NCBI GenBank assembly: GCA_028283655.1
Contig: JAPWKE010000001.1
Span: 25,082 to 89,081, forward strand
From: Acidobacteriaceae bacterium
GTDB taxonomy: Bacteria; Acidobacteriota; Terriglobia; Terriglobales; Acidobacteriaceae
Direction of reading: 5' to 3'
DNA length: 64,000 nucleotides
Shown: positions 1-64,000 of the stretch, in pieces
How the letters are laid out: the number at the start of each line of letters is the position of its first letter
How positions within the stretch are numbered: position 1 is the first letter of the stretch
Made by a program: the position numbers and the translations under genes
The notes under the pieces: generated by a model
What the model was told of the DNA's origin: nothing
Database searches by the model: none
The model's input: only the letters and a program-made list of their open reading frames with translations

Positions 1-2538
<2,538 letters not shown>

Positions 2539-2560
2539 CTCTTCGATTCAAGTAAGTGGA

Positions 2561-2592
2561 AAGGCCTCGGAGTGAAATCCGGGGCCTTTTTG
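2561..2592 (+). terminator. rho-independent terminator after gyrB
   Basis: GGCCTCGG (2563-2570) pairs with CCGGGGCC (2579-2586) and is followed by TTTTT. Confidence 0.7.
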
Positions 2593-2809
2593 CTGCTTTT
2601 GGGGCGTTTTTTCGAAACCTTTTTGCGGGTTTTGAAAGCATTTTTTGCCAAAAATTGCATATATCTTGTTGCGACGGTCAAAGATCGCGGATATGCTGAC
2701 CCCATCTTTATATCAGTTTTTTGGATGCGCGGTCTTCTGTGAGGCCGCGTGTCTTTCTCTTACACAAAACAAAAACGTGTACGTCTGTTGGCTTTTCTGG
2801 GAGCTGAGA

Positions 2810-5002
2810 ATGAAGCAAGTGTCGCAGGGTCTGCGTAAGCAGATGTTGGCAGCGGTGTCTCTCACCGCAGCGGTAACTCTTTCTGGTTGTGCAATGGGGA
2901 ACCTGAACCTTTCGGGCGGTGCTGGAGGGGCGCAGAGCGTTGCGGTCAAGATGACCGGCCTCGTTCACGGTGGCCAGCAGCCCGTTTCCGGCTCAACGAT
3001 CGCGTTGATGACCATGGGAGCGACTGGATATGGCTCCGCAGGCAGCAACCTGATCCCGACGGGATCGTACGCCGTGGGTGGAGCCCCGGGCTGCTCGAGC
3101 GGTTCCTGCCAGACGACCGTTGTGACGGACGCAGGCGGCAACTTCACCATTACCGGGGACTACACCTGCCCGACGGCGAACCCGGCGGCACAGGTTTATC
3201 TGACCGCGACGGGCGGCAACCCCGGCCTGACGACGGGAACGAATAATGCGGCGATCAAGCTGGTGGCTCCGCTGGGTGCCTGCAATGCGCTGAGCAGCGC
3301 GACGACGGTTGTGGTGAACGAAGTGACGACGGCGGCGATGGCGTTTGCTGTGGGTCAGTTCTTCGGGACGCCGAGCAATGTGGACAACTTCGGCTCGACG
3401 GCGACGGCGCAGTCCGTGCTTGGCCTGAGCAACGCGATCGCGACGTACGGCAACCTTGTGGACCCGGCGAGCGGTATGCCGCTGGGTAGCAAGACGCTGA
3501 CTTCGGCGACTGGAACTGTCGTCGTTACGCCGGAGCAGGCCAAGCTGGCCTTGATTGCTGACATCCTGGCCGCTTGCGTGAACTCGACGGGGGTAAGCAG
3601 CTCGGAGTGCACGACCGTGTTTAGCGGTACGGCCGCCAGCGGGACGACGGTTACCGATACGCTGCAGGCTGCGGTGGAGATGAGCCTGAACCCGACGAGC
3701 ACGAACAACGGCACGTCCAGCATGGATGCGTTGTATGGCCTGGCCACGGCGACCTCGCCGTTTGTGGGCTATCGTCCGGCTTATGCGGAGCCGACGGATT
3801 GGACGCTGGGAGTTACCTACGGATCGAACAGCACGGTAAATACGTCCTACCTGATCACGAAGCCGGAGCATCTGGCGGTTGATTCGCAGGGCAATGTCTG
3901 GCTGGGCAATTATGCCGGCAGTGCGGCGACAGCAGGCAACAGCCTGACGAAGCTGAGCGGCGGAGCGAGCAGTGCTCCCGGAACCCCGCTGGCCCAGGCG
4001 CTGGTCGGTGTACAGACGGGCATTCAGTATGTGGCGATCGATCCTTCGGACAACGTCTGGTCGCCGCAGTATTACAGCGCGACCGGCACAACGGGTGGCG
4101 GAAGCTCGGTGGTGGAGTACACGCCCGCCGGTGTGACGAACACCTTCACGACAGGAGCTGCGCCTGACACGATCACCTTCGATGGCGCAGGCAATGCCTT
4201 CATTCTCGAGCCTTCCTACAAGGGCGCGGGTGAGTTGGATGAGTTGGCATACGGAGCCGCTTCGGGAGCGACGGCCAACGTAATCGCGACTGGTATCACC
4301 ACGGATTACTCGACTATCGGCATCGACAGCAACTTCACGATTTACATCAGTGGCGGTGGCTCGGCGACGACCGGTACCGGAACCTCGGGCTTCGATGGCA
4401 TCTGGGAGTTTGCCAAGACCGCTTCGACGACGACGGGCTACCCGAGCACGCCGACCGGTGCTGCTGTGGGCACGGCGCTTTCGCCGTACCAGACGGTTGC
4501 GGGTGTCACTGAACCGGAACCTCTGGCTATCGATGGCAGCAACAACGTCTGGTTTGGCAACTACGGCAAGTCGACGCTGGGTGCGGTTTCAGCCACGACG
4601 ACAGGAACGTTTCAGGCTCTGCAGGGCTCGCCGTTTACGACGACGAACCTTACGGCTCCTGAGCAGATCATCTTCGACGGCGACGGACATCTTTGGTCGA
4701 CTGAAGCGAATGCGAGCGGCAATGTGATGGAGTACACGGCGGATGGTGTTGCGATGCATCCGGTCGGGACGTCGATTGCGACCACTGGCTTTGTGCATAC
4801 TTATGCTGAGCCCTATGGGATCGCTATCGATCCTTCGGGCAATGTCTGGGTGGGCAACTATGCCACCGGCGCTGCTGCCACGGCGAGCGTGCTGGGCTTT
4901 GTGACGGAGATTGTCGGTGCTGCGGCCCCGACGATTACGCCGCTTGCTGCTCAACTGCCAACCACAGCGGGTGGAACCAACCGCACGGCAACTCGCCCGT
5001 AA
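2810..5002 (+). CDS. lipoprotein with beta-propeller (NHL-like) repeats
   Basis: Track ORF 2645..5002, trimmed to ATG 2810 (GGGAG at 2799-2803). This gives MKQVSQGLRKQMLAAVSLTAAVTLSGC, a signal peptide plus lipobox. The body has repeated GNVW(V/L/F)GNY blades. Paralog of 10288..12345. Confidence 0.85.
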   Translation: MKQVSQGLRKQMLAAVSLTAAVTLSGCAMGNLNLSGGAGGAQSVAVKMTGLVHGGQQPVSGSTIALMTMGATGYGSAGSNLIPTGSYAVGGAPGCSSGSCQTTVVTDAGGNFTITGDYTCPTANPAAQVYLTATGGNPGLTTGTNNAAIKLVAPLGACNALSSATTVVVNEVTTAAMAFAVGQFFGTPSNVDNFGSTATAQSVLGLSNAIATYGNLVDPASGMPLGSKTLTSATGTVVVTPEQAKLALIADILAACVNSTGVSSSECTTVFSGTAASGTTVTDTLQAAVEMSLNPTSTNNGTSSMDALYGLATATSPFVGYRPAYAEPTDWTLGVTYGSNSTVNTSYLITKPEHLAVDSQGNVWLGNYAGSAATAGNSLTKLSGGASSAPGTPLAQALVGVQTGIQYVAIDPSDNVWSPQYYSATGTTGGGSSVVEYTPAGVTNTFTTGAAPDTITFDGAGNAFILEPSYKGAGELDELAYGAASGATANVIATGITTDYSTIGIDSNFTIYISGGGSATTGTGTSGFDGIWEFAKTASTTTGYPSTPTGAAVGTALSPYQTVAGVTEPEPLAIDGSNNVWFGNYGKSTLGAVSATTTGTFQALQGSPFTTTNLTAPEQIIFDGDGHLWSTEANASGNVMEYTADGVAMHPVGTSIATTGFVHTYAEPYGIAIDPSGNVWVGNYATGAAATASVLGFVTEIVGAAAPTITPLAAQLPTTAGGTNRTATRP

Positions 5003-5026
5003 CCCTACGGACGAGTTGTTTCCCAC

Positions 5027-5052
5027 GAAGCCCCGGCAGTCGCCGGGGTTTC
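5027..5052 (+). terminator. hairpin terminator after lipoprotein gene
   Basis: GAAGCCCCGGC-AGTC-GCCGGGGTTTC stem-loop with a weak T tract. Confidence 0.5.
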
Positions 5053-5158
5053 GTGCGTTTACAGGGAGGTGCTTTCGATTATCGTTCGGGATGGGGCTGG
5101 AGAGAACGAAGCTTATCGAAAATACGGCGGATCGTTGGGTTTGATCATCCAACCTTCC

Positions 5159-7279
5159 ATGAGTTCTTTGCTTTCCTGGCGTTCCTGTTCTGTTGCTTTT
5201 AAACGGCTCCGCGTTCACTTCGTGAAGCCTGTTTCTTTTTCCCTGCTGGGCGTTGGTGTTCTGCTGCCGCTCAGCGCATTTGCTGCGGCCCCGCAAGCGA
5301 CGACAGCAAAGACGCCTACCGCTGCGGGAGGTACGCAAACTGCTGGAGCGGAGTCCGGTTCTGCGGCCTCTCATGCGAGCCCGGCTTCTGCAAACCTGCA
5401 GCAGCGAATCGCTCAACTGCCTCCGCTGAGTAATACGGGCGTGGAGGTAAAGCAGCAGGGGGATCTCGTACGCAATCATCTGGGCGATGTGCTGCGCTTC
5501 TATCGCAGCAGCACGACGAGCGTTCAGAAGACAGGTGAGCCGAGCGACATTCTCTACCAGGACCAGATGCGCTCGCAGGTGACGAGCGTCGCGCAGTTTG
5601 CTTTTGAGGCGACGCGGAATGTAGCAGCACTGCTGTCGCACGTTAGCGGCGATGATGCCACGTTGCTGAAAGCCGGAGCCAGCGAGACGAAGGACTCCGG
5701 GGATGCTGCACGGATGACGCAGGCGAAGGTGCATGCGCAGGAGCGCATGGCGACGTTGCAGCAGCAGAAGCTGGCGCTCGCAGCGCAACTCGATCATGCT
5801 ACGGCGAAGACCCGTCCCGAACTGCTGCAGCAACAGGAGCAGGTGGAAGGCGGGTTGGAGCTGGCGCAGGCCACGTATGACGCGCTGAACCGCATTACAC
5901 GTTTTTCGAGTGCGCAGAGCGGGCACTCGGGGTTGATGGGCGATATTGATCACCTGGAGGCTTCGGCGCCGGAGCTCTCGTCTGACTCGGTGGGGAAGAC
6001 GGTTTCGACGGCCCCGGTTAACAGTCTGGCGGAGGCGCAACATGCTGGTCTGGTGACGCAGGCGAGTGCGTTGTTCGATCTGCTGTCCACGCGGCGCACC
6101 ATCGACGAACAGCTTGCCACGCTTGAACAGTTGCAGAAGCAGGTGCAGGCGTTGCGCACGCCGTTTCTGAAGGTGCTGCGCAGCACGATGAGCCAGGGCG
6201 AGAAGCTGACGCAGCAGAATGTCGATCTGAAGGCAACGCCGACTTCTGACGCGCAGGACCTTACGAGCACGCGCAAGCAATTCGACCAACTGACGAACAC
6301 GTTCCGCGTGATGGCGGATGCGACCTTCCCACTTTCGCAGGAGTCGCTGATGCTGGATTCGACGCGTGGGACGCTGACTGGCTGGCGGGTCGCGGTGGAT
6401 ACGGAGTACCGCAGTATTTTGCGGTCGCTGCTACTGCGCGTTGGGTCTATTGCGCTGGCCCTGATTCTGCTGGCGGTGATTGGGCACTTCTGGAACCACG
6501 CGACGCTGAAGTATGTGACGGACCTGCGCCGTCGTCGTCAGTTGCTGGTGGTGCGGCGGATGGTGCTTGGTTTTGCGGGAGGCATTGTTCTGCTCTTTGG
6601 CTTCATCACGCAGTTCAGTTCGCTGGCGACGTTTGCCGGTTTCATCTCGGCGGGCATTGCTGTTGGCCTGCAAACAATTCTGCTCTCGGTGGCGGCGTAC
6701 TTCTTCATCGTTGGACGCTATGGCGTGCGCGTGGGGGACCGCATCACGGTGGCCGGTGTTACCGGAACGGTAATCGAGGTGGGGATCGCTCGCTTCTACA
6801 TGATGGAGTTGGTGGGGACGGGAACGGAGTTGCACTCGACGGGACGCGTGGCTGTGTTTGCGAACTCCGTGCTCTTTCAGACAGGAACGCCGCTCTACAA
6901 GCAGCTTCCGGGAACAGAGTATGCGTGGCATGAGCTGACGGCAAAGCTGAAGCCGGATGCCGATGCGGACGCGGTGCTGAAGCATCTTTCGGCGATTGTC
7001 GAGAACGTCTACAACGGCTATAAGTCGGTGATCGACGCGCAGCAGAGGCAGATTGAGGCGTGGGCCGGGACGGCTGTCGATCCGCCTCGCATTGACTCGC
7101 ATATTCGCCTGATGGACGACGGCCTGCAGGTTGCGTTGCTGTTCCCGGTGCAGATTGCCGATGCCGCCGAGGCGGATGCGGCGATTGCTTCGGTGATTCT
7201 GAGCGAGTGGAAAGACGAAGGAGTGTTGCGTACGGGGCTGTCTGCTACGCCGGTGATCAAGGCCGCAGTAAAGAGCTAG
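5159..7279 (+). CDS. mechanosensitive ion channel (MscS family) with long coiled-coil N-terminal domain
   Basis: The C-terminal half has TM helices followed by GVRVGDRITVAGVTGTVIEVGIARFYMMEL, an MscS beta-domain signature. The N-terminal half is Q/A/L-rich. The start is uncertain: the track ORF opens at GTG 5069 and I chose ATG 5159. Confidence 0.85.
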   Translation: MSSLLSWRSCSVAFKRLRVHFVKPVSFSLLGVGVLLPLSAFAAAPQATTAKTPTAAGGTQTAGAESGSAASHASPASANLQQRIAQLPPLSNTGVEVKQQGDLVRNHLGDVLRFYRSSTTSVQKTGEPSDILYQDQMRSQVTSVAQFAFEATRNVAALLSHVSGDDATLLKAGASETKDSGDAARMTQAKVHAQERMATLQQQKLALAAQLDHATAKTRPELLQQQEQVEGGLELAQATYDALNRITRFSSAQSGHSGLMGDIDHLEASAPELSSDSVGKTVSTAPVNSLAEAQHAGLVTQASALFDLLSTRRTIDEQLATLEQLQKQVQALRTPFLKVLRSTMSQGEKLTQQNVDLKATPTSDAQDLTSTRKQFDQLTNTFRVMADATFPLSQESLMLDSTRGTLTGWRVAVDTEYRSILRSLLLRVGSIALALILLAVIGHFWNHATLKYVTDLRRRRQLLVVRRMVLGFAGGIVLLFGFITQFSSLATFAGFISAGIAVGLQTILLSVAAYFFIVGRYGVRVGDRITVAGVTGTVIEVGIARFYMMELVGTGTELHSTGRVAVFANSVLFQTGTPLYKQLPGTEYAWHELTAKLKPDADADAVLKHLSAIVENVYNGYKSVIDAQQRQIEAWAGTAVDPPRIDSHIRLMDDGLQVALLFPVQIADAAEADAAIASVILSEWKDEGVLRTGLSATPVIKAAVKS

Positions 7280-7385
7280 GCGGCACAGACAGTGTCGTTT
7301 CAGCGTAAAGATAAGGGGAGGAGCGCCCATACTGTCCTCAGGAGACGCACCCTCGCTCACTCCCCAACCCTTATGACGGGGGATG

Positions 7386-7414
7386 TTGAATGTGGTTTAC
7401 GAGTCAGGTGTAAT
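7386..7414 (+). promoter_or_regulatory. candidate sigma70-type promoter (TTGAAT-N17-TGTAAT)
   Basis: TTGAAT at 7386-7391, a 17-nt spacer, then TGTAAT at 7409-7414. It lies about 64 nt upstream of the micro-ORF ATG. Confidence 0.35.
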
Positions 7415-7477
7415 GTTTTTTCTCTGCGTGCGTTTTCCTTGTAGAACGGCTTCTGCCGTGAGCGAAAGGAGATTGCC

Positions 7478-7549
7478 ATGACGCCGAAGTGCAACTGCCC
7501 CGAGTGTGAGTGCGTGGAATGCCGCTGCATCGAATGCCCTTGCTGCTAG
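7478..7549 (+). CDS. 23-aa cysteine-rich micro-protein MTPKCNCPECECVECRCIECPCC (metallothionein-like, or a polycysteine leader)
   Basis: AAGGAG at 7466-7471 sits 6 nt before ATG 7478, and the stop TAG is at 7547-7549. Nine Cys are arranged with (CxCxx) periodicity, and 8 of the 9 Cys codons are TGC. The ORF is too short to appear in the ORF track. Confidence 0.55.
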   Translation: MTPKCNCPECECVECRCIECPCC

Positions 7550-7565
7550 CTCCAATGAGAAGATG

Positions 7566-7603
7566 CGCTGGCGTACTCGAGTGCGCCAGCGTTTGAGGTT
7601 TTG
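7566..7603 (+). terminator. hairpin plus T-rich tail between micro-ORF and sigma gene (terminator/attenuator)
   Basis: CGCTGGCGTAC (7566-7576) pairs with GTGCGCCAGCG (7581-7591). It is followed by TTTGAGGTTTTG. The GAGG within that tail may also serve as the SD for ATG 7609. Confidence 0.5.
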
Positions 7604-7608
7604 TCACC

Positions 7609-8172
7609 ATGCCCCCAAGCGCGCTGGAAACGCTTCTGGAACGGCGAGAGCGTTTTCTTGGCTTTATCGCTCGCCGCGTCTCGAACCACGAACTTGCCGA
7701 AGATATTCTGCAGGCGGCGTACATGCGGGCGCTGGAGAAGGCGCCTACTGGTACGGACCAGGAGTCGATTGTGGCCTGGTTCTTCAGCGTTCTGCGGCAC
7801 GCGATTATCGATCACTATCGTCGGCGGCATACAGAAGCTGCGGCGATGGAGCGGTTGCTGTTCGAACTTGGGCCGGATGAGCCTGTGGTTGCGGACAGTT
7901 CGGCACGGAGGTTTGTGTGCGGATGCATCGAGCGGGTTCTGCCGTCCCTGCGGCCAGCGTATGCCGAGCTTTTGAGCGAGGTGGATCTGGCGGAGACGCC
8001 CCTGACGCAGTTTGCGCTGGCGCATAACCTGACCCCGGGAAACGCCGCTGTGCGAGCGCATCGCGCACGTGCGGCGCTGCGGAGAGAGCTGGCAAAGACG
8101 TGTGGATCGTGTTCGATACACGCGTGTCTGGATTGCGTGTGCAAGCAGCCTCTGCCGGCGCTGGGTGTCTAA
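7609..8172 (+). CDS. ECF sigma factor with Cys-rich C-terminal extension (CorE-like)
   Basis: Sigma70 region 2 (DILQAAYMRALEK..WFFSVLRHAIIDHYRRR) and region 4 (YAELLSEVDLAETPLTQFALAHNLTPGNAAVRAHRARAALRREL) are present. There is a linker CxC (FVCGCIE) and a terminal CGSCSIHACLDCVC. No anti-sigma gene is adjacent. Confidence 0.85.
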   Translation: MPPSALETLLERRERFLGFIARRVSNHELAEDILQAAYMRALEKAPTGTDQESIVAWFFSVLRHAIIDHYRRRHTEAAAMERLLFELGPDEPVVADSSARRFVCGCIERVLPSLRPAYAELLSEVDLAETPLTQFALAHNLTPGNAAVRAHRARAALRRELAKTCGSCSIHACLDCVCKQPLPALGV

Positions 8173-8184
8173 TTTGAAGAACGG

Positions 8185-9591
8185 ATGAGAATGAAGAAGC
8201 AGTATGTTGTTCTGGCAGGCGTTTGTGTCGTTAGCTCGCTGGCGACGCTGCACGCACAGTCATCACAGGTGATGACGGCGCATACGTTGCGCGAAGCGGT
8301 GTTGCAGCATGGGTCTTCGGGCACGAGCGTAGAGCCGCCGTCTACCCCTGTACCGATGTGGATGGGAGTGCGCTCCGGCTGGACGCTGATGCTGCATGGC
8401 AACGCGTTTGTGGCGAACGATCAGCAGCAGGCCGAGAGTCATCGCGGCCGTGATGGATGGTTTTCGACCAACTGGATTATGCCTATGGCGCAGCGGAAGC
8501 TTGGGCCGGGGCAGTTGACGGTGCGGGCGATGTTTTCGGCGGAGCCGGGGACGATGCAGCAGCGGGCCTATCCTGAGATCTTTCAGCAGGGCGAGACGGC
8601 GTATGGCAATCCGATCGTGGATGGGCAGCATCCGCACGCGTTCTTTATGGAAGTGGGCGCGCTCTACGACATCAAGATGGGCAAGGATGCTTTGCTGAGC
8701 TTTTACGTCGCGCCGGTGGGCGATCCGGCGATTGGGCCGACGGCGTATCCGCACCGTCAGTCGGCGAGCGAAGACCCGATTGCGGCTCTGGGACATCACC
8801 AGGAAGACTCGACGCACATTGCGTACAACGTGCTGACCGGGGGGCTGACGTACAAGTGGGTGCGCGCGGAGCTCTCGGGGTTTCATGGCGGTGAGCCGGG
8901 GGAGGCGCACTGGCACTTCGAGTCTTCGGCGAACGGGCTGGCGGTGGACTCGGTTTCGACGCGGCTGACGGTGGCTCCGACGGCGGATTGGACGGCGCAG
9001 TACTCGTTCGCGCACATTGCGTCGCCGGAGGCGTTGTATCCGCAGGAAGACCAGCAGAGGCAGACGGCGAGCGTGATGTATCACCATACGTTCCGCACGG
9101 AGGCTGCGCCGAGGATGGGCGGCGCGTCGATGCAAGGGACGTCGATGCAAAGTTCGATGGCAGGGATGGATATGAGCGGAGCGTCGATGAAGATGACGCC
9201 GCAGCCGCTGGAAGACCTGTCGATGACGGCGGTGTGGGGCCGGACACGGTCGCTGGACGCGGACGCGAGCAAGGAGAACAGCTATCTGCTGGAGGCGCTG
9301 TATCGCTTCCGCGGCCGGAACTACGTGTGGACACGCATGGAGAATGCGGGACGTTCGAACGAGTTGCTACTTGCGCCCGGAACGCCGCTGCCTGTGGGGT
9401 TCCACGAAAGCCCGATCGGGCATGTGGCCGCGTTCAGCTTCGGATATGACCGCGATTATGCGCTTGGGAAGCACATTCTGGCGGCGCCGGGAGCGCAGTT
9501 CACGGTGTATCGGACGCCGTCTCTGCTGACGTCGACGTATGGTTCTACGCCGACGGCAGAGGTGTTCTTTGTAAGGTTTCGGGTACGGTAG
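8185..9591 (+). CDS. secreted Met/His-rich protein, probable outer-membrane beta-barrel
   Basis: Signal peptide MRMKKQYVVLAGVCVVSSLATLHAQS. A Met-rich insert MGGASMQGTSMQSSMAGMDMSGASMKM is encoded at nt 9115-9195. His clusters include HPHAFF, GHHQEDSTH, HWHFE and MYHHTF. The rest has an alternating beta-strand-like sequence. The gene starts 12 nt after the sigma gene stop. Confidence 0.8.
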   Translation: MRMKKQYVVLAGVCVVSSLATLHAQSSQVMTAHTLREAVLQHGSSGTSVEPPSTPVPMWMGVRSGWTLMLHGNAFVANDQQQAESHRGRDGWFSTNWIMPMAQRKLGPGQLTVRAMFSAEPGTMQQRAYPEIFQQGETAYGNPIVDGQHPHAFFMEVGALYDIKMGKDALLSFYVAPVGDPAIGPTAYPHRQSASEDPIAALGHHQEDSTHIAYNVLTGGLTYKWVRAELSGFHGGEPGEAHWHFESSANGLAVDSVSTRLTVAPTADWTAQYSFAHIASPEALYPQEDQQRQTASVMYHHTFRTEAAPRMGGASMQGTSMQSSMAGMDMSGASMKMTPQPLEDLSMTAVWGRTRSLDADASKENSYLLEALYRFRGRNYVWTRMENAGRSNELLLAPGTPLPVGFHESPIGHVAAFSFGYDRDYALGKHILAAPGAQFTVYRTPSLLTSTYGSTPTAEVFFVRFRVR

Positions 9592-9603
9592 TGCTTCGGT
9601 CGG

Positions 9604-10083
9604 CTAAGCCTTGGCGAGTTCGGTCTTCACGAGCTCGCTGAGCAGCTTGCCGTCGGCGCGGACGCCATCGGCGAGCAGGCGCTGCTGGGCGATCTTCATG
9701 ACCGTGCCCATGTCTTTCGGGGAGGGGCTGGCTCCGCCGTTATCCGCGACAACCTTTGCGATCGCACCCTGGACGATGGGGAGCAGCTCCTCGGCACCAG
9801 CGGCCTTGGGCATGTAGGCTTCGATCAGCTCAATCTCGACCTGCTCTTTGGCGGCGAGTTCGGGGCGGCCGCCCTTGGTGAACTGGTCGATGGACTCACG
9901 GCGCTGCTTGAGCATGGTGGTCAGCATGGACTGCTCTTCGGCGTCGGTGAGGGGCTCGCGCTTGTCGATCTCGCGCGATTTGAGTGCGGACTTCACCAGG
10001 CGCAGGGTGGTGAGTTTGTCGGCTTCCTTCGCCTTCATTGCGGTGATGATGTCCCGGTCGATCGTTGTTCCAATAGCAGCCAT
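9604..10083 (-). CDS. GatB/YqeY domain protein
   Basis: MAAIGTTIDRDIITAMKAKEADKLTTLRLVKSALKSREID..EIELIEAYMP is typical of YqeY. I trimmed the GTG 10101 start to ATG 10083, which is preceded by AAGGAAG. Confidence 0.9.
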   Translation of the reverse strand: MAAIGTTIDRDIITAMKAKEADKLTTLRLVKSALKSREIDKREPLTDAEEQSMLTTMLKQRRESIDQFTKGGRPELAAKEQVEIELIEAYMPKAAGAEELLPIVQGAIAKVVADNGGASPSPKDMGTVMKIAQQRLLADGVRADGKLLSELVKTELAKA

Positions 10084-10237
10084 TTCTTTCACTTCCTTCA
10101 CGCGACAGTGTAGCAGTGCCTCGAAGAGAGGGTAGCTCTGCGGGAGTGGGGAACTGGCCCGGTGCGCCGCTTGTCGAGATGGTTTTTAGCGGGGGCTCGG
10201 GGTGTGGTGTTTGGTGTTGTCTCCGGTTGAGGCAAAG

Positions 10238-10272
10238 AGAAAGGCCCCGAACCAATGGTTCGGGGCCTTTCT
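10238..10272 (-). terminator. hairpin terminator downstream of 10288..12345
   Basis: AGAAAGGCCCCGAACC pairs with GGTTCGGGGCCTTTCT in a perfect 16-bp stem. A T-rich tail follows on the minus strand. Confidence 0.7.
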
Positions 10273-10287
10273 GCTGCTTGTTGCGGA

Positions 10288-12345
10288 TTAGGGGCGAACG
10301 CCGAAGTTGCCGACGGCGAGAGGAGCGTTCGTCGGAGCTGCAATGCCGAAAACCTGGACCACAGGGTATGTTGCGGTCGAGGAGGCATTGATCAGCCACG
10401 TAGCACCGGCTTGATCGATTGCCACTGAAGGCATCGAGGTCGCGGTGGTGGCGGTTGCCAGAACGGACGTGCCGCTCGCGTCGACGGGCATCAGGCCATC
10501 GCCAGAACCGCGGCTCGCGAGCGAACCCGTGGTGGCGAGGTACTTCATGGCAGTGCTGCTTGCATCGACGACGAAGAGTGAGGAGTAACCCGCGGTGCTG
10601 GCCGCGGGGACAAGGCCGTGGTTGACGCCGTCCATGGCGATTGTGCTGCCGTAGAGGTTTACCTGTGCGGTTGTTCCACCAGTTGCTGCGGTCGGAATCG
10701 GGAAGTAGAACTTCGTGGTGCAGCCGGAGGTATCAGCCGCTCCATAGCATACGCCGCCGTAGCCACCGCTCTGGCCGGAGAGGCCTGCGATGACATTCCA
10801 GATGCGGGCGGCGCTGCTATCGAAGGTTGTTCCGCCAGAACGGTAGTTGCTGGTTCCGGACGATACCGTAACAGCGCCGGTGTAGGGCGATGCAAAGTTG
10901 AAGTAAGACGAAACGCCCGTGCCGCCTGCAACAATGTTGCTCGTGCGCGGGTCTACGGCAAGGTACTTGGCGCCGTAGTTCGTTGTAGCCGTTGGGAACG
11001 TGCTTGTTCCGGCGTAGGTGGTGTCTGCCGTCGTCGTGCCTACGGGGATCCGACCGATGTAGCTGGTACCTGCTGTGGAGGCGTAGGTGCTGAACCAGAC
11101 GTTGTTGCTGGGGTCAATGCTTACGGCATAGGCTGCGTCCGAAACTGCGACTGCCGTTGCGGTGGCTGTCGTGATGGTCGCGGGAACGGCCACGCCTACC
11201 GTTGTCGAGGTGCTGGGGGTGTACTTCCAGATCTGTCCTGCGGTATCAGCCAGCCATACGTTGGCGGGAGAGGCGTTATCGATAGCGAGACCTGCACCTG
11301 CAGTACCCTGCAGCGCCGTGGTTCCCCAGCCGCCGTTGGGCGAGAGGAGAGCACCTGCGGGCGAGAGCTCTGCCAGAGCGGCGTAAGGCATGCCGCCGAC
11401 CCAGACGTTGCCGCTTGCATCGACCTTGACGTCGTTCGGCTCGTAAGCCGGGGTGGTGCCGTTGGTCTCATAGCCAACGCTGTACTGAATGGCAACGCTC
11501 ACGTCGTGAGGTGCGGCGCTCAGCGTCGGGGTATAGAAGTTCGTGTTGGCCGTCGCGTTGTTGAAGACGTTCGTGACGTTCAGCATCGGGTAGAGCGCCC
11601 ATTCGAGCGCGATCTGCCAGGTGTTGGCTGGCGTAATGGAGTTCGGGTAAGCGATGGCGACGCTCGTGCAGCCTGCCGTGCTCATGCCTGCCGAGTTGAC
11701 GCAGGCGGAAAGCGAGTTCCCCAGCGAGTTGATCAACGTGTTCGGAACGTGTCCGTTGCCGCCAGCGGTTGTTGTATTCGCTGCCGTGCCTTGCATCGGA
11801 ACCAGAGCCAGTGCGTTCTGCATGGCGTTCTGCAGGCCCAGAGCGTTGGTGCTCGATGTGCCAATGTTGACCGAAGAGCCGTCTACTGTTGCAAAGCCGG
11901 AAAGTGCTTCCGCAGCTGCGATGGTCGAGATCTCGTCAATGACGACCGTTGTGCTGGAGGTGATGCTGGAGCAGGTGCCGAGTGCTTCCACGAGAATGTT
12001 GGTGGGAACGACGCTTCCCAGACCGGGATCGCCACCCTGCGCGACCATGTAGAGCTGGTCGGGGTCGGTGCAGGTGGTGCTGTTGCGGGTGATCGAAAAG
12101 TTGCCACCACTGTCCGTGGTCGCTGTTCCAAGCACGGTCGGTGCGCTGCCGTAGCCCGTGGTGCCGGCCTTGTAGAGGGTGATGGCCGCACCGGAGATCG
12201 GCTGGTGGCCGCCCATGGCCTTACCCTGTACTGCTGCAACGAGTTGGGAAGGGGACGTGGCAGTACCCTGCAGGCCGCAGCCGGTAAGCAGAGCGAGAGT
12301 GCCGACGGAGGAGAGAGCTGCAGCGAAGCGAAGTGTTCGTGTCAT
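10288..12345 (-). CDS. lipoprotein with beta-propeller (NHL-like) repeats, paralog of 2810..5002
   Basis: MTRTLRFAAALSSVGTLALLTGC contains a lipobox. The N-terminal module GGHQPISGAAITLYKAGTTGYGSA..GGNFSIT..GGDPGLG matches the same module in 2810..5002. GNVWVGG and NNVWFSTY blades are present. Confidence 0.85.
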   Translation of the reverse strand: MTRTLRFAAALSSVGTLALLTGCGLQGTATSPSQLVAAVQGKAMGGHQPISGAAITLYKAGTTGYGSAPTVLGTATTDSGGNFSITRNSTTCTDPDQLYMVAQGGDPGLGSVVPTNILVEALGTCSSITSSTTVVIDEISTIAAAEALSGFATVDGSSVNIGTSSTNALGLQNAMQNALALVPMQGTAANTTTAGGNGHVPNTLINSLGNSLSACVNSAGMSTAGCTSVAIAYPNSITPANTWQIALEWALYPMLNVTNVFNNATANTNFYTPTLSAAPHDVSVAIQYSVGYETNGTTPAYEPNDVKVDASGNVWVGGMPYAALAELSPAGALLSPNGGWGTTALQGTAGAGLAIDNASPANVWLADTAGQIWKYTPSTSTTVGVAVPATITTATATAVAVSDAAYAVSIDPSNNVWFSTYASTAGTSYIGRIPVGTTTADTTYAGTSTFPTATTNYGAKYLAVDPRTSNIVAGGTGVSSYFNFASPYTGAVTVSSGTSNYRSGGTTFDSSAARIWNVIAGLSGQSGGYGGVCYGAADTSGCTTKFYFPIPTAATGGTTAQVNLYGSTIAMDGVNHGLVPAASTAGYSSLFVVDASSTAMKYLATTGSLASRGSGDGLMPVDASGTSVLATATTATSMPSVAIDQAGATWLINASSTATYPVVQVFGIAAPTNAPLAVGNFGVRP

Positions 12346-12657
12346 TCGATCCCTTTGGTGGGCCTGGGAGGCCTATTTCTATGGTATTTAGTATCCAGAG
12401 TACTTGTATTTATCGGACATTTACGTAATTTTGAGCGTTTCTGGGCGCTAAACGAACGTGTTGCGCTGCTGGTTTTGAGGATATGAAGTCTAATTGTTCG
12501 GCCGCCTCGTCCTAACCTACCGGGGATGTGGTCTTTATCCACAGAGACGCCGCAAGCATGCACTGGGCAAGATTTCGTACCTTGGAAGTGACTGGGGTGG
12601 TTCAACGCTGCGTTTGAGCCAGTGGAACCGCGCCGGTGTAGTTTTCGTTCCCAAGGG

Positions 12658-14064
12658 ATGGACCAGATGGCTGCGTCTTCACAATTCGATCTCGGAGCCA
12701 CGAACCTTCCTACCGCAGTTCATGCGGAGGTCGCGATTCTTGGTTCCATGCTTCTTGATCCTGTCGCGATTGTCGATGCGACGGCACGTCTGCGTTCGGA
12801 AGATTTTTCGCTCGACTCGCATCAGCGGATCTACCGCGCGATCATGGAGCTCATTGCCGCGAGCCATGCGGTTGACTACGTCACCGTGATCGACCAGCTC
12901 AGCAAGCGCGGCGAGCTGGATGCGATTGGCGGGCGAGAGTATCTCTTCTACCTGACGGAAGGCGTGCCGCGTGGCATGAACGTCGAGAGCTATGTACGCA
13001 TTGTGCGGGACAAGAGCCTGCTGCGCCAGCTTATGGGCATCTTCACCGAAGGCCTTGCGGCTGCGGCGGACCATGACGACGATGCGACCAAGGTACTGAA
13101 CGATGTAGAAGTGCGGCTTGCGGAAGTCGCGGATTCAGCGATTCAACGCGGCTTTTCGAACATCCCGGATATTGTGGCGCAGAGCTTTGGCTCGATCGAC
13201 GCACTGTATGAGCAGGGCAAGGAAGTCAGCGGGCTGGCGACGCATTACGTCGAGTTCGACAAGATGACTTCGGGTCTGCAGCCGAGCGAAATGATCATCA
13301 TTGCGGCGCGTCCTTCGATGGGCAAGACGGCTTGGGCGATCAACATCGGACAGAACTGCGCGGTGCGGGACAACAAGGTCGTGGCGATCTTCTCGCTGGA
13401 AATGTCGAAGGAGTCACTGCTGCGTCGTATGCTCGCGTCGGAGGCGATGGTGGGTTCACGCAAGCTGCAGACGGGCTTTATTCCGCGCGAAGATAAAGGC
13501 AAGCTGGTGGCGGCGCTCGATAGGCTGATGAACTCGCGGCTTTATATCGACGACACGCCGGGCATTACGCTGGCGGAGATGCGGGCGAAGTGCCGTCGTC
13601 TGCTGCAGACCGAAGGCCAGCTTGATCTGATCGTTATCGACTACCTGCAGTTGATGACGGGCTCGGCGGGGCCGGGCAAGAAGGGTATTGAAAGCCGCAC
13701 GCAGGAAGTGGCGTCGATCTCGCGTGGCATCAAGGCGCTGGCGAAGGAACTTCGGCTGCCGATCATTGCGCTCTCACAGCTTTCGCGTAACTCGGAGCAG
13801 CGTACGGGCGATAAGAAGCCGCTGCTCTCGGATCTTCGTGAGTCGGGCTCGATCGAGCAGGATGCTGACGTGGTCGCGTTCATTCATCGCGAGGAGTACT
13901 ACGACCGCGAAAACGAAGATGTGAAGGGCAAGGCCGAGATCATCATCGCGAAGCAACGTAACGGTCCGACGGGGTCGATACAGATGGCGTATCTTTCGGA
14001 CTTTACGCGCTTTGAAAACCTCGCCACGGATGAAGGCGGCGGTGGCGGCGGGGACGCGTACTAG
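12658..14064 (+). CDS. dnaB: replicative DNA helicase DnaB
   Basis: AEVAILGSMLLDP, Walker A ARPSMGKTA, IDYLQLM, LSQLSR and ESGSIEQDADVV are present. The start is taken at ATG 12658 inside track ORF 12622..14064. Confidence 0.95.
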   Translation: MDQMAASSQFDLGATNLPTAVHAEVAILGSMLLDPVAIVDATARLRSEDFSLDSHQRIYRAIMELIAASHAVDYVTVIDQLSKRGELDAIGGREYLFYLTEGVPRGMNVESYVRIVRDKSLLRQLMGIFTEGLAAAADHDDDATKVLNDVEVRLAEVADSAIQRGFSNIPDIVAQSFGSIDALYEQGKEVSGLATHYVEFDKMTSGLQPSEMIIIAARPSMGKTAWAINIGQNCAVRDNKVVAIFSLEMSKESLLRRMLASEAMVGSRKLQTGFIPREDKGKLVAALDRLMNSRLYIDDTPGITLAEMRAKCRRLLQTEGQLDLIVIDYLQLMTGSAGPGKKGIESRTQEVASISRGIKALAKELRLPIIALSQLSRNSEQRTGDKKPLLSDLRESGSIEQDADVVAFIHREEYYDRENEDVKGKAEIIIAKQRNGPTGSIQMAYLSDFTRFENLATDEGGGGGGDAY

Positions 14065-14087
14065 AGAACGATGAAAAACTTGCTCCT

Positions 14088-14126
14088 GACATCCTCCTGA
14101 CAGTACGTTGTCAGGAGGATGTCTTT
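14088..14126 (+). terminator. rho-independent terminator after dnaB
   Basis: Perfect 15-bp inverted repeat GACATCCTCCTGACA / TGTCAGGAGGATGTC with a 6-nt loop, followed by TTT. Confidence 0.75.
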
Positions 14127-14163
14127 ATGGTGGCTCCTGTAGTCACCGCAAAGGAGCCGCTCC

Positions 14164-14544
14164 ATGAGCCTGTTTGATGGCAACGCCTGTACCTGGTTTG
14201 AGATTCCTACCGTCGATTTTGACCGAGCCACCGAGTTCTACGAGACGGTGCTGGATATGTCCTTGCGCGTTTTGCCGGGCGCGTATGCCTGCAGCATGTT
14301 TCCAAATGTTGCAGGACGTGTGGGCGGATGCCTTGTCTCGCGCCCGCATGCGAAGCCTTCGGCGAATGGCACGACCGTGTTTCTTAACGTCGATGGCAAG
14401 CTGGATGCGTGCGTCAAGCGTGCGGAGAAGCTGGGCTCGACGATTACTGTTCCACGCACACAGGTTCCTGGGAACAAGAGTTACTTTGCCTGCCTCATTG
14501 ATTCGGAAGGCAATCAAATTGGTCTGCACAGCATGGAGTTTTAG
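14164..14544 (+). CDS. VOC (glyoxalase/bleomycin-resistance fold) family protein
   Basis: WFEIPTVDFDRATEFYETVL...GNKSYFACLIDSEGNQIGLHS. AAGGAG lies upstream. Confidence 0.85.
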   Translation: MSLFDGNACTWFEIPTVDFDRATEFYETVLDMSLRVLPGAYACSMFPNVAGRVGGCLVSRPHAKPSANGTTVFLNVDGKLDACVKRAEKLGSTITVPRTQVPGNKSYFACLIDSEGNQIGLHSMEF

Positions 14545-14565
14545 GATGGCTTTCGGGGTCTGCCA

Positions 14566-15306
14566 GTGAGGCGCGCTGATCGGCTGTTCCAGATAGTGCA
14601 GATGCTGCACTCTGGAAGGCTGAAGACGGCGCGCGTGTTGGCGGAGCGTCTGCAGGTTTCGGAGCGGACGATCTATCGCGATGTGCGCGATCTGCAGCTT
14701 GCAGGGCAGCCGATTGAAGGCGAAGCCGGCGTGGGGTATACGCTGCGACGCCAGTTGGAGATGCCTCCGCTGATGTTCACCGTGGAAGAGCTTACGTCGA
14801 TTGTGCTGGGGGCGAGGCTGGTGCAGGCGTGGGGCGGGGAGGAATCGTTCGAAGCGGTGAACAGTGCGCTGGCGCGCATTGAGGCCGTGCTTCCTCCGCA
14901 TCTCACCGCAGAGTTGAGTTCGATTGTGCTCTATGCGCCGCCGTACTCGATGAAGCGGGAGTATCGGAAGCGGCTGGACCAGTTGCACCATGCATGCCGT
15001 TCAAAGAACGTGATCGAGTTTGAGTATGTGCGGCTGGGTGAAGAGGCGAGTCGGAAGGAAAGCCGCAGTGTGTGGCCGCTGGCTCTGGCGTTCTGGGGCG
15101 GGGTATGGACGCTGGGCGCGTGGTGTGAGACACGCAAGGAGTTTCGGTCCTTTCGCATGGACCGCATGAGTGCAGTCGTGACGCTGCCGAGAGAGTTTAA
15201 TCCGAAACGAGGTCAACGCCTCGAAGACTTTGTTCGGCAGGTGCAGGCCGAAGCAAAGCCTTCGAAGGTCGTATCTCGCAAGATTCTGAAGAACTACGAA
15301 GAGTAG
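14566..15306 (+). CDS. YafY-family transcriptional regulator (HTH + WYL)
   Basis: RADRLFQIVQMLHSGRLKTARVLAERLQVSERTIYRDVRDLQLAGQPIEGEAGVGY. The C-terminal part is WYL-like (WTLGAWCETRKEFRSFRMDRM). GTG start. Confidence 0.88.
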   Translation: MRRADRLFQIVQMLHSGRLKTARVLAERLQVSERTIYRDVRDLQLAGQPIEGEAGVGYTLRRQLEMPPLMFTVEELTSIVLGARLVQAWGGEESFEAVNSALARIEAVLPPHLTAELSSIVLYAPPYSMKREYRKRLDQLHHACRSKNVIEFEYVRLGEEASRKESRSVWPLALAFWGGVWTLGAWCETRKEFRSFRMDRMSAVVTLPREFNPKRGQRLEDFVRQVQAEAKPSKVVSRKILKNYEE

Positions 15307-15323
15307 CTGCAACGCGGGAAGCG

Positions 15324-17120
15324 TTACAGCGTTTCTCCGGGCTGTTGCTTCGGGTTGACCTTGTGTTCGTCGTTGCGACCGGTGGGGTGCTTGGCGAGCG
15401 CGGCGAGAAGGTCTTTGTCGTAGCCGTAGATGTCTTTGAAGAAGTGCACGGTGCCGTCTTCATCCGCGTTTGCGGTCAGGTAGGTGATGCTGACGGGGAG
15501 CAACGTCTTCAGGTTGACGGTCTTGTTGTTGTTGTCGCCGAACATGGCGTCGTGGACCTTGTCGGCGTCCCAGTTGCCTTGTCCGTCGAGCACCCAGTTG
15601 GCCATCTTCTCGGCATCGTTGAGGCGGATGCAGCCGTGGGATTTGTCGCGGCGCGTCATGCTGAAGTACTGCATCTCGGGCGTGGAGTGCATGTAGATGT
15701 CGTACTCGTTGGGGAACATGAACTTCACCAGACCGAGTGAATTTTTCGGGCCTGGCTTCTGGCGAACGACGTAGCGGCCGTGCTCGATATCGCTGGCGGA
15801 GAAGCCGGAGGCGGGCTGTCCGCTGGCTGTCACGACTTCGTAGTCATGGCTGGCGAGGTAGCCCACGCCGCTGGCGTTGATGTGCCGCATCAGCTCTTTC
15901 TTGATGATCGAGGTAGGCAGGTTCCAGTAGGGGCGGAAGGTGACGTAGCGCATGGAGCGCACGAACATTGGCGTGTCGTGGTTGCCTTCGGCTTTGCCGA
16001 CGACGACGCGCATCTTGAAGGCCAGCGTGTTGTCTGCGTTGTAGGTGCGGACGACGAACTCGGGCAGGTTGACGAGCACGCGCGGGTTGACGAAATTGTC
16101 TGGCAGCCAGCGCCAGCGTTCGAGCGACAGATCCAACTGCTGGACGCGCTGCGAGAGTGGAACGTTCAGGGCTTCGATGGTCAGCGGGGTGAGCTTGCCG
16201 TCGGGGGTGAGTCCGTGGCGCTCCTGGTAGTGCTTGACGGCCTCGCTCATCTCGCGCGAGTAGACACGCGTCTGCGGCAGGTCGGCCGGAGCGTCGCCTT
16301 CGGCCTGCAGCTTGAGGCGCAGGGGTTCGAGCGCGGCGTAGCTGCCCCCGACGCTGACGTCGTGGCTGACAGCAGGCAGAGGTTCTTCCGTGGCCTGTTG
16401 TTTTGCCGCAGCGAGGTACTGCACCAGAGCGTGTTCGGTGGCGGCGTACATGGCGTTGTGCGGTTCGACGGTGCCGACCACGGTGGGAACGTCGTCGGCG
16501 TCGACGACCTGGTCGTTCAGGAACTGGGCGAGTTGGAACTCGGCGCGCTTGGCGGGGACGTCGATGTCGAAGTTCAGGGTCTGGGGGTTGACGCGGCCGG
16601 AGTGCAGGTCGCTGACGAAGCGCATGGAGGAGATCGTCATGGCGGCGTCAAATTGCGCGATCACGGTCTGCGCGTTTTCGTCGGTCTGCTTCTTCTTGCG
16701 GATGTCTTCGATGCGTGCGACGCGGGCGGCCCAGCGGCTGGCGTCGTAGTCGTCGGGGTTCAGGCCCTTTTCGTCGGCGTGCGTGAAGAGGGTGATAAGC
16801 GCGGTGGCGGCGGCGGTGGGTTTGCCGTCGCGGGTCCAGGCGAGCTCGAAGTTACGGTCGTCGTAGAACTGCTGCACCTGGGGCTGGAAGTCGGAGTAGT
16901 TGGCCCACTGCATGATGGCGAGGTGGGGCGACTGGACGACCTGCTCGACGTTGTCGGCAAACTCGGCGGAGTTGGGTGGGGACTTGGCCTTGCGCTTGTG
17001 GAACCAGGAAGCGACGGTGCGGCGGCTGCTCTTGCAGCCTTCTGTCGGGAGCAAGATCGCGCTCACGAGCACCGCGCTGAGCAGCACGGGAACAACGGTC
17101 GACGAACGAAAGAGCTTCAC
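15324..17120 (-). CDS. L,D-transpeptidase (YcbB-like) with PG-binding domain
   Basis: YkuD catalytic motif HSTPEMQYFSMTRRDKSHGCIRL. PG-binding-like VKHYQERHGLTPDGKLTPLTIEALN. N-terminal signal/anchor. Confidence 0.9.
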   Translation of the reverse strand: MKLFRSSTVVPVLLSAVLVSAILLPTEGCKSSRRTVASWFHKRKAKSPPNSAEFADNVEQVVQSPHLAIMQWANYSDFQPQVQQFYDDRNFELAWTRDGKPTAAATALITLFTHADEKGLNPDDYDASRWAARVARIEDIRKKKQTDENAQTVIAQFDAAMTISSMRFVSDLHSGRVNPQTLNFDIDVPAKRAEFQLAQFLNDQVVDADDVPTVVGTVEPHNAMYAATEHALVQYLAAAKQQATEEPLPAVSHDVSVGGSYAALEPLRLKLQAEGDAPADLPQTRVYSREMSEAVKHYQERHGLTPDGKLTPLTIEALNVPLSQRVQQLDLSLERWRWLPDNFVNPRVLVNLPEFVVRTYNADNTLAFKMRVVVGKAEGNHDTPMFVRSMRYVTFRPYWNLPTSIIKKELMRHINASGVGYLASHDYEVVTASGQPASGFSASDIEHGRYVVRQKPGPKNSLGLVKFMFPNEYDIYMHSTPEMQYFSMTRRDKSHGCIRLNDAEKMANWVLDGQGNWDADKVHDAMFGDNNNKTVNLKTLLPVSITYLTANADEDGTVHFFKDIYGYDKDLLAALAKHPTGRNDEHKVNPKQQPGETL

Positions 17121-17258
17121 GGGTTCAAGGGCCTCAGCAGGGATGATCTCACCACTAGGATGCAGAAAATCGCTGAGGCGATGAAATGGGGAAATCGCCC
17201 GGTAACCGCTCGTGGTTCGTGAGGGGCCGGGCGACTTCGATTTTGCTTCTGGATTTGT

Positions 17259-18461
17259 TTAGTGGAGCCAGCCGCCGAGTGTGATGATGCACAGCGCTGC
17301 CTGCGTGAGGACGGTGGCAGAGCCCAGCAGGACGTACGTTTTGCGGTAACGGCTCTCCAGTGCGTCGGCAAAGACTCCACCGATGAACGAGACGAGGAAG
17401 GGCACTGCCCAGAGCCACGGCGCTGTGGTGACCTGCGTTGTGTAGATCAGCATGAGAACAACTGCGCAGAGGAGCGGGGCGGTGTTGCCGAAGTAGCGCG
17501 AGCGTTTTGTCGTGACGTAAAGCAGCACGGAGACCAGCAGCGCGATGGAGATGCCCGCGTTTTCAGGCTGGAGCAGGAAGTGCTTTGCCGCTATGGTTCC
17601 GATCGAGAAACGCGCGCTTCCGCCGGTGAAGAGGTACTGGAACGCCGAGAGGCGGAAGCCGAAGACGGCAAACAGTACGACCAGCGAGCCGAACGCCGAG
17701 TAGAACATAATCGGGGCGACGTACGACCTTCTCCGCTCGGCCACGTAGAAGAAGAAGCCAGCGCCCAGCACCCAGCCGATCAGGCCTGCGAGGGTATGTG
17801 CGGAGGCCGTAAGGCCCAGCGCGACCGTCAGCAGAAGGATGCGCGGACGCCATTTGCTGCGCGGTCCCTGCAGGGCATGGGCCACGCCGATCGCGGTGTA
17901 GATGAGGCCATAAAGGCCCCAGAGTGCGAGGATTTCGTTCGAAGGACGGGTGGCGTACTGGATGACGCTGGGGCAGAAGACGTAGAGAGCCAGCGCGAGA
18001 GCGCCGCCCTCGTTGCCGAAGAGTCGGCGGCAGACCCACCAGACGCCTCCCCCGGCCCAGAGCGCGAAGAAGACGAAGGGCAGCCGCAGCAGCCACTTCA
18101 CGCCGCTCAACTGATGGCGCGCCTCCCAGATGGTTCCGTTCAGGGTTTTGCCGGGGTAGAGCTTGTTCTCGGGCTTGCGGAAGTGGTCGGCGGTGAGCAA
18201 CACCGCGCGCTCCAGACTCAACGGCAGAGCTGCCAGTCGATAGCCGAGGAAGCCGTCGCCGTTCAAGTTGCCGCAAGTGGTGAAGTAGCCGGAGATAGCC
18301 GAGGGCTGTTCCCACATTTCACGACCGCAGCGGGCAAAACGGTAATCTTCTGCGCCGAGTGGCTGCCGCGCGATGGTCCACACGCACAGCCCGAGCATCA
18401 GCAGCAATAACGCACCTGCCACCTGTTGTGGCCGGGCCAGGGTAAAGCCTCGCAGTTTCAT
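17259..18461 (-). CDS. polytopic membrane protein of unknown function (possibly GT-C-like)
   Basis: The 400-aa ORF has about 10 hydrophobic segments. The codon bias looks coding. I recognise no specific family motif. Confidence 0.7.
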   Translation of the reverse strand: MKLRGFTLARPQQVAGALLLLMLGLCVWTIARQPLGAEDYRFARCGREMWEQPSAISGYFTTCGNLNGDGFLGYRLAALPLSLERAVLLTADHFRKPENKLYPGKTLNGTIWEARHQLSGVKWLLRLPFVFFALWAGGGVWWVCRRLFGNEGGALALALYVFCPSVIQYATRPSNEILALWGLYGLIYTAIGVAHALQGPRSKWRPRILLLTVALGLTASAHTLAGLIGWVLGAGFFFYVAERRRSYVAPIMFYSAFGSLVVLFAVFGFRLSAFQYLFTGGSARFSIGTIAAKHFLLQPENAGISIALLVSVLLYVTTKRSRYFGNTAPLLCAVVLMLIYTTQVTTAPWLWAVPFLVSFIGGVFADALESRYRKTYVLLGSATVLTQAALCIITLGGWLH

Positions 18462-18510
18462 TGTCAGTTATAGAGTTTACAGACCGTGTCCCTTGTACTC
18501 TAGAGGCTGT

Positions 18511-18933
18511 ATGGACTCACTCACTTTCAAGCCGGGCCGCGCCCTGTTCCTGTCTCAATCGCTGAATGGCCGCTGGGCTGTGGTCTTCGAGGACGAAGGT
18601 CCCGCAGGCTACTGCTACGCCTGCGACCGTACGTTGGGCGAAGACGAAGAGGGCATCATCGACGCGATGCTGATTTACAACGGAAGCTCGCTGGAAGATC
18701 GCGAGAAAGAGCGCATTACGAGCGTCCAGTGGTCGCGGGATGGGCTGCGGGCGGTGCTTTATCTCGATGGCACGGCGCAGGCGTACCTGGACTTCGCTCA
18801 GGGGCAAAGCTGCTGCCGTACGGACTTTCCGAACTTTCTGGATGCCTCGGACAATAACCGCTGGCGGCGGTCCAGCCATATTTGGGATGGCTCGCTGATC
18901 GAGCGCTTTGAGGCGGAGTTGTATACGAACTAA
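18511..18933 (+). CDS. DUF2251-like protein
   Basis: MDSLTFKPGRALFLSQSLNGRWAVVFEDEGPAGYCYACD...VQWSRDGLRAVLYLDG. Trimmed from track ORF 18373. The family name is recalled from memory. Confidence 0.7.
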   Translation: MDSLTFKPGRALFLSQSLNGRWAVVFEDEGPAGYCYACDRTLGEDEEGIIDAMLIYNGSSLEDREKERITSVQWSRDGLRAVLYLDGTAQAYLDFAQGQSCCRTDFPNFLDASDNNRWRRSSHIWDGSLIERFEAELYTN

Positions 18934-18944
18934 GCAAACGCACG

Positions 18945-18990
18945 AAAAGCAAGAAAGGGGCGGCCATATGGCTGCCCCTTTCTTGCTTTT
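18945..18990. terminator. bidirectional terminator hairpin
   Basis: AAAAGCAAGAAAGGGGC pairs with GCCCCTTTCTTGCTTTT, with A/T runs on both sides. Confidence 0.75.
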
Positions 18991-19031
18991 CAGATCTTTA
19001 TGGGCCCGCGCGTTTCGCTGCAGGGAGGTGT

Positions 19032-19136
19032 TTAGGCTTCGAACTCTTCTTCTGCCGTGTCCTGTGCGCGCGTTGCAACGAGGCAAGGGGTGAGGAGGAT
19101 CAGCAGGAAAGCTCCGATAACGAGAATCGTATGCAT
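19032..19136 (-). CDS. 34-aa hydrophobic micro-protein MHTILVIGAFLLILLTPCLVATRAQDTAEEEFEA
   Basis: The minus strand carries AAGGAG 9 nt before ATG 19136. The peptide has a single TM-like helix and an acidic tail. It ends 41 nt before the bidirectional terminator. It is not in the ORF track. Confidence 0.35.
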   Translation of the reverse strand: MHTILVIGAFLLILLTPCLVATRAQDTAEEEFEA

Positions 19137-19359
19137 GGGGGAAATCTCCTTGAAGGCTGTTCGGTCTGCCTGAGAATGGTCTTAGTGTCTCCCTTCGGCG
19201 CTCTTCGGGATACTACGAAAACGTGTCGCGCGTTGACACATTTGGGGCAGGAGATGCCCGGTAAGTTGTAGTTTTGAGGGTTTGCGGGAGGTTTGTTCGC
19301 AAATGACGAAAGCCAGCGAGTAATCGCTGGCTGCATTGCTGCTGAATCATCTCTATGTT

Positions 19360-19446
19360 TGGTGCCGAAGAAAGGACTCGAACCTTCACACCCTTGCGAG
19401 TACATGGACCTGAACCATGCGCGTCTGCCAATTCCGCCACTTCGGC
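19360..19446 (-). tRNA. tRNA-Leu (anticodon CAG)
   Basis: Reverse complement is GCCGAAGTGGCGGAATTGGCAGACGCGCATGGTTCAGGTCCATG...GAAGGTTCGAGTCCTTTCTTCGGCACCA (87 nt). It folds as a cloverleaf with a long variable arm, anticodon loop TTCAGGT and an encoded CCA. Confidence 0.95.
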
Positions 19447-19661
19447 TCACTACTACCAGCCGGCGCGGGCGCCACTGTTCTCGTGAGTTCTTAGTGTCTC
19501 AGGCCTTGGCCGTGCTGTCAATTTTTCGGTCGTCTGATTACACTCGAATCCAACCGTGCACTGGCCTCGTCTCTGCCAGTGACGCATGTTCTGCATCCAG
19601 AGCCGTTATCCGCACGTCTGTAGCACTTAGGTCACACTGTTTTTTGAAGGAGCCGTAGTCC

Positions 19662-19898
19662 GTGCCTGCTTCACCACAATCGCAAATCCCCGAAGACCTC
19701 GCGCTTGAGATCCGCCGCCTGGCTCATGAGCTGTCTAACGCGCTGGAGATTATCGTCCAGACCAGCTACCTGCTTAGCATGGCTGAGCTGAAGCCGCCTG
19801 CCGACGAGTGGTTGCGAATGCTCGACTCCGGCACCAACAAGGCGCTGGACCTCAACCTCCAGCTCCGTGAGTACATCAAGACGCACGCTGCTCGCTGA
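19662..19898 (+). CDS. stand-alone HisKA/DHp-like small protein (no ATPase domain)
   Basis: GAAGGAG lies 9 nt before GTG 19662. An H-box-like EIRRLAHELSNALEII is followed by a second predicted helix. 78 aa. Confidence 0.6.
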   Translation: MPASPQSQIPEDLALEIRRLAHELSNALEIIVQTSYLLSMAELKPPADEWLRMLDSGTNKALDLNLQLREYIKTHAAR

Positions 19899-19942
19899 GC
19901 GTCTTCTTTCCCGGGCAAGGCGGGCGCATAGCGCTCGCCGTT

Positions 19943-21532
19943 TTACTTTGCGAGCTCGGTGACCAGCGCGTCCATCGCTGCGCGGTCCGCAGAGGAGCCG
20001 GGCAGCCGGTTGTCGGCGAAGATGGCGAAGACCAGCACCGGTCTCCCCGGCATTTCGAGGAAGCCTGCGAGCGAGCGCGACTCGCCGAGAGTGCCTGTCT
20101 TGGCGAAGACATGTCCTCGCAGCGCGGAGTCCTTGAAGCGGCTGTGAAGTGTGCCGTCGACGCCAGCGATAGGCAGCGCGGCCTTCCACTGCGGGAACCA
20201 CGTTTGACGTGCGGCGTACTCAAGCAGAGCGACGGTTGCGCGGGGCGTTACGACGTCCTTGGTGCTGAGGCCGGAGCCGTCGAAGAAGAAGAAATCGTCC
20301 GGTGCCAGACCTGCGTGCAGAAGGAAGGCGCGCTCGAGTTGCAGCGCCTTGCGCAGGGTGTGTTCGCAGTCTTTGGCTGCGGCGATTTGGCGCAGGAGGA
20401 CCTCTGCGTGCAGGTTTTCGCTCTCTTTCAGCGTCAGTACGACGTCCTGCGCCAGCGGCGGGGAGAGCTTCTGGGCCAATACCGTTTCGATGGGTCGAAT
20501 TTCGTCTTCTGCCTGCGTGGTGCAGGGGAAAGGTGTTGTGTCTGTGGCGCGAGAGGGCAGCGGCAGGGGCTCGCGAACGGCATGTTGGAAGGAGCCGGCG
20601 AAGCCCGAATCCCAGTGTTCGGCGCGTGCGTGACCGGTGACGGCGATGCCCGCTGCTGTGGCGGCCTGCCGCATGGCGGCTGCAGCGTACTCGGCGGGAG
20701 CGTCGATGGACAGGTGCTCGTGGTCGGCACCGTACTTCGCGACAACGTCGCCCTGGACACGAAGGACTCGTGAGCCGGGAGCACGCTCTACGAGCACCTG
20801 ATTCTGGCCGAGGTCGGTGTTCAGGACGGCGGTGGCTGCGTCCACGCTGTAGAAGGGAACCGCTGGCTGCATCTCGACCGAATCGGTGGAGGCAACGCCT
20901 TTGGGCGAGTGGTCGGTGATGGTGAGCGTCAGCAGGTTGTCGTGGACGACGAGCGCGGAGGCTGGTGCGCCGTATCCCCAGAGCAGATCTTCGGTCGACC
21001 AGCCTTCGGCGTAGGGGGTGTCTTCGAAGTAGCTGTCGTCGCCGACGACGTCGCCTTCGACGCTCTGCAGGCCTTTGGCGGCTGCGGCCTGCGCGAGGGT
21101 GGTGAAGTCCTGCAGACCGGGGCCGGGCTGCTGATCGTTGGGCTGCCAGGGGAGGTTGTAGCTTCCGGCGAAGTTGGCGTCTCCGCCGCCGCGGAGGACG
21201 AGATCGCCGTGCAGGACGCCTTGATTCAGGCCGCCGCGAGCGACCAGCGAGGTCGTAAAGCGTTTGTTCGGGCCGAGCATGGTCATGGCGGCGGAGGTGG
21301 TGAAGAGCTTTGTCACCGAGGCGGGGTGGAAGAGCTTGCGGGCTTCGTGCTCGTAGAGCACCGTGCCGTCGAGCGTTGCGACCTCGACGCCCCAGTGGAC
21401 GCCCTGCACCTGTTCGCCGTCCAGTATGGGGTTCAGGCGGTCGGCCAGTGTTGTCTGGGCTGTTGCGGAAGCTGCGATCGACAGCAGGGCTGCTGCTGTC
21501 ACTGCGAAAGCTGCGGTGCGTCCCATCCTCAT
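19943..21532 (-). CDS. dacB: D-alanyl-D-alanine carboxypeptidase/endopeptidase (PBP4, S13)
   Basis: SxxK (HPASVTKLF), DGSGLS and KTGTL motifs, plus a signal peptide. Confidence 0.9.
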   Translation of the reverse strand: MRMGRTAAFAVTAAALLSIAASATAQTTLADRLNPILDGEQVQGVHWGVEVATLDGTVLYEHEARKLFHPASVTKLFTTSAAMTMLGPNKRFTTSLVARGGLNQGVLHGDLVLRGGGDANFAGSYNLPWQPNDQQPGPGLQDFTTLAQAAAAKGLQSVEGDVVGDDSYFEDTPYAEGWSTEDLLWGYGAPASALVVHDNLLTLTITDHSPKGVASTDSVEMQPAVPFYSVDAATAVLNTDLGQNQVLVERAPGSRVLRVQGDVVAKYGADHEHLSIDAPAEYAAAAMRQAATAAGIAVTGHARAEHWDSGFAGSFQHAVREPLPLPSRATDTTPFPCTTQAEDEIRPIETVLAQKLSPPLAQDVVLTLKESENLHAEVLLRQIAAAKDCEHTLRKALQLERAFLLHAGLAPDDFFFFDGSGLSTKDVVTPRATVALLEYAARQTWFPQWKAALPIAGVDGTLHSRFKDSALRGHVFAKTGTLGESRSLAGFLEMPGRPVLVFAIFADNRLPGSSADRAAMDALVTELAK

Positions 21533-21566
21533 GCGCCCACTCTACATCCCCGGCTACCATCAAGGT

Positions 21567-22457
21567 ATGTTTGCTACGCGTTCGAGCTTTGATTGGCGAC
21601 TCCGCAGCCGCAGCCTGGCGCTGGGCGAGCGCACGCTTGTGATGGCGATCGTAAACCTGACGCCGGACAGCTTCTCCGGCGACGGCCTCGCGGTGCAGGG
21701 GATGGATGCGGCTGTGGCTGCAGCACTTTCGCAGCTGGATGCCGGAGCCGACATTCTTGATCTGGGAGCGGAGTCTACGCGGCCCGGAGCTACGCCGGTG
21801 GAGGCAGCGGCTGAGCAGCAGCGGCTGCTGCCTGTGCTGGAGGCGATTCTGCGCGAGCGGCCAGAGGCTGTGGTTTCGATCGATACCTACCATGCGGCGA
21901 CGGCGCTGGCGGCTGCCGAGCGTGGTGCGGAGATCATCAACGACGTCAGCGGGCTGACCTGGGATGACAAGATGGCGGGCGTTGTGGCGGCGACTGGCTG
22001 CGGCCTTGTGCTGATGCATACGCGCGGGCGCTTTACCGAGTGGAAGGAGTTGCCGCCGCTTGCGCCGGAGGCGCTTCTGCCGCTGGTGCGTGACGGGCTT
22101 CGCGAGCAGATTGCGCTGGCCAAGGCGTCGGGCGTCGCGGCGGGGAGGATCGTGCTGGACCCAGGGTTTGGCTTTGGCAAGCTGGGTGAGGAGAACTTCA
22201 CGCTGCTTGCCCGGATGGATGCTCTTGCTGCGTTGGAGTTGCCGGTTCTGGCGGGGATCTCACGCAAAGGCTTTCTGGGCGCAGCCGTTCGGCACACGCA
22301 GAGAGCGGAGCTTTCGCTGGCTGACGCTCGCCGCACGGCGACTACCGCTGCGAACGTGGCGGCGATCCTGGCGGGGGCGCACGTTCTTCGCGTTCACGAG
22401 GTGCAGCCAGCCCGCGAGGGGGCTGCGATCGCGGACAAGCTTCTGGCCTCCGGCTAG
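21567..22457 (+). CDS. folP: dihydropteroate synthase
   Basis: TLVMAIVNLTPDSFSGDG, ILDLGAESTRPGA, SIDTYHA, INDVSG, DPGFGFGK and SRKGFLG are present. ATG 21567 lies within track ORF 21363. Confidence 0.93.
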   Translation: MFATRSSFDWRLRSRSLALGERTLVMAIVNLTPDSFSGDGLAVQGMDAAVAAALSQLDAGADILDLGAESTRPGATPVEAAAEQQRLLPVLEAILRERPEAVVSIDTYHAATALAAAERGAEIINDVSGLTWDDKMAGVVAATGCGLVLMHTRGRFTEWKELPPLAPEALLPLVRDGLREQIALAKASGVAAGRIVLDPGFGFGKLGEENFTLLARMDALAALELPVLAGISRKGFLGAAVRHTQRAELSLADARRTATTAANVAAILAGAHVLRVHEVQPAREGAAIADKLLASG

Positions 22458-22566
22458 ATTCTGGCGTCTTCAATTTCTGCTTCCGGCAAGGCGTCTGTTT
22501 GGGGCAAGACGACGGGCGAGCCCGAAGGCCGCCCGTTGCTGGAACTCTGAAGCCGTAGAAAGGCCG

Positions 22567-23151
22567 TCAGATGGTCATGATGTCTTTTTCCTTCGCCTTG
22601 AAGAGCTCCTCGATGCGCTTGATTTCGGAGTCGGTCAGGGCCTGAATCTCTTCATTGGCCTTCTTTTCGTCGTCAGCCGAGATGAGCTTGTCCTTGGCCG
22701 CTTTCTTCACCTGCTCGTTGCCGTCGCGGCGAATGTTGCGGATGGAGGTCTTGTGGTCTTCCACCGTGCCTGCGAGCATTTTTACGGCGTCCTTGCGACG
22801 CTCTTCGGTCATGGGAGGGACCGGAACGCGGACGATTTTGCCGTCGTTCATGGGGTTGAAGCCCTGGTTTGATCCGCGGATCGCCTTTTCAATCGCGCCG
22901 AGAACCGTCTTGTCCCACGGCTCCACGGTGATGGACTGGGCGTCGGGGGTTTTGAGCGTGCCGACCTGAGAGAGGGGCACTTCCGAGCCGTACTGCTCCA
23001 CGCGGATGCTGTCCAGCATGTGTACCGAGGCACGCCCCGTGCGCACGCTAGCCAGATGTGACCGGAAGTCCTCGACGGTTTTTTCCATGCGGGACTTCAA
23101 GCTGCCGTGTACGCTCTTGAGCGCTTCGATATTTGCCATAGCCGATGCCAT
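22567..23151 (-). CDS. frr: ribosome recycling factor
   Basis: HLASVRTGRASVHMLDSIRVEQYGSEVPLSQVGTLKTPDAQSITVEPWDK...VPVPPMTEERRKD. GGAGGAG SD. Confidence 0.96.
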   Translation of the reverse strand: MASAMANIEALKSVHGSLKSRMEKTVEDFRSHLASVRTGRASVHMLDSIRVEQYGSEVPLSQVGTLKTPDAQSITVEPWDKTVLGAIEKAIRGSNQGFNPMNDGKIVRVPVPPMTEERRKDAVKMLAGTVEDHKTSIRNIRRDGNEQVKKAAKDKLISADDEKKANEEIQALTDSEIKRIEELFKAKEKDIMTI

Positions 23152-23383
23152 GCCGTATTTCTCCTCCGTGGATATTCTCCACCAACGCCTGATTGTACAA
23201 AGGACGAGGCCAGTCAGCGAAGGAGAACCTTCCCCGGACGGCTTCCAGCAGGCGTTTCATTCGCCATGAGATGCAGGTTGCCAGCATTTTGGAACGCCTG
23301 GAGGCGGTTCGTTAGGGCGTGGCAGCTTTTTTGCGGGTGTGTGCGTGGCGTCAAATTTCTTCTGTGGCGATGACTTTATAGTG

Positions 23384-23412
23384 TTGACGCCGGTTCTCTG
23401 GCACCATAAACT
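23384..23412 (+). promoter_or_regulatory. candidate promoter TTGACG-N17-TAAACT
   Basis: TTGACG at 23384-23389, a 17-nt spacer, then TAAACT at 23407-23412. It lies about 165 nt upstream of the mini sorting-signal gene. Confidence 0.3.
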
Positions 23413-23576
23413 TCTCGTCAAGCCTGCAAAAGTACAAAAATGAACTTAAGTACAGGCCCTCTGGCTTTTCCAGGAAGCGAATTAAGGCCTTCTTAAAGAG
23501 TCAAGACGTAAGCTGTTTTACAAATTTTCTCCACTCCCCAAGCGCTTTTGTGCGCAGTCTTTGAGGTTTTTACCCG

Positions 23577-23759
23577 ATGAAGAAGATCTTTCTGTACACC
23601 TGTATGGCTATCGTTCTCGGTGCTGCCGCCCGTCCGGCCCTTGCTCAGGATGGTTGCGACAACTCGCCGGAAAATCCGACCGTCATCCTGGCAGGCCTTG
23701 CAGGTGGCGTCTATGGCCTGAACACCCTTCGCACACGTTTCCGCGCGCGCAAGAAGTAA
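23577..23759 (+). CDS. 60-aa exosortase-substrate-like mini-protein (P-E-x-P-T C-terminal sorting signal)
   Basis: MKKIFLYTCMAIVLGAAARPALA is a signal peptide. It is followed by QDGCDNS, then PENPT, a TM helix VILAGLAGGVYGL, and the basic tail RTRFRARKK. It lies directly upstream of the exosortase. Confidence 0.75.
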   Translation: MKKIFLYTCMAIVLGAAARPALAQDGCDNSPENPTVILAGLAGGVYGLNTLRTRFRARKK

Positions 23760-23828
23760 GCGCACAGGGTTCTGTTTTCCGCAGGTTCTCAAGACGCGGC
23801 TCCGGCGGTTCCGGGCCAGTAGTGCCCC

Positions 23829-25436
23829 TTGCCGAAATCTGATTCGACCCCGACTGTTCTAGACCCCCGCATTGCGGTTGCATTGGCTTGCCTTTGCGCT
23901 GCGGTGGGGGTTTTTACCGTTTACCCTTCCGCCCGTTCGCTGCTCGGTATCTGGGGTAGCGATGAGCTAAAGAGCATGGGCGCGGTCGTGCCGTTCGTTT
24001 CTGCAGGCATGATTCTGCGGGTGTGGCGGCGGCTGGGCTGGGAGACCGAAGGCACCTGGTGGGGGTTCGGTCTGCTCGCCGTGACGGTGGCTCTGGTGTT
24101 TGTGCAGGCCCAGACGCTTTTCGTCGTCATGGTGAATAAGAACTGGCTGCTGCAGCTTCCTCCGCTGCCGCTTGTGGCGGTGGTTTACGCCGCCAGTATG
24201 GTGCTGCTCTTCGGCGGTCGCCGTTTGCTGCGTGCTGCTTGGTTTCCTGTCGTGTTTATGTGGGCCGTTATTCCGGTTCCCCAGACGTTTTCCCGCCGTA
24301 TTGATCTTCCGCTGCAGCACGCGTCTGCGATGGTGGCGCGAGGCTTTGCCCATCTGCTGGGCGAGCAGCTAACCCAGGACAAACTCCGCCTGATGTTCAC
24401 GCCGGAGTTTGGCATGTTCATCGCTCCGGGCTGCAACGGGATTCGCGGAGCGATCACGCTGGGCATGGCGGCGTTGGTGGTGGGCTATCTTTACCGCTTC
24501 CGCTGGTATGTTTTTGCTCCGGTCGTTGCCGGGGCGGTGCTGCTGGGGTATCTGTTTAACTTTCTGCGGCTTTGCCTGCTGGTGGTCTGGTACAAACTGG
24601 CGCTGCCGCATCGGTGGATGCAGACGCACTCGAAGCAGGCGGATTACTGCATTGGCGGAACGCTCTTTGTCTGCGCGCTGCTGCTGTTCTTCTTTGTGGC
24701 GAACAGGCTTCGCCGCGAGGAGGACGATGTTCTTCCGGCGGTGGCAGATGAGCCGGTTCGGCGCCCCACGCATGCGCGTTCGTACCTGCTTCGTGTCGGT
24801 GTGGTGCTTGTGCTCTCTGCGATCTTCGCGGCGGACACCTTCCACACGATTCGCGCCGAGCACATGAACGAGATGCAGGTGGAGCCCGCTCCCTTGCCGG
24901 ATCAGATTGGGAGCTGGCACAAAGTTCGCTCGTACGATGACCGCCTGGATACAGGCTGGATCGTCTATATCTGGGGCGATTATGTCTCGGCGGACGGCCA
25001 CACGAAGGTTTCGCTCGGTATCTCTCCGCGCCTTGGCGTGCATGATGTTGAGGTTTGCCATCTGGCACGCGGCGAAGAGCCTACCTGGCACGGTTCTTTT
25101 TCGATTCCGACGCCTAGCGGCCCGGCTGGTTTTACTGCCGCAACGTACAACGACGGCGCGCGGCAATGGCTTGAGGCCTCCAGTGTTTGCCAGGGCGGGA
25201 AGTGCGAGCAGTACTCAGATGAGACCAAACACATCACAATGGTGGTCGCTCCGCCCGAAGGAAGGCTGCCAATGATGTCGACTTTGGGGCCTGTTCCGAT
25301 TCTGATGAAGGTCGAAACCACCGACGCCAATAGCCCCGTCGGCGTGGCAGAACCCCATCTTCAGGAGCAACTTGCCTCATTTCTGCGGGAGGCCGATCTT
25401 GGCCACCTGACCCAGTCTTACGGTCGGCGCCACTAA
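23829..25436 (+). CDS. exosortase fused to an EpsI-like C-terminal domain
   Basis: Polytopic N-terminal half with the catalytic-type motif APGCNGIRGAITLG and FNFLRLCLLV (N..R). The C-terminal part after a TM helix has an EpsI-like LPDQIGSWHK...HDVEVCHLARGEEPTW. TTG start, so the start is uncertain. Confidence 0.8.
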   Translation: MPKSDSTPTVLDPRIAVALACLCAAVGVFTVYPSARSLLGIWGSDELKSMGAVVPFVSAGMILRVWRRLGWETEGTWWGFGLLAVTVALVFVQAQTLFVVMVNKNWLLQLPPLPLVAVVYAASMVLLFGGRRLLRAAWFPVVFMWAVIPVPQTFSRRIDLPLQHASAMVARGFAHLLGEQLTQDKLRLMFTPEFGMFIAPGCNGIRGAITLGMAALVVGYLYRFRWYVFAPVVAGAVLLGYLFNFLRLCLLVVWYKLALPHRWMQTHSKQADYCIGGTLFVCALLLFFFVANRLRREEDDVLPAVADEPVRRPTHARSYLLRVGVVLVLSAIFAADTFHTIRAEHMNEMQVEPAPLPDQIGSWHKVRSYDDRLDTGWIVYIWGDYVSADGHTKVSLGISPRLGVHDVEVCHLARGEEPTWHGSFSIPTPSGPAGFTAATYNDGARQWLEASSVCQGGKCEQYSDETKHITMVVAPPEGRLPMMSTLGPVPILMKVETTDANSPVGVAEPHLQEQLASFLREADLGHLTQSYGRRH

Positions 25437-25494
25437 ATACCGCGTAAGGATTTCGTTCTGCCCGTCGCCGTCGCCTATAATCAAGACTCCACCT

Positions 25495-28400
25495 GTGAGG
25501 CGTTTTTACAGTAGGCGGCGCGGGTTTCATCTTGTTGTATCGAGCAGTGAGGGTGTGGTCATCTTTTCCGGAAAGCCTGTGAGCGCGAGCGCTCTGAACC
25601 GTACGACTCCAGCTGTGCGCACGCGCCCCAGCCGACTCGCCATCCTTTCGACGCTGCTTGCGCCGTGTTTGGCTGTGTTGTCGCTGGCCGTTGCGCCTTT
25701 GGCTGCACGCGCTCAGGTGCGTGCTACGCCGCAATTTTCCGCCGCCAATGCGCCGCAGATTCTCTGCCAGACGCAGGTCGTCGGCAACCGTCGCATCCCC
25801 AAGGAGTCCGTGCTTGCACGTCTCTTCTCGCGGCCCGGCGATCAGTACGATCCGGCGATGCTCGAGCGCGATTTCAACTCGCTCTGGAACACCGGCTACT
25901 TTGACGATGTGCGCATTGAGCGCGCAGATGATCCAAACTGCGTGCAGTTGATCGTCTACGTCCGCGAGAAGCCGACGATTCGCGAGATCAACTACAAGGG
26001 CCTCAGCTCTGTCAGCGTCTCCGACGTGCTGGAGCGCTTCAAGAAGGCCAAAGTTGGTCTTTCGGTGGAGAGCCAGTATGACCCGACGCGCGTGAAGCGT
26101 GCTGAGGTCGTCTTGAAGGACCTGCTCGGTGAACACGGCCATCAGTTTGCTTCGATCCGTACCGAAATCAAGACCATTCCGCCGGCTGCGGTCGCCATCA
26201 CGTTCAACGTGAAGGAAGGCCCGACGGTCAAGGTTGGCAAGATCCAGTTTGAGGGTAACGAGCACGTTGGCTCGCGCGATCTGCGCGCTTCCATGCGCAA
26301 CCTCAAGCCGATCGGTGTTCCGCACTCGATCCTCCTCGAGAACATTCTGCCGCGTACCTATGACGCGTCGAAGCTCGACGAAGATGCTGACCGCGTTCGC
26401 CAGGAGTATCGCAACCGCGGTTATGCCAAGGCGATCACGGGTGAGCCGCAGACGAACGTACGCAACGCCGGCGGTATCAACCCGCTCACGCTGCGTCCTT
26501 CGACGGGCAAGCGCGTTGACATCATGATCCCGATCGAAGAGGGCGAGCGTTATCGCCTCGGCGGTATCACCTTTACCGGCAACAAGATGTTGAACAACTC
26601 CAAGGCCCTGCGCGCGCAGTTTGCGATCAAGGACGGAGACTGGTTCAACGCGACGTTGTTTGGCAAGGGACTGCAGGCTCTGCAGAAGGCTTATGGCTCC
26701 TACGGCTACATCAACTTTGTAGGAACGCCGACGCCTCGCTTCGATGAAGCCAAGCACCTCGTTTATCTCGATATCGATATTGATGAAGGCAAGAAGTTCT
26801 CCATCGCTCGCATCGAGTTCAGCGGCAACACGCTGACGCGTGATCGCGTTATCCGTCGCGAACTGCTGGTGGAAGAAGGCCAGCCGTATAACTCGCAGCT
26901 TGTCGATCTTTCGTTGCAGCGCCTGAATCAGCTCTCGTATTTCGAGAACCTGAAGGCAGACGAAGACGTCGAAACGCGCCAGAACGCTGACGCGGGCACG
27001 GTTGACCTGCTGATCAAGCTGAAGGAGAAGGGTAAGAACTCCATCGGCCTGAACGGCGGTATCTCGGGTATGTCGGGTTCGTTCATTGGCCTGAACTACG
27101 AGACGAACAACTTCCTCGGCTTCGGTGAAACGCTGTCGGTCAACGCTAACCTTGGCGATCTGTCGCGCAACCTGTCGTTCGGCTTCAACGAGCCGTACCT
27201 GCGCAACAAGCCGATCTCGCTGGGTGTACAGGTCTTCTCGACCAAGTACGATTACAACCCGTCGAAGAGCTACTCGATTGCCAACGGCCAGAGCGCGAAC
27301 CTGACGAACGCACAGTCCTCGCTGCTGACCAACTACAACCAGGCATCGACGGGTATTACGATCTCCACCTCGACGGCGCTGCGTAAGCTGTTCCGCATGA
27401 CGGGTGTGGCTCGTGTGGGTCTTTCGTACTCGCTGTCGAAGTCGGGCATTACGACCTTCAACGACAACACGCGCAACGTCTTCTCGACGCTGGCCTTCCG
27501 CTCCGGTATTGCCGGACAGAACCAGCTTGACGGCATCATCTCTTCGATCATTACGCCGAGCTTCTCGTTCTCGACGCTGGATCGTGGTGTTGGACCGCAC
27601 TCGGGTCGCGATTTGAATGTGGCGTTCCAGTTCGCTGGTTTCGGTGGCAATACGAAGTACTTTGCTCCGACGGTTGCGTTCCGCCAGTTCTACCCGATGA
27701 AGGGGCTGAAGATTAACCGCGAAGGCCACAACGTCCTCGCCATCCGCGCCCAATACTCGAGCGTCTATGGCTTTGGCGGTCAGGTTGCTCCGCCGTTCGC
27801 ACGTATCTATGGTGGCGGCGAAAACGATGTTCGTGGTTTCGACATCCGCGCCAGCTCGCCTTATACGCTGATCCCGGTTCGGACGATGTTCAATCTGACG
27901 AACCCGGACGGCACGCTGGTTCCGCGTGACAAAACGAACCCGCTGCTTGGTAACGTGCAGATCCCCGTCCCGGTCTACCGACTCTCGTCGATTGGTGCGG
28001 ACACGGGCATCACGTCGAACATCGAGTACCGTATTCCGATCATGAACCAAGTCACGTTCGACTTCTTCACGGACTTCGGTCTCACGTTCAATACGTCGAG
28101 CTCGCAGCTTCGTCAGAGCGTCCTTGGACTTTCGCAGCTGAACTCGGCGCCGTACGGTTGCGCGGTAGTATCAAACAACGGAACCTGCGATGGGACCCAG
28201 TCTGTCAACTTCCCGCTCTACCTGCCGGCTCTGAAGGGTACGAACTTCGTACCGCGCATGTCGAACGGTGCGGAACTTCAGGTGGTTCTGCCGATCGTCA
28301 ATGCTCCACTGCGTATCTACTATGCTTACAACCCGCTTCGCCTCTACAAGACGCTGCCTCAGCAGCTTCCTGTCTCGGCAGCCGAGTTCAAGAGCTTCTT

Positions 28401-28536
28401 CCCGACGTCGGCTTCGGCCGATCCCACGGGGGCAGGCAACTACACCTACCAGCAGGCGCTGCAATACTACGGCGCAAACTATCAGCTCCGCGAACCGCGT
28501 AAGACCTTCCGTCTGACCGTTTCAACGACCTTCTAG
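25495..28536 (+). CDS. bamA: outer membrane protein assembly factor BamA
   Basis: Five POTRA-like repeats (VVGNRRIPKESVLARL..., IREINYKGLSSVS..., VGKIQFEGNEHV..., LGGITFTGNKML..., IARIEFSGNTLTRDRVIRREL) followed by an Omp85 barrel ending FRLTVSTTF. The start is uncertain (GTG 25495 or GTG 25579). Confidence 0.93.
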   Translation: MRRFYSRRRGFHLVVSSSEGVVIFSGKPVSASALNRTTPAVRTRPSRLAILSTLLAPCLAVLSLAVAPLAARAQVRATPQFSAANAPQILCQTQVVGNRRIPKESVLARLFSRPGDQYDPAMLERDFNSLWNTGYFDDVRIERADDPNCVQLIVYVREKPTIREINYKGLSSVSVSDVLERFKKAKVGLSVESQYDPTRVKRAEVVLKDLLGEHGHQFASIRTEIKTIPPAAVAITFNVKEGPTVKVGKIQFEGNEHVGSRDLRASMRNLKPIGVPHSILLENILPRTYDASKLDEDADRVRQEYRNRGYAKAITGEPQTNVRNAGGINPLTLRPSTGKRVDIMIPIEEGERYRLGGITFTGNKMLNNSKALRAQFAIKDGDWFNATLFGKGLQALQKAYGSYGYINFVGTPTPRFDEAKHLVYLDIDIDEGKKFSIARIEFSGNTLTRDRVIRRELLVEEGQPYNSQLVDLSLQRLNQLSYFENLKADEDVETRQNADAGTVDLLIKLKEKGKNSIGLNGGISGMSGSFIGLNYETNNFLGFGETLSVNANLGDLSRNLSFGFNEPYLRNKPISLGVQVFSTKYDYNPSKSYSIANGQSANLTNAQSSLLTNYNQASTGITISTSTALRKLFRMTGVARVGLSYSLSKSGITTFNDNTRNVFSTLAFRSGIAGQNQLDGIISSIITPSFSFSTLDRGVGPHSGRDLNVAFQFAGFGGNTKYFAPTVAFRQFYPMKGLKINREGHNVLAIRAQYSSVYGFGGQVAPPFARIYGGGENDVRGFDIRASSPYTLIPVRTMFNLTNPDGTLVPRDKTNPLLGNVQIPVPVYRLSSIGADTGITSNIEYRIPIMNQVTFDFFTDFGLTFNTSSSQLRQSVLGLSQLNSAPYGCAVVSNNGTCDGTQSVNFPLYLPALKGTNFVPRMSNGAELQVVLPIVNAPLRIYYAYNPLRLYKTLPQQLPVSAAEFKSFFPTSASADPTGAGNYTYQQALQYYGANYQLREPRKTFRLTVSTTF

Positions 28537-28572
28537 TTCCTGCTTCTAGTTCCTGGAAGTAAGACACAACAC

Positions 28573-28601
28573 AAAGGGCGAGCCGCGATGGCTCGCCCTT
28601 T
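28573..28601 (+). terminator. terminator after bamA
   Basis: AAAGGGCGAGCC-GCGAT-GGCTCGCCCTTT. Confidence 0.7.
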
Positions 28602-28670
28602 GCGTTGCGCTGCTTATTCATTGTGCTGCTTATTCCTTCCGAAGCCTGTTGCTATCTCTCGCGGCAAAGA

Positions 28671-28702
28671 AGCGGCCCACCTGAAGAAGGTGGGCCGCTT
28701 TT
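28671..28702 (-). terminator. terminator after 28720..29727
   Basis: AGCGGCCCACC pairs with GGTGGGCCGCT, with T/A runs on both sides. Confidence 0.65.
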
Positions 28703-28719
28703 GACGGATGGAGCATCCC

Positions 28720-29727
28720 TTATTTGGCTGGGTAGTTATCTTTGAACGGCTCGTAGGTCTTGCGCTTCATGTGCAGGGTCATCTTGATGTCTGATTCGAA
28801 CTCGTTGAAGATGTTCGTCAGCATGGCGCCGCCAATGGACGTTCCGTAGCCCGAGATCATGTTGCCGAAGCCGCGGTTCTGGGCCGGGTAATAGGCCTGG
28901 GTGGTGGCTGCGGTGACGAGATAGCCAGCGAGCAGGGCGGTGTTGATCGTTGTGCTCTCGGAGTCCTGACGCGCGATGAAGACGCGGCTGGCGGCGTAGA
29001 GTGCGCGGTCAAAGACGTTGTAGCGGGGGCCTTTGACGTAGTAGCGCAGATCCTGGTGCAGCAGCGGGGCGAAGACGATGTCCGTCATGACGCCTTGCGT
29101 GGTGGAGCGCAGGGCAGCCGCGCCGAGGCGCTGGCCAAAAGCTCCTGTGTCTGTGCCGTAGTTTGGACGGCTGTTGATGAGCTGGCTCCAACCAGCCGAG
29201 ATGAACCATCCACCTACGTTGCCGGGGGAGTAGAGGTCCTCCGCGCCCGTGATGACCTTTTCGTGATAGGTCTGGCGGTGCGTGACGTATCCGGCCGGGA
29301 TGTACTTGGTGTACTGGCCGATCTCGGGGCGGTTTCTGCGCGTCTCGTTGGCGCGGGTCGCTGGAGCGGGAACGGCGGGAATCTGCGCCTGCTGCTTCTT
29401 ATGCCTTCTGCCAAACCAGGGGAAGTCTACTTCGTCGCTGTCGGCATTCGAGGCTGCGCTCATCGCTGCGGAGGGATCTTCCGGAAGGGAGGACGTGGTG
29501 GCACTGCTGCTTTCGCCGACGGCGGTGGCGCGTGAGGTGAACGGGTTGGTGGTGCGGGCAAGCTCATCAAACGCCATGGGCGTTGTGGCGGCGGCCAGCA
29601 TCGTGCGTTCATGGGGAGCCTCGGCCATGTGGAGCGCGCTCTGGGCGTGGGTCGCTGCGGCGACTCCCAGTAGCATTCCTGCGACGGCGGCAGGGCGGGT
29701 CAAGGTCTTCCAGGCATTGGTTCCCAT
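28720..29727 (-). CDS. secreted hypothetical protein
   Basis: MGTNAWKTLTRPAAVAGMLLGVAAATHAQS is a signal peptide. GAGGA lies 7 nt before ATG 29727. I recognise no family. Confidence 0.7.
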   Translation of the reverse strand: MGTNAWKTLTRPAAVAGMLLGVAAATHAQSALHMAEAPHERTMLAAATTPMAFDELARTTNPFTSRATAVGESSSATTSSLPEDPSAAMSAASNADSDEVDFPWFGRRHKKQQAQIPAVPAPATRANETRRNRPEIGQYTKYIPAGYVTHRQTYHEKVITGAEDLYSPGNVGGWFISAGWSQLINSRPNYGTDTGAFGQRLGAAALRSTTQGVMTDIVFAPLLHQDLRYYVKGPRYNVFDRALYAASRVFIARQDSESTTINTALLAGYLVTAATTQAYYPAQNRGFGNMISGYGTSIGGAMLTNIFNEFESDIKMTLHMKRKTYEPFKDNYPAK

Positions 29728-29958
29728 TGGTTCATCCTCTTTCTTCTCGCGATTCATCGCTGTACGGGCCTTTGTTGCATCCTCGCATAGTGTGAGGGGG
29801 AACCCAGGGGCCTGTGGTGCAAGCTTTTGAAAACGCTGTTCTCAGAAGGACGCTTCTGCTGGCGTTGTGGTTGTCTTCGAGTGGCTGCAGAGCTGGCTGC
29901 ATTTACCAAGTCGGCAACAGCGAGGCAAATCCCGTTGACCACAGGCGTTGTGGCGGCC

Positions 29959-30231
29959 ATGCTCGAAGCTGGAGAGCTTTCTGCTGCTATGCCGACCGCA
30001 CCGAACTCGAAGCCCGAATGGGAGGCTCGCCTGAGCGAGGCTGCCGCGCGCATTGAAGCGGAGTTGCGGGAGGCTGTTCGCAGCATCGATGAAGAGGTTG
30101 TGCCTGAGATTCGCCGCCATAGCTCGTCGGCGCTGCGAACGCTTGCAGGCAAACTGCAGACGTTGGCAGAGCATATGGATGGCGCACGCGGTGCAGGGAA
30201 GTCCCCAGATGATCCAGGCGGTCCGCGCTAG
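29959..30231 (+). CDS. hypothetical small protein, stop abuts the rlpA start
   Basis: The frame is open from 29827, and ATG 29959 gives 90 aa. Codon bias is coding-like. TAG 30229-30231 is immediately followed by the rlpA ATG. The start is uncertain. Confidence 0.4.
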   Translation: MLEAGELSAAMPTAPNSKPEWEARLSEAAARIEAELREAVRSIDEEVVPEIRRHSSSALRTLAGKLQTLAEHMDGARGAGKSPDDPGGPR

Positions 30232-31071
30232 ATGGCGATGCGGTTCTCCAGGATGCTTCGCCGATCTGCGCTGACAGGTGTTGCCACGGTCGCGGCGCTG
30301 CTGCTGGCGGGCTGTCACCACAGCGTGCATACGGCTTCACGCAATGCTCCAGAGGAGCGCCCGGACTGGGCTTCGGGCTATCCGCCAAAGCATCACAGGG
30401 AAGCGCCGAGAAGCTCGAACGGCGGCACGACGACTGCCTCGCGTGAGCCGTTACCAACGCACCCTCCGCTGCCGAGTGGGGCGCTGGATGAGTCCAGCCT
30501 GAGAGGGAAGCCGCTGCTGGTGGATACCGGGATGGCGAGTTGGTATGGGCCGCAGTTCAACCATAAGAAGTCGGCTGACGGAAACGTTTACGATGCGAAC
30601 GGATTGACCGCCGCCCATCGTACGCTGCCGCTCGGGACGCTGGCGCGGGTGACGAACCTTGCGACGAATGAGAGCGTGATCGTTCGGATTACGGACCGTG
30701 GGCCGTTTGTCCGGGGCCGGATCATGGATCTTTCCGAAGGCGCGGCCAAGCGGATCGACCTCTACCGCATGGGGATTGCGAAGGTGAAGATCGAGGCATA
30801 TGCGCCGGTCGAAGTGGCTGCCGAGCCGGAGAAACGTGGGCTCTGGTGTGTGCAGACGGGAGCGTTTGCTACCGAACGCGGAGCGCGTGATCTGCGGGAT
30901 GCGCTGGCGAAGCGCTATGCTACGGCGAAGGTGCAGGAGTTCCAGGGGCCAACCGGCTTCTGGGTCAGAATCGATCCGGCGGGGCGGGAGAAGACGCAGG
31001 CCGAGGCGATTCGAAGCTGGATTGGCAAGCCGGACGACCAGGCGGATGCGTATCTCGTTCGGCTGAACTAA
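30232..31071 (+). CDS. rlpA: septal ring lytic transglycosylase RlpA-family lipoprotein with SPOR domain
   Basis: Lipobox LLLAGC. The DPBB core is [58 protein letters not shown]. The C-terminal part is SPOR-like ([21 protein letters not shown]). Confidence 0.9.
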
Positions 31072-31207
31072 CAGGCAGTTTGAGCTGTGTCGCCGTGCCG
31101 CTGCAGTTGGCGCAGCCCGCAAGCCTTCTGATCCCGGGCTATCTGTTACACTAATAGCTGCAGTAAACCCCTCGGTCGTCAGTAGGCAGACCGCAGAAAG
31201 CATACCC

Positions 31208-31405
31208 ATGCCAAAGTTGAAGACCCACTCGGGCGCGGCAAAGCGCTTCAAGAAGACTGGTACCGGCAAGTTCAAGCGCGGCCAGTCCAAGATGCGCCAT
31301 ATCCTCACGTCGAAGTCGGTGAAGACGAAGCGTCACTTGCGTCAGATCACCCTCGTTTCCGTGGCGGACACGCCAAAGGTCGCCCGCATGCTTCCTTACG
31401 CCTAA
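31208..31405 (+). CDS. rpmI: 50S ribosomal protein L35
   Basis: [36 protein letters not shown]. Confidence 0.97.
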
Positions 31406-31573
31406 AGCGTAAGGCAGTACGCAGAGGTTTCCCCATCAAGTCAGCCGAAACGCGTCGAGGCTGCTGGGCTAGCGAATCAGCGAACCCCATTGAGATTGGG
31501 AATTGAAACAAGCGAGTGAAGTGGCCCTCCCGCCACCAGCCGCTCAACCGAAGTACGCAAACAGGAGCACACG

Positions 31574-31939
31574 ATGCCTCGTGTAAAACGTAGTACAAAG
31601 CGCTCAGATCGCCGTAAAAAGATCCTCAAGCGCGCCAGTGGTTATTTCCTCACCAAGTCCAAGCTCTATCAGGCAGCACAGGAAGCCGTCGAGCGCGGTC
31701 TCAAGTTCGCCTACATCGGCCGTAAGCAGAAGAAGCGTCAGTATCGCTCGCTGTGGATCGTCCGTATCGGTGCAGCTGCCAAGCTGAACGGTATGAGCTA
31801 CTCGACCTTTATCAACGGCCTGAAGAAGGCTGGCAACGGCCTCGATCGCAAGATCCTCGCCGACATCGCTGCAAACGACGCGAAGGGCTTCACGGCTCTC
31901 GTAGAGCAGGCCAAGTCGGCCCTCGCAGCAGCGAAGTAA
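31574..31939 (+). CDS. rplT: 50S ribosomal protein L20
   Basis: [25 protein letters not shown]...[21 protein letters not shown]. Confidence 0.97.
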
Positions 31940-31961
31940 GCAATCTGTCCGCCTAGCGGAC

Positions 31962-32008
31962 AAAGAGAACGGGCGTGGCTTCGGCCACGCTCGTTCTCTT
32001 TGCTTTTT
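31962..32008. terminator. bidirectional terminator (rplT / GGDEF gene)
   Basis: AAAGAGAACGGGCGTGGC-TTCG-GCCACGCTCGTTCTCTTT followed by GCTTTTT. Confidence 0.75.
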
Positions 32009-32011
32009 GAT

Positions 32012-33934
32012 TTACTGGGCTGCGAGGCGTTCGGCTTTGCGCTGGCGCTTCTGTTCGTACATCACCTGATCGGCTCGGACGAGCAGATCTTCGATGCTGC
32101 CTCCGTGTTGCTTCGGGTCGCAGAGCACAACACCGAGGCTGAGGCAAAGCTCGAAGGGGAAGCGTTCTTTCGCGTTGGTCGCGTTGACCTCGGATTGAAT
32201 CCTCTCCTGCAGTTCGTCGACGAGCTCTTCGCTGCCTTCGAGAGCGACGGCGGCGAACTCGTCGCCGCCTAAGCGGCCGATGACGTCGCTCTTGCGGAAG
32301 CTGGAGAGCAGCAGTTCGCCGACGCGTTTCAGGGCTTCGTCGCCCATCTTGTGGCCGTGCGTGTCGTTGATCTGTTTGAAGAGGTCGAGATCGATGTAGA
32401 TGAGCAGCATCAGCTCGCGGGTCTTCTGGGCCTTGAGCCAGTGTGCCTGGGCGAAGGCGAGGAAGCCGCGGCGGTTGTAGAGGCCGGTGAGCTGGTCGGT
32501 GACGACGAGCGAGCGCAACGCCGCCTGCCTGCGCAGGAAGGCGATGATGCCGAGCATCAGGACGGTGATGCCGATGAGGGCAAAGACCGCCCAGGTGGCG
32601 TGTTGGGCGGTCCACCACGGTGCGGAGTGCAGGACGACGATGTCGGACTGTGCGCGCATTAGCAGGGTGAAGGTTCTCGGCTCGCGCACCTGATTGACGA
32701 TGATCAGGGCGACACCGGTCACCTGCAGCATGCTGCCTTTGCCGTACTGGCGACGGTGCATCTGGCTGTGGGGGATGCGGGCGGAGAAGACGGATTCGCC
32801 GTCCTGCAGCAGCAAGATCTCTTCGTCGCCACGCTCGAATTGCTCGCGCAGTTTGCCGCTCAGGCGCACCAGTTGCGAGTCGTGGGGAGCGACGAGGAAG
32901 CCTTCGCGGTTGACGATCATATCGGCCGCAGAGACCTTCAGCGGCTCCATCTTCTGCCCGGTGCCCAGCTCCTGGAAGATGGCGTTTTCCATCTGTGGTG
33001 CGTAGGCTCCGCTGCCGGGGTAGCCTACGGCTTCGACGAGCGTACCGAGAGGGACGGCACGCTTCAAACCGCTCTGCACGAAGAGGCTTCCGCCGTTGTT
33101 GTCCTGCAGGTAGAGGCCTTCTCCCGGTTGCGACCAGGTGACCGTGCCGGTGACCTTGATCTGGCTGACGCCGGCGCTGCCTTGCTTGTACTGCAGCATG
33201 GCATTCAGCGGGCGATTGGGCAGGTCGAACGGCTCCTGCGGGGCAGGTCGCTCAATGGTGATGTCTTTGGTGCTGGCGACGAAGAGGCGGATTCCGATGA
33301 ACTGGCGGCGATTGTTGAAGACTGTTCCGGAGACGCCTCGCAGCTCTACTTGCGAGGCCGTGAGTGTACGAATGGCTTCAGGGTCGAAGTCCTGAACGAC
33401 GGCGTTGACGATGGTGCCTGCGCCGATGTCGACGGTGAGCATCAACCGTGGATGTCCCCAAAGCTGTTTTACTTCGGCCACGCGGACAATGCCGCGGAGC
33501 GCAACCCACTGGCTGTCGCGAACGCCACCGAGCAGGTCGGCTGCGGAACGGACGGTGGGCTCCGGCAAGGTTTCGTGGCCGACGATGCTGAGGCTATGCG
33601 CCGTAACGATGGGAGCAAAGAGCCCGGCGTCGGTATGTCCGCGCAACTCGATGCGGTCGCCCTGATGCAGGGCCGGAGTCTCGGATGCGCGGTCTACCGA
33701 GATGCCGCCCGTTTTGTCGGCGAGGAAGAAGCTGTTTTTCCAGCCAGAAAGCGTGGTGACGACGCCTTCGAGTACTACCGGGCGATGCTCGCTCGCTTCC
33801 GCTTCGGTCAGGGCGCGGATGCTGCTGATCGTTTCCAGCGTTGGGGCCTGGGGCTGCCGCGGCCAGGCTGCTCCAGCCGGCAGGCAGAGGAGTGCGACGA
33901 TCGTCCATTTCTTGAGTGTTGCGGGGAGCATCAT
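32012..33934 (-). CDS. diguanylate cyclase (GGDEF) with large periplasmic sensor domain
   Basis: DQLTGLYNRRGF...YIDLDLFKQINDTHGHKMGDEALK...RLGGDEFAAV. It has an N-terminal signal/anchor and one TM helix before the GGDEF domain. ATG 33934 lies within track ORF ..33985. Confidence 0.9.
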   Translation of the reverse strand: MMLPATLKKWTIVALLCLPAGAAWPRQPQAPTLETISSIRALTEAEASEHRPVVLEGVVTTLSGWKNSFFLADKTGGISVDRASETPALHQGDRIELRGHTDAGLFAPIVTAHSLSIVGHETLPEPTVRSAADLLGGVRDSQWVALRGIVRVAEVKQLWGHPRLMLTVDIGAGTIVNAVVQDFDPEAIRTLTASQVELRGVSGTVFNNRRQFIGIRLFVASTKDITIERPAPQEPFDLPNRPLNAMLQYKQGSAGVSQIKVTGTVTWSQPGEGLYLQDNNGGSLFVQSGLKRAVPLGTLVEAVGYPGSGAYAPQMENAIFQELGTGQKMEPLKVSAADMIVNREGFLVAPHDSQLVRLSGKLREQFERGDEEILLLQDGESVFSARIPHSQMHRRQYGKGSMLQVTGVALIIVNQVREPRTFTLLMRAQSDIVVLHSAPWWTAQHATWAVFALIGITVLMLGIIAFLRRQAALRSLVVTDQLTGLYNRRGFLAFAQAHWLKAQKTRELMLLIYIDLDLFKQINDTHGHKMGDEALKRVGELLLSSFRKSDVIGRLGGDEFAAVALEGSEELVDELQERIQSEVNATNAKERFPFELCLSLGVVLCDPKQHGGSIEDLLVRADQVMYEQKRQRKAERLAAQ

Positions 33935-34096
33935 CCTTAAGGATACGTATCGGCCGAGATTTCCGATGTACCACCATCGGCACAAAAAACAGGCACCAGG
34001 GTCACCTCCCAGGCCTTGTTCGCTGGTCTGATTTGGCTATCCAAAGATATGGTTCTTTCTACCAAAACGTTTTAGTAAAGGGTTAGACTGCTACGC

Positions 34097-35092
34097 ATGA
34101 AGTTTCGAGCCCTTTTCGTCGCTGTTTTGCTGACCGCACTGTCGGCTACTCTTGCTGCCCAGCAAACGACACCTGCCACTACGCCTGCTTCCGCTTCGGC
34201 CACGCAGCCCAAGCCCGGGCAGAAGCTGGGGGAGATTGCGATTACGTTTGATGATCTGCCTTCGCATGGAGCGTTGCCGCCGGGCGTGACGCGTATGGAT
34301 ATCGTCAAGCGCGTACTCGCGGTGATAGAGAAAGAGCAGCTTCCGCCGGTGACAGGCATGGTGAACGGGGCGCGGTTGCAGTGGGACCCGAAGGGCACGA
34401 AGGGCGTGTTGGAAGCGTGGCGTGATGCCGAGCAGCCGTTGGCCAGCCATGGGTTCACGCATCTGAACCTGAACGAGAAGCCGCTCGACGTCTGGACCGC
34501 CGACGTGGAGAAGAATGAGCCTTTGCTGCAGAAGCTCGCAGCCTACCCCGAGGGGCAGCCGCAGAAACAGTCGTGGAAGTATCTGCGCTTTCCGTATCTG
34601 GGCGAAGGGGAGACGCCGCAGAAGCGTGCTGCGGCCCGGACGTGGCTGACGCAGCACGGCTACCTGGTGGCCGAGGTGACGATGAGCTGGGGAGATTATG
34701 CGTGGAACGAGACGTATGCGCGCTGCTCCGTGAAGCATGATGATGTGGCGATCAAGCGTCTGCATGACACGTATCTGGCTGCGGCCCGGCAGAATATGTG
34801 GGCAGAGCGGATTGAGAGCTTCAACGCGTTTGGACACGATATTCCGCACGTTCTGCTGCTGCATATCGGCGCGTTTGATGCGGTGATGTTTTCTGAGTTG
34901 GTCGCGCAGATTCGAGCCGATGGCTACAAGTTTGTCTCGCTGCCGCAGGCGGAGATGGATGCGGCGTACAGCACGCCGCCGAACAAACTCGACGGCGGCG
35001 GGCTGTTTGAAGACCAGGTGTCGCGCGCCAAGGGGTTGGCAATTCCTCACCGCGATAGCTACGAGAAGGAGCTTGCTGCGATGTGCCGTTAG
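34097..35092 (+). CDS. polysaccharide deacetylase (NodB-fold), secreted
   Basis: Signal peptide MKFRALFVAVLLTALSATLAAQQ. NodB motifs IAITFDDLPSHG and ASHGFTH are present. Confidence 0.85.
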   Translation: MKFRALFVAVLLTALSATLAAQQTTPATTPASASATQPKPGQKLGEIAITFDDLPSHGALPPGVTRMDIVKRVLAVIEKEQLPPVTGMVNGARLQWDPKGTKGVLEAWRDAEQPLASHGFTHLNLNEKPLDVWTADVEKNEPLLQKLAAYPEGQPQKQSWKYLRFPYLGEGETPQKRAAARTWLTQHGYLVAEVTMSWGDYAWNETYARCSVKHDDVAIKRLHDTYLAAARQNMWAERIESFNAFGHDIPHVLLLHIGAFDAVMFSELVAQIRADGYKFVSLPQAEMDAAYSTPPNKLDGGGLFEDQVSRAKGLAIPHRDSYEKELAAMCR

Positions 35093-35167
35093 CCGCTTGT
35101 GTTCCTCTGAGAAACTCATCGGCGGCGTGGCTGCGTTTCCTGTGGCGCTTATGCAAGACTTAGCCGT

Positions 35168-36112
35168 ATGAGCTTCCGTCTGCTGGGCGCGATGATCTGC
35201 CTTTGCCTGCTGTCGAGCACGATCGCGCGCGCGCAAAGCGGCACTCCTGCTGTGGGGAGTGAGCCTGCGCCGCAGATAGCGTTCACCTTTGACGATCTTC
35301 CGGCGCATGGTCCGCTGCCTCCGGGAGAAGACCGCCCAGAGCCGGTGCGAGAGATTCTGGCGGCGTTGAAGGCCGCGAATATGCCTCCGGTCTATGGCTT
35401 CGTCAACGGATTTCGCGTGACGCAGTTTCCTTATCAGGAGCACATTTTGAACGCGTGGCACGCGGCGGGCCAGCCAATGGGCAGCCACACGTACTCGCAC
35501 CCGGGGCTTGACCAGCTTACTGCGCGGTCCTACATCAACGACATTCAGCGAAACGAAGAGTTTCTGCGTCGCGCAGACGAAGGCGGCGACTGGCGCTGGT
35601 TTCGCTATCCGTTTCTGGAGGAAGGGAACACGCTCTCCAAGCGGGACAAGGTGCGTACCTGGCTTTCGCTGCACGGGTATCGTATTGCGGAGATCTCCAT
35701 GGACTTTCAGGATTACAACTGGAACGACACCTATGCGCGCTGCTCGGTGAAGAAGGATGAGGTTGCGATTCGCCACCTGCATGACACCTACCTGTCTGCG
35801 GCGTCCCAGGCTGTTGTGGCCTTCCGGGGGCTGTCGCATACGCTCTATGGCCGGGACGTTCGCTACATTCTGCTGATGCACGTTGGAGCGTTCGACGCGA
35901 AGATGCTGCCAGAGCTTCTTGCGCAGTTTCGCAGCGAAGGCTTCGAGTTCGTGACGCTGGAGAAGGCTGCGGCCGACGAAGCCTACAGCTTTGACCCCCA
36001 CCAGACGACCAAGGGCGGATCGACGTTCCTGGAGCAGGTGGCTGCGGCGCGTAAGGTGAACGTCCCCGATCTTCCGGACTACTCCGTGGAACTGGCCCGT
36101 ATGTGTCACTAA
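35168..36112 (+). CDS. polysaccharide deacetylase (NodB-fold), secreted, tandem paralog
   Basis: Signal peptide MSFRLLGAMICLCLLSSTIARAQS. Motifs IAFTFDDLPAHG and GSHTYSH are present. It shares WNDTYARCSVKKDEVAIRHLHDTYL with its neighbour. Confidence 0.85.
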   Translation: MSFRLLGAMICLCLLSSTIARAQSGTPAVGSEPAPQIAFTFDDLPAHGPLPPGEDRPEPVREILAALKAANMPPVYGFVNGFRVTQFPYQEHILNAWHAAGQPMGSHTYSHPGLDQLTARSYINDIQRNEEFLRRADEGGDWRWFRYPFLEEGNTLSKRDKVRTWLSLHGYRIAEISMDFQDYNWNDTYARCSVKKDEVAIRHLHDTYLSAASQAVVAFRGLSHTLYGRDVRYILLMHVGAFDAKMLPELLAQFRSEGFEFVTLEKAAADEAYSFDPHQTTKGGSTFLEQVAAARKVNVPDLPDYSVELARMCH

Positions 36113-36156
36113 GAAGCTGAGTTTCTCCTGCGCGCCATCGCGTATCCTTAGCTTGT

Positions 36157-37545
36157 ATGCCTGACAATTCTTCGCAAGAGCCCCTGCTCGCGACGCGCAA
36201 TACGGCTGACGAGCCCTTTGCCGGTACGCCCCCGTTTGAGTCCTGGGGCCGCTATCCGCGCTATAACGCTACGGTGAAGCCTCTGCATTGGCAGAGCGAT
36301 TTTCCCCGGGCCATCGACGGAGTGCACACGGGTGCGCTCGCCGTGGGGATGGGGCGGTCGTATGGCGACGTTGGCCTGCTGAAGGACGGCACGCTGCTGC
36401 ATACCGTCAGCATGAATCGACTGCTGATGTGGGACCCGCAGACGGGTGTGCTCACCGCTGAAGCGGGCATTACGCTGGCGCAGATTCTCGATTTTGCTGT
36501 TCCGCGCGGCTTCTTTCTGCCCGTGACGCCCGGCACCAAGTACGTGACGCTGGGTGGTGCGATTGCGAACGACGTTCACGGCAAGAACCACGAAGCCGCT
36601 GGATCGTTCGGCAACCACGTACCGAAGTTTGAGCTGGTGCGCTCCGATGGCACGCATGTTCTGTGCTCGCCGACGGAGAATCCGGACATGTTCGCGGCGA
36701 CGATCGGCGGCATGGGGCTTACCGGCGTCATCACCTGGGCACAGCTTCGGCTGAAGCCCATCGTGAGCCGCATGATCGACTACGAGGGCATTCAGTTTCA
36801 CGGCATCGACGAGTTCCTCGCTATCAAAAAGCAGTACGCCAACGTGGAGTACACCGTCTCCTGGCTTGACTGTGTGTCCACGGGGAAGAACTTTGCGCGC
36901 GGCGTCTTCATGCTCGGCGACCACTCGAAGGACCCCGGTGAGTTGAAGCCCTCTGGCAAGCCCAAGCTGACCTTCCCCATGGACGCCCCGGGCTTTCTGC
37001 TGAATAAGCTGACGATCTCGGCGTTCAACACGGCGTTCTTCCATAAGCAGATGAAGAAGCACGTCATCACGAAGCAGGACTACGAGCCGTTCTTCTACCC
37101 GCTCGACGCGGTACACAAGTGGAACCGCATGTATGGCAAGCGTGGGCTCGTACAGTTCCAGTTCGCACTGCCGTGGGAGACCAGCAAGGAAGGCACGATC
37201 GCCATGCTGCAGGAGATTACCAAGAGCGGCCTGGCGAGCTTTCTCGCCGTGCTCAAAACCTTCGGGGACGTGCCCTCACTCGGCATGATGAGCTTCCCGA
37301 TGCCCGGCTTCATGTTTGCGCTCGACTTTCCGATCAAGGACATCACCTTCCCGCTGATGCAGCGACTCGGTGATATGACGAAGGACTTCGGAGGCCGGCT
37401 CTACCCCGCGAAGGACGCCTGCATGACCGCTGACCAGTTTCAGACGTACTACCCGCAGTGGGAGCGCTTTGCTCGGTACAAAGACCCTGCGATCACTTCT
37501 AGCTTCTGGGAACGCGTGACCGGACCGAACGGAGGTGCACGATGA
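36157..37545 (+). CDS. FAD-dependent oxidoreductase, DprE1-like (polyprenyl-phospho-ribose 2'-oxidase type)
   Basis: GMGRSYGD, GGAIANDVHGKNHEAAGSFGNHV, GGMGLTGVI, FFYPLDAVHKWNRMYGKRGLVQFQF, SFPMPGFMFALDFPIK and FGGRLYPAKD align block by block with mycobacterial DprE1 as I remember it. Confidence 0.8.
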   Translation: MPDNSSQEPLLATRNTADEPFAGTPPFESWGRYPRYNATVKPLHWQSDFPRAIDGVHTGALAVGMGRSYGDVGLLKDGTLLHTVSMNRLLMWDPQTGVLTAEAGITLAQILDFAVPRGFFLPVTPGTKYVTLGGAIANDVHGKNHEAAGSFGNHVPKFELVRSDGTHVLCSPTENPDMFAATIGGMGLTGVITWAQLRLKPIVSRMIDYEGIQFHGIDEFLAIKKQYANVEYTVSWLDCVSTGKNFARGVFMLGDHSKDPGELKPSGKPKLTFPMDAPGFLLNKLTISAFNTAFFHKQMKKHVITKQDYEPFFYPLDAVHKWNRMYGKRGLVQFQFALPWETSKEGTIAMLQEITKSGLASFLAVLKTFGDVPSLGMMSFPMPGFMFALDFPIKDITFPLMQRLGDMTKDFGGRLYPAKDACMTADQFQTYYPQWERFARYKDPAITSSFWERVTGPNGGAR

Positions 37546-38369
37546 GCACGGTTCCTCCTATGAATACCGGCGCGATGGGTGCCGTTACTGCTGCCAGCGC
37601 TCGCACGACGAAGACTGGCGAACCTTATACACCGAAGCGCATCCTCGTACTTGGTGCGACGAGCGGCATCGCCGAGCAGTGCTGCCGTCTGTGGGCGGAG
37701 CGTGGCGATAGCCTCTTCCTTGTAGGCCGCGACACCAACAAGCTTGCAGCGGTGGCTGCGGACCTCAAGATTCGCGGCGCGGCGTATGTCGACAGCGCGG
37801 TGGCCGATCTTGACGACACGGCGCGCCATCCCGAGTTGCTGGCACATGCGATCAACTCGTTGGCTGGACTCGACGTAGCGTTCCTGGTGATGGGTGCTCT
37901 TGGCTCACAGCCTGCAGCGGAAAAGAACTTTGCCGACGCGCACCGCCTGCTGCACACGAACTACGTCGCTCCGGTAAGCCTGCTGACGTGGCTGGCGAAC
38001 TACTGCGCGCAACGCCATAGCGGGACGCTCGCTGTGGTTAGCTCGGTCGCTGGCGAACGTGGCCGCAAGTCGAACTACGTGTATGGTTCGGCGAAGGCTG
38101 GGCTCACGGCGTTCACAGACGGCCTTCGCAATCGCATCGACCGCGAAGGCGTGAAGGTGATGACGATCAAGCCCGGCCCGGTGAAGACCTCGATGACCGA
38201 GGGTATGAAGGGCAGTGAAAAATTTGCGCTGGTTGAGGTCGTTGCGGCTACGCTGGTGAAGTCGATCGACAAGGGCACGCCTGTTGTATACGTCCCCGGC
38301 ATCTGGCGAATCATCATGGCGGTTATCCGTACAATTCCGGACAGCATCTTCAAAAAGCTCAACCTGTAA
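37542..38369 (+). CDS. SDR reductase, DprE2-like
   Basis: ATG overlaps the upstream stop (ATGA). LVLGATSGIA Rossmann motif, YGSAKAG catalytic YxxxK, and a C-terminal IWRIIMAVIRTIPDSIFKKLNL that resembles the DprE2 tail. Confidence 0.78.
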   Translation: MSTVPPMNTGAMGAVTAASARTTKTGEPYTPKRILVLGATSGIAEQCCRLWAERGDSLFLVGRDTNKLAAVAADLKIRGAAYVDSAVADLDDTARHPELLAHAINSLAGLDVAFLVMGALGSQPAAEKNFADAHRLLHTNYVAPVSLLTWLANYCAQRHSGTLAVVSSVAGERGRKSNYVYGSAKAGLTAFTDGLRNRIDREGVKVMTIKPGPVKTSMTEGMKGSEKFALVEVVAATLVKSIDKGTPVVYVPGIWRIIMAVIRTIPDSIFKKLNL

Positions 38370-38408
38370 CTCGTATTGCGAGTAAGTAGAGCCCGATAAA
38401 AAAGTAAC

Positions 38409-38443
38409 TTACGCCGACCTGATTTCAGGTCGGCGTACTTTTT
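38409..38443 (+). terminator. rho-independent terminator after the DprE2-like gene
   Basis: TACGCCGACCTGA pairs with TCAGGTCGGCGTA, followed by CTTTTTT. An A-run lies upstream, so it may work bidirectionally. Confidence 0.8.
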
Positions 38444-38615
38444 TATCGCCTGGCGAATCAACCGGATACCTGCGCGACTATCTTTTGATGTCGTCCACCG
38501 ACAGGGTATGGAAATTCAGGCAATATCGCTTTCCGAAGCTACGTTTGCTCAAGAAGTATCGCGTAGCGAGGGCGGGGAAATAGGGGAAATATAAAGAAAT
38601 AGTGAATTACAACTT

Positions 38616-38630
38616 TGGCATCGAGATTGC
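38616..38630 (+). promoter_or_regulatory. candidate sigma54 promoter (TGGCAT-N5-TTGC)
   Basis: TGGCATCGAGATTGC has the exact -24 GG / -12 GC spacing. It sits in an AT-rich spacer 81 nt upstream of the TonB-receptor ATG. Confidence 0.4.
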
Positions 38631-38710
38631 GTATGTAGTGTGCGAGCGTCCCTCATAACCCAGCGATGAGTTGCACTGAGAACGTTCATTTCTATCCGAG
38701 GTAGCAACTA

Positions 38711-41700
38711 ATGTTCGATCCCTCCTCATTTCGCGTAGGCCAGGCCGTTCGTCGTGGACTGCTTGTGCTCGCCTGTGCTGCTGCCGTGACGGTGAGTCAC
38801 GCGCAGTCCAACCGCGGCACCGTGACCGGTGTCGTGCAGGACGCAACGGGCGCAGTTGTCGCCAATGCTGAAGTTGTTCTGAAGTCCCCGTCGCAGGGAA
38901 CCACGATCGTTCTTAAAACGAACTCCGCTGGTGTCTACCGTTTCGACAGCGTGAACACAGGCGACTATGTTGTCACCGTCAAGTCTGCTGGCTTCGTAAG
39001 TCAGGAGCAACCTGCAACTGTCGTCGTCGGTTCGACCGTTGGACGTGATTTCAAGCTTGCTGTTGGCAGCTCGAACGATACCGTTGAGGTTGTTTCGAAC
39101 TCTCTTGAACTTCAGACGGAAGATGCCGTTCGAGGCGGCACCGTCGCATCTCGCGAACTTGCAGAGCTCCCGATCTCAGGTCAGAACTCTCTGAATTTGA
39201 TTCTTACTGCTCCGGGTGTTGTACGTTCAAACCTTGCAGCTGGTGGATCGCTGGACAGCGGTATTGGCGCAGTAAATGGTGCTCGTGCTCGCTCAAATAA
39301 CTTCCTTATCGATGGCTTGCAGAACAACGACATCTCGGTAGCAGGCCCTCAATACGTCATTACCAATAACGACGTGTTGCAGGAAGTGAACTTCCAGACT
39401 TCGAACTTCTCGCCTGAATTCGGTCGTGCTGGTGGCGCTATTGTTTCTCAGATTACAAAGTCCGGTACGAACAAAATTCACGGTACCGTCGCGGTCGTTT
39501 ATCGCAGCCAGCTCTTCCGCGCTACAACCTCGCTGGAGCGCAGTGCTTTCACTTCCAATCTGGCGACGTACGCCGCGCAGCAGGCCGCAGGCAACACTTC
39601 CTATCCGTACCCCGATGTGAAGAACAAGTTCCACGAGTTCCGTCCGGCCATCACCATTGGCGGTCCGCTTGTTATTCCTCATCTTTATGATGGCAAGGAC
39701 CGTACCTTCATCTTTGGCGGTGGGCAGCTCTTCCGTGATCGTTATAACGCTCTGGCAACCTTCACCAGCATTCCGACGGCTACCGGCTACACGACCTTGA
39801 ACAATTTGGCAGCATCAACCGGTTGCAGCAACGTGCGTTTGTACCTGAGCATTCTCAACGCACTCGGCAATCCAACCTCGAGCTTCCAGCAGGCGGCGAC
39901 TTCTATTGCTGTCCCCACTTCGCTTGCAACGTCGACATGCAACGGCACCGCACGTACGGGCCAGACGCTCTCGACTGGTCAGTTCTACCGCTCGGCTCGG
40001 GAAGCTTACGACGATCAGAACTTCAATGTTCGCCTCGATCATAAGGTTTCGGAGAAGCAGAGCATGCTCTTCCGCTTCCTCTATGATGACAACGTTGACA
40101 ACCTCGGTGGCAGCGAAGCTGTGGGCCCTGCGTTTGACGTTCCGTCACGTGGTCGTACTATGGGCGGCGCGTTCAACGACGTTTATCAGGTCAAGAACAA
40201 CCTGCTAAATGAGTTCCGCTTTGGTTACACACGCTCCAGTGTTAAATTCCTGATCCCTGCAAGTGCTGCGTTGGGCGCTTCGCTTCCTGCGTACTCGGCT
40301 ACCAGTCTCAACATTCCTGCGATCTCATCCTCCTTCAGCCAGGGACGTACGGCTAACAGCTTCGAGTATGAAGACACATTGACCTACGTGAAGGGCAAGC
40401 ATGCCTTCAAGGTTGGCGGTGCTTTCCTTCGCCAGCTCGCAGTGCAGATTGCTCCATTCAACTCGCGTGGTACGGTTGCTTACTCGCAGATTACGGCAGC
40501 AAACTCAGCGGCGTACTATGCCACGGCTGTTACTGCTATCGCGAACTTCATCGACGATTACGCTGGTGTGAGTTCCGCGCCTGTGAACAAGTTGTTTGAT
40601 ACGGCCAGCCCTGCACAACCGGGTACCTATCGTCCAAACCTTTTCACGCAATCCTACTTTGCTCAGGACACATGGAAGGTTACTCCTGACCTCACGCTTG
40701 TTTACGGTCTCCGTTACGAGAACTTCGGTCAGCCGGCGAATAGCCTCCCGAATCCCGCGTTTGTGGGTTACGGTACCAGCGACTATCTTTCGACGGCTCG
40801 CGTGAACCAGGACAACAATAATGTTGGCCCGACGTTCGGCTTCTCGTATAACCCTCATATCGGCGGTGGCCTGCTGAATGGGCGCACCGTTATCCGTGGT
40901 GGATACCAGGTGACTTACGACACTTTCTACAACAACCTGTTGTCGAATATGAAGGCAGCTTCACCCAACTCACCGTCAAATCTCACGACTGCCAGCGCTA
41001 TTTCCGCTACCACTCTCCGTGGTACTCCGGGAATTTCAACGGCTCTCGCGACCGCAGTTCCGACGTTGAACCCGTATACGACGCAGTCGTCGATCTTCCC
41101 GAAGAATATTCGTAACCCCTACTACCACCACTTCTCGCTGGGTATTCAGGAACAGCTGCCTGCGAAGATGGTGTTGGATGTGGCTTACGTCGGCACACTT
41201 GGCCGTCAATTGTTCTTCACCAACCCCATCAACCCGGGTCTTCCGAACACGGCTCAGACCGCAGTTGCAACGCAGACCACCACGTATGGCACCCAGACTC
41301 TGCGTGTGTACGCAAACCGCGGCAACGTTCAGACACGTGATAGTGGCCTGACCTCTAACTATCACTCTCTGCAGATTCAGCTTCGCCATAAGGGACTGAG
41401 CACGCCGGTAGGTCACATCTTCTTCCAGACCTCCTACACGTGGTCGAAGAACCTGGATGTACTGACGGAAACCTTCGCAACGAGTTCCTCGGGACAGAAT
41501 CCCTCGCGCTCGCCTCTTCTTGGCGGCCCGCTTGGTTATCTTGACTACGGTCCTTCCGATAACGACCGTCGCAATGTATCGAGCACGGTCGTCAATTGGG
41601 CTGTTCGCGGACCGAGCCGTGGGGTTCTTAAGCGTGTTCTCGGTGGCTGGTCTGTTGCTCCGATCCTCACTGCGCAGAGCGGCACTCCGTACACCGTGCT

Positions 41701-42160
41701 CAATGGTGTTGACCGTGATCTCGACGGCTCCACTCTTGGCGATCGTCCTGACGTTGGCAATATGAAGGCTGCCTATGATTCGCGTGGTACCTATGACACC
41801 ACGTGCACCAACGGCGTCCGTAATCTTGCAACCAGCTCTTGCACTTCGAAGGATCAGGTTCGCTACATCCTCGTAACGACTTACTCCCCCTCGAGCCCCA
41901 GCATCGCCCATCGTAACTTCGCTTACACCACGCGCTATCTAAACCTGGATACAAACATCCTGAAGAAGATTGCGATCAAGAACGATGTCAACCTTGAACT
42001 GCGTGGTGAGTTCTTTAACGTAACCAATAACCAGAACTACGACACCCCATCCGCTTATTCGAACCTCAATACGTATGGTGCGTCGACCAACTTCCTCAAT
42101 ACTTCGCTCCAGAGCGGCGGTTCGCGCTCCTTCCGCGTAGGTGGAAAGCTGTTGTTCTAA
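38711..42160 (+). CDS. TonB-dependent receptor with N-terminal carboxypeptidase-regulatory-like domain
   Basis: Signal peptide, then GTVTGVVQDATGAVVANAEVVLKS...GVYRFDSVNTGDYVVTV (CarboxypepD_reg). The plug region is VRGGTVASRELAELPISGQNSLNLILTAPGV. A long barrel ends FRVGGKLLF. Confidence 0.9.
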   Translation: MFDPSSFRVGQAVRRGLLVLACAAAVTVSHAQSNRGTVTGVVQDATGAVVANAEVVLKSPSQGTTIVLKTNSAGVYRFDSVNTGDYVVTVKSAGFVSQEQPATVVVGSTVGRDFKLAVGSSNDTVEVVSNSLELQTEDAVRGGTVASRELAELPISGQNSLNLILTAPGVVRSNLAAGGSLDSGIGAVNGARARSNNFLIDGLQNNDISVAGPQYVITNNDVLQEVNFQTSNFSPEFGRAGGAIVSQITKSGTNKIHGTVAVVYRSQLFRATTSLERSAFTSNLATYAAQQAAGNTSYPYPDVKNKFHEFRPAITIGGPLVIPHLYDGKDRTFIFGGGQLFRDRYNALATFTSIPTATGYTTLNNLAASTGCSNVRLYLSILNALGNPTSSFQQAATSIAVPTSLATSTCNGTARTGQTLSTGQFYRSAREAYDDQNFNVRLDHKVSEKQSMLFRFLYDDNVDNLGGSEAVGPAFDVPSRGRTMGGAFNDVYQVKNNLLNEFRFGYTRSSVKFLIPASAALGASLPAYSATSLNIPAISSSFSQGRTANSFEYEDTLTYVKGKHAFKVGGAFLRQLAVQIAPFNSRGTVAYSQITAANSAAYYATAVTAIANFIDDYAGVSSAPVNKLFDTASPAQPGTYRPNLFTQSYFAQDTWKVTPDLTLVYGLRYENFGQPANSLPNPAFVGYGTSDYLSTARVNQDNNNVGPTFGFSYNPHIGGGLLNGRTVIRGGYQVTYDTFYNNLLSNMKAASPNSPSNLTTASAISATTLRGTPGISTALATAVPTLNPYTTQSSIFPKNIRNPYYHHFSLGIQEQLPAKMVLDVAYVGTLGRQLFFTNPINPGLPNTAQTAVATQTTTYGTQTLRVYANRGNVQTRDSGLTSNYHSLQIQLRHKGLSTPVGHIFFQTSYTWSKNLDVLTETFATSSSGQNPSRSPLLGGPLGYLDYGPSDNDRRNVSSTVVNWAVRGPSRGVLKRVLGGWSVAPILTAQSGTPYTVLNGVDRDLDGSTLGDRPDVGNMKAAYDSRGTYDTTCTNGVRNLATSSCTSKDQVRYILVTTYSPSSPSIAHRNFAYTTRYLNLDTNILKKIAIKNDVNLELRGEFFNVTNNQNYDTPSAYSNLNTYGASTNFLNTSLQSGGSRSFRVGGKLLF

Positions 42161-42174
42161 GCAGGACGAAGTCA

Positions 42175-42206
42175 TAGAGAAGGCCGCCCTCGGGCGGCCT
42201 TCTCTA
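42175..42206. terminator. bidirectional terminator
   Basis: TAGAGAAGGCCGCC-CTCG-GGCGGCCTTCTCTA, a perfect 14-bp stem. Confidence 0.8.
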
Positions 42207-42254
42207 TTTGCATAACGTGAAATCTCTTGTTCGTGAGGCTCCGAGCTAACCCGC

Positions 42255-43241
42255 TTACTGCTGCTGCTGGGCTTGCTGTAGCTGCTTCAGGCTTGGTGCT
42301 GGCTGCTCCGGAAGTGCTTGCGCTTTCTCCACCAGGATGACCCAGTCTTCCGGTACCGGGAGTTCGCGGTCAAGTGATGGCGTTCCCTGGCTAGGCTCGA
42401 CGCGTACGGCTACAGAGAGTTCGCTCTTCGTGCGGCCGCGGTAGATGCCGTGCGTTGGAGGAACGTCGGAGTAGTCGCGGCCGATCGCTGTGCGGATATG
42501 GCGGTCGCCGGCGACAAGGTTGTTCGTCGGGTCGAAGCCGACCCATCCAAGCTCCGGCAGGAGGCACTCGATCCAGGCGTGCGTTGCCTGATCGTCGGAG
42601 CGATCCTTGAACTGGGCGCCGTGATAGAGGTAGCCCGAGACGTAGCGGCAGGGGATCCGCAGGTGGGTGCGGACCAACGTGATCATGACGTGCGCAAAGT
42701 CCTGGCAAACGCCCGCGCGCGCGATCAGCGCTTCGTCGATAGGCGAATCGGCGGTTGTCGATTTCGGCTTGTAGTCGAAGGCGCGGTAGAGCTGTTCGTT
42801 GAGCCGGTGCAGGGTCGTCAGAGGATCGTCGGAACGGTCCAGCTTCAGCTCCACAGAGAGCTTTTCCAGCTCTTCCGTCGAGGTGCAGAACTGGCTGGGG
42901 AGCAACATCTCCCAGAAGTCGCCTGCCTGCACCATGGCGTCGATCTCGTCCCACGAGCCCGGCGGCAGAGATGCCGGGACTTCTGGGTGCGGGGTCATCT
43001 CGACGATCGCTTCGGCCACGATCACAAGCTGCGCATGCTGGCCTGGAATGTCGAAGTGATGAATGTGGTTGTTCAGGTGGTCGCGGTAGCTGAAGACTCG
43101 GCAACGCGGCGAGACGGCGAGGTGGAACGTGAGGCAGCGTTGCTGTGCATCGGAGCGCGGATGCATCCGCGTCTCCATAATGCTTTCGCTCACGGGCGTC
43201 TTATACGCAAACTTGGTCAGATGTCGGATCGAGTAGTACAT
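42255..43241 (-). CDS. transglutaminase-family protein
   Basis: MYYSIRHLTKFAYKTPV is a typical N-terminus for this family. The Cys-His-Asp core is GVCQDFAHVMITL ... THAWIECLLPELGWVGFDPTN. GGAG lies 7 nt before ATG 43241. Confidence 0.88.
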   Translation of the reverse strand: MYYSIRHLTKFAYKTPVSESIMETRMHPRSDAQQRCLTFHLAVSPRCRVFSYRDHLNNHIHHFDIPGQHAQLVIVAEAIVEMTPHPEVPASLPPGSWDEIDAMVQAGDFWEMLLPSQFCTSTEELEKLSVELKLDRSDDPLTTLHRLNEQLYRAFDYKPKSTTADSPIDEALIARAGVCQDFAHVMITLVRTHLRIPCRYVSGYLYHGAQFKDRSDDQATHAWIECLLPELGWVGFDPTNNLVAGDRHIRTAIGRDYSDVPPTHGIYRGRTKSELSVAVRVEPSQGTPSLDRELPVPEDWVILVEKAQALPEQPAPSLKQLQQAQQQQ

Positions 43242-43355
43242 GGGCGGCTCCGTGTACAGCGACTGCAACTGCGACTTCATGGGGTAACTACACTTCTTTC
43301 TGATGCGGTCTTGCCTGTGCAAACCTTGCTTGAAACGGTGATGCAGCGCGAATTC

Positions 43356-44342
43356 TCAGCCCGCGAGCGCTGCTTGAATCGAATAGTCCACATAAAGATG
43401 GTAGATGGCTTCGTGGATCTCCTGGCATTGCGCCTGGATGTTGTGCAGGTAGGCGACAACGTTGCCCGCCAGAATCTCGTCCACGCTGGCGTAGCTCAAG
43501 GCTGCCGCCGCACGGCCGGCCATCTTGCGCAGGCTTTCTGCGCGGGTGCCGCCGGCGTCGTCCTGGATCTTGTCCAGCGCCTCGCGAATGCTCTCGATCG
43601 AGAAGCGGATCGAGTGAGGAAACTCTTCATCCAGCACCAGAAACTCGAGGATTTTTTCCGGGGTCAGATCTGCGGTGTAAACCTTGCAGTACGCCTCGAA
43701 GGCGGTCGCGGAACGCAGCAGACCCATCCATTCGAGATACTCGTTGCCATCGATGGTGGGTTCGGTCTGGGCCCACAGGTCACCCTGATACGCCTCCAGC
43801 AAAATGGCTGTAGCGGCAGCGCGTTCGAGGAAGCGGCCTACCTGGATGAAGTGCCAGCCTTCGCCGTGCGACATCGTGGAGTCGGTGACACCCTGGAACT
43901 GGTGCACGGCCTCCATGACCTGCTGAAGAAATGCAGCAGGCGCATCGCCTGTGGGCTGCTCTTCTTCTACCTTCATCATGGTGCGCAGCTCTGGCCGCGT
44001 CACTTCCAGGTACAGCGAGTTCAGCCGATGCCATTGCTCGGTCGAGATCTGCTCGCGTACGTGGCGCGCGTTTTCGCGGGCCTTCATAATGCAGTTCAAC
44101 ACGCTCGACTTGTTCGCGACATCGAACGTAAGCGCATGCATCAGGTCGTAGGGATTGCCTTCCCACTTCACCTGTTTCGGCTTGCCGAGAGAAGCGAGCA
44201 GACGCTCCCAGCGATGGTCTGCGGAGTTTGCGTTCTCATCCAGCATCAGGTTCAGATTCACGTCCAGCAGACGCGCTGTGTGTTCGGCGCGTTCCAGGTA
44301 GCGGGACATCCAGTAGAGCGAATCAGCAACGCGTGAAAGCAT
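43356..44342 (-). CDS. alpha-E domain protein (DUF403)
   Basis: MLSRVADSLYWMSRYLERAEHTARLLDVNLNLMLD. Confidence 0.88.
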   Translation of the reverse strand: MLSRVADSLYWMSRYLERAEHTARLLDVNLNLMLDENANSADHRWERLLASLGKPKQVKWEGNPYDLMHALTFDVANKSSVLNCIMKARENARHVREQISTEQWHRLNSLYLEVTRPELRTMMKVEEEQPTGDAPAAFLQQVMEAVHQFQGVTDSTMSHGEGWHFIQVGRFLERAAATAILLEAYQGDLWAQTEPTIDGNEYLEWMGLLRSATAFEAYCKVYTADLTPEKILEFLVLDEEFPHSIRFSIESIREALDKIQDDAGGTRAESLRKMAGRAAAALSYASVDEILAGNVVAYLHNIQAQCQEIHEAIYHLYVDYSIQAALAG

Positions 44343-44417
44343 CCGTGGGAGGGTTCCTTTACAGCAGAGTTACAGGATGGTTGGATTTCACTCTACATCA
44401 CGCGAAGGCTTTGGCGG

Positions 44418-45539
44418 CTATGGTTTGTGCGGTGGAGCTTTCATCAGCGCAACAAAGAGCTTGCTGAAGCGTTCGCTGTCTAAATCCTGCTGCACGTGAA
44501 CCAGTTGTACGTCGCGTTGCGGCTTCGTGGCGGCTGACCAGGAGAGCGTTCCGCCGTAGTTCGGACCACGCGTCAGATCGACGTCGATGTAGAGCGTTTG
44601 CTCTTTCGTGATGATCTTCGGATCGAGCCACGCGGCGGCCTCGAGCTCGTCCCACAGGTAGTGATACTCGCGGGTGTACTTCGCCACGTACTGCGCGGCA
44701 GGCGTATCGCCAGCGGCGATTTCTTGCATCATCTCCTTGCTGAACAACGTCTTCACGCTGATGTCGACGGTTGTCAGATCGATGCGTGGCCAGTGCGCGC
44801 GCAGTACGATGTGCGCGGCTTCGGGATCGAACCAGAAGTTGAACTCGTGGCGCGGGTCGGTCGCAAACTCCGGGTCGCCGGTGTTGGGCTCAAGACTTCC
44901 GCCCATGATCAGGATGCCCTTGGTCAGCTCGGCGAACTCAGGATCGATCTTCAGCGCGAGTGCGATATTCGTCAGCGGCCCCGCGGCGTAAATCGTGACC
45001 TCGTGAGGATGCTCGTGCACCTGCCGCACCAGAAAGTGCGCGGCGTCTTCCTTCAGCGGAGCCGTGTGCGGTTCGCCTTCTTCAAGCTTCGGAACGAGCA
45101 TCGGAGCGTGATAGGGCTGGCCACTGTTGTGCTCGGCGGAGTCTCCCCAGGCGCCGTACCAGACGCTGCGTCCGTAGATCGCGCGCTCCTGCCTGGCGTC
45201 GGCTTCATCATGCACGAGAGGGAAGATCGCTCCGGGCACGACGGGTACGTCCGTACGGTGGATCAGCTCGAGCATCCGCAGCGTATGCGCTACCTCTTCG
45301 GGCTCCCACGCGTTGCCGCTCACCATCGTCAGGCCAAGCACGCGGACGTCCGGTGACTGCAGCAGCACCATCATCGCCATCTGGTTAGAGCCGCCGGGGC
45401 CGGAGCCGTCCTGGTCCATGATCACCAGCCGCGGTGCAGGCTGCTGCTGGGCCTGCAGTGCCGCGCAGGGGAGTAGAGCTAATGTCGCCGTTGCAGCCAT
45501 CATCGTCCGCACAAAAGAGAAGCGCATGGCCTCGATCAT
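44418..45539 (-). CDS. secreted nucleoside hydrolase (IUNH family)
   Basis: VIMDQDGSGPGGSNQMAMMVLLQSPDVRVLGLTMVSGNAW is an N-terminal DxDxxxDD-like motif. A signal peptide is present. The start is uncertain (ATG 45539 or 45527). Confidence 0.8.
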   Translation of the reverse strand: MIEAMRFSFVRTMMAATATLALLPCAALQAQQQPAPRLVIMDQDGSGPGGSNQMAMMVLLQSPDVRVLGLTMVSGNAWEPEEVAHTLRMLELIHRTDVPVVPGAIFPLVHDEADARQERAIYGRSVWYGAWGDSAEHNSGQPYHAPMLVPKLEEGEPHTAPLKEDAAHFLVRQVHEHPHEVTIYAAGPLTNIALALKIDPEFAELTKGILIMGGSLEPNTGDPEFATDPRHEFNFWFDPEAAHIVLRAHWPRIDLTTVDISVKTLFSKEMMQEIAAGDTPAAQYVAKYTREYHYLWDELEAAAWLDPKIITKEQTLYIDVDLTRGPNYGGTLSWSAATKPQRDVQLVHVQQDLDSERFSKLFVALMKAPPHKP

Positions 45540-45577
45540 ACGAGACCATGCGCTGTTTGGTGCGTTGGTGGTGATCG

Positions 45578-47089
45578 CTAGAAGCGAAGCATCAACGCGC
45601 TTGCGGCAGGAACGGTGAAGCTGGGTCGCTTCGCTGTGGCGGAGCACTTCGCGGTCTTCGCAAAGTCACGGCCACCGCTCCAGTTGACGCGCTTGGAGGT
45701 CAACGAGGATGCGGTCAGAGTCGCAGTACAGGCGCCCTTGGCCTCCGGCATGTCGATCGTCAACGCCTGCGTCTCGTCCTTGTTGATGATGGCCACCAGC
45801 GTCTTGCCGTTCGGCAGCTTGGCTGCATAGGCCGTTGCGTTGACTGAGCCTGCAGCTAGCTCCACGCCGATCATCTGTGCTCCGGAGAACTGCTGTCCGA
45901 ACTGCATGCCGTAGAAGACCGGTTCCGGCACGTACTTGCCGTCGATATGCGCAATCGGCGTATAGAAGGGGCGCGCGTGTGGCTCCTTCGGGTCTTTCAT
46001 CAGGGCTTCGCCTGGCAGGGTTCCGCCCAGAGAGGCTGCGACCTGATCCCCGCCGCCGCCGTGCAGGTTGACTCCCGCGTAGCCGTCTTTCGCCAGCGTC
46101 AGAACGTAGTCTGCGGCCCACAGCGATGCGGCGAAGGCGTCGGAGACTCCCGGCTTGCCGCCGAGGTAGCAGGTGTTGCCCTCGGTCATGCGGTAGGGCA
46201 CATGCAACCGCTCTGCAGCGGAGGAGATGTCCTTTGTCAACTGATCGACCTTTGCACTGTGCTTCAGCAGCAGGTCGATGTTGACGTCCGGGTTCTTGGG
46301 CGGGCCGTTGAAGTAGTAGTGATGGCTCAACGCCGCTACCTGCGGACGCTCGCTCGCGGGCAGCTCCAGCAGCCGCGTCACGACCTTCGCATACCACTCA
46401 GGATTGCCCGAGGTGTCGGGCAGGCCGAACTTCGCGCTGGGCACGGCCCTCGTGATGGCCTGTGCTTCGGCCAGCCACTCGTCGAAGTACTTCTCTGCCG
46501 TCCAGGTCTTCGGATCGCGCAGATGCATTCGAAAGAGGTCTGGCTCGTTGCCTACCTGAAAGTACTCGAGCTTTGCGCCCAGCGTCTTCGCAACGAAGAC
46601 AGCTTCTTCGGCGGCGCGCTGCGGCGTGTTTGTGCCCAGGTTGATGCCGTAGAGGCACGTCCAGCCTGTCGCATCCAGAAAGCCGCGCAGGTTGCGAACC
46701 GCTTCCGGGGTGATCGCGTACTGGTGCTTGTCGATGGTGAAGTTCTTGTCTTCGTGGTCGAAGTGAATCTCTGGTTGCGTGGCTTCCGATGTTGCCTTCC
46801 ACCAGCCCACGTCGGAGGTGTTGCCACCGATGCGCAGCACGCCATGCGGTGCCAGCTCGGTGAACGCTGCGATCAGGCCCTTGTTCGCCACGGAAAAGAA
46901 GTTGGGGTCGGAGAGCTGCTCGGTCTCGTAGGAGAGGCCGATGAAGCTTGCCGGGATCTTCGCACCGAGCTGCTCGGGCTGAAGCGTCAGCGTGGCGGGT
47001 GAGGATGCAGGTTCAGCGAACGCGGAGCGGGCAGAAGCTGCAGCAGCGGCTGTCGCAAAGACAAACTGACGGCGATTCAAAATCGGCAT
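45578..47089 (-). CDS. GH79-like glycoside hydrolase (beta-glucuronidase/heparanase type) with Tat signal
   Basis: Twin-arginine motif MPILNRRQFVFATAAAAASA. LRIGGNTSD is present. QVGNEPD is the likely acid/base Glu and RMTEGNT the likely nucleophile Glu. The family assignment is from memory. Confidence 0.75.
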   Translation of the reverse strand: MPILNRRQFVFATAAAAASARSAFAEPASSPATLTLQPEQLGAKIPASFIGLSYETEQLSDPNFFSVANKGLIAAFTELAPHGVLRIGGNTSDVGWWKATSEATQPEIHFDHEDKNFTIDKHQYAITPEAVRNLRGFLDATGWTCLYGINLGTNTPQRAAEEAVFVAKTLGAKLEYFQVGNEPDLFRMHLRDPKTWTAEKYFDEWLAEAQAITRAVPSAKFGLPDTSGNPEWYAKVVTRLLELPASERPQVAALSHHYYFNGPPKNPDVNIDLLLKHSAKVDQLTKDISSAAERLHVPYRMTEGNTCYLGGKPGVSDAFAASLWAADYVLTLAKDGYAGVNLHGGGGDQVAASLGGTLPGEALMKDPKEPHARPFYTPIAHIDGKYVPEPVFYGMQFGQQFSGAQMIGVELAAGSVNATAYAAKLPNGKTLVAIINKDETQALTIDMPEAKGACTATLTASSLTSKRVNWSGGRDFAKTAKCSATAKRPSFTVPAASALMLRF

Positions 47090-47147
47090 GGCACAAAGAC
47101 TATGCTTTCTTTACCGCTGAAGTAAAACGATTTAGTAGATTTTATTT

Positions 47148-47348
47148 TTAGCTGGCCTTGCGGTGCAGTGATGCACCGGGGCGCCAGCCCTCGCGTCGGC
47201 GTTTCGCTGCCAGCTCAAGGTCGAAGCTCCGCTCGGGAATATCCGAGGTGTCGACCTCCGCGTCGGGCTTGTCTGCGAGTTTACGCAGCCGTTCCAGTGC
47301 CTCTGGAAGAAGAGGATCAGCCGATGTTTTGCGAACGGTTTCGCTCAT
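47148..47348 (-). CDS. brnA: BrnA-family antitoxin (DUF4415-like)
   Basis: MSETVRKTS...KPDAEVDTSDIPERSFD has the xDxSDIPE motif. It overlaps the brnT 3' end by 32 nt. Confidence 0.7.
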   Translation of the reverse strand: MSETVRKTSADPLLPEALERLRKLADKPDAEVDTSDIPERSFDLELAAKRRREGWRPGASLHRKAS

Positions 47349-47619
47349 AATCCATCCTTTCGTGCTCCAAAGCCTTCCTGGCTGAAATGATACGCACAAA
47401 GATGTCCTGGTCGTCAGACTCTTCAAGATGGATCACAAGTAAAACCGTAATTCCAGCAGCGAGACCGACCGTTCTCCACCGCAACTCACCGTCGGCGACA
47501 GAGTCTTCCTGTGTCAGCCGAAACTCATCCTGGAAGATCAGTGCTGCGTCCTCGAATGCCAAGCCATGCTTTTCGAGATTGCTTGCAGCTTTCTTTTCGT
47601 CCCACTCGAAATAAATCAC
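47317..47619 (-). CDS. brnT: BrnT-family toxin (DUF497)
   Basis: (GTG)IYFEWDEKKAASNLEKHGLAFEDAALIF...RIISARKA. The start is 4 nt downstream of the ATP-grasp stop. Confidence 0.8.
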   Translation of the reverse strand: MIYFEWDEKKAASNLEKHGLAFEDAALIFQDEFRLTQEDSVADGELRWRTVGLAAGITVLLVIHLEESDDQDIFVRIISARKALEHERMDYERNRSQNIG

Positions 47620-47623
47620 GCGT

Positions 47624-49108
47624 CTAGCTCAGCACCCAGGTGTCCTTGGAGCCGCCGCCCTGCGAGCTGTTGACGACCAGCGAGCCGCGCTTGAGCGCCA
47701 CGCGGGTCAGGCCGCCGGGAACGATCGTCACCTTGTCGCCGTAGAGCACATAGGGGCGCAGATCGACGTGGCGGGGTTCGAGTTCGTCGCCGATCAGGCA
47801 CGGGGCGCGCGAGAAGCTGATCGTCGGCTGCGCGATGTAGTTGTTCGGATTTGTGCGGATCTTCTCTGCGAACGCCGCACGTTCCTTTGGCGTGGCGTGG
47901 GGGCCGATCAGCATGCCGTAGCCGCCGCTCTCGCCCACAGCCTTTACGACCAGCTTGTCGAGGTTCGCCAACACGTGCTCGCGCTCCTTGGGGATACGGC
48001 ACAGGAAGGTCTTTACGTTGTTCAGAATCGGATCTTCGCCGAGGTAGTACTTGATGATGTCAGGGACGAACGCGTAGAGCGCCTTGTCATCAGCCACGCC
48101 TGTTCCGAAGGCGTTCGCCAGCGTCACATTGCCGGCGCGATAGGCGTTGAAGATGCCGGCAACGCCGAGGATGGTGTCCGGGCGGAACGCCAGCGGATCG
48201 ATGAAGTCGTCGTCGACGCGGCGGTAGATCACGTCCACGCGGCGCAGGCCGCTGGTCGTACGCATGTAGCAGATGTTGTCGTGGACGACGAGATCGCGGC
48301 CTTCTACCAGCTCAATGCCCATCTGGCGCGCGAGGTACGCGTGCTCAAAGTACGCCGAGTTGAAGACGCCCGGCGAGAGCAGAACGATGTTTGGCTCGGG
48401 GCGGCCTTCCGGTGCGAGCGAGCGCAGCGTTCCCAGCAGAACCTGGGTGTAATGCTCGATCGGGCGCACGTTGTAGTGGCGGAAGAGCTGGGGGAAGATG
48501 CGCTTCATCACGCGGCGGTTGGTCAGCATATAGCTGACGCCCGACGGGACGCGCAGATTGTCTTCCAGCACCACAAACTCGCCGTTCTGCATACGGATCA
48601 GGTCCGTTCCACAGATCGCGACGTAGACGTTGCGCGGAACCTGGAGGCCGACCATGTGGCGGCGGTACTGCGGGCAGGAGTAGACTAGTTCGCGCAGGAC
48701 GACGTTGTCCTTCAGGATCCTGCCTTCGTTGTAAATGTCCTTCAGGAACATGTTCAGCGCGGTGATTCGCTGGGTCAGCCCGCGCTCTACCCGCTCCCAT
48801 TCGGCGGAGGTGATGATGCGGGGGAGCAAATCGTACGGGAAAATTTTTTCTGTGCCTTCTTCGCGTCCGTAGACGGTGAAGGTGATGCCCTGGTTCAGGA
48901 AGCTGAGGTCGGCGGCCTGCTTGCGGCGCTGAACTTCGGCGGGCGGCAGCTCGGCAAAAAGCTCGAGAAGCGGCTCGTAGTGCGGGTGCAGAGCGTTTGG
49001 CCCGGCGAACATCTCGTCGTAGGCTTCATCCAGCTGGTAGTTCGCCAGTGCGGCCATTTGCTGGGAGAGAACAGCTTGCGAAGCGTCCGATGCGGTGCGA
49101 TTGTCCAT
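47624..49108 (-). CDS. circularly permuted type-2 ATP-grasp protein
   Basis: YDEMFAGPNALHPHYEPLLELF...FLNQGITFTVYG...PGVFNSAYFEHAYLARQMGIELVEGRDL...VVKAVGESGGYGMLIGP. Confidence 0.88.
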   Translation of the reverse strand: MDNRTASDASQAVLSQQMAALANYQLDEAYDEMFAGPNALHPHYEPLLELFAELPPAEVQRRKQAADLSFLNQGITFTVYGREEGTEKIFPYDLLPRIITSAEWERVERGLTQRITALNMFLKDIYNEGRILKDNVVLRELVYSCPQYRRHMVGLQVPRNVYVAICGTDLIRMQNGEFVVLEDNLRVPSGVSYMLTNRRVMKRIFPQLFRHYNVRPIEHYTQVLLGTLRSLAPEGRPEPNIVLLSPGVFNSAYFEHAYLARQMGIELVEGRDLVVHDNICYMRTTSGLRRVDVIYRRVDDDFIDPLAFRPDTILGVAGIFNAYRAGNVTLANAFGTGVADDKALYAFVPDIIKYYLGEDPILNNVKTFLCRIPKEREHVLANLDKLVVKAVGESGGYGMLIGPHATPKERAAFAEKIRTNPNNYIAQPTISFSRAPCLIGDELEPRHVDLRPYVLYGDKVTIVPGGLTRVALKRGSLVVNSSQGGGSKDTWVLS

Positions 49109-49262
49109 AGAGTGGCCTCAGTATAGGCGAAGCTTCTTCCTCCCGCGCACCCTCTGTGAGATAAACTGAAAGCGACGCGCCGAAAGCCGAAAATTCCCAT
49201 TCTCCGGTGTGCTCCGCTCAGGAGCCCGTTTCTCCTCACGCGCGTCCAGACAAGGACAAGTT

Positions 49263-51089
49263 TTGAGCCAGCAGCCCATTCGCAATATCGCCATCATCGC
49301 GCACGTCGACCACGGTAAGACTACCCTCGTCGACGCTATGCTTCGCCAGTCCGGCACTTTCCGCACCAACGAAGCCGTTGTCGACCGCGTCATGGACTCC
49401 AACGACCTTGAAAAAGAGCGCGGCATCACGATTCTCGCCAAGAACACCGCGATCCACTACAAGGATTCGAAGATCAACATCGTCGATACCCCGGGCCACG
49501 CCGACTTCGGCGGCGAAGTAGAGCGCGCCCTCAAGATGGTCGACGGCGTTGTTCTGCTCGTGGACGCTTCGGAAGGCCCGTTGCCGCAAACGCGCTACGT
49601 GCTCTCGAAGGCCCTCGAAGCCAAGCTGACGCCGATCGTCGTCGTCAACAAGATCGATCGTCCCGACGCGCGTCCCCAGGAAGTGCTGAACGAGGTCTAT
49701 GACCTGTTCATCGACCTTGACGCCGACGAGTCGGTCCTCGAGTTCCCGGTGATCTACACCAACGGCAAGGCCGGCACCGCGACCATGGACCTCGACAAGC
49801 CGGGTACAGATCTCGAGCCCCTCTTCGAGCTGATCCTCGCCAGCATTCCCGAGGCCCCCGGCACCGCCGACGGTCCGCTGCAGATCCTGGTCACGAACCT
49901 CGACTACTCGGATTACCTCGGTCGCCTGGCCATCGGTCGTGTCTTCAACGGCACGCTCAAGACCGGCCAGGAAGTCACACTCTCGCGCGTAGACGGCTCG
50001 CTCGTGCCCGTGAAGATCACCAAGCTCTTCACCTACGACGGCCTCAAGCGCGTCGATACCAACGAGACGCAGGTCGGTGACATCATCGCCGTCGCCGGTA
50101 TCGAAAACATCACCATCGGCGAAAGCTTCTGCGCTATTGAAAACCCGCAGCCTCTGCCGATCATCAAGATCGACGAGCCGACGATCGCCATCATGTTCGC
50201 CGTCAACAACGGCCCCTTCGCTGGTAAGGAAGGCAAGCTCGTTACGTCGCGCAACATTAAGGAGCGTCTTGACCGCGAGCTGCTGACGAACGTCTCGATC
50301 CGCGTGGAAGACACCGGCTCTCCTGACACGTTCAAGGTCATGGGCCGTGGCGAACTCCAGCTCTCGGTGCTCATCGAAATGATGCGCCGCGAAGGCTTCG
50401 AGCTTATGGTTTCGCGTCCCACGATCGTGACCCGCCGCATCGACGGCGCTCTGATGGAGCCCTCCGAAGTTCTCTCGGTGGACGTTCCGGAAGAGTTCTC
50501 GGGCACCGTCATCATGAAGCTCGGACCGCGCAAGGGCGAGATGACGAAGATGGCAAACCACGGCTCCGGCCGTGTCCGCATGGAGTTCAAGGTTCCGTCG
50601 CGTGGTCTTATCGGCCTGCGCAACGAAATGCTGACCGAAACGCGCGGCACCATCATCATGAACTCCATCGCAGGCGAGTACATCCCGTACACCGGTGAGA
50701 TCCCACAGCGTCCTACGGGCGCTCTGATCTCCGACCGTACCGGCACCACGACCCTCTACGCGCTCGACGGCGTACAGGAGCGCGGCGTGCTCTTCCTCGG
50801 CGACGGCGTCGAAGTCTACGAGGGCATGCTCATCGGTGAGCACTCGCGTGACAACGATCTCGACGTCAACTGCGTTCGCGAAAAGAAGCTCACGAACATG
50901 CGTGCTTCCGGTTCGGATGACGCTGTCCGCCTCGTTCCGTTCAAGGCCCTGACGCTCGAGCAGTCCATCGAGTTCATCGCCGACGACGAACTGGTCGAAG
51001 TCACCCCGAAGTCGATTCGTATGCGTAAGAAGATCCTCCAGGCGAACCGCCGTCCCAAGGGCACGCGTGGCGGCTCTACCCTCGAGTAA
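49263..51089 (+). CDS. typA: translational GTPase TypA/BipA
   Basis: [36 protein letters not shown] and NKIDR are present. I place the start at TTG 49263 (AAGGA 6 nt upstream). The track ORF opens at 49209. Confidence 0.95.
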
Positions 51090-51099
51090 CGAACACTGC

Positions 51100-51142
51100 A
51101 GCAACGACAACGGCCTCCTTCGCGGAGGCCGTTGTCGTTGCT
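51100..51142. terminator. bidirectional hairpin between typA and the tetR-like gene
   Basis: AGCAACGACAACGGCCTCC pairs with GGAGGCCGTTGTCGTTGCT, a perfect 19-bp stem. Confidence 0.7.
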
Positions 51143-51151
51143 ACTCGTTCT

Positions 51152-51742
51152 TCAGGCGCGTGTTCCCGCGATCAAAATGTCGATCAGACGCCGCGCGCTG
51201 GCCTCCCAGCCGGGAACGGCCGTGGTGTGGAAGACGCCGACGAACGCTCGGATCAGGTCGCCGGGCTCTGTATCGGCGCGCAGCTCTCCGCTGTCGATCG
51301 CTCTTTGAATGGCCCGCGCGAATGCTCCATGGGTGCGCTCGCGCGAGCCTCCGATCAGCCGCATGGCTCCGCCCTCCACGGTATCCATTGCGGGGATGAT
51401 GAGCGTCTTCTGAGCCACGTGATCGACAAACACGTGCATCCACGTCCGCAGAGCTTCCAGCGGCGGCAGTTGGTCGGCCAGGCGGTCGGCAGCGTTGGTC
51501 AGCTTCTCTACCTCGCTGTAATACACCGCTTCAATCAACGCCTCACGCGTCGGGAAGTGCCGGTAAAGCGTCCCGGAGCCGACTTCCGCGTTGCGGGCGA
51601 TGTCATCAAGGCTCGTCTCAGCTCCGTCGCGTTTAAACGCTTCTTTGGCCACCTCCAGAATGCGCTCACGGTTCCGCTGCGCATCGGCGCGTAGCTTACG
51701 TGTGGGCGGGGCCGCGGGAGTTGAGGTGTTTCTCGTCATCAA
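51152..51742 (-). CDS. TetR/AcrR-family transcriptional regulator
   Basis: RADAQRNRERILEVAKEAFKRDGAETSLDDIARNAEVGSGTLYRHFPTREALIEAVY. Confidence 0.92.
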   Translation of the reverse strand: MMTRNTSTPAAPPTRKLRADAQRNRERILEVAKEAFKRDGAETSLDDIARNAEVGSGTLYRHFPTREALIEAVYYSEVEKLTNAADRLADQLPPLEALRTWMHVFVDHVAQKTLIIPAMDTVEGGAMRLIGGSRERTHGAFARAIQRAIDSGELRADTEPGDLIRAFVGVFHTTAVPGWEASARRLIDILIAGTRA

Positions 51743-51763
51743 AACAAATCTTCTAAAAATATT

Positions 51764-51806
51764 GCAACCGGAGGCTGTCTCCGTTTATCTCTATATGCGG
51801 AGACTA
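51764..51806. promoter_or_regulatory. divergent promoter/operator region (IR GTCTCCG-N14-CGGAGAC)
   Basis: TTGCAA at 51764-51769, a 17-nt spacer, then TTATCT. It overlaps the inverted repeat GTCTCCG (51779-51785) / CGGAGAC (51800-51806). A direct repeat CCGTTT(T)ATCT occurs at 51783 and 51812. Confidence 0.35.
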
Positions 51807-51883
51807 TCCCCGTTTTATCTGGCGGGGTTGGGAAAGTCAATTTGGCGCCACTCCGCCGCGCCCATCACCGCAGGAGAGAGAAC

Positions 51884-52768
51884 ATGCGTGTATTTGTTAC
51901 AGGAGCGACCGGTTTTATCGGAACGGAGCTGGTGAAGGAGCTGATTAAGGCTGGCCATCAGGTGCGCGGCCTTACGCGGAGCGAAGAGGGCGCTGAGCAG
52001 TTGAAGGCTACCGGAGCGGAACCGCATCGTGGAACGCTCACGGACCTCGAGAGCCTGCGGAGCGGCACGAAGGACATGGATGCGGTTGTCCACCTCGCCT
52101 TCAGCCATGACTTCGCCAACTTTGCTCAGAACGCCATCGACGAGCAGCACGCCATCGATGCCCTGGGTTCTTCCATGGAGCCGGGCAAGCTGCTGGTTGT
52201 CACGTCCGGCACGGGCCTTGCCAGCGGCGCTCCCGGGCACCTGCGCCTCGAGAGCGACCCGCCTGCTGAGAACTCGCACGTTCCCCGCCGTCCCGAGCAG
52301 AAGGCCAAAGCCTTCGTCGACAAGGGGCTTCGTGTCGCGGTTGTGCGCCTGCCGCAGGTACACGACACGCACAAGCAGGGGCTCGTTCCGCTGCTGACGC
52401 AGTTGGCCCGGGAGAAGGGTGAGTCGGCGTACATCGGGGATGGCTCGGCGCGCTGGGCTGCCGCTCCGCTCCCGGCGGTGGCAGAGCTTTATCGCCGTGT
52501 CGTCGAGCAGAACGGCGACGGCTATACCGTGTACCACGCGGTGCAGGAAGAAGGCGTTTCGATGAAGGAAGTGGCGGAGACGCTTGGCAAGGGACTGAAC
52601 GTCCCGGTTGTCTCGATCACGCCCGAGCAGGCTCCCGCGCACTTTGGCTGGTTCGCTGGCTTCGCGGGTCTGGACATGCCGGCCTCCAGCGAGTGGACGC
52701 AAAAGACGCTGGGCTGGAACCCCGTAGGCCCTGGCCTTATCGAAGACCTGACCAACATGAAGTACTAG
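51884..52768 (+). CDS. NAD(P)-binding SDR/NmrA-like oxidoreductase
   Basis: MRVFVTGATGFIGTELVKELIKAGHQVRGLTR. GGAGAG SD. Divergent from the TetR gene. Confidence 0.88.
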   Translation: MRVFVTGATGFIGTELVKELIKAGHQVRGLTRSEEGAEQLKATGAEPHRGTLTDLESLRSGTKDMDAVVHLAFSHDFANFAQNAIDEQHAIDALGSSMEPGKLLVVTSGTGLASGAPGHLRLESDPPAENSHVPRRPEQKAKAFVDKGLRVAVVRLPQVHDTHKQGLVPLLTQLAREKGESAYIGDGSARWAAAPLPAVAELYRRVVEQNGDGYTVYHAVQEEGVSMKEVAETLGKGLNVPVVSITPEQAPAHFGWFAGFAGLDMPASSEWTQKTLGWNPVGPGLIEDLTNMKY

Positions 52769-52782
52769 CCTCAACAGCAAAC

Positions 52783-52820
52783 AGAGACGGCCTGTGCGAT
52801 TCGTCGCACAGGCCGTCTCT
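52783..52820. terminator. bidirectional terminator
   Basis: AGAGACGGCCTGTGCGA-TTCG-TCGCACAGGCCGTCTCT, a perfect 17-bp stem. Confidence 0.8.
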
Positions 52821-52838
52821 ATTGGAAGCCGGAATGGG

Positions 52839-53147
52839 TTACGCCGCTTTTCCTGATCTCTCCACGGGAAGAGCGATCTTTTTAACGCTGCGCGGCTTCA
52901 GCTTCTCTGCGATATGCAGGTCGTAAGCCACCTGCATGTCGAGCCAGAAGCGGGCCTTGCCTACTCCTGCGAGTTCCAGGCGGCAGGCCAGATCTGCGCT
53001 GAGAGCAGCTCTTTCATTCAGCACGCGGGACAACGTGACCCGCGATATACCGAGGCGATCAGCAGCCTCTGTCACGCTCATCTTCAGCGGTTCGAAGACG
53101 TCATGCTTCAGCAGTGCGCCTGGATGAGTTCTTTTGTTCAGCGGCAT
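52839..53147 (-). CDS. higA: HigA-family antitoxin (XRE HTH)
   Basis: HPGALLKHDVFEPLKMSVTEAADRLGISRVTLSRVLNERAALSADLACRLE. Confidence 0.88.
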   Translation of the reverse strand: MPLNKRTHPGALLKHDVFEPLKMSVTEAADRLGISRVTLSRVLNERAALSADLACRLELAGVGKARFWLDMQVAYDLHIAEKLKPRSVKKIALPVERSGKAA

Positions 53148-53158
53148 GGTGTCTTTCC

Positions 53159-53436
53159 TCAGTGATAGTCGCGATAGTCCACAAGCTCGACATTTACGCC
53201 GACAAAGCGAACGTCACTCTCCAGTTTCCGTTCACCCAAAGAGACCAGTGGCCGGACAGATCACCCTTGAGCGCGTGCAGGCCGAAGCCCGGAAAGCGGA
53301 TGTCGTCGGGCTCCCGGGCGTTATCAAGAGCATCGAGCAGGCGCGCGAGCTTCCCAGCGTGAGCAGACTGTATGCCGCGCTTCGATCCTGTCCGGTAAAA
53401 CTCTTCAAGTCCCTTGTGCCGGAAGCTGACGATCAC
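53159..53436 (-). pseudogene. higB: HigB-family toxin with a 1-nt frameshift near the 3' end
   Basis: MIVSFRHKGLEEFYRTGSKRGIQSAHAGKLARLLDALD...GDLSGHWSLWVNGNWRVTF then reads ALSA-stop at 53194. A shifted frame continues RFVGVNVELVDYRDYH-stop at 53159, which is the canonical HigB C-terminus ending 11 nt before higA. Confidence 0.7.
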
Positions 53437-53477
53437 TTCGTTGACTGTAACGCCAGGCGATACAGTCGGTCAACGTT

Positions 53478-54788
53478 TTACTTTGCCGCAGCCAGCATCT
53501 CGGCAGCGACCTTCTCGCGCCAGGCGGCGTACGTCAGCTTCGACTGCATCTTCTCCCACTCCGCATCCGGCAGCACGGTCATCTGCTCGCGCGTTAGCGC
53601 AGGGAAGCCCTGACCGACCGCGTGCAGACCGCCTTCGCGGCTTTCGACAAGGTAGTTCTTGCTGATCTGCGCGTGGTTGGCGATCACCCATTCGCTAATG
53701 TGCGTCGTGCCCTGCGCCTGAATCTCCGCGTCTGTTTTCCAGTTGGCGAAGTGCAGTTGCTTGTTCAGCCACTCCACGCCTTCCACTGTCACCCAGGAGG
53801 GCCGATGGTCCACGGTTGCCGGGTAGGTGATGCTGGTAAAGATGTTCTCCGGCTTCAGCCCGGGCGTCGCCACTACGCGGGCCCGCATGGCGGCAAACCA
53901 GTCGGCGTCGTGGTGGGGAATATCCATCACGTGGTCGCCGAGCCCGTTCATCACGAGCGTTGGTCCGCGCTTCGCGTTCAGGTAGAAGATGTCGTAGCCG
54001 CGTTCGGGCTTGCCATCACGCATCATCAGCGGCTTCAGGGCGCGATACGGCGGCCCCTGGCAGGGGTTCTTGTTCACGTCGAAGTAGCCGGTATTGTCGT
54101 CGTACGTTCCGCCCCCAGAGAGCAGCAGAGCGTGGAAGTGGGGTGCGTCAGGATGCTTTGGAGAGTAGTCCTGCAGCTCTGCCCCGGCGATGCCGGTGAT
54201 GTACGCGCCCATGCTGAAGCCCACGGCACCCAGCCGCTTGGTGTCCACGTCCGGCCGCGAGGCCAGGTAGCGTAACGCCTGGTCGAAGTCCACCTGCATC
54301 AGCCCCGCGACCCGGCGCCCCCAGGCGTCGAAGGGAATGCCGTCGGGGGCTCCTGCGTCATGCGGCGACGGAGAAGAGAGCGATTTGCGCCCGGCATTGC
54401 GTTCGCCTTCGCCGATCGTGTCGTAAGTCACGACGACTGCACCGGCCTTGGCGAACATCAGCCCCGAGTAAAACGAGTACCAGCCGTACTTGTCCTGCCC
54501 ATGTCCGTTTACGACGACCATTCCCGGCAGTTTGCCCTTGTGCGGCCTGGTCGGGCGGAAGATCAGGGCTGGCACCACCATGCCGTCGGCTGTGTTGTAG
54601 GTCACGCGGTCGACGGAGACGCCGGGCATGGCCTCCGCGCTCGACCATAAGTGGCTTTCGAGGGGCGGCAGTTGCGCCGGAATGTCATACGCCTGCCGGA
54701 TCGCGTCGCGCATCGTGTTGTCGGTGGTCTGGGCTGGCAGCGAAGAGGCAAGGACGAGGAGCGAGCAAAAGGGGGCAAGCCAACGCAT
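53478..54788 (-). CDS. secreted alpha/beta hydrolase (esterase/peptidase-like)
   Basis: Signal peptide MRWLAPFCSLLVLASSLPAQ. Nucleophile elbow GAVGFSMGAY (GxSxG). Confidence 0.82.
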   Translation of the reverse strand: MRWLAPFCSLLVLASSLPAQTTDNTMRDAIRQAYDIPAQLPPLESHLWSSAEAMPGVSVDRVTYNTADGMVVPALIFRPTRPHKGKLPGMVVVNGHGQDKYGWYSFYSGLMFAKAGAVVVTYDTIGEGERNAGRKSLSSPSPHDAGAPDGIPFDAWGRRVAGLMQVDFDQALRYLASRPDVDTKRLGAVGFSMGAYITGIAGAELQDYSPKHPDAPHFHALLLSGGGTYDDNTGYFDVNKNPCQGPPYRALKPLMMRDGKPERGYDIFYLNAKRGPTLVMNGLGDHVMDIPHHDADWFAAMRARVVATPGLKPENIFTSITYPATVDHRPSWVTVEGVEWLNKQLHFANWKTDAEIQAQGTTHISEWVIANHAQISKNYLVESREGGLHAVGQGFPALTREQMTVLPDAEWEKMQSKLTYAAWREKVAAEMLAAAK

Positions 54789-54846
54789 GGACGGAAGGAT
54801 ACCGCGTTGCGGATACGGCTGGCCAAGCTAGAATGACCGCACCGGC

Positions 54847-56283
54847 ATGAACCTTTACGCGATCGTCCTCGGCATCATCGTTATCACGCTTCTCGGCGTC
54901 TCGCTCGCCCGCCTCGGCAAGGTGAAAACCAAGGCTGATTACCTTGTCGCGGGCCGCTCGCTCCCGGCCTTTGTGCTGGTCTTCACGCTGCTTTCGAGCT
55001 GGATCGGCTCCGGCTCGCTGCTCGGTGGGGCAGAGAACGCCTATCGCCACGGATTCGCCGCGCTCTGGCAGGCATCTGGTGGCTGGATCGGGCTGCTGCT
55101 CATCTACTTCATCGCTCCACGCGCGCGAAAGTTTGCGCAATTCACGATCCCCGACCTGCTGGAGTCGCGCTACAACCAGACCGCGCGTTTGCTTGGCGTG
55201 ATTGCCGTGCTGTTCACCTACACGGCCATCACCAGCTACCAGTTCATCGGCGGCGGCGACATCATCCACCTCATCTTCCCGGGCGTTTCGTCGACGAACG
55301 GAGCGTACATTCTCGCGGGCTTCGTCATCGTCTTCACGGCCATCGCGGGAATGGGTTCAGTGGCTTACATGGATGTCGTCATCGGAATGCTTGCAACTGT
55401 CACGCTCATCGTGGCGCTGCCGGTGCTCATCCATCTTGCTGGAGGCTGGTCTGCCGTCCACGCTGCGCTTCCCGCCACGCACTTCCAGCTCTTCGGCGAC
55501 ATCCGGCCCATCAACGCGGCTGAACTGTTCCTGCCTACCTGCCTGCTTATGCTCGGCAACCAGTCGATGTACCAGAAGTTCTTTTCGGCCAAAACGGAGC
55601 GAGACGCCACCGTCGCCGTCGGTGGCTGGATGGTCGGCACTATCATTCTGGAAACAGTGATCGTAGGCGTCGCGGTCGTTGGCTCCGCGCTCTTCCGCAC
55701 TGGGGAAGTCGCCGACCATCCGCGCGAGATCCTCGCGTACACCGCGACTCACGCCTTCGGCGGCTCGCATCTGCTCAACATCCTCGGCGCGCTCCTGGTC
55801 GGAGCCATCTTTGCGAAGGTCGTCTCCACGGCGAACAATTACCTCTTCTCGCCCGCGACCAACCTCGTCAACGATGTCTTCGTCCGCTACATTCGCCCCG
55901 AAGCGGGCAACAGCGAAATCCTGATGGTGTCTCGCGTCATGGTCGTTGCGCTCGGTTGCTGGGCTCTGGTGCAGGCTCTGCACATCAAGAGTGTGCTGGC
56001 GATGAGCCTCTACGCGTACACGATTTACTCGGCGGCACTCACGCCGGTTATCCTGGCGGCGTTCTTCTGGCGCCGCGCGACGGCAGCCGGCGCAGTCTCG
56101 TCGATCGCTGCAGGAACGATTGTGACGGTAGGTTGGAAGTACCTCACACCGCATCTTCCGCCGGTGCTCGCTCAGCGCGACGCCATCCTGCCTGCGTTGA
56201 TCCTCTCGGTTGTTGGCCTCGTTGTTGTGAGCTTCCTGACAGCTGCTCCGAGTGAGGCGAAGCTTCGTCCTTTCGAGGGGTAG
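54847..56283 (+). CDS. sodium:solute symporter (SSS) family transporter
   Basis: About 13 TM segments. The N-terminus ADYLVAGRSLPAFVLVFTLLSSWIGSGSLLGGAENAY is typical of the SSS family. Confidence 0.88.
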   Translation: MNLYAIVLGIIVITLLGVSLARLGKVKTKADYLVAGRSLPAFVLVFTLLSSWIGSGSLLGGAENAYRHGFAALWQASGGWIGLLLIYFIAPRARKFAQFTIPDLLESRYNQTARLLGVIAVLFTYTAITSYQFIGGGDIIHLIFPGVSSTNGAYILAGFVIVFTAIAGMGSVAYMDVVIGMLATVTLIVALPVLIHLAGGWSAVHAALPATHFQLFGDIRPINAAELFLPTCLLMLGNQSMYQKFFSAKTERDATVAVGGWMVGTIILETVIVGVAVVGSALFRTGEVADHPREILAYTATHAFGGSHLLNILGALLVGAIFAKVVSTANNYLFSPATNLVNDVFVRYIRPEAGNSEILMVSRVMVVALGCWALVQALHIKSVLAMSLYAYTIYSAALTPVILAAFFWRRATAAGAVSSIAAGTIVTVGWKYLTPHLPPVLAQRDAILPALILSVVGLVVVSFLTAAPSEAKLRPFEG

Positions 56284-56437
56284 GATTGCGTGTTTTGCGC
56301 GTAAATGTAGCGAAGTTTTCGTGAAAACCGCCGGCGTTTGCGGGTATAAGTGCCTTGAAGCCGACGTGGTGGTGAAAACCTGCATCCTACCGACCACGGC
56401 CGCGCTCCCAAATCATCCGCCGTCCCGGAGGACTCTC

Positions 56438-56953
56438 ATGGCAGCTCCCACTCCCATCGACCCGATCAAGCAGATAGGCAACGACGCCACCGCAACCTTT
56501 GAGAACGATCCGAAGTTCATCGAGCCCACTCCTGGCTCGGAAGGCTCCAGCGAGAACGTCGAAGAGCAGCGCAAGGCGCAGGCAGGCCTCTTCGCTCGTG
56601 ACACCGACGACCTCATCGACTCCGACGAAGACGAAGATGTTGAGGATGAAGACGATGAAGACGATGAAGACGACGAAGAGTATGAAGACGAGGATGACGA
56701 AGAGTATGAGGATGAGGACGATGAAGACGACGAGGAGTTGGAGGACGACGAAGACGAAGTAGCTGCTTCGCCCGCTCTCGTGGCCTCCGGCAGCGATCTC
56801 AGCGACGAACCCGATGACGATGCAGGTGATGTCGACATGGGCGTGAGCGAAGATGAGATCACGGAGGACGACCTCGACACCGACCGCCTCGTGGCTGCCG
56901 CCATGAAGGTTTTCTCTCACCATGTTGCGGCGATGTCGCAGCACAGCCTCTAA
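56438..56953 (+). CDS. extremely acidic low-complexity protein (171 aa)
   Basis: GGAGG lies 6 nt before ATG 56438. A 47-residue run (nt 56618-56758) is DSDEDEDVEDEDDEDDEDDEEYEDEDDEEYEDEDDEDDEELEDDEDE, with 42 of 47 residues D/E. Confidence 0.75.
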   Translation: MAAPTPIDPIKQIGNDATATFENDPKFIEPTPGSEGSSENVEEQRKAQAGLFARDTDDLIDSDEDEDVEDEDDEDDEDDEEYEDEDDEEYEDEDDEDDEELEDDEDEVAASPALVASGSDLSDEPDDDAGDVDMGVSEDEITEDDLDTDRLVAAAMKVFSHHVAAMSQHSL

Positions 56954-56969
56954 CGGAGTTCTCTGCTTC

Positions 56970-57431
56970 ATGTCTCAGAATCGTGTGCTTTGGAAAGGTC
57001 TGGTCGCTGGCCTTGTCGCCGGTCTTGTTGCGACGGCGGCGAAAACTGCAGCGGAGAAGTTCTATCCTCCCCGTGTTCACGGCGAGCCGGAGCCCCCGGA
57101 GGCGCTGGCAGAGAAGCTTGCCGGGCACAGCCTTGAGGAAGCTCCGCGAGCGTTTGCTGCGGAGAGCATTCACTGGGGCTTCGGTGCTGCTGCCGGAGCG
57201 GCCTATGGTGCGCTTGCCGAGTACTTTCCTGCTGCAACCAGTAAGGAAGGCGCGACCTTCGGCTTAACGCTGATGTCGCTGACCCACGAGGGTGCGTTAC
57301 CCGCTCTGGGGCTTGCGGCGGAACCCGAAGAGCAGGGTCTTCGCGAACATACTTCGGAGGCTGCGACGCACGTTCTCTACGGCGTGGTTGCAGAGAAAAC
57401 GCGAGCGTTTGTTCGTCGCCTGCTCGACTAA
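56970..57431 (+). CDS. small membrane protein (DUF1440-like)
   Basis: MSQNRVLWKGLVAGLVAGLVATAAKTAAEKFYPPR...IHWGFGAAAGAAYGALAEY. The family name is from memory. Confidence 0.7.
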   Translation: MSQNRVLWKGLVAGLVAGLVATAAKTAAEKFYPPRVHGEPEPPEALAEKLAGHSLEEAPRAFAAESIHWGFGAAAGAAYGALAEYFPAATSKEGATFGLTLMSLTHEGALPALGLAAEPEEQGLREHTSEAATHVLYGVVAEKTRAFVRRLLD

Positions 57432-57670
57432 AAACATTCGACCAGCGCAAAACCTCAGGCTTATGAGGGGTAAGCCCGACTTGTCCTGTCAAATGAGGCA
57501 AGGTCAATGCCCGTTGCCAGCGATGGCACATTCCTTTTCAGCGACAAGATGCTTTCGGGCGGTTGCACTTCGTGCTGAGGCTTTTGACCGTGCCCACGCC
57601 TTCCGCCTTCGGCTTATCCTCCCTGATATCCTTGATATCGAACAAGAATTAGCAAGGAGCGCATCAGAAC

Positions 57671-59098
<1,428 letters not shown>

Positions 59099-59226
59099 AG
59101 AGTGGTTAGTCGTTAGTAGTTAGTAGTTAGTCATAAGTAAAAGGCAGAAAAGCGAAAGGCCTGCGGGAAACCGCAGGCCTTTCGCTTTTGCCGCACTGAC
59201 AACTGACAACTCTCTGTAACCACTCT
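59099..59226. repeat. composite palindromic intergenic element (outer IR + heptamer repeats + central hairpin)
   Basis: Outer inverted repeat AGAGTGGTTA (59099-59108) / TAACCACTCT (59217-59226). (N)GTTAGT occurs 4 times at 59104-59131 and CTGACAA twice at 59196-59209. These flank the terminator hairpin. Confidence 0.6.
59148..59189. terminator. bidirectional terminator (ahcY / DUF4397 gene)
   Basis: AAAAGCGAAAGGCCTGCGG-GAAA-CCGCAGGCCTTTCGCTTTT, a perfect 19-bp stem. Confidence 0.85.
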
Positions 59227-59242
59227 AGGGTAGAAGGCGCAT

Positions 59243-59983
59243 CTAGTCGTAATCGTTCAACGTAATCACCTGCAGCGGAGGCGTCGTCACCAGCGTGTTG
59301 TCATCGATGATGATGGTGCGCACCGCACCGGCCGTAAGCACGGTCTGCGAGCCAGTGTAGCTGGTGATGGTGGTCGAGATCGGCACCGTTCCGTTGGGCA
59401 GAATCTCCAGCTGGTACGTTCCCGCAGGAACGTTGATGTAGCCGGTGTTCGAGCCAAGCGTCAGGTTGGTGTAGAGCGCGTTCGTAGTCAGCAGTGTGCC
59501 GCTGGAGGACACCATGTAGATGTCCAGGGCTCCTGCGGAAGCCGACATGTCGACCAGTCGAATGCTGACCGAACCGCTCGGTGCCGGACCGCTCAGGTCG
59601 GTCAACGCCGTCAGGGCGAGGGTCGCCGAGGGGTTGCCGGCGATCACCGTATAGCGACCGCTGGTCTTGACCGTCAGGTTGGCCGAAGCCAGAGCCGTTG
59701 TGTCGTAGCCATACTGCGCTGCGGCTACGGTGTAGGTGCCCGGCGAAACATACAGGTAGTTCGGCGTGTAGGAGTTATAGCCGAGGTTGTAGGTCTGTAC
59801 CGTCTTGTTCAGCAGGAAGTCCAGGCCAGGCGCGTCAGAGGACGCAGCCACGAAGCGCACACCAGCAGAGCTCGGAGAGGTGCTTTGAATGCTCTGGCAT
59901 CCGGCCAGCCCCAGCGCCGCGACGGCTGCAAAGGCTGCGCGGAGCGCACGATTTCGGGATGTCAGCGCAAAAATAGCCGGCAT
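59243..59983 (-). CDS. DUF4397-domain lipoprotein
   Basis: Lipobox ALGLAGC. It has a repeated motif VRFVAASSDAPGLDF / IRLVDMSASAGALDIY. Confidence 0.8.
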   Translation of the reverse strand: MPAIFALTSRNRALRAAFAAVAALGLAGCQSIQSTSPSSAGVRFVAASSDAPGLDFLLNKTVQTYNLGYNSYTPNYLYVSPGTYTVAAAQYGYDTTALASANLTVKTSGRYTVIAGNPSATLALTALTDLSGPAPSGSVSIRLVDMSASAGALDIYMVSSSGTLLTTNALYTNLTLGSNTGYINVPAGTYQLEILPNGTVPISTTITSYTGSQTVLTAGAVRTIIIDDNTLVTTPPLQVITLNDYD

Positions 59984-60226
59984 AGGTTCATCAATCTGCT
60001 GTCAGGCTCATGTGCCGGAAGCTGTCTCTCAGCTTACCCGATTTCGCTGTTGTTTGGCGCGTCGCTGGCCTATCCAGCTGGTCGGATGCAGGGCAGTGAT
60101 GCTGATAGCAAAAAATCAGCCCCGCGGCGGGCGAGATTTCTCTCAGCACGGGCCGCAGGGCTAGCTCTTGTTTGCTGCGACGCAAATAGTACACCCACGT
60201 CTACACTTTTGGCTCGTCGCGAAGCT

Positions 60227-60514
60227 TTATTTTTCCACAGCAGGCTTTGGCCTGTGGGCAATCACCAGCGCAGAGATCCGCCCATACTCGTCGGCGGGCA
60301 GAATTCCACGGGTAACCAGCTGATTCTTGGCGGTATAAGGTCGCCCGGCGATCACTCGCCGAGCGTACTCGTGACCCATGCCGGGCAGCATCACGAGTTG
60401 TTGGATCGAAGCGGAGTTAAGGTCCAGCTTTTCGCTGCCGGGGCTTGTCTGCTGGGGCATGCTGGAGCCCAGCAAAGGGGCTGTCAGCGCAATCGCCATC
60501 AGCAGCGTACACAT
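60227..60514 (-). CDS. ComEA-like helix-hairpin-helix small secreted protein
   Basis: LDLNSASIQQLVMLPGMGHEYARRVIAGRPY is an HhH motif. A signal peptide is present. Its ATG overlaps the upstream stop (TAATG). Confidence 0.8.
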   Translation of the reverse strand: MCTLLMAIALTAPLLGSSMPQQTSPGSEKLDLNSASIQQLVMLPGMGHEYARRVIAGRPYTAKNQLVTRGILPADEYGRISALVIAHRPKPAVEK

Positions 60515-61221
60515 TACAGGCTGCCGCGTGCCTTTTCGATTCCGGTCACGAAGCCGTCGCGCATCGTGATGATGCGGTCGGCGATCTGCGCGGCTTCGGG
60601 GTTGTGCGTAATCATCAGCACGGTCTGCTTCATCTCGCGACTGCTCTCGCGCAGCATGGCCAGCACGGCAGCGGAGTTCTCCGTGTCCAGGTTGCCGGTA
60701 GGTTCATCGGCCAGCACGATGGCAGGGCGCGTGATGAGTGCGCGAGCGATCGCGACACGCTGCTGCTGACCGCCGGAGAGCTCGTTCGGACGATGCTTCA
60801 AGCGGTCGGTCAGCCCCAGCATTCCCGAAAGGTGGTTGAGCAGGTCCTTGTCGAACGGCTTGCCGGTGTCGGCGATGGTGTGTGCCAGCTCGATGTTGTC
60901 GTAGGACGAAATCGTCGGCAGCAGGTTGAAGCGCTGGAAGATAAAGCCAATATGCGCGCGGCGAAGCTTGGTGCGTTCGCCGTCGCTGAGCTGGGAGATG
61001 TCCTGCCCTTGAATCCGCAGCGAGCCGCTCGTGGGCGAGGTCAATCCGCCCAGAATGTAGAAGAGCGTCGATTTACCAGAGCCTGACGGCCCCACAATCG
61101 CTACAAACTCTCCACGCTCGATGGAAAAGCTCGCGTCCTTCAGAGCTGGAACTTCCAGCTTGCCGGAACGGTATGTCTTGCTGATGTTTTTGGCTTCGAT
61201 GATCGGAGAAGGAGTGCTCAT
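60514..61221 (-). CDS. ABC transporter ATP-binding protein (MacB/LolD/FtsE type), no adjacent permease
   Basis: Walker A GPSGSGKST, signature LSGGQQQRVAIARAL and Walker B VLADEPTGNLD. Confidence 0.92.
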   Translation of the reverse strand: MSTPSPIIEAKNISKTYRSGKLEVPALKDASFSIERGEFVAIVGPSGSGKSTLFYILGGLTSPTSGSLRIQGQDISQLSDGERTKLRRAHIGFIFQRFNLLPTISSYDNIELAHTIADTGKPFDKDLLNHLSGMLGLTDRLKHRPNELSGGQQQRVAIARALITRPAIVLADEPTGNLDTENSAAVLAMLRESSREMKQTVLMITHNPEAAQIADRIITMRDGFVTGIEKARGSL

Positions 61222-61268
61222 AGCGACTTCTGCAGTGTACCGGAGCGGGGCATCCTGCGCTTTCCGGC

Positions 61269-61742
61269 TCAGGCCTCGCCTGCTCCCGGCATCAGGGCGC
61301 TGGCAAGGTTCAGCTCATCCAGAAAGCTCACCTTCAGCCAAAGCTCCACGATGCGAAAGGGCTCGCCGGAGCCTCGCTTCCACGACCGCAGGGTGCAGAG
61401 CTCGGTCAGCCCGAGATGGCTGCTGCGCGTCATCTCCAGCCCGGACGCCATCAGCGACGAGTACAGCCCGACGGAGTCGCGCAGGAGCATCTCGACGCGC
61501 AGCAGGACGTCCGTAACGGAGACGGTTCTCTTCTCCAGAACCCAGCATCCGCAGGCTTCCAGCGCTTCCACGACCCCGGGCAGCACGTTCCTGCGCTCGT
61601 CGTAGCTGAAGGCTTCTAGCTCCAGCATCGGCGTGCGATTACGCTCCGCGTTTGGCTGGAGAGAGTTCGCCGGAGATGGGCTGATAGGTGTCGGCATACG
61701 GTTGATGGCAAAGGGCGGAAACGGGACTCCCGGTTCTGCCAC
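61269..61742 (-). CDS. hypothetical protein
   Basis: 157-aa ORF with a GTG start and coding-like bias. I recognise no motif, and the start is uncertain (internal ATG gives MLELEAF). Confidence 0.5.
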   Translation of the reverse strand: MAEPGVPFPPFAINRMPTPISPSPANSLQPNAERNRTPMLELEAFSYDERRNVLPGVVEALEACGCWVLEKRTVSVTDVLLRVEMLLRDSVGLYSSLMASGLEMTRSSHLGLTELCTLRSWKRGSGEPFRIVELWLKVSFLDELNLASALMPGAGEA

Positions 61743-61840
61743 TTCCTCTTCATCGGAGCTCCTGATGTCTCCGTAACGTGTGGCTGCAACCGCTACACTC
61801 GTCTCAGCGCTTTGCTCCGGCAGAGGGTGAGGAGGTGGAA

Positions 61841-62221
61841 ATGGTCGTAGGAGTTGGCACGGACATGATCGAAATTGAACGCATCGAGCGTTCTCTTGCC
61901 CGTTTTGGCGAAAACTTCCTTCACCGCGTCTACACTCCGGGCGAAATCGCCTACTGCCAGCGCAAGGTGAAGACCTCCGGGGAAAGCTACGCGGCGCGTT
62001 TTGCAGCGAAGGAGGCCGGCGCCAAGGCCCTCGGCACAGGCATCAGCCGAGGAGTGAACTGGCGAGAGTTTGAGGTGACCCGCCTGCCGGGTCAGCGTCC
62101 TGAACTCGTTCTGCACGGGCGGGCGCGAGAAATCGCTGACCGCCTCGGTATCCGCCGTCTCTCGCTGAGCCTCTCGCACTCCCGTACTGAGGCGATCGCC
62201 ATCGTCGTGGCCGAGGATTAG
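61841..62221 (+). CDS. acpS: holo-[acyl-carrier-protein] synthase
   Basis: MVVGVGTDMIEIERI...YAARFAAKEAGAKALGTG...EIADRLGIRRLSLSLSHSRTEAIAIVVAE. GGAGG SD. Confidence 0.93.
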   Translation: MVVGVGTDMIEIERIERSLARFGENFLHRVYTPGEIAYCQRKVKTSGESYAARFAAKEAGAKALGTGISRGVNWREFEVTRLPGQRPELVLHGRAREIADRLGIRRLSLSLSHSRTEAIAIVVAED

Positions 62222-62407
62222 AGCGCAAAAAACGAAGCTCGTGATAGCCGACCAAAGACACCCAGCTATCTACGGCCCACCCTCTACCCCCTACGCTCTA
62301 TCTGTTTCGCGATACAGTGGAAAGAAAGCAGCCAAAACCCCTCTTCCGTTCTCTAAGTAGAGGGACACCCTGCTTCGCAGCAGTAAATACAACCCCACGG
62401 GAGGCTT

Positions 62408-63493
62408 ATGCCCAGCCAGCAGGAAGTAAAGTGGTCGCAGCTCAAGGTCGGATTACTCGTCATGGGATCCGTCGTCTTGCTCTGCATTCTGCTCTTCCTT
62501 ATGAGCAGCGCCTCCGGCATGAGCGTCTTCTCGCACAAGATCCACGTGGACTCTTACTTCTCCAGCTCCAACGGGCTGAAGAAGGGCGGGGAAGTCCAGC
62601 TCGAAGGCGTGACCATCGGTGAGGTCAGGTCGGTCATCATCTCTACCGACCCGGCGCACAAACTCGCGCCCGTCCACGTTCAGATGAAGCTGAGCCCGCG
62701 CTACAGCGAAAGCCTGCGTGTGGACACGATCGCTTCGCTCACCAAGGTCGGCCTCGTCGGCGACACCGTGGTGAACCTCGACAGCACCCACGCCGTCGGC
62801 CCTGGGCTACAGAGTGGAATGACGCTGCGTTCGCAGGACACCGACGACATCTCGGCGGTTATGTCAGAGTCGAAAACTACGCTGCAGACGTTGAACGGGA
62901 CGCTGGGCAAGCTGAACGCCATCGTCGATGGCATCCAGAACGGCGAGGGCACTGCGGGGCAGCTTCTCAAGAACCGCGAGATGTTCGACAATCTGAACGC
63001 CACCACGCGCGATCTGCACACGCTGGTCGCGAACCTGAACTCGGGGCACGGCTCCGCAGGCAAACTGCTCCACGATAACGATCTCTACAATCATCTCGAC
63101 TCGACCGCCGCAAAGCTCGACACCATTGCGAGCGGCCTGCAGCAGGGCAAGGGCTCTGCGGGCAAGCTGCTGACGGATGACTCGCTCTACAACAACCTGA
63201 ACGAGTCGCTCACGCACCTGAACTCGATGCTCGCGGACGCTGACCACGGCAAGGGTGCACTTGGTCTGCTGACGAAGGACCCGGCGTTTGCCCGCAAGCT
63301 GGACCACACGGTCACTGGCCTCGACGACCTATTGAGTGGCGTGAACAGTGGTAAGGGAACACTCGGCAAGCTGGCTACGGATGATGCAGCCTACAAGCAC
63401 CTCGACGGCTTGCTGCAAAACTCCACCGACCTCGTGACCGCGATTCGTCAGGACCCGAAGAAGTATCTGACGATCCACATGAAGATCTTCTAG
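62408..63493 (+). CDS. MlaD/MCE-family protein with five 34-aa C-terminal repeats
   Basis: N-terminal TM helix, then the MCE core SNGLKKGGEVQLEGVTIGEVRSV. Repeats G(x)G(S/T)(A/L)GKLL..D..LY..L start at aa 178, 212, 246, 280 and 314. Confidence 0.88.
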   Translation: MPSQQEVKWSQLKVGLLVMGSVVLLCILLFLMSSASGMSVFSHKIHVDSYFSSSNGLKKGGEVQLEGVTIGEVRSVIISTDPAHKLAPVHVQMKLSPRYSESLRVDTIASLTKVGLVGDTVVNLDSTHAVGPGLQSGMTLRSQDTDDISAVMSESKTTLQTLNGTLGKLNAIVDGIQNGEGTAGQLLKNREMFDNLNATTRDLHTLVANLNSGHGSAGKLLHDNDLYNHLDSTAAKLDTIASGLQQGKGSAGKLLTDDSLYNNLNESLTHLNSMLADADHGKGALGLLTKDPAFARKLDHTVTGLDDLLSGVNSGKGTLGKLATDDAAYKHLDGLLQNSTDLVTAIRQDPKKYLTIHMKIF

Positions 63494-63527
63494 CTGCAGG
63501 CCAGTAGGGCTCAGGGTTTAGAAATCC

Positions 63528-63565
63528 AAACGGCGAGGCTGGCAGGTATGCCAGCCTCGCCGTTT
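63528..63565 (+). terminator. rho-independent terminator after mlaD-like gene
   Basis: AAACGGCGAGGCTGGC-AGGTAT-GCCAGCCTCGCCGTTT. Confidence 0.8.
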
Positions 63566-63719
63566 AGCGTCAGCATGGTTTCCGGCACGAGCGACGCCTT
63601 CAGCTAAACCCTGGACCCTTGTCCTTGCCCTCTTCGCCCTTTTTTGCAACTTCCCACGCTGTTTCCTCGTATCCTCCTCATTAGCGAAACTTATTCGCGT
63701 ATTTCCGAGGAGAGCTTTC

Positions 63720-64000
63720 ATGCGTCCTATTGCAGTTCTGTCGTTGCTCGCCGCGTTCGGCGTTTCCGCCGCCGTGGCGCAGAGTGCGTCCGCGCCCACC
63801 GCTCCACCCAAGCCCATCCTGCTCGACATCGCCGGTATCGACAAGACCGCCGACCCCTGCACGGATTTCTATCAGTACGCCTGCGGCAACTGGCGCAAGG
63901 AGCATCCGCTTCCCTCGGATAAGACCCGTTTCGGTCGCTTCAATGAGCTGCATGACTACAACGTCTACTCGCTCTACACCGAGATGAAGGCTGCCGCAGA
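63720..64000 (+). CDS. M13-family metallopeptidase (PepO/neprilysin-like), 3' end beyond window
   Basis: GAGGAG lies 7 nt before ATG 63720. MRPIAVLSLLAAFGVSAAVAQS is a signal peptide, followed by DKTADPCTDFYQYACGNWRKEHPLPSDKTRFGRFNEL. The frame is open to the window end, so it is absent from the ORF track. Confidence 0.8.
   Translation, partial: MRPIAVLSLLAAFGVSAAVAQSASAPTAPPKPILLDIAGIDKTADPCTDFYQYACGNWRKEHPLPSDKTRFGRFNELHDYNVYSLYTEMKAAA

Follow-up and report, generated by a model that had tools for sequence, protein, structure and literature searches.

Introduction

The textbook example of metal sensing by a sigma factor on its own is the CorE type. A CxC motif is a defining feature of the ECF44 group, and neither CorE nor CorE2 can do without it (PMC4937300); the motif also serves as a criterion for membership (PMC4937300, PMC8999054). 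CorE and CorE2 have been reported as only partly autoregulated (PMC6851896), and acidobacterial members of the CorE group have already been listed by the group's authors (PMC4937300, PMC8999054). CorE and CorE2 of Myxococcus xanthus (ECF44, now ECF238) share the sigma factor type with the locus presented here. The known examples of the CorE/CorE2 type are described as lone sensors controlling nearby efflux pumps, oxidases, and ATPases.

In the cyanobacterial SmtB-SmtA system and the eukaryotic ACE1/MTF-1-metallothionein systems, a sensor controls a metallothionein gene, sometimes from a divergent position, and sensor and buffer are joined by feedback. Small copper thioneins include the Cu-MT of Neurospora crassa (25 aa, 7 Cys) and mycobacterial MymT. 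To our knowledge, bacterial metallothioneins are considered rare. In the outer membrane, PcoB carries a Met-rich sequence attached to a barrel.

In this study, we describe a locus within a 64-kb stretch of DNA (64,000 nt, hereafter the window) from an Acidobacteriaceae bacterium, in which an initial annotation had proposed a four-part metal/thiol-stress module. No description of such an arrangement was found in the searched literature, whether on metallothioneins and small Cys-rich ORFs in connection with ECF and CorE sigma factors or on their occurrence in Acidobacteria.

Results

Organization of the locus

All five described parts (promoter, Cys-rich micro-ORF, hairpin, sigma factor gene, and envelope protein gene) were read from the window sequence on the + strand, in the single orientation that the initial annotation had given. 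The convergent downstream gene is yqeY, as had been proposed, with a solid match (1e-41). A gene is also present on the upstream flank, but its assignment as MscS is less secure: the match in the profile search is weak and lies under the curated cut-offs. The P1B-ATPase, multicopper oxidase, and Cus genes that usually accompany metal sensors had been noted as missing, and none was found within ~10 kb. No Rfam family was matched over 7200-8300 of the window.

The sigma factor carries the signatures of the CorE group

The sigma factor gene (7609..8172, + strand) encodes a 187-aa CorE-like ECF sigma factor of the ECF44 type (ECF238). Pfam Sigma70_r2 matched the protein at 1e-10, whereas Sigma70_r4_2 matched at 1.7e-3, under its curated cut-off. 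The NCBIfam sigma70-ECF profile scored 53.7 bits, above its cut-off of 42.9, and the best NCBIfam match was SigZ, under its cut-off. As in ECF44 and ECF238, only sigma2 and sigma4 domains are present, and the CxC motif by which ECF44 membership is judged is found in the linker between them (C104-G-C106, 7918..7926, + strand). The C-terminus, which reads CGSCSIHACLDCVCK, holds a Cys-rich domain (CRD) with the pattern C165-x2-C168-x2-H171-x-C173-x2-C176-x-C178 (8101..8142, + strand); the group is defined by at least four conserved Cys in this domain, and five (C165, C168, C173, C176, and C178) are conserved here. Across a set of 20 homologues, these five and both Cys of the CxC motif, seven in all, never vary, and H171 shows at least 90% conservation. 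The CRD matches the CorE2 spacing of C173, C178, C181, and C183. The equivalent of CorE2 Cys174 is Ser in the window sigma factor and Ala in the copper sensor CorE. By these computed signatures, the window sigma factor classes as CorE-like. The residues of the built-in Cys sensor claimed for it are present as a CxC motif plus CRD, and metal sensing itself is predicted.

The search for sigma homologues returned 511 proteins, mostly from Acidobacteriaceae. Plasmid-borne relatives (35-41% identity) lack the micro-ORF but are set among metal-transport genes. Cys-based sensors often respond to oxidants, and the module could sense thiol or redox stress, with oxidised sigma Cys residues activating transcription and the peptide serving as a sacrificial thiol buffer. 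Whether CorE is active depends on the redox state of copper (PMC8999054), and one related locus has AhpC/thioredoxin-type genes nearby. The characterised members, however, answer metals, oxidative stress alone not being the reported signal (PMC3107203, PMC4937300), and the plasmid metal-transport contexts, together with the Met-rich and His-rich loops of the barrel protein described below, point to metals as well. We regard redox sensing as improbable.

The micro-ORF is under coding-type selection and encodes a metallothionein-like peptide

The micro-ORF (7478..7549, + strand) encodes the peptide MTPKCNCPECECVECRCIECPCC, with 23 aa, 9 Cys, and no aromatic residues. The strong Shine-Dalgarno sequence reported for it is AAGGAG (7466..7471, + strand), 6 nt before the ATG, and (A)AGGAG or AGGA is found at the matching position in nearly all homologous loci. 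Across these loci, substitutions by codon position numbered 149/142/306, a third-position excess, and the Cys residues were kept through 61 TGC/TGT switches. Because the ATG and the Shine-Dalgarno sequence are conserved as well, the micro-ORF shows by computation the pattern expected of a translated gene.

In the family alignment, the peptides share the core C-x-C-G-P-x-C-x-C-(G)-P-x-C-x-C, from which the window peptide lacks the G-P. Length and Cys number vary across the family (20-58 aa, 6-14 Cys), the medians being 27 aa and 28% Cys, and 37/39 peptides have no aromatic residues. Metallothioneins are typified by low mass, more than about 15-30% Cys, CxC/CxxC arrays, and no aromatics; the window peptide shows this composition, Cys making up 39% of its residues and F, W, and Y being absent. 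None of 10 representatives, the window peptide and 9 other family members, matched a Pfam or NCBIfam profile even at E values up to 10, which includes the curated profiles of the known metallothionein families (BmtA/SmtA and others). An exact look-up of 20 peptides in a collection of 15 billion proteins found none, and searching 5.8 billion proteins with a profile brought up only 9 weak, unnamed matches, several of them with spurious N-terminal extensions. The family has no entry in Pfam or NCBIfam and is almost absent from protein databases. One of the peptides matched by the profile, P0391, is encoded immediately 5' of a sigma factor gene whose product has the CxC motif and CRD.

The micro-ORF and the sigma factor gene form the conserved core

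The micro-ORF adjoins the sigma factor gene in 45 of the 71 usable metagenomic sigma loci, in 37 co-directionally and in 8 divergently, and is lacking from the other 26. It is present in 11/11 loci whose sigma factor is at least 55% identical, in 5/5 genomic loci that have the sigma factor, and in the Bryocella elongata and L163 loci. The neighbourhoods of the micro-ORF-sigma loci consist of housekeeping genes; crude ORF calling was too noisy for the downstream genes of the metagenomic loci to be used. The pair also occurs without the gene for the envelope protein. On these comparisons, the conserved core is two genes, the Cys-rich micro-ORF and the CorE-like sigma factor gene, and not four parts.

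The pairing with CorE-like sigma factors is tight across 39-66% sigma identity, which could also be expected if the micropeptide were a regulatory partner, that is, a miniature anti-sigma factor or a metal-exchange co-sensor acting at the CxC/CRD site and not a bulk buffer. ECF sigma factors are usually co-transcribed with a regulator, no conventional anti-sigma gene adjoins the window sigma factor gene, and CxC-type motifs are common to the peptide and the CRD. Against this, the free variation in peptide length and Cys number would be unusual for a specific protein interface, and a related peptide is encoded on a short (1.5 kb) contig without a sigma factor gene. CorE and CorE2 act without an anti-sigma factor and answer metal directly (PMC3107203, PMC4937300), and from the hairpin layout described below, the peptide would be expected to outnumber the sigma factor by far. 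A regulatory role of this kind is possible, though we think it unlikely.

An ECF-type promoter is linked to the micro-ORF in both orientations

The promoter had been read as sigma70-like, with TTGAAT at 7386-7391, a 17-nt spacer, and TGTAAT at 7409-7414 as the -10 box, and constitutive or high output of the peptide had been suggested. This reading was rejected: a sigma-70 consensus scan found 0 sites, TGTAAT not being called with G at position 2 of the second hexamer, and homologous loci do not keep TTGAAT. TGTAAT pairs instead, at a fixed 16-nt spacing, with a downstream CGTC or CGTT. The motif TGTAA(T/G)-N16-CGTC was found in 38/39 co-directional loci, 49-81 nt 5' of the micro-ORF ATG; the one exception had no upstream sequence. 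A spacer of N15 occurs in one locus, and CGTT or CGTG in a few. In the divergent loci, the same motif lies on the micro-ORF strand in 8/8. Because the motif precedes micro-ORFs whichever way they point, TGTAAT is best read as the -35 element of a predicted ECF-type promoter (7409..7434, + strand), with a 16-nt spacer and a -10 element CGTT at 7431-7434, which departs from the family CGTC. The chance expectation for the motif is 0.1 per 64-kb window, and this is the sole relaxed match within the window. We therefore predict that the peptide is produced inducibly, under the control of the sigma factor, and not constitutively.

TGTAAK-N16-CGTC is absent from the sequence upstream of sigma genes that lack a micro-ORF. 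From this co-occurrence, we infer that the CorE-like sigma factor reads the TGTAAT-N16-CGTC promoter. The autoregulation that had been proposed for the sigma factor would hold for the co-directional layout only; in the 8 divergent loci, the promoter serves the micro-ORF alone. A match to the motif on a Roseibium plasmid is followed by a small annotated ORF that is not Cys-rich.

Hairpins bracket the micro-ORF

A hairpin in the 5'UTR, ACGGC-TTCT-GCCGT (7446..7459, + strand), lies between the -10 element and the Shine-Dalgarno sequence. Most loci have a hairpin at the matching position with different stems (GACCGC/GCGGTC, GAACG/CGTTC); the median z was -2.3 (n = 33 loci), with z < -1.5 in 24/33. 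The terminator-like hairpin noted between the micro-ORF and the sigma factor gene is present and conserved: a GC-rich structure (7565..7592, + strand) that begins 15 nt past the micro-ORF stop codon and has a 12-bp stem and a UCGA loop, followed by UUGAGGUUUUG. The spacer that holds it (7550-7608) folds at -27.2 kcal/mol (z = -4.2), and 0/200 shuffles fold as well. The terminator scan also called it terminator-like, with a shorter stem. The same spacer holds a strong hairpin in essentially all co-directional loci, with sequences that are unrelated, and z ranged from -2.7 to -7.8 in 19/20 loci tested. U-tracts 3' of the hairpin are weak in many loci, and termination is therefore uncertain; the structure may be a leaky terminator or a 3' stabiliser, and attenuation of read-through is a putative function. 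The arrangement is far from a chance one: dozens of independent loci share the micro-ORF, the promoter motif, and the hairpin.

With nine Cys codons in 23 and a terminator-like hairpin just past the stop, the layout resembles classical attenuators, in which case the micro-ORF would be a leader peptide whose Cys-codon translation reports Cys-tRNA or thiol supply, controls the hairpin, and attenuates sigma factor transcription. Such attenuators are always co-directional with their target and have competing terminator and antiterminator structures. Here, the 8 divergent micro-ORFs keep the same promoter, the non-Cys positions (G-P, P) and the Cys spacing are conserved, and the MFE folds gave a single dominant hairpin outside the ORF with no evident alternative antiterminator pairing. 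The leader peptide is the least probable of the explanations considered.

The envelope protein is a predicted outer-membrane barrel and an optional partner

The third gene (8185..9591, + strand), which begins 12-18 nt past the sigma stop codon, encodes a secreted, Met/His-rich protein of 468 aa; the start used in databases is 8191 (466 aa). Its N-terminus, MKKQYVVLAGVCVVSSLATLHAQ, is hydrophobic and signal-peptide-like. The AF2 model (pTM 0.78) has 16 long antiparallel strands, and Foldseek matched it to OmpF, OmpC, Omp32, and OmpK36 at probability 1.0 with TM 0.5-0.67. The protein thus has the fold features of a porin, an N-terminal signal peptide and a 16-strand antiparallel barrel, and the Met/His-rich envelope protein of the initial annotation is a predicted porin-like outer-membrane beta-barrel. 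It stands outside the porin families by sequence: no Pfam or NCBIfam family, porin or other, matched it, a PDB sequence search gave nothing meaningful, and although the modelled fold is common with OmpF, OmpC, and Omp32, identity to porins is only 8-12%. More than 6000 homologues were found, all unnamed or "hypothetical".

The homologue comparison showed many invariant His residues. A Met-rich insert, MGGASMQGTSMQSSMAGMDMSGASMKM (9114..9195, + strand), forms a barrel loop, which the AF2 model puts, with low pLDDT, between strand 10 and strand 11; across homologues it varies in length and is always Met-rich, with MxGMDM repeats. PcoB/CopB likewise has Met-rich sequence on an outer-membrane barrel, but there is no CopB Pfam match here, and the Met-rich segment is an internal loop, not an N-terminal tail. 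The invariant His-rich loops (GQHPH, YPHR, LGHHQEDSTH) set the protein apart from both porins and PcoB/CopB.

A search anchored on the 468-aa protein led to the rejection of a fixed four-gene module. The sigma factor gene lies beside the barrel gene in only 5/80 genomic loci, the promoter alone is found in 2 more, and 75/80 have the barrel gene without the sigma factor. The barrel gene is therefore an optional partner, and most of its orthologues are unlinked to the cassette. Co-occurrence across genomes, which had been put forward as a check on the module, thus holds as tight synteny for the micro-ORF and the sigma factor gene but not for the Met-rich protein, whose link to the sigma factor is confined to a subset of genomes. 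The barrel gene alone carries the same promoter in Granulicella sp. S156 and G. mallensis, and in L117 and L121 it is located behind distant homologues of the sigma factor gene.

Methanobactin loci also contain an ECF sigma factor, and a Cys-rich peptide, an ECF sigma factor, and an outer-membrane barrel with predicted metal-binding loops stand here in one operon. The peptide could accordingly be an exported metallophore or RiPP-like molecule for methanobactin-like metal acquisition, with the barrel as its channel or receptor. The window peptide, however, has no leader or signal sequence, unlike a leader-core precursor, and no MbnB/MbnC-type genes, other modification enzymes, or exporter were found within ~10 kb. 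The barrel gene is also absent from most micro-ORF-sigma loci, with their housekeeping neighbourhoods. An exported metallophore is about as improbable as redox sensing.

Discussion

We consider it somewhat more probable than not that the locus is a metal-responsive cassette whose core is the CorE-like ECF sigma factor with the metallothionein-like micropeptide gene as its invariably linked target. The sigma factor would take up metal via the linker CxC motif and the C-terminal CRD. The pattern of the CRD and the Met-rich loop of the barrel favour copper, and Zn and Cd are also possible. Once loaded with metal, the sigma factor would guide RNA polymerase to the promoter at 7409-7434 (TGTAAT-N16-CGTT). 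The short transcript, with its 5' and 3' hairpins and strong Shine-Dalgarno sequence, would give much of the 23-aa, 9-Cys peptide, which may sequester metal as thiolate clusters. Some transcripts would pass the hairpin by leaky read-through, and the sigma factor would be expressed in positive autoregulation. Read-through would also express the porin-like barrel; its loops rich in His and Met probably deal with this metal in the envelope. Buffering of the metal by the peptide would in turn lower sigma occupancy and switch the system off, a negative feedback.

More tentatively, and at somewhat below an even chance, CorE-like sigma factors in general may form a two-gene sensor-buffer unit with a widespread, hitherto unrecognised family of 20-58-aa metallothionein-like micropeptides of core CxCGPxCxC(G)PxCxC. 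The peptide gene would have a TGTAAT-N16-CGTC promoter of its own, transcribed by the sigma factor, and the peptide would act back on the sigma factor through competition for, or exchange of, the CRD metal. The mini-mRNA with its two bracketing hairpins would keep the ratio of peptide to sigma factor high.

The locus differs from CorE and CorE2 as described in that no efflux genes lie near it, the linked target being an unannotated Cys-rich micro-ORF with a strictly conserved promoter. Compared with SmtB-SmtA, the proposed sensor is an activating sigma factor and not an ArsR-type repressor, and the 20-58-aa peptides are unrelated to BmtA/SmtA. The window peptide resembles Neurospora Cu-MT and MymT in being very short, rich in CxC, and free of aromatics, all three probably forming Cu(I) thiolate clusters; no sequence homology to them was detected, and the window peptide, whose metal binding is putative, is bacterial and the first cistron of a sigma factor operon.

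A 23-residue, nine-Cys unannotated peptide gene that precedes the sigma factor gene in dozens of soil-bacterial loci suggests an overlooked metallothionein-like partner of "stand-alone" sigma factors. In many soil bacteria, nothing metal-related is annotated near CorE-type sigma factors, and the conserved micro-ORF with its fixed promoter is a candidate for the missing target. The promoter consensus can be used for regulon prediction, and the proposed feedback circuit is defined and testable. The link to the cassette is also the first functional lead for the His/Met-rich barrel family of more than 6000 database proteins. The micropeptides are a candidate new family of bacterial metallothioneins that falls under the length limits of gene callers, and they illustrate the way in which genes of this kind go unannotated in Acidobacteriota, a phylum that is dominant in soil.

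Layout of the cassette

Every part named in the initial annotation was found on the + strand when the region was read directly. The hexamers TTGAAT (7386-7391) and TGTAAT (7409-7414), separated by 17 nt, are followed by a Shine-Dalgarno sequence, AAGGAG (7466-7471), and by a 23-codon micro-ORF with nine Cys codons (7478-7549; MTPKCNCPECECVECRCIECPCC). Direct reading and folding place a GC-rich hairpin with a 12-bp stem, followed by UUGAGGUUUUG, at 7565-7592. Next come the gene of an ECF sigma factor (7609-8172; Sigma70_r2 match, weak r4_2 match) and that of a 468-aa protein (8185-9591; database start, 8191), which begins with a hydrophobic segment, has numerous His residues, and contains a Met-rich stretch. 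The convergent downstream gene is clearly yqeY, as proposed, whereas the upstream MscS match is weak and below curated cut-offs. As also stated initially, no metal efflux or oxidase partners were found among the genes within about 10 kb; the neighbors are housekeeping genes, including those of gyrB, dnaB, L,D-transpeptidase, and D-Ala-D-Ala carboxypeptidase. The proposed four-part metal/thiol-stress module exists and is probably metal-related; its conserved unit is the micro-ORF and the sigma factor gene with their cis elements, to which the outer-membrane protein is an optional addition.

The micro-ORF is the conserved neighbor of the sigma factor gene

The pairing of micro-ORF and sigma factor recurs across loci, but a genome scan anchored on the 468-aa protein (80 loci) placed the sigma factor gene upstream of it in only five; a Cys-rich micro-ORF directly preceded the sigma factor gene in all five (for example, MTTKCTCPCGPECNCPDCTCPCC). 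With the sigma factor as anchor, a scan of metagenomes yielded 71 usable loci, in which the N-terminus was complete and no fewer than 120 nt lay upstream. Thirty-seven carried a co-directional Cys-rich ORF (20-56 aa, ATG start), eight carried a divergent one (27-58 aa), and 26 had no Cys-rich ORF beside the sigma factor gene. The ORF was present in 11/11 loci with a sigma factor identity of at least 55%, and in cultured Bryocella elongata as well. That the micro-ORF is a leader-peptide attenuator is argued against by the eight loci in which it is divergent from the sigma factor gene.

The peptides (median length, 27 aa; median Cys content, 28%) share the core C-x-C-G-P-x-C-x-C-(G)-P-x-C-x-C, and aromatic residues are absent from 37 of 39. 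In same-length pairs, substitutions at codon positions 1/2/3 numbered 149/142/306, and 61 TGC/TGT switches kept the Cys. From these comparisons, we take the micro-ORF to be real, conserved as the neighbor of the sigma factor gene, and under selection at the level of translation. A regulatory partner of the sigma factor, rather than a metal buffer, is less favored because peptide length and Cys number vary freely and a related peptide lies on a short contig (1.5 kb) without a sigma factor gene; a buffer role thus seems preferable to a specific protein partner. The latter peptide (L170, 836-1030; 64 aa, repeated CxCGPDCQCGP units) is on a high-GC contig and adjoins an aldo-keto-reductase-like gene, so related Cys-rich peptides may also occur as free-standing genes.

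The gap before the sigma factor gene is left empty by gene callers. None of 20 peptides looked up in a 15-billion-protein collection was present, and a Pfam/NCBIfam search of 10 representatives gave no match. A peptide profile run against 5.8 billion proteins returned only nine weak, unnamed matches, several with spurious N-terminal extensions; one of them, P0391, is directly 5' of a sigma factor with the CxC motif and the C-terminal Cys-rich domain (CRD). Several database sigma factors (P0126, P0151, P0162, P0225) have 15-45 extra N-terminal residues, and in B. elongata (L161) the annotated sigma factor gene (5001-5615) overlaps the end of the micro-ORF (4915-5010). Such extended starts are probably annotation errors that arose from overlooking the micro-ORF. 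A Cys-cluster scan flagged a second Cys-rich frame in the window (42250-42444, +; PAYCCCWACCSCF...); since this frame has no start codon and is covered by long ORFs in both directions, an out-of-frame artefact is the probable explanation.

An ECF-type promoter and two hairpins bracket the micro-ORF

The motif TGTAA(T/G)-N16-CGTC occurs 49-81 nt ahead of the ATG in 38 of 39 co-directional micro-ORFs, the exception being a locus without upstream sequence; the spacer is N15 in one locus, and CGTT or CGTG replaces CGTC in a few. All eight divergent micro-ORFs have the motif on their own strand, and it is absent from the sigma factor genes of these loci and, among the metagenome loci, from sigma factor genes without a micro-ORF. 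The chance expectation of the strict motif is 0.1 per window; TGTAAT-N16-CGTT (7409-7434) is the only relaxed match in the window. ECF promoters typically combine -35 and -10 elements at a fixed spacing, with a -10 of the CGT type; hence, TGTAAT is a -35 element and not a -10. The initial reading as a constitutive, sigma70-like promoter was rejected: TTGAAT is unconserved in homologous loci, and a sigma-70 scan found no site. In a distant locus (L142, 3862-3979; 56-aa, 14-Cys peptide), a second TGTAAT-N16-CGTC lies between the micro-ORF and the sigma factor gene, which would thereby have its own promoter.

Two hairpins with unrelated stem sequences recur across loci. The first is short and occupies the 5'UTR (7446-7459, +), downstream of the -10 element and ahead of the Shine-Dalgarno sequence (median z = -2.3, 33 loci). 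The corresponding position in L009-L152 also has this hairpin, whose arms are semi-conserved and covary (GACCGC...GCGGTC, GAACG...CGTTC). As RNA, it might stabilize the 5' end of the mRNA; as DNA, it might instead serve as an inverted-repeat operator bound by a repressor. The second, between the micro-ORF and the sigma factor gene, is strong in 19/20 loci (z, -2.7 to -7.8); for the window spacer (7550-7608), z is -4.2 and 0/200 shuffles fold as well. The U-tracts on its 3' side are short or interrupted; its role may be leaky termination, 3' stabilization, or both. An Rfam search over 7200-8300 matched no family.

The sigma factor is a CorE-like member of ECF44

Seven Cys residues are invariant among 20 homologs (54-66% identity): C104 and C106 of a CGC motif in the sigma2-sigma4 linker, and five in the C-terminal tail CGxCSxHxCLDCxCK. 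A linker CxC and a C-terminal Cys tail define the CorE-like factors of group ECF44, since merged into ECF238 (PMC4937300, PMC8999054, PMC7826278). Neither motif is dispensable in the characterized members, CorE (copper) and CorE2 (Cd/Zn), and ECF44 members from Acidobacteria had been noted (PMC4937300). The sigma factor is a new member of this known family. Its tail aligns with CorE2 residues C173, C178, C181, and C183, with a near-invariant Ser at the position of Cys174. Since Ala is native there in CorE, and Cys174 to Ala changes CorE2 specificity from cadmium to copper, the Ser weakly hints at a copper-type sensor. Plasmid-borne relatives (35-41% identity) adjoin a cation transporter, a P-type ATPase, and NikR, and thereby support a link of the wider family to metals. 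On the Ca. Manganitrophus plasmid CP114558.1 (L167), a 41%-identical CRD-type sigma factor gene is directly 3' of a cation-transporter gene, with P-type ATPase, nikR, and chromate-resistance genes nearby and no micro-ORF.

The 468-aa protein is a facultative partner with a predicted porin-like fold

The 468-aa protein belongs to a very large, unnamed family (over 6000 matches with 52-76% identity, Acidobacteriaceae in most cases; 2363 clusters at the 50% identity level), with no Pfam/NCBIfam family and no sequence relative in the PDB. Its AlphaFold2 model (120 sequences; pTM 0.78) has 16 long antiparallel strands, and Foldseek matched the model to the general porins OmpF, OmpC, Omp32, and OmpK36 (probability 1.0, TM 0.5-0.67) at only 8-12% identity; the protein is accordingly read as a predicted porin-like outer-membrane barrel. 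The best-conserved segments, FQQGETAYGxPIVDGQHPH and DPAIGPTAYPHRQSASEDPIAALGHHQEDSTH, are in long, low-confidence loops. The His motifs GQHPH, YPHR, and LGHHQEDSTH are invariant (P0002-P0120, P0241-P0390). The Met-rich segment (MxGMDM repeats) is variable in length and always present among homologs; counting strands back from the C-terminus by secondary structure alone places it, tentatively, in a periplasm-facing turn.

The barrel is not an obligate neighbor of the cassette but repeatedly lies beside it: they adjoin in the clade of the window and in loci L100, L117, and L121 (barrel identity of 38% and 48% in the latter two). No sigma factor gene adjoins the barrel gene of Granulicella sp. 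S156 or G. mallensis; there, the barrel gene carries a separate copy of the promoter, TGTAAG-N16-CGTC. The micro-ORF and sigma factor gene also occur without a barrel gene at the same chromosomal site (amidase ... yqeY). In other genomes, the amidase gene is directly followed by the barrel gene (L005 and L020, about 5990-6090; L010, L017, L018), with a residual GGTGTAAT just before the barrel start in L005 and L020; the cassette of micro-ORF and sigma factor gene thus resembles a unit subject to insertion/deletion variation at one fixed chromosomal location. Six Edaphobacter- or Tunturiibacter-type barrel orthologs (L025, L029, L044, L046, L052, L061) lack TGTAAT-N16-CGTC and have the conserved element CG(C/T)ATCTGATT(T/C)C about 90-110 nt upstream instead, which suggests a different regulator of the barrel gene in these lineages.

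Proposed circuit

CorE-like factors have been described in reviews as lone proteins (PMC6851896), and no paper in the literature searched ties them to a small Cys-rich ORF. The conserved, unannotated micropeptide family with its dedicated promoter is new, as are the hairpins bracketing the micro-ORF and the link to an uncharacterized outer-membrane barrel family. We infer a metal-inducible circuit in which the sigma factor, once loaded with metal, would read the TGTAAT-N16-CGTT promoter. The small hairpin-bracketed mRNA and strong Shine-Dalgarno sequence would give high output of a metallothionein-like peptide, and partial read-through would express the sigma factor and, in the window, the barrel. 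Metal binding and buffering by the peptide would then lower sigma factor activity, closing a feedback loop; the closest functional analogs of the pair include SmtB-SmtA and eukaryotic metal-sensor-metallothionein circuits.

Follow-up and report, generated by a model that had tools for sequence, protein, structure and literature searches.

The 64-kb stretch of DNA analysed here (hereafter, the window) carries on its forward strand a 23-codon micro-ORF, at positions 7478-7549, that is almost certainly a real gene under selection. Its sequence and genomic linkage support the reading of its predicted product as a metallothionein-like micro-protein tied to a CorE-like sigma factor. This was also the reading preferred in an earlier note on this DNA, and it gained support when the reading frame, the Shine-Dalgarno (SD) sequence, and the cysteine positions were found to be kept in syntenic loci.

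The cysteine-rich micro-ORF

The micro-ORF comprises 23 codons and a stop codon, with the ATG at 7478 and the TAG at 7547-7549; its DNA is ATG ACG CCG AAG TGC AAC TGC CCC GAG TGT GAG TGC GTG GAA TGC CGC TGC ATC GAA TGC CCT TGC TGC TAG, and its product is MTPKCNCPECECVECRCIECPCC. Cysteine occupies positions 5, 7, 10, 12, 15, 17, 20, 22, and 23, that is, nine of the 23 residues (39%), and is encoded by TGC in eight cases and by TGT in the remaining one. The predicted peptide has a mass of approximately 2.5 kDa and contains neither aromatic residues nor histidine. The SD sequence AAGGAG is located at 7466-7471 on the same strand, leaving a gap of 6 nt to the ATG. The position of the ORF, its nine cysteines, the codon count, and the SD sequence had all been given in the earlier note and were confirmed. 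The arrangement (CxCxx)x3 followed by CxCC, described there as strictly periodic, holds for the window peptide but not as a trait of the family, whose other members follow a different consensus. Tandem Repeats Finder detected no DNA-level repeat in the micro-ORF; therefore, the (xECxC)3 periodicity exists at the peptide level only.

The cysteine content of the ORF is far beyond chance. Nine cysteines within a stop-free stretch of 19 residues was the six-frame maximum of the window, against maxima of 5-7 in 30 first-order Markov random windows of equal length. When ORFs of 15-90 codons with at least six cysteines and at least 18% cysteine were searched for, thresholds that were applied to the window and to the other loci alike, the micro-ORF was the sole match on both strands of the 64 kb. 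It had been skipped by the public gene calls on contigs carrying an identical sigma factor gene. An Rfam scan of positions 6800-8400, with E-values up to 1, returned zero matches.

Conservation and selection in related loci

When genomes were scanned with the sigma protein, eight Acidobacteriaceae/Terriglobales loci were recovered, with Bryocella elongata DSM 22489 and a Granulicella MAG among their sources; metagenomes scanned with an alignment of the sigma factor added 80 further loci, and look-ups provided three more. Loci with a sigma factor at least 48% identical to that of the window (L001-L031), together with L089, L092, and L093 from the look-ups, were treated as close, or core, loci, and the 57 loci with a sigma factor 41-47% identical to it as distant loci. 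All 34 of the other close loci possessed a cysteine-rich ORF of 20-33 codons directly 5' of the sigma gene. One of these copies, in L008, which originates from a long-read MAG, was frameshifted. An SD match of 5-7 nt preceded the ORF in each of the 26 core loci scored.

The consensus of the micro-ORF family is MTTKCxCPCGPECxCPxCxC..PCC, and the (xECxC)3 form of the window is a divergent member. Among isolates, the peptide reads MKNTCTCEDCTCVVCHCTACSCPSC in Granulicella cerasi and MKNHCACSCCPECNCPECEGPGCPCC in Granulicella sp. 5B5, where the micro-ORF spans positions 1777-1857 of locus L093 (CP046444.1). The composition of 31 orthologues was 31% cysteine, 15% proline, 0.4% phenylalanine, and 0.2% histidine, with zero tryptophan or tyrosine. 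In an alignment of 29 peptides, cysteine was invariant in three columns and occurred in at least 90% of the sequences in two more.

Codon-level comparisons revealed purifying selection. In 14 phylogenetically independent pairs, pN/pS was 0.26 overall, 0.02 at cysteine codons, and 0.43 at non-cysteine codons, the last value being 0.27 in the 11 closer pairs. Between the micro-ORFs of L025 and L029, 13.5 synonymous and 2.5 non-synonymous differences were counted (third positions, 13/16), and the 5' UTRs of these two loci were only 48% identical. Across syntenic loci, the reading frame, the start codon, the SD sequence, and the cysteine positions were kept, while the third codon positions and the flanks diverged. 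The earlier note had suggested looking for a conserved cysteine-rich frame upstream of the sigma gene in relatives; the frame is kept, the changes are mostly synonymous, and the micro-ORF therefore stands as a gene. A chance ORF in GC-rich DNA is excluded by the cysteine-maximum test, by the uniqueness of the ORF in the window, and by the codon-level selection.

Searches of Pfam and NCBIfam with 19 cysteine-rich peptides (9 + 10 family members) gave no significant match at E-values up to 10. One relative showed a sub-threshold similarity to the plant family Metallothio_PEC (Ec metallothionein), with 17.5 bits against a cut-off of 31.8. In a large protein database, a profile headed by an extended ORF of 52 aa retrieved only four unnamed relatives, which had entered the gene calls solely on account of spurious N-terminal extensions or frameshifts. 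A 53-aa query of the divergent type described below shared words with no candidate in the large protein database. Likewise, tblastn of a consensus-like peptide against plasmids, with the low-complexity filter on, produced no match.

The CorE-like sigma factor and the predicted operon

The gene that follows the micro-ORF (7609-8172, forward strand) encodes a CorE-like (ECF44/ECF238-type) sigma factor of 187 aa, as judged from Pfam, NCBIfam, and cysteine signatures. Pfam assigned the Sigma70_r2 domain at 1e-10 and the Sigma70_r4_2 domain at 2e-3, and the best NCBIfam matches were SigZ models, below their cut-offs. SigZ is a member of ECF238, the group that absorbed the CorE-like group ECF44 (PMC7826278). 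CorE-like sigma factors are defined by a linker with a CxC motif and by a cysteine-rich domain at the C-terminus (PMC8999054, PMC4937300). [quoted passage not shown] Both CorE-like signatures are thus present, in agreement with the earlier description of this neighbour as a cysteine-rich CorE-like sigma factor.

The last gene of the predicted operon (8185-9591, forward strand) encodes a secreted protein with invariant histidine motifs and a methionine-rich insert, which bears out the claim that a Met-rich envelope protein is encoded nearby. The protein matched nothing in Pfam, NCBIfam, or the PDB sequences; it has more than 6000 unnamed homologues, some of them in Granulicella isolates. An AlphaFold model based on 34 sequences is a beta-barrel with a mean pLDDT of 58 (70-87 in the strands) and, according to DSSP, roughly 18-20 strands. 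Foldseek related this model to the general porins OmpK36/OmpC (E 1e-6, TM 0.4-0.5). The product is accordingly predicted to be a porin-like outer-membrane protein, and its methionine-rich loop hints weakly at Cu(I) as the metal concerned. Since yqeY, the gene that follows, is convergent, the end of the operon is placed at 9591.

A predicted ECF-type promoter is located at 7409-7435 on the forward strand and consists of the -35 element TGTAATG (7409-7415), a 15-nt spacer, and the -10 element CGTTT (7431-7435). The motif TGTAA(T/G)N-N15-CGT(C/G/T)(T/A) was found upstream of the micro-ORF in all 30 core loci with enough upstream sequence, the spacer being N14 in one of them. The distance from the end of the motif to the ATG was 37-49 nt, with the exception of L029 (22 nt). 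The general form of the motif, TGTAATG-N15-CGTCT, has the form of an ECF promoter when read as TGTAAT-N16-CGTCT. Within the 64 kb there is a single occurrence of the strict pattern, and a scan for sigma-70 promoters found no site.

Several of these traits are shared with CorE and CorE2 (ECF44/ECF238) of Myxococcus xanthus, namely the CxC linker, the C-terminal cysteine-rich domain, and the apparent lack of an anti-sigma factor; in addition, the sigma gene of the window lies behind its own putative promoter, as CorE does. [quoted passage not shown] In the clade of the window sigma factor, P1B ATPases and predicted outer-membrane proteins are likewise found behind the motif. With TGTAAT, however, the -35 element is unlike the AAC-type element that was sought for CorE (PMC3107203).

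The motif in distant loci

Cysteine-rich ORFs of 27-62 aa were also found near the promoter motif in the distant loci, in several arrangements. They were divergent from the sigma gene in 22 of the 57 loci (27-54 aa), with one more in L037 cut by the contig end; co-directional and upstream of the sigma gene in 10; downstream of it with their own copy of the motif in two; and convergent and downstream in one. Members of the main divergent family are 42-54 aa long and follow the consensus MSNVKN..CxCGxCSCGCPxNACRCQxTNCQCGC, in which 10 cysteines are invariant. A profile-profile comparison of this family with the micro-ORF family using hhalign did not detect homology (probability 5.7%). Thus, the pairing of the sigma factor with a small cysteine-rich protein is recurrent.

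In loci without a cysteine-rich ORF, the motif preceded genes for P1B heavy-metal ATPases with YHS and/or HMBD domains (L079, L080, and L088), a stand-alone YHS protein (L032), or, directly, a homologue of the porin-like protein of the window (L067; 38% identity, E 1e-82). Approximately 16 of the 57 distant loci showed neither a cysteine-rich ORF nor the motif in the sequence covered, which in some was a short contig. The motif is best explained as a promoter that would be recognised by this sigma clade, and a small cysteine-rich protein is the most frequent target of the clade, whatever its position relative to the sigma gene. It is likely that the micro-ORF belongs to the regulon of the adjoining sigma factor. 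Because the motif appears to drive unrelated cysteine-rich ORFs, P1B ATPases, YHS proteins, and a porin-like gene, the peptide would be a member of a metal-detoxification regulon and not merely a cis-acting leader.

The linkage to the sigma gene could alternatively mean that peptide and sigma factor are direct partners. The peptide, as a metal donor or acceptor or as an anti-sigma-like inhibitor, would then exchange metal with the CxC motif and the cysteine-rich domain and set the sensing threshold instead of serving as a bulk sink. Within the close clade, indeed, only the micro-ORF always accompanies the sigma gene; the other neighbours vary, and no conserved anti-sigma-like neighbour was seen. 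No anti-sigma factor is known for CorE-like sigma factors (PMC6851896), and the pairing recurs with unrelated cysteine-rich families. Nevertheless, about one-third of the distant sigma relatives had no cysteine-rich ORF nearby, the motif being used there for ATPase genes; the sigma factor can therefore function in the absence of the peptide. Moreover, the strong SD sequence suggests an excess of peptide, as would be expected of a sink. We therefore consider a role as a direct sigma partner unlikely.

RNA structures around the micro-ORF

Local hairpins are found on both sides of the micro-ORF. The 5' UTR is approximately 35-40 nt long and carries a hairpin and an SD sequence in nearly all loci. 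In the window, the stem-loop ACGGC-TTCT-GCCGT (7446-7459, forward strand) lies downstream of the predicted transcription start and ahead of the SD sequence; a small hairpin of variable sequence occupied the same position in 28 of 30 loci, with a mean z of -2.1 versus shuffles. Between the micro-ORF and the sigma gene, a GC-rich hairpin with a 12-bp stem and the loop TCGA (7565-7592, forward strand) is followed by the T-rich tail TTGAGGTTTTG (7593-7603), and an overlapping stem at 7576-7597 was picked up by a terminator scan. After the hairpin, the window has a partial U tract and most loci have none; beyond the outermost predicted pair, 30 of 31 loci contain at most four T within 8 nt.

When the spacers between the micro-ORF stop and the sigma start were folded, a hairpin was obtained in all 31 (mean z -4.0), although their sequences were unrelated. 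RNAalifold, applied to a MAFFT alignment of 21 spacers, returned no consensus structure because the hairpins share their shape and not their sequence; their conservation was judged by the folding z-scores of individual loci. The fold of the whole leader (7440-7630) was not significant (z -1.4), and only the local hairpins stood out. In G. cerasi, a close relative of the organism of the window, the spacer is 21 nt long and the hairpin is absent; the intercistronic hairpin is therefore common but dispensable. Similar hairpins were observed behind many of the monocistronic divergent cysteine-rich ORFs of the distant loci.

This architecture is also open to the reading that the micro-ORF is a cis-acting leader or uORF, and a polycysteine regulatory leader was the alternative offered in the earlier note. 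The progress of the ribosome through nine cysteine codons would then report the supply of Cys-tRNA or thiols, and the ribosome, by occupying the stop codon or not reaching it, would control read-through into, or translation of, the sigma gene, which has no SD sequence in 25 of 26 core loci. The spacing is suggestive. From the stop codon it is a median of about 5 nt to the outermost predicted pair of the hairpin, or, in the case of the window, 15 nt to the 12-bp core stem. From the end of the hairpin to the sigma ATG, the median over the 31 folded spacers is about 7 nt, and the spacer leaves no room for a promoter of the sigma gene itself. A precedent is provided by the mycobacterial attenuators, in which a leaderless polycysteine sORF with consecutive cysteine codons precedes cysteine-metabolism genes (Canestrari et al., bioRxiv 10.1101/834739). 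As in that system, the micro-ORF is an unannotated cysteine-rich first cistron with an RNA structure before the next gene.

However, the defining features of the mycobacterial attenuators are not shared. The mycobacterial sORF is leaderless, with the AUG at the 5' end and no SD sequence, whereas the micro-ORF is SD-led behind its 5' UTR. The former has at least two to three consecutive cysteine codons, while the window has only the terminal CC, and many members of the family, such as MKCQNCPCGDTCTCPICLCTGRR, have no consecutive cysteine codons (none in L021-L025 and L029). The intercistronic hairpin folds on its own, without pairing with the micro-ORF or its cysteine codons, and it is missing in G. 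cerasi. The downstream gene encodes a metal-sensor-like sigma factor and not a protein of cysteine metabolism. In addition, the purifying selection reaches non-cysteine codons. Finally, in the 22 loci with divergent and the two loci with downstream motif-driven cysteine-rich ORFs, a cis effect on the sigma gene is impossible, and a purely cis-acting leader function therefore cannot explain these copies. Taken together, a leader function appears quite improbable as the explanation of the micro-ORF. A secondary coupling role is possible in the co-directional clade, since in many loci the first bases of the stem would be within reach of a ribosome that terminates at the stop codon.

Comparison with known metallothioneins

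At the sequence level, the predicted peptide shows all the features by which metallothioneins are recognised: a size below 10 kDa, the cysteine content and motifs, and the lack of aromatic residues and histidine. The family contains 30-40% cysteine in CxC, CC, and CxxC motifs, as metallothioneins do, and metal induction through a dedicated sensor is predicted for it by analogy with them. The Cu-metallothionein of Neurospora crassa has 25 residues, and the beta-domain of mammalian metallothioneins has nine cysteines (M3Cys9 / Cu6Cys9). The window peptide resembles both in its very small size and the absence of aromatic residues and histidine, and the beta-domain in its nine cysteines. With 20-33 residues, the micro-ORF peptides do not exceed the smallest gene-encoded metallothionein known. 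Unlike known metallothioneins, they match no sequence model, are rich in proline and threonine, and are bacterial, and their metal binding is a prediction. The metallothionein assignment rests on composition and context because no known metallothionein model matches.

The bacterial proteins SmtA and MymT have 53-56 aa and a zinc-finger-like fold or histidine ligands. SmtA/BmtA and MymT are cytosolic cysteine-rich metal buffers, a role that is also proposed for the micro-ORF peptide, which has half the size of SmtA or MymT. The micro-ORF family did not match the Pfam model Metallothio_Pro. The gene logic is similar, given that SmtA/BmtA is controlled by an adjoining metal sensor (smtB-smtA) and the micro-ORF adjoins a CorE-like sigma factor gene. 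The regulators differ, being an ArsR/SmtB-type repressor in the case of SmtA and an ECF sigma factor here.

A peptide of such high thiol density might instead be a sacrificial thiol, that is, a redox or electrophile scavenger, or a cysteine store, and the activity of CorE itself depends on the copper redox state (PMC8999054). The other motif-driven genes encode heavy-metal ATPases and YHS/HMBD proteins, and not redox enzymes. Furthermore, the CxC and CPxC spacing of the peptides is typical of the metal-thiolate clusters in metallothioneins. Such a scavenging or storage function is considered highly improbable. As for a RiPP precursor (ranthipeptide/SCIFF-like or methanobactin-like), which a short cysteine-rich peptide could resemble, no maturase, radical-SAM, or MbnB/C gene was found near any locus, only the sigma gene is conserved there, and NCBIfam matches are absent, so that this explanation, like that of the chance ORF excluded above, deserves hardly any credence.

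A proposed model of the putative metal-response operon

We favor, with moderate confidence, the view that the peptide is a minimal cytoplasmic metallothionein and the first cistron of a sigma-autoregulated metal-response operon. The operon would comprise the micro-ORF, the CorE-like sigma gene, and the gene of the porin-like outer-membrane protein, transcribed from TGTAATG-N15-CGTTT, a promoter presumably recognised by the very sigma factor that the operon encodes. According to this model, excess metal (Cu, Zn, or Cd) would load the CxC motif and the cysteine-rich domain and so activate the sigma factor, and the activated holoenzyme would transcribe the operon. The micro-ORF, with its near-consensus SD sequence and with its mRNA bracketed by 5' and 3' stem-loops, would give rise to abundant peptide, whereas the sigma gene, located behind a presumably leaky terminator-like hairpin and devoid of an SD sequence, would yield little sigma factor. 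The nine thiolates of the peptide would sequester the metal and thereby contribute to detoxification. This sequestration would lower the signal that activates the sigma factor, adding negative feedback to the positive autoregulation, and the porin-like protein, with its invariant histidine motifs and methionine-rich loop, may handle metal at the envelope. A free peptide of 23 residues may be unstable.

A more far-reaching version can be envisaged, for which we see a minor chance. In it, a CorE-like sigma factor and a gene-encoded thiolate micro-peptide would form a two-part module spread across several soil lineages; the peptide would be both the main output and a feedback or threshold partner that exchanges metal with the cysteine-rich domain and replaces the missing anti-sigma factor, and the form of 20-33 residues would be the smallest class of gene-encoded metallothioneins known. 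The whole class would have gone unnoticed because its genes are below the length limits of gene callers.

Implications

A metal sensor gene with an adjacent metallothionein gene is already known from SmtB-SmtA. What appears to be new is the pairing of a CorE-like ECF sigma factor with a metallothionein-like peptide, and peptides of so small a size; neither was found in the literature searched. The publications on the CorE/CorE2 regulons and the ECF reviews consulted report no cysteine-rich micro-protein, and a literature search on CorE/ECF with metallothionein or cysteine-rich peptides, on metallothioneins in Acidobacteria, and on Granulicella and metals found no description of the gene.

[quoted passage not shown] The cultured strains Granulicella sp. 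5B5, G. cerasi, and Bryocella elongata DSM 22489 make the system open to study, and the compact sensor-plus-chelator module may be of use for biosensing or metal capture. As far as we know, metallothioneins are considered uncommon in bacteria and limited to a few families (SmtA/BmtA, MymT, and the metallothioneins of pseudomonads). If the proposed reading is true, the family of 20-33 residues in Acidobacteriaceae and at least one unrelated family of 42-54 residues that shares its promoter motif would mean that cytosolic thiolate buffering is commoner among soil bacteria than supposed and that length cut-offs for genes have concealed it.

Gene Calling in the Micro-ORF Family

The family of the Cys-rich micro-ORF (window 7478–7549) enters public protein sets only through a spurious N-terminal extension or a frameshift. 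The −35 element of the promoter motif, TGTAATG, contains an internal ATG, and in several of the loci encoding related sigma factors (L089, L011, L014, L017, L018, L027, and L029), this ATG shares the reading frame of the micro-ORF. Thus, gene callers output a spurious 50-aa “MF...” protein, represented by the database relative P0001 (L089, 3001–3162). In two family members, L008 (3887–3962) and the database relative P0002, a frameshift of 1 nt around the middle of the ORF or toward its end makes the frame read on into the downstream hairpin (..HEQLTIAGG..). A sequencing error is likely in L008, since its source is a long-read MAG, but natural decay of the ORF could also account for the frameshift.

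Hairpins Around the Micro-ORF Promoter

The interval that separates the MscS-like gene from the micro-ORF promoter contains a long, imperfect stem-loop, GGGGAGGAGCGCCCATACTGTCCTCAGGAGACGCACCCTCGCTCACTCCCC (window 7316–7372), which could be the terminator of the MscS-like gene or a conserved element. A near-identical copy is present in Granulicella cerasi (L092, about 1655–1710), and a partial copy, with the fragment GTCCTCAGGAGACGC, lies in the upstream region of L004, a Granulicella MAG. In addition, the 5′ UTR of the L021–L025 subgroup carries a second small hairpin, GTCTTAAGGAGAC, immediately after the conserved 5′-UTR hairpin. Its loop contains the Shine–Dalgarno sequence AAGGAG, and the hairpin may modulate translation in these loci.

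Genes Associated With the CorE-like Sigma Factors

A second, unannotated family of small Cys-rich proteins (42–54 aa, 10 invariant Cys) was observed at CorE-like sigma genes. Its genes run in the opposite direction to the sigma genes, on the minus strand about 130–300 nt upstream of them, with the same promoter motif in front (L035, L040, L041, L043, L044, L051, L053, L064, L066, L069, L074–L076, L081, L083, and L085–L087). The family, with the consensus ..CxCGxCSCGCPxNACRCQxTNCQCGC.., had no match in Pfam or NCBIfam, and no homology to the micro-ORF family could be detected.

In L043, an extra copy of the promoter motif is located on the minus strand about 1.2 kb downstream (at about 2702), preceding a gene that converges with the sigma gene and encodes a 191-aa secreted protein (2054–2629, minus strand). 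The same layout was repeated in L040, L064, L066, L069, L074–L076, L081, L085, and L086. The protein, which consists of three repeats with weak matches to DUF4177 and DUF1737, is a candidate additional member of the regulon.

Porin-like Protein and Neighboring Genes

Two large paralogous secreted proteins are encoded on opposite strands on either side of the locus, at window 2645–5002 (plus strand, 785 aa) and 10288–12345 (minus strand, 685 aa). Both are Ser/Thr/Gly/Ala-rich, with lipoprotein-like N-termini and common motifs such as GGNPGL...LGxC.

In Granulicella paludicola (L094), the sigma gene and the micro-ORF are replaced in front of the porin-like homolog by a gene (2074–2430) for a 118-aa protein. 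This protein, whose N-terminus is hydrophobic and which carries the motif CCKHKADACCDGPSRVCC, may be an alternative Cys-rich partner.

The porin-like protein itself (window 8185–9591; L067, 2127–3500; also in L002, L004, L092, and L093) belongs to a large unnamed family of acidobacterial outer-membrane barrels with more than 6000 matches. Its members combine the invariant motifs DGQHPH, YPHRQSASEDP, and LGHHQEDSTH with a variable low-complexity segment predicted to bind metal, which is a Met-rich insert in the window and a His-rich N-terminus in L067. Since the sigma-type promoter motif directly precedes the L067 homolog, the porin-like protein is probably a metal-handling envelope protein.

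Follow-up and report, generated by a model that had tools for sequence, protein, structure and literature searches.

What does an exosortase do with a substrate that consists of almost nothing except sorting signals? The question is raised by two adjacent genes in a 64,000-nucleotide stretch of an Acidobacteriaceae contig (hereafter the window, meaning the whole of the DNA that was analysed), the first of which codes for a protein of 60 residues and the second for an exosortase. It is practically certain that the two genes code for exosortase J (XrtJ) and its PExPT-CTERM target. As to function, we consider it somewhat probable that they form a one-enzyme, one-substrate XrtJ/PExPT-CTERM pair that is restricted to Acidobacteriaceae-type bacteria and in which cleavage and transfer serve the assembly of an envelope polysaccharide.

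The two ORFs share a frame and are separated by 69 nt in the window's ORF list, with the gene order frr(-), small gene(+), xrtJ(+), bamA(+):

22567..23151, minus strand: frr (ribosome recycling factor), the divergent upstream neighbor, named from reading its translation
23384..23412, plus strand: candidate sigma-70-like promoter, TTGACG-17-TAAACT, a weak match about 165 nt 5' of the small ORF
23577..23759, plus strand: small ORF, the PExPT-CTERM protein (target of XrtJ), 60 aa plus stop; TIGR04200
23829..25436, plus strand: exosortase J (XrtJ), 535 aa with a TTG start; TIGR04199, PF09721
25495..28536, plus strand: bamA, the downstream neighbor, with 5 POTRA domains plus Omp85 (Pfam POTRA and Omp85 matches)

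The distance from xrtJ to bamA is 58-143 nt, as set by the choice of start codon. The promoter has candidate status only, the scan for sigma-70-like sites having returned one site against 0.6 expected by chance. No terminator-like site was found between the small gene and xrtJ or between xrtJ and bamA, and no regulatory RNA was matched in Rfam at E up to 1 across positions 22000-26500. The window contains no EPS locus around the pair, and neither the window nor the 80 loci collected contain a further xrtJ or a sugar transferase.

The translation of the small ORF, MKKIFLYTCMAIVLGAAARPALA-QDGCDNS-PENPT-VILAGLAGGVYGLNTL-RTRFRARKK, bears out the architecture that an earlier note on this DNA had claimed for it, namely a signal peptide, a few exposed residues, a P-E-N-P-T motif, a transmembrane (TM) helix and an Arg/Lys tail:

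23577..23645, plus strand: Sec signal peptide, residues 1-23, with an MKK n-region, a hydrophobic core and a P-A-L-A c-region
23646..23666, plus strand: exposed segment Q24-D-G-C27-D-N-S30, in which Gly26, Cys27 and Ser30 are near-invariant
23667..23681, plus strand: signature motif P31-E-N-P-T35, invariant in the 75 loci with the small gene; the presumed recognition and cleavage site of XrtJ
23682..23729, plus strand: TM helix, residues 36-51 (VILAGLAGGVYGLNTL), read from sequence
23730..23756, plus strand: cytoplasmic basic tail RTRFRARKK, where orthologs carry 3-8 Arg/Lys

The same note had pointed to a PExPT-CTERM class as a P-E-x-P-T variant of the PEP-CTERM signal, and this class does exist: TIGR04200 ("targ_of_XrtJ / PExPT-CTERM protein") matches the small protein over model positions 1-57 of 57 with 67.6 bits (E=6e-19; curated cut-off 40 bits), and PF27850 is its precomputed Pfam assignment. 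All the features of a PExPT-CTERM protein are present, from the signal peptide through the short spacer, the P-E-x-P-T motif and the TM helix to the basic tail. The classical PEP-CTERM models of NCBIfam and Pfam do not match it at E up to 1; what it shares with the classical domain is an architecture of P-E-[x]-P, TM helix and Arg tail. Signal peptidase I is predicted to cut after Ala23; among the 68 orthologs with standard spacing, position -1 is Ala in 61 and Gly in 7, -3 is Ala, Leu or Val, -4 is Pro in 65, and +1 is Gln in 61 and Leu in 7. C-x-x-[ST]-P-E-N-P-T occurs in all 75 loci, with Asp or Asn at C+2 in 71 and Ser at C+3 in 73 of the 75 orthologs, and the motif is followed by 13-18 uncharged residues up to the first Arg or Lys (73 orthologs). 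The expectation of a minimal mature part with one Cys is likewise matched by a single conserved Cys. Among 73 distinct nucleotide versions from relatives, the synonymous codons are all in use for every invariant residue (for the Cys, TGT in 37 and TGC in 36), and differences in the 9-codon core fall at third positions, as against first plus second positions, at about 6:1. This third-position excess points to purifying selection on the peptide.

The adjacent gene had been read as an exosortase, and classification with subfamily HMMs places it as XrtJ. TIGR04199 "exosortase J" aligns residues 22-531 with model positions 3-522 of 522 (631.8 bits, E=1e-189; curated cut-off 200 bits), PF09721 matches residues 26-293 (E=2.1e-36, 126 bits, cut-off 25.7) and the exosortase/archaeosortase signature TIGR04178 matches residues 197-294 (40.7 bits, cut-off 23); the generic TIGR02602 scores 42.5, under its cut-off of 105.55. 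The public gene call is a 486-aa protein from Met50; it lacks the first TM helix, which is modelled with confidence. The alignment with homologs begins at residue 1 of the 535-aa version, and its TTG at 23829 is the earliest possible start past an in-frame TAG at 23817-23819. The AlphaFold2 model (pLDDT 79, pTM 0.72) has a multi-helix core at high confidence, and the following features were marked in the core and beyond it:

24432..24434, plus strand: Cys202 codon (APGCNGIRG), the presumed catalytic nucleophile, invariant in 76/76 XrtJ from both clades and inside the TIGR04178 match
24567..24569, plus strand: Arg247 codon (FNFLRLC), the presumed catalytic Arg, invariant in 76/76
24774..24878, plus strand: extra TM helix, residues 316-350, which joins the core and the periplasmic domain (AlphaFold2 model)
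24897..25433, plus strand: C-terminal periplasmic alpha/beta domain, residues 357-535, without a family match (conservation, domain-only model)

Exosortases have a Cys and an Arg as catalytic residues of their polytopic membrane core, with a His proposed as the third residue. The presumed equivalents in XrtJ lie in the GCNGIRG (Cys202) and FNFLR (Asn244/Arg247) motifs, and Asn244, Arg206, Asp159, Arg171 and Asp272 are also invariant in all 76 sequences. No His of the TM core is invariant across both clades, position 164 being His in 42 of the 76 and Arg in 32; hence, conservation alone does not complete the proposed Cys/Arg/His triad in XrtJ. In a tblastn search, none of 72,556 plasmids matched the exosortase core.

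The C-terminal region of about 200 aa had been taken for an EpsI-like domain, and here the earlier reading is not borne out. No Pfam or NCBIfam model, those of EpsI included, matches it at E up to 10, and the EpsI models match none of 13 diverse orthologous C-terminal domains. A profile search against PDB sequences found nothing, and Foldseek searches with the full-length and the domain-only models gave no significant PDB neighbor (best E=0.04, TM 0.42 or less). EpsI homology of this domain thus finds no support in the HMM scans, the PDB profile search or Foldseek. The modelled topology of a TM helix (316-350) followed by an alpha/beta domain would fit an EpsI-type layout of one TM helix and a periplasmic domain of about 180-200 aa. 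The XrtD (TIGR04152), XrtW (NF038142) and XrtT (NF033770) enzymes probably have an EpsI-like C-terminal domain, and their HMMs span 472-494 positions as against 261-306 for XrtA, XrtB, XrtC and XrtV. The alignments of XrtW and XrtD pass the extra TM helix of XrtJ, to residues 365-369, but these longer models align with the core and linker helix only, and the C-terminal domain matches none of them. Its domain-only model is well predicted (pLDDT 86, pTM 0.83), with a weak, non-significant structural likeness of the PsbP/PA94 kind, and H405, D406, C410, H411, R414, G415, E416, E449, C454 and C459 are invariant within it, so that it displays an invariant H-D...C-H...C...C cluster.

The pair is co-conserved in relatives, as had been anticipated: one small ORF stands directly upstream of xrtJ on the same strand in 75 of the 78 informative loci, that is, those with upstream sequence, and the small gene is absent within 8 kb of xrtJ in the other three (L067, L069 and L079). 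The loci fall into two paralogous clades, both of which occur on one contig. In clade 1, frr is kept upstream in 37 loci and bamA downstream in 36, whereas in clade 2 (40-47% identity) the pair lies between pepN/glk and a gene for an NHL-repeat lipoprotein. The window copy belongs to the frr/bamA-linked clade, its XrtJ scoring 632 bits as against 674 and 723 for two clade-2 members scanned. Accordingly, the earlier picture of a pair wedged between frr and bamA stands for the synteny of clade 1 and falls in two respects, as clade 2 is sited elsewhere and frr is on the opposite strand, which means that the pair was not inserted into one operon. The TM segments of the small proteins have co-diverged (LAGLAGG vs LA[VL]VGSAG), each clade's version being found beside its own XrtJ. 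The two clades have no neighbors in common, and in neither is an acceptor, glycosyltransferase or export gene conserved beside the pair; a sugar transferase is likewise missing from the 8 kb around every xrtJ. The sequence of the window organism itself was found only in two DNA runs of a plant metagenome, with no RNA, and expression was therefore assessed on an ortholog (L016) from a relative: assembled RNA contigs of three peat metatranscriptomes span its small ORF, two of them reaching into xrtJ, in line with the expectation that the small gene is expressed.

The identity of the pair is already known, as a curated NCBIfam, PGAP-annotated family catalogued for soil Acidobacteria, and the suggestion that it might be novel has to be given up; since annotation pipelines already name both genes, their identity adds nothing new. 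Homologs carry the public names 'exosortase J' and 'PExPT-CTERM protein' or, at JGI, 'XrtJ-associated TM-motif-TM protein', and RefSeq names an adjacent pair in Granulicella cerasi. The window locus is a member of the TIGR04199/TIGR04200/PF27850 pair on all counts, scores, adjacency, order, strand, size, motif and taxon being in agreement. Our literature search for XrtJ, exosortase J and PExPT-CTERM found no paper on the function of the pair, and the supplement of a Granulicella WH15 omics paper does not mention an exosortase. Three leads were not found recorded elsewhere: the constant spacing between Cys and motif, the occurrence of the module fused to a transferase, and the H-D...C-H...C...C cluster.

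The first two of these leads come from a profile search of 1.84 billion representatives, which matched 363 family clusters. The best 150 of the 363 are almost all 54-136 aa long, with conserved architecture and length, and no large PExPT-tailed protein is among them; the earlier proviso that many large PExPT-CTERM proteins would mark the small one as a degenerate fragment thus finds no support among these 150. In 141 of 149 representative clusters, the Cys precedes P-E by exactly 4 residues, with another spacing in six and no Cys in two, while the spacer upstream of it varies from 2 to about 55 residues and is of low complexity when long. Family-wide, the motif reads PENPT in 98, PEDPT in 26, PENPS in 7, PESPT in 6 and PEAPT in 4. 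In at least 15 clusters (P0280, P0287-P0300), the PExPT module is naturally fused to a polyprenyl-phosphate sugar transferase: the three members scanned match TIGR04200 with 46.6-66.8 bits and have a C-terminal Bac_transf/TIGR03025 domain, for which TIGR03013 'XrtA/PEP-CTERM system glycosyltransferase' is a further, partial match. In these fusions, the module is N-terminal and takes the place of the TM domain with which WbaP-type transferases usually begin. Within 10 kb of the fusion genes there is no xrtJ, and no C-terminal sorting tails were found on the large proteins encoded beside them. Envelope polysaccharide assembly is the most likely pathway that the pair serves, given that the enzyme whose catalytic domain is joined to the module in nature is an exopolysaccharide-type polyprenyl-phosphate sugar-1-phosphate transferase. 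The roles that the note had suggested for the peptide (carrier, primer, signal or acceptor) are reasonable but speculative, and among them a link to glycan synthesis gains indirect support from these fusions.

The mechanism that we propose for XrtJ, cleavage followed by transfer, is a serious possibility that falls just short of probable. The Sec machinery would insert the 60-aa pre-protein, and signal peptidase I would cut it after A-L-A, exposing an N-terminal Gln. The P-E-N-P-T motif, TM helix and Arg tail would then dock in XrtJ, and Cys202 would attack in or beside the motif, so that the fragment with TM helix and tail is set free. What is left, a peptide of some 9-12 residues (Q-x-G-C-x-[DN]-S-P-E...), would be kept as a thioester until XrtJ hands it to an envelope acceptor. 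The near-invariant Cys, whose distance from the motif is fixed, could be the functional group of this product or part of the recognition site.

Among known systems, that of XrtA/PEP-CTERM, in which exosortase A goes with many PEP-CTERM proteins, EpsI and an EPS locus, shares with the XrtJ pair the enzyme superfamily (PF09721, TIGR04178) and a tail built from a motif, a TM helix and an Arg cluster; the fused Bac_transf domain further suggests a common link to polysaccharide priming. The two differ in that XrtA has dozens of substrates and XrtJ one, essentially devoid of a passenger domain, and in the P-E-x-P-T motif, which has one extra residue. Moreover, the XrtA model scores XrtJ with only 50.7 bits against a cut-off of 208, the XrtJ pair has no surrounding EPS locus, and XrtJ carries a fused novel periplasmic domain. 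The only branch with experimental evidence is archaeosortase A/PGF-CTERM of Haloferax volcanii, where the C-terminal helix is removed and a lipid attached (10.1101/2023.06.07.544157). Archaeosortase A is a membrane Cys protease homologous to XrtJ and offers the best available model of cleaving and transferring, but it is archaeal, recognizes another motif and acts on large S-layer glycoproteins, with a lipid acceptor not known from bacteria. A signature motif with an invariant Cys is also seen in the Cys-motif tripartite tails, where the Cys is thought to be modified before or during cleavage; these tails, however, belong to many large proteins and are cut by glutamic intramembrane proteases of the CPBP/Rce1 type rather than by exosortases.

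An alternative that we regard as unlikely, and yet take most seriously, is that the small protein is no cargo but a two-helix hairpin that stays membrane-embedded and serves XrtJ as a docking, regulatory or pseudo-substrate subunit. What matters would then be the C-terminal TM segment and the cytoplasmic tail, for instance in recruiting or gating a polysaccharide-priming transferase, with cleavage by XrtJ as the switch. The TM-motif-TM name given to the family by JGI conforms to this, as does the exposed part, a loop of about 7 residues and nothing else. The fusions speak for it as well: with the module N-terminal to a large cytoplasmic enzyme (Bac_transf) in those clusters, it cannot act there as a C-terminal sorting signal. 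Against it, the c-region for signal peptidase is kept in 65-68 of the 68 sequences, which would be difficult to understand were the first helix retained; conservation peaks in the exposed loop (G-C-x-x-S-P-E-N-P-T) rather than in the tail; and the long low-complexity spacers are what would be expected of an exported stalk.

A bolder variant, which we hold to be decidedly improbable, would make the PExPT module a self-contained reaction cassette instead of a sorting tag: XrtJ would form the thioester at P-E-N-P-T, and the Cys 4 residues ahead of it would then either close a thiolactone ring, giving Gram-negative Acidobacteria a cyclic peptide of the AgrB/AgrD kind, or pass the peptide on as a thiol-bearing polysaccharide primer, with help from the H-D...C-H...C...C cluster. 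A primer coupled to the initiation of a polysaccharide would explain why the cassette is fused to a phosphoglycosyl transferase.

Slightly less probable again, and put forward by analogy, is an intramolecular resolution of the XrtJ acyl-enzyme, in which the thiol of the substrate Cys would attack the thioester to give a small cyclic thiolactone that may serve as a diffusible signal or as a metal or redox ligand. The model here is AgrB/AgrD of staphylococci, in which a membrane Cys protease cuts off the C-terminal portion of a small, dedicated precursor, the thioester is resolved by a Cys set at a constant distance from the cut, and signal peptidase trims the AgrD N-terminus. The resemblance to the XrtJ pair is one of analogy without homology. 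It is favored by the membrane Cys protease, by the single enzyme with its single peptide and tiny product, and by the constancy of the Cys-to-motif distance as against the variable N-terminal spacer. However, neither clade has a conserved sensor kinase (such as a two-component partner), transporter or receptor in its neighborhood, the neighbors being housekeeping genes; the residues that would form the ring (C+2 and C+3) are conserved where pheromone systems have diversified into hypervariable peptides; and the two clusters lacking the Cys and the six with other spacings fit poorly.

An ordinary lipoprotein or lipid-anchored peptide, diacylglycerated on the Cys by Lgt and cut by signal peptidase II, with an incidental C-terminal helix, is a highly improbable reading of the protein. 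The invariant Cys does lie a few residues past the signal peptide, and it is preceded as L-G-G-C in 7 of 75 orthologs. Yet the lipobox [LVI][ASTVI][GAS]C is found in its strict form in 1 of 75 and in a relaxed form in 9, residue -3 is mostly Gln (the window protein has A-Q-D-G-C), and the spacer ahead of the Cys may reach about 55 residues; the invariant P-E-N-P-T, the TM helix, the Arg tail and the dedicated exosortase would also go unexplained. An Lgt/LspA substrate was thus rejected on the lipobox statistics. Finally, that the ORF is what decay has left of a larger PEP-CTERM protein, or is spurious and without function, as its brevity and its mostly generic-looking signal and TM sequence might suggest, is refuted by the motif in 75/75 loci, the conserved position, the 363-cluster family with no large relatives among its best 150, the clear purifying selection and the RNA contigs over an ortholog, and carries next to no weight.

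Exosortases were predicted twenty years ago, and the XrtJ pair, with its one enzyme and one substrate, would be a valuable model system for them. A processed product of about 10 residues is small enough for direct mass spectrometry, and the substrate should accept tags, since natural spacers can be longer by up to about 55 residues. Acidobacteria are abundant in soil and peat. For these bacteria, the fixed-distance Cys, the fusion to an EPS-type transferase and the periplasmic domain of XrtJ lead to testable hypotheses on how the envelope or exopolysaccharide may be built.

The two genes at the centre of this analysis were read in the window, and they correspond to what the earlier note had described, namely a tiny protein consisting almost entirely of sorting signals followed by a large exosortase:

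23577-23759, + strand: small gene, 60 aa, MKKIFLYTCMAIVLGAAARPALA-QDGCDNS-PENPT-VILAGLAGGVYGLNTL-RTRFRARKK
23829-25436, + strand: xrtJ, 535 aa, beginning 69 nt 3' of the small ORF
23829-23975, + strand: xrtJ start region; the public call (P0017) has 486 aa and starts from Met50
25041-25061 and 25188-25205: H-D-x-x-x-C-H ... C-x-x-x-x-C cluster, XrtJ residues 405-411 and 454-459, invariant in both xrtJ clades

In NCBIfam, the small protein matches the whole of TIGR04200 ("targ_of_XrtJ / PExPT-CTERM protein") with 67.6 bits against a cut-off of 40, which bears out the suspected PExPT-CTERM membership. The subfamily models place the large protein in exosortase J (TIGR04199, model positions 3-522 of 522, 631.8 bits against a cut-off of 200) and far under the cut-offs of the remaining exosortase subfamilies; in Pfam it carries PF09721. 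The small protein is already tagged with PF27850 in the public protein collection, and its relatives appear there as "PExPT-CTERM protein" or "XrtJ-associated TM-motif-TM protein". The nearest relatives, with 72-73% identity, come from Granulicella cerasi, in which the two genes carry consecutive RefSeq accessions. Given these model matches and the existing annotation, the pair is of a known, curated kind and the system is already catalogued; a literature search found no paper studying it. Among sequencing runs, the exact sequence is present only in DNA runs from a plant metagenome. The TTG at 23829 is likely the start of xrtJ; with the Met50 start of P0017, the protein loses its first TM helix, a segment that is conserved among homologs and has a modelled pLDDT above 90.

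Scanning one genome per species, we recovered 80 xrtJ loci. Every one is of the Acidobacteriaceae type, with a few from MAGs labelled otherwise. Upstream sequence is absent at two of these; in 75 of the remaining 78, exactly one same-strand ORF combining C-x-x-[ST]-P-E-N-P-T with a TM helix and a basic tail lies directly upstream of xrtJ (two of the 75 are irregular, with a frameshift or a long tail), so that the co-conservation of the pair holds in relatives. At the other three loci (L067, L069 and L079), there is no PExPT ORF within 8 kb of xrtJ. Their xrtJ genes (at about 8001-9590 in each) retain the Cys and Arg motifs and score very highly against TIGR04199 (723 bits for L067, where glk directly abuts xrtJ). 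The oddly labelled MAG contigs (L009, L010, L046, L048 and L067), titled Verrucomicrobia, Gammaproteobacteria or Rhodanobacteraceae, bear xrtJ loci typical of Acidobacteriaceae, synteny included, which suggests mislabelled or contaminated bins.

The xrtJ genes fall into two clades, one 52-72% identical to the window copy (clade 1) and the other 40-47% (clade 2); both clade-2 members scanned exceed the TIGR04199 cut-off. The clade-1 order, PBP4 (-), folP (+), frr (-), small gene (+), xrtJ (+) and bamA (+), is kept in 36-37 loci, whereas in clade 2 glk, a methyltransferase gene and pepN precede the small gene and xrtJ, with an NHL-repeat lipoprotein gene following in 33 loci (most others lack it or lack downstream sequence). 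Hence, the placement between frr and bamA, genes that the earlier note assigned to one conserved envelope-biogenesis neighborhood, stands as synteny within clade 1; given the different clade-2 order it is lineage-specific, and frr is transcribed divergently. The small gene is the one constant partner of xrtJ. One contig, JBBRNF010000003.1, holds both clades about 21 kb apart (L027 and L054), each with its own small substrate; these are therefore paralogous systems rather than moved orthologs. The TM helices of the substrates and the corresponding enzymes have diverged together. The remainder of the window consists of housekeeping and envelope genes (gyrB, dnaB and genes for an L,D-transpeptidase, PBP4, an RlpA-like protein and a GGDEF protein), and there is no EPS cluster within it. 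The further features of interest are:

15324-17120, - strand: YkuD L,D-transpeptidase with a peptidoglycan-binding domain
19943-21532, - strand: PBP4-type D-Ala-D-Ala carboxypeptidase
30232-31071, + strand: RlpA-like protein (DPBB and SPOR domains)
28720-29757, - strand: 345-aa ORF convergent with bamA, in the same position in 28 clade-1 loci
2645-5002, + strand, and 10288-12345, - strand: paralogous beta-propeller-type proteins, also at L043:9538-11583 and L084:13420-15552 (-)

The cell-wall enzymes and bamA make up a cell-envelope region, none of which is conserved with xrtJ in clade 2. The 345-aa ORF has no Pfam match and a signal-like segment at its N-terminus. The N-terminal ~300 aa of the beta-propeller-type proteins are shared, at 31-36% identity, with the clade-2 NHL-repeat lipoprotein just 3' of xrtJ; these paralogs are probably just an abundant acidobacterial family.

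The earlier note had conceded that many large PExPT-CTERM proteins elsewhere would make the small one a degenerate fragment. When 1.84 billion representative proteins were searched with a profile, 363 matched; among the best 150 of these, 148 are proteins of 54-136 aa matched across the whole profile, and the other two are a repeat artefact and a fusion (P0280). In the relatives' nucleotide versions of the small gene, each invariant residue is encoded by all its synonymous codons, and in a 9-codon core third-position changes predominate by about 6:1; the gene is under strong purifying selection. As for expression, the evidence is indirect: the small ORF of a relative (L016) is covered, at a depth similar to frr, by assembled contigs of three peat metatranscriptomes, and two contigs extend from it into xrtJ, with DNA carry-over possible. 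A decayed or spurious small ORF is excluded.

The signal-peptide c-region of the 68 orthologs whose spacing is standard takes the form Pro(-4)-[A/L/V](-3)-x-[A/G](-1), with Gln (61) or Leu (7) at +1, and by this pattern reads as a canonical signal peptidase I site, with a predicted mature N-terminus of Gln-x-Gly-Cys. The core G-C-x-[DN]-S-P-E-N-P-T is of constant length across the 75 loci. Among 149 representative clusters, the Cys lies four residues before P-E in 141, five in 5 and two in 1, while 2 clusters lack it; the motif reads PENPT in 98, PEDPT in 26 and otherwise P-E-x-P-[TS], and 2 to about 55 low-complexity residues separate the signal-peptidase site from the Cys. The standard product of both cuts is presumably a 9-12-residue peptide in which only the Cys and Ser side chains are strictly conserved.

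AlphaFold2 models full-length XrtJ (pLDDT 79) with residues 13-295 as a polytopic core, 316-350 as one more TM helix and 357-535 as an alpha/beta domain, which reaches pLDDT 86 and pTM 0.83 when modelled alone. Across 76 sequences of both clades, the core invariants are Cys202, Arg206, Asn244, Arg247, Asp159, Arg171 and Asp272, with no invariant His; those of the periplasmic domain are His405, Asp406, Cys410, His411, Arg414, Gly415, Glu416, Glu449, Cys454 and Cys459. The cluster that most of the latter form may bind a metal, may combine a disulfide with a free thiol, or may supply the missing catalytic His. The periplasmic domain has no match in Pfam, NCBIfam or PDB sequences even at E=10, nor do 13 diverse orthologs, and Foldseek gives insignificant neighbors (best PsbP and PA94, E about 0.04, TM 0.42 or less). 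The "EpsI-like" label is thus without sequence support, although the topology, in which a periplasmic domain follows a TM helix, would allow it.

Most likely, the small pre-protein would be exported by Sec and trimmed at its N-terminus by signal peptidase I; XrtJ would then recognize P-E-N-P-T together with the TM helix and the basic tail, with Cys202 attacking, helped by Arg247, and the short Cys-bearing peptide would be handed to some envelope acceptor, probably one belonging to a polysaccharide-related pathway. The scheme is patterned on archaeosortase A and on the transpeptidase model that has been proposed with Cys, Arg and His, as outlined in 10.1101/2023.06.07.544157. Alternatively, the small protein could be a hairpin kept in the membrane as a regulatory subunit, or XrtJ might close an intramolecular thiolactone in the manner of AgrB/AgrD. 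A lipoprotein is rejected, as a strict lipobox occurs in just one of the 75 orthologs.

A lead beyond the curated family description comes from P0280 and the 14 clusters P0287-P0300 (66-83% identical to it, several from independent sources on contigs of 30-316 kb), which carry a complete PExPT module at the N-terminus: signal peptide, G-C-[DE]-D-S-P-E-D-P-[ST], TM helix and Arg tail. In the three members scanned, TIGR04200 scores 46.6-66.8 bits (positions 1-57 in two, 7-57 in the third). A basic linker of ~100 residues then leads into the catalytic domain of an EPS-type polyprenyl-phosphate glycosyl-1-phosphate transferase (Bac_transf), matching PF02397, TIGR03025 (positions 247-435) and, in part, the XrtA-system model TIGR03013. 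The topology is consistent, since the Arg tail lies on the cytoplasmic side, as does the transferase domain. The conserved natural fusion is seen at these loci:

L081-L086: fusion loci, e.g., L084:10001-11131 and L085:10001-11224

The fusion genes lie downstream of three very large NHL/SBBP/Big_5 secreted proteins or lipoproteins, and one member (P0293) has lost the Cys. No xrtJ is found within 10 kb of the fusion genes, and no transferase within 8 kb of any of the 80 xrtJ. Judged from its domain architecture, the fusion appears to link the PExPT module to polysaccharide priming and to show that the module can work when not C-terminal. The minimal XrtJ/PExPT pair would lend itself well to resolving, at last, the chemistry of exosortases.
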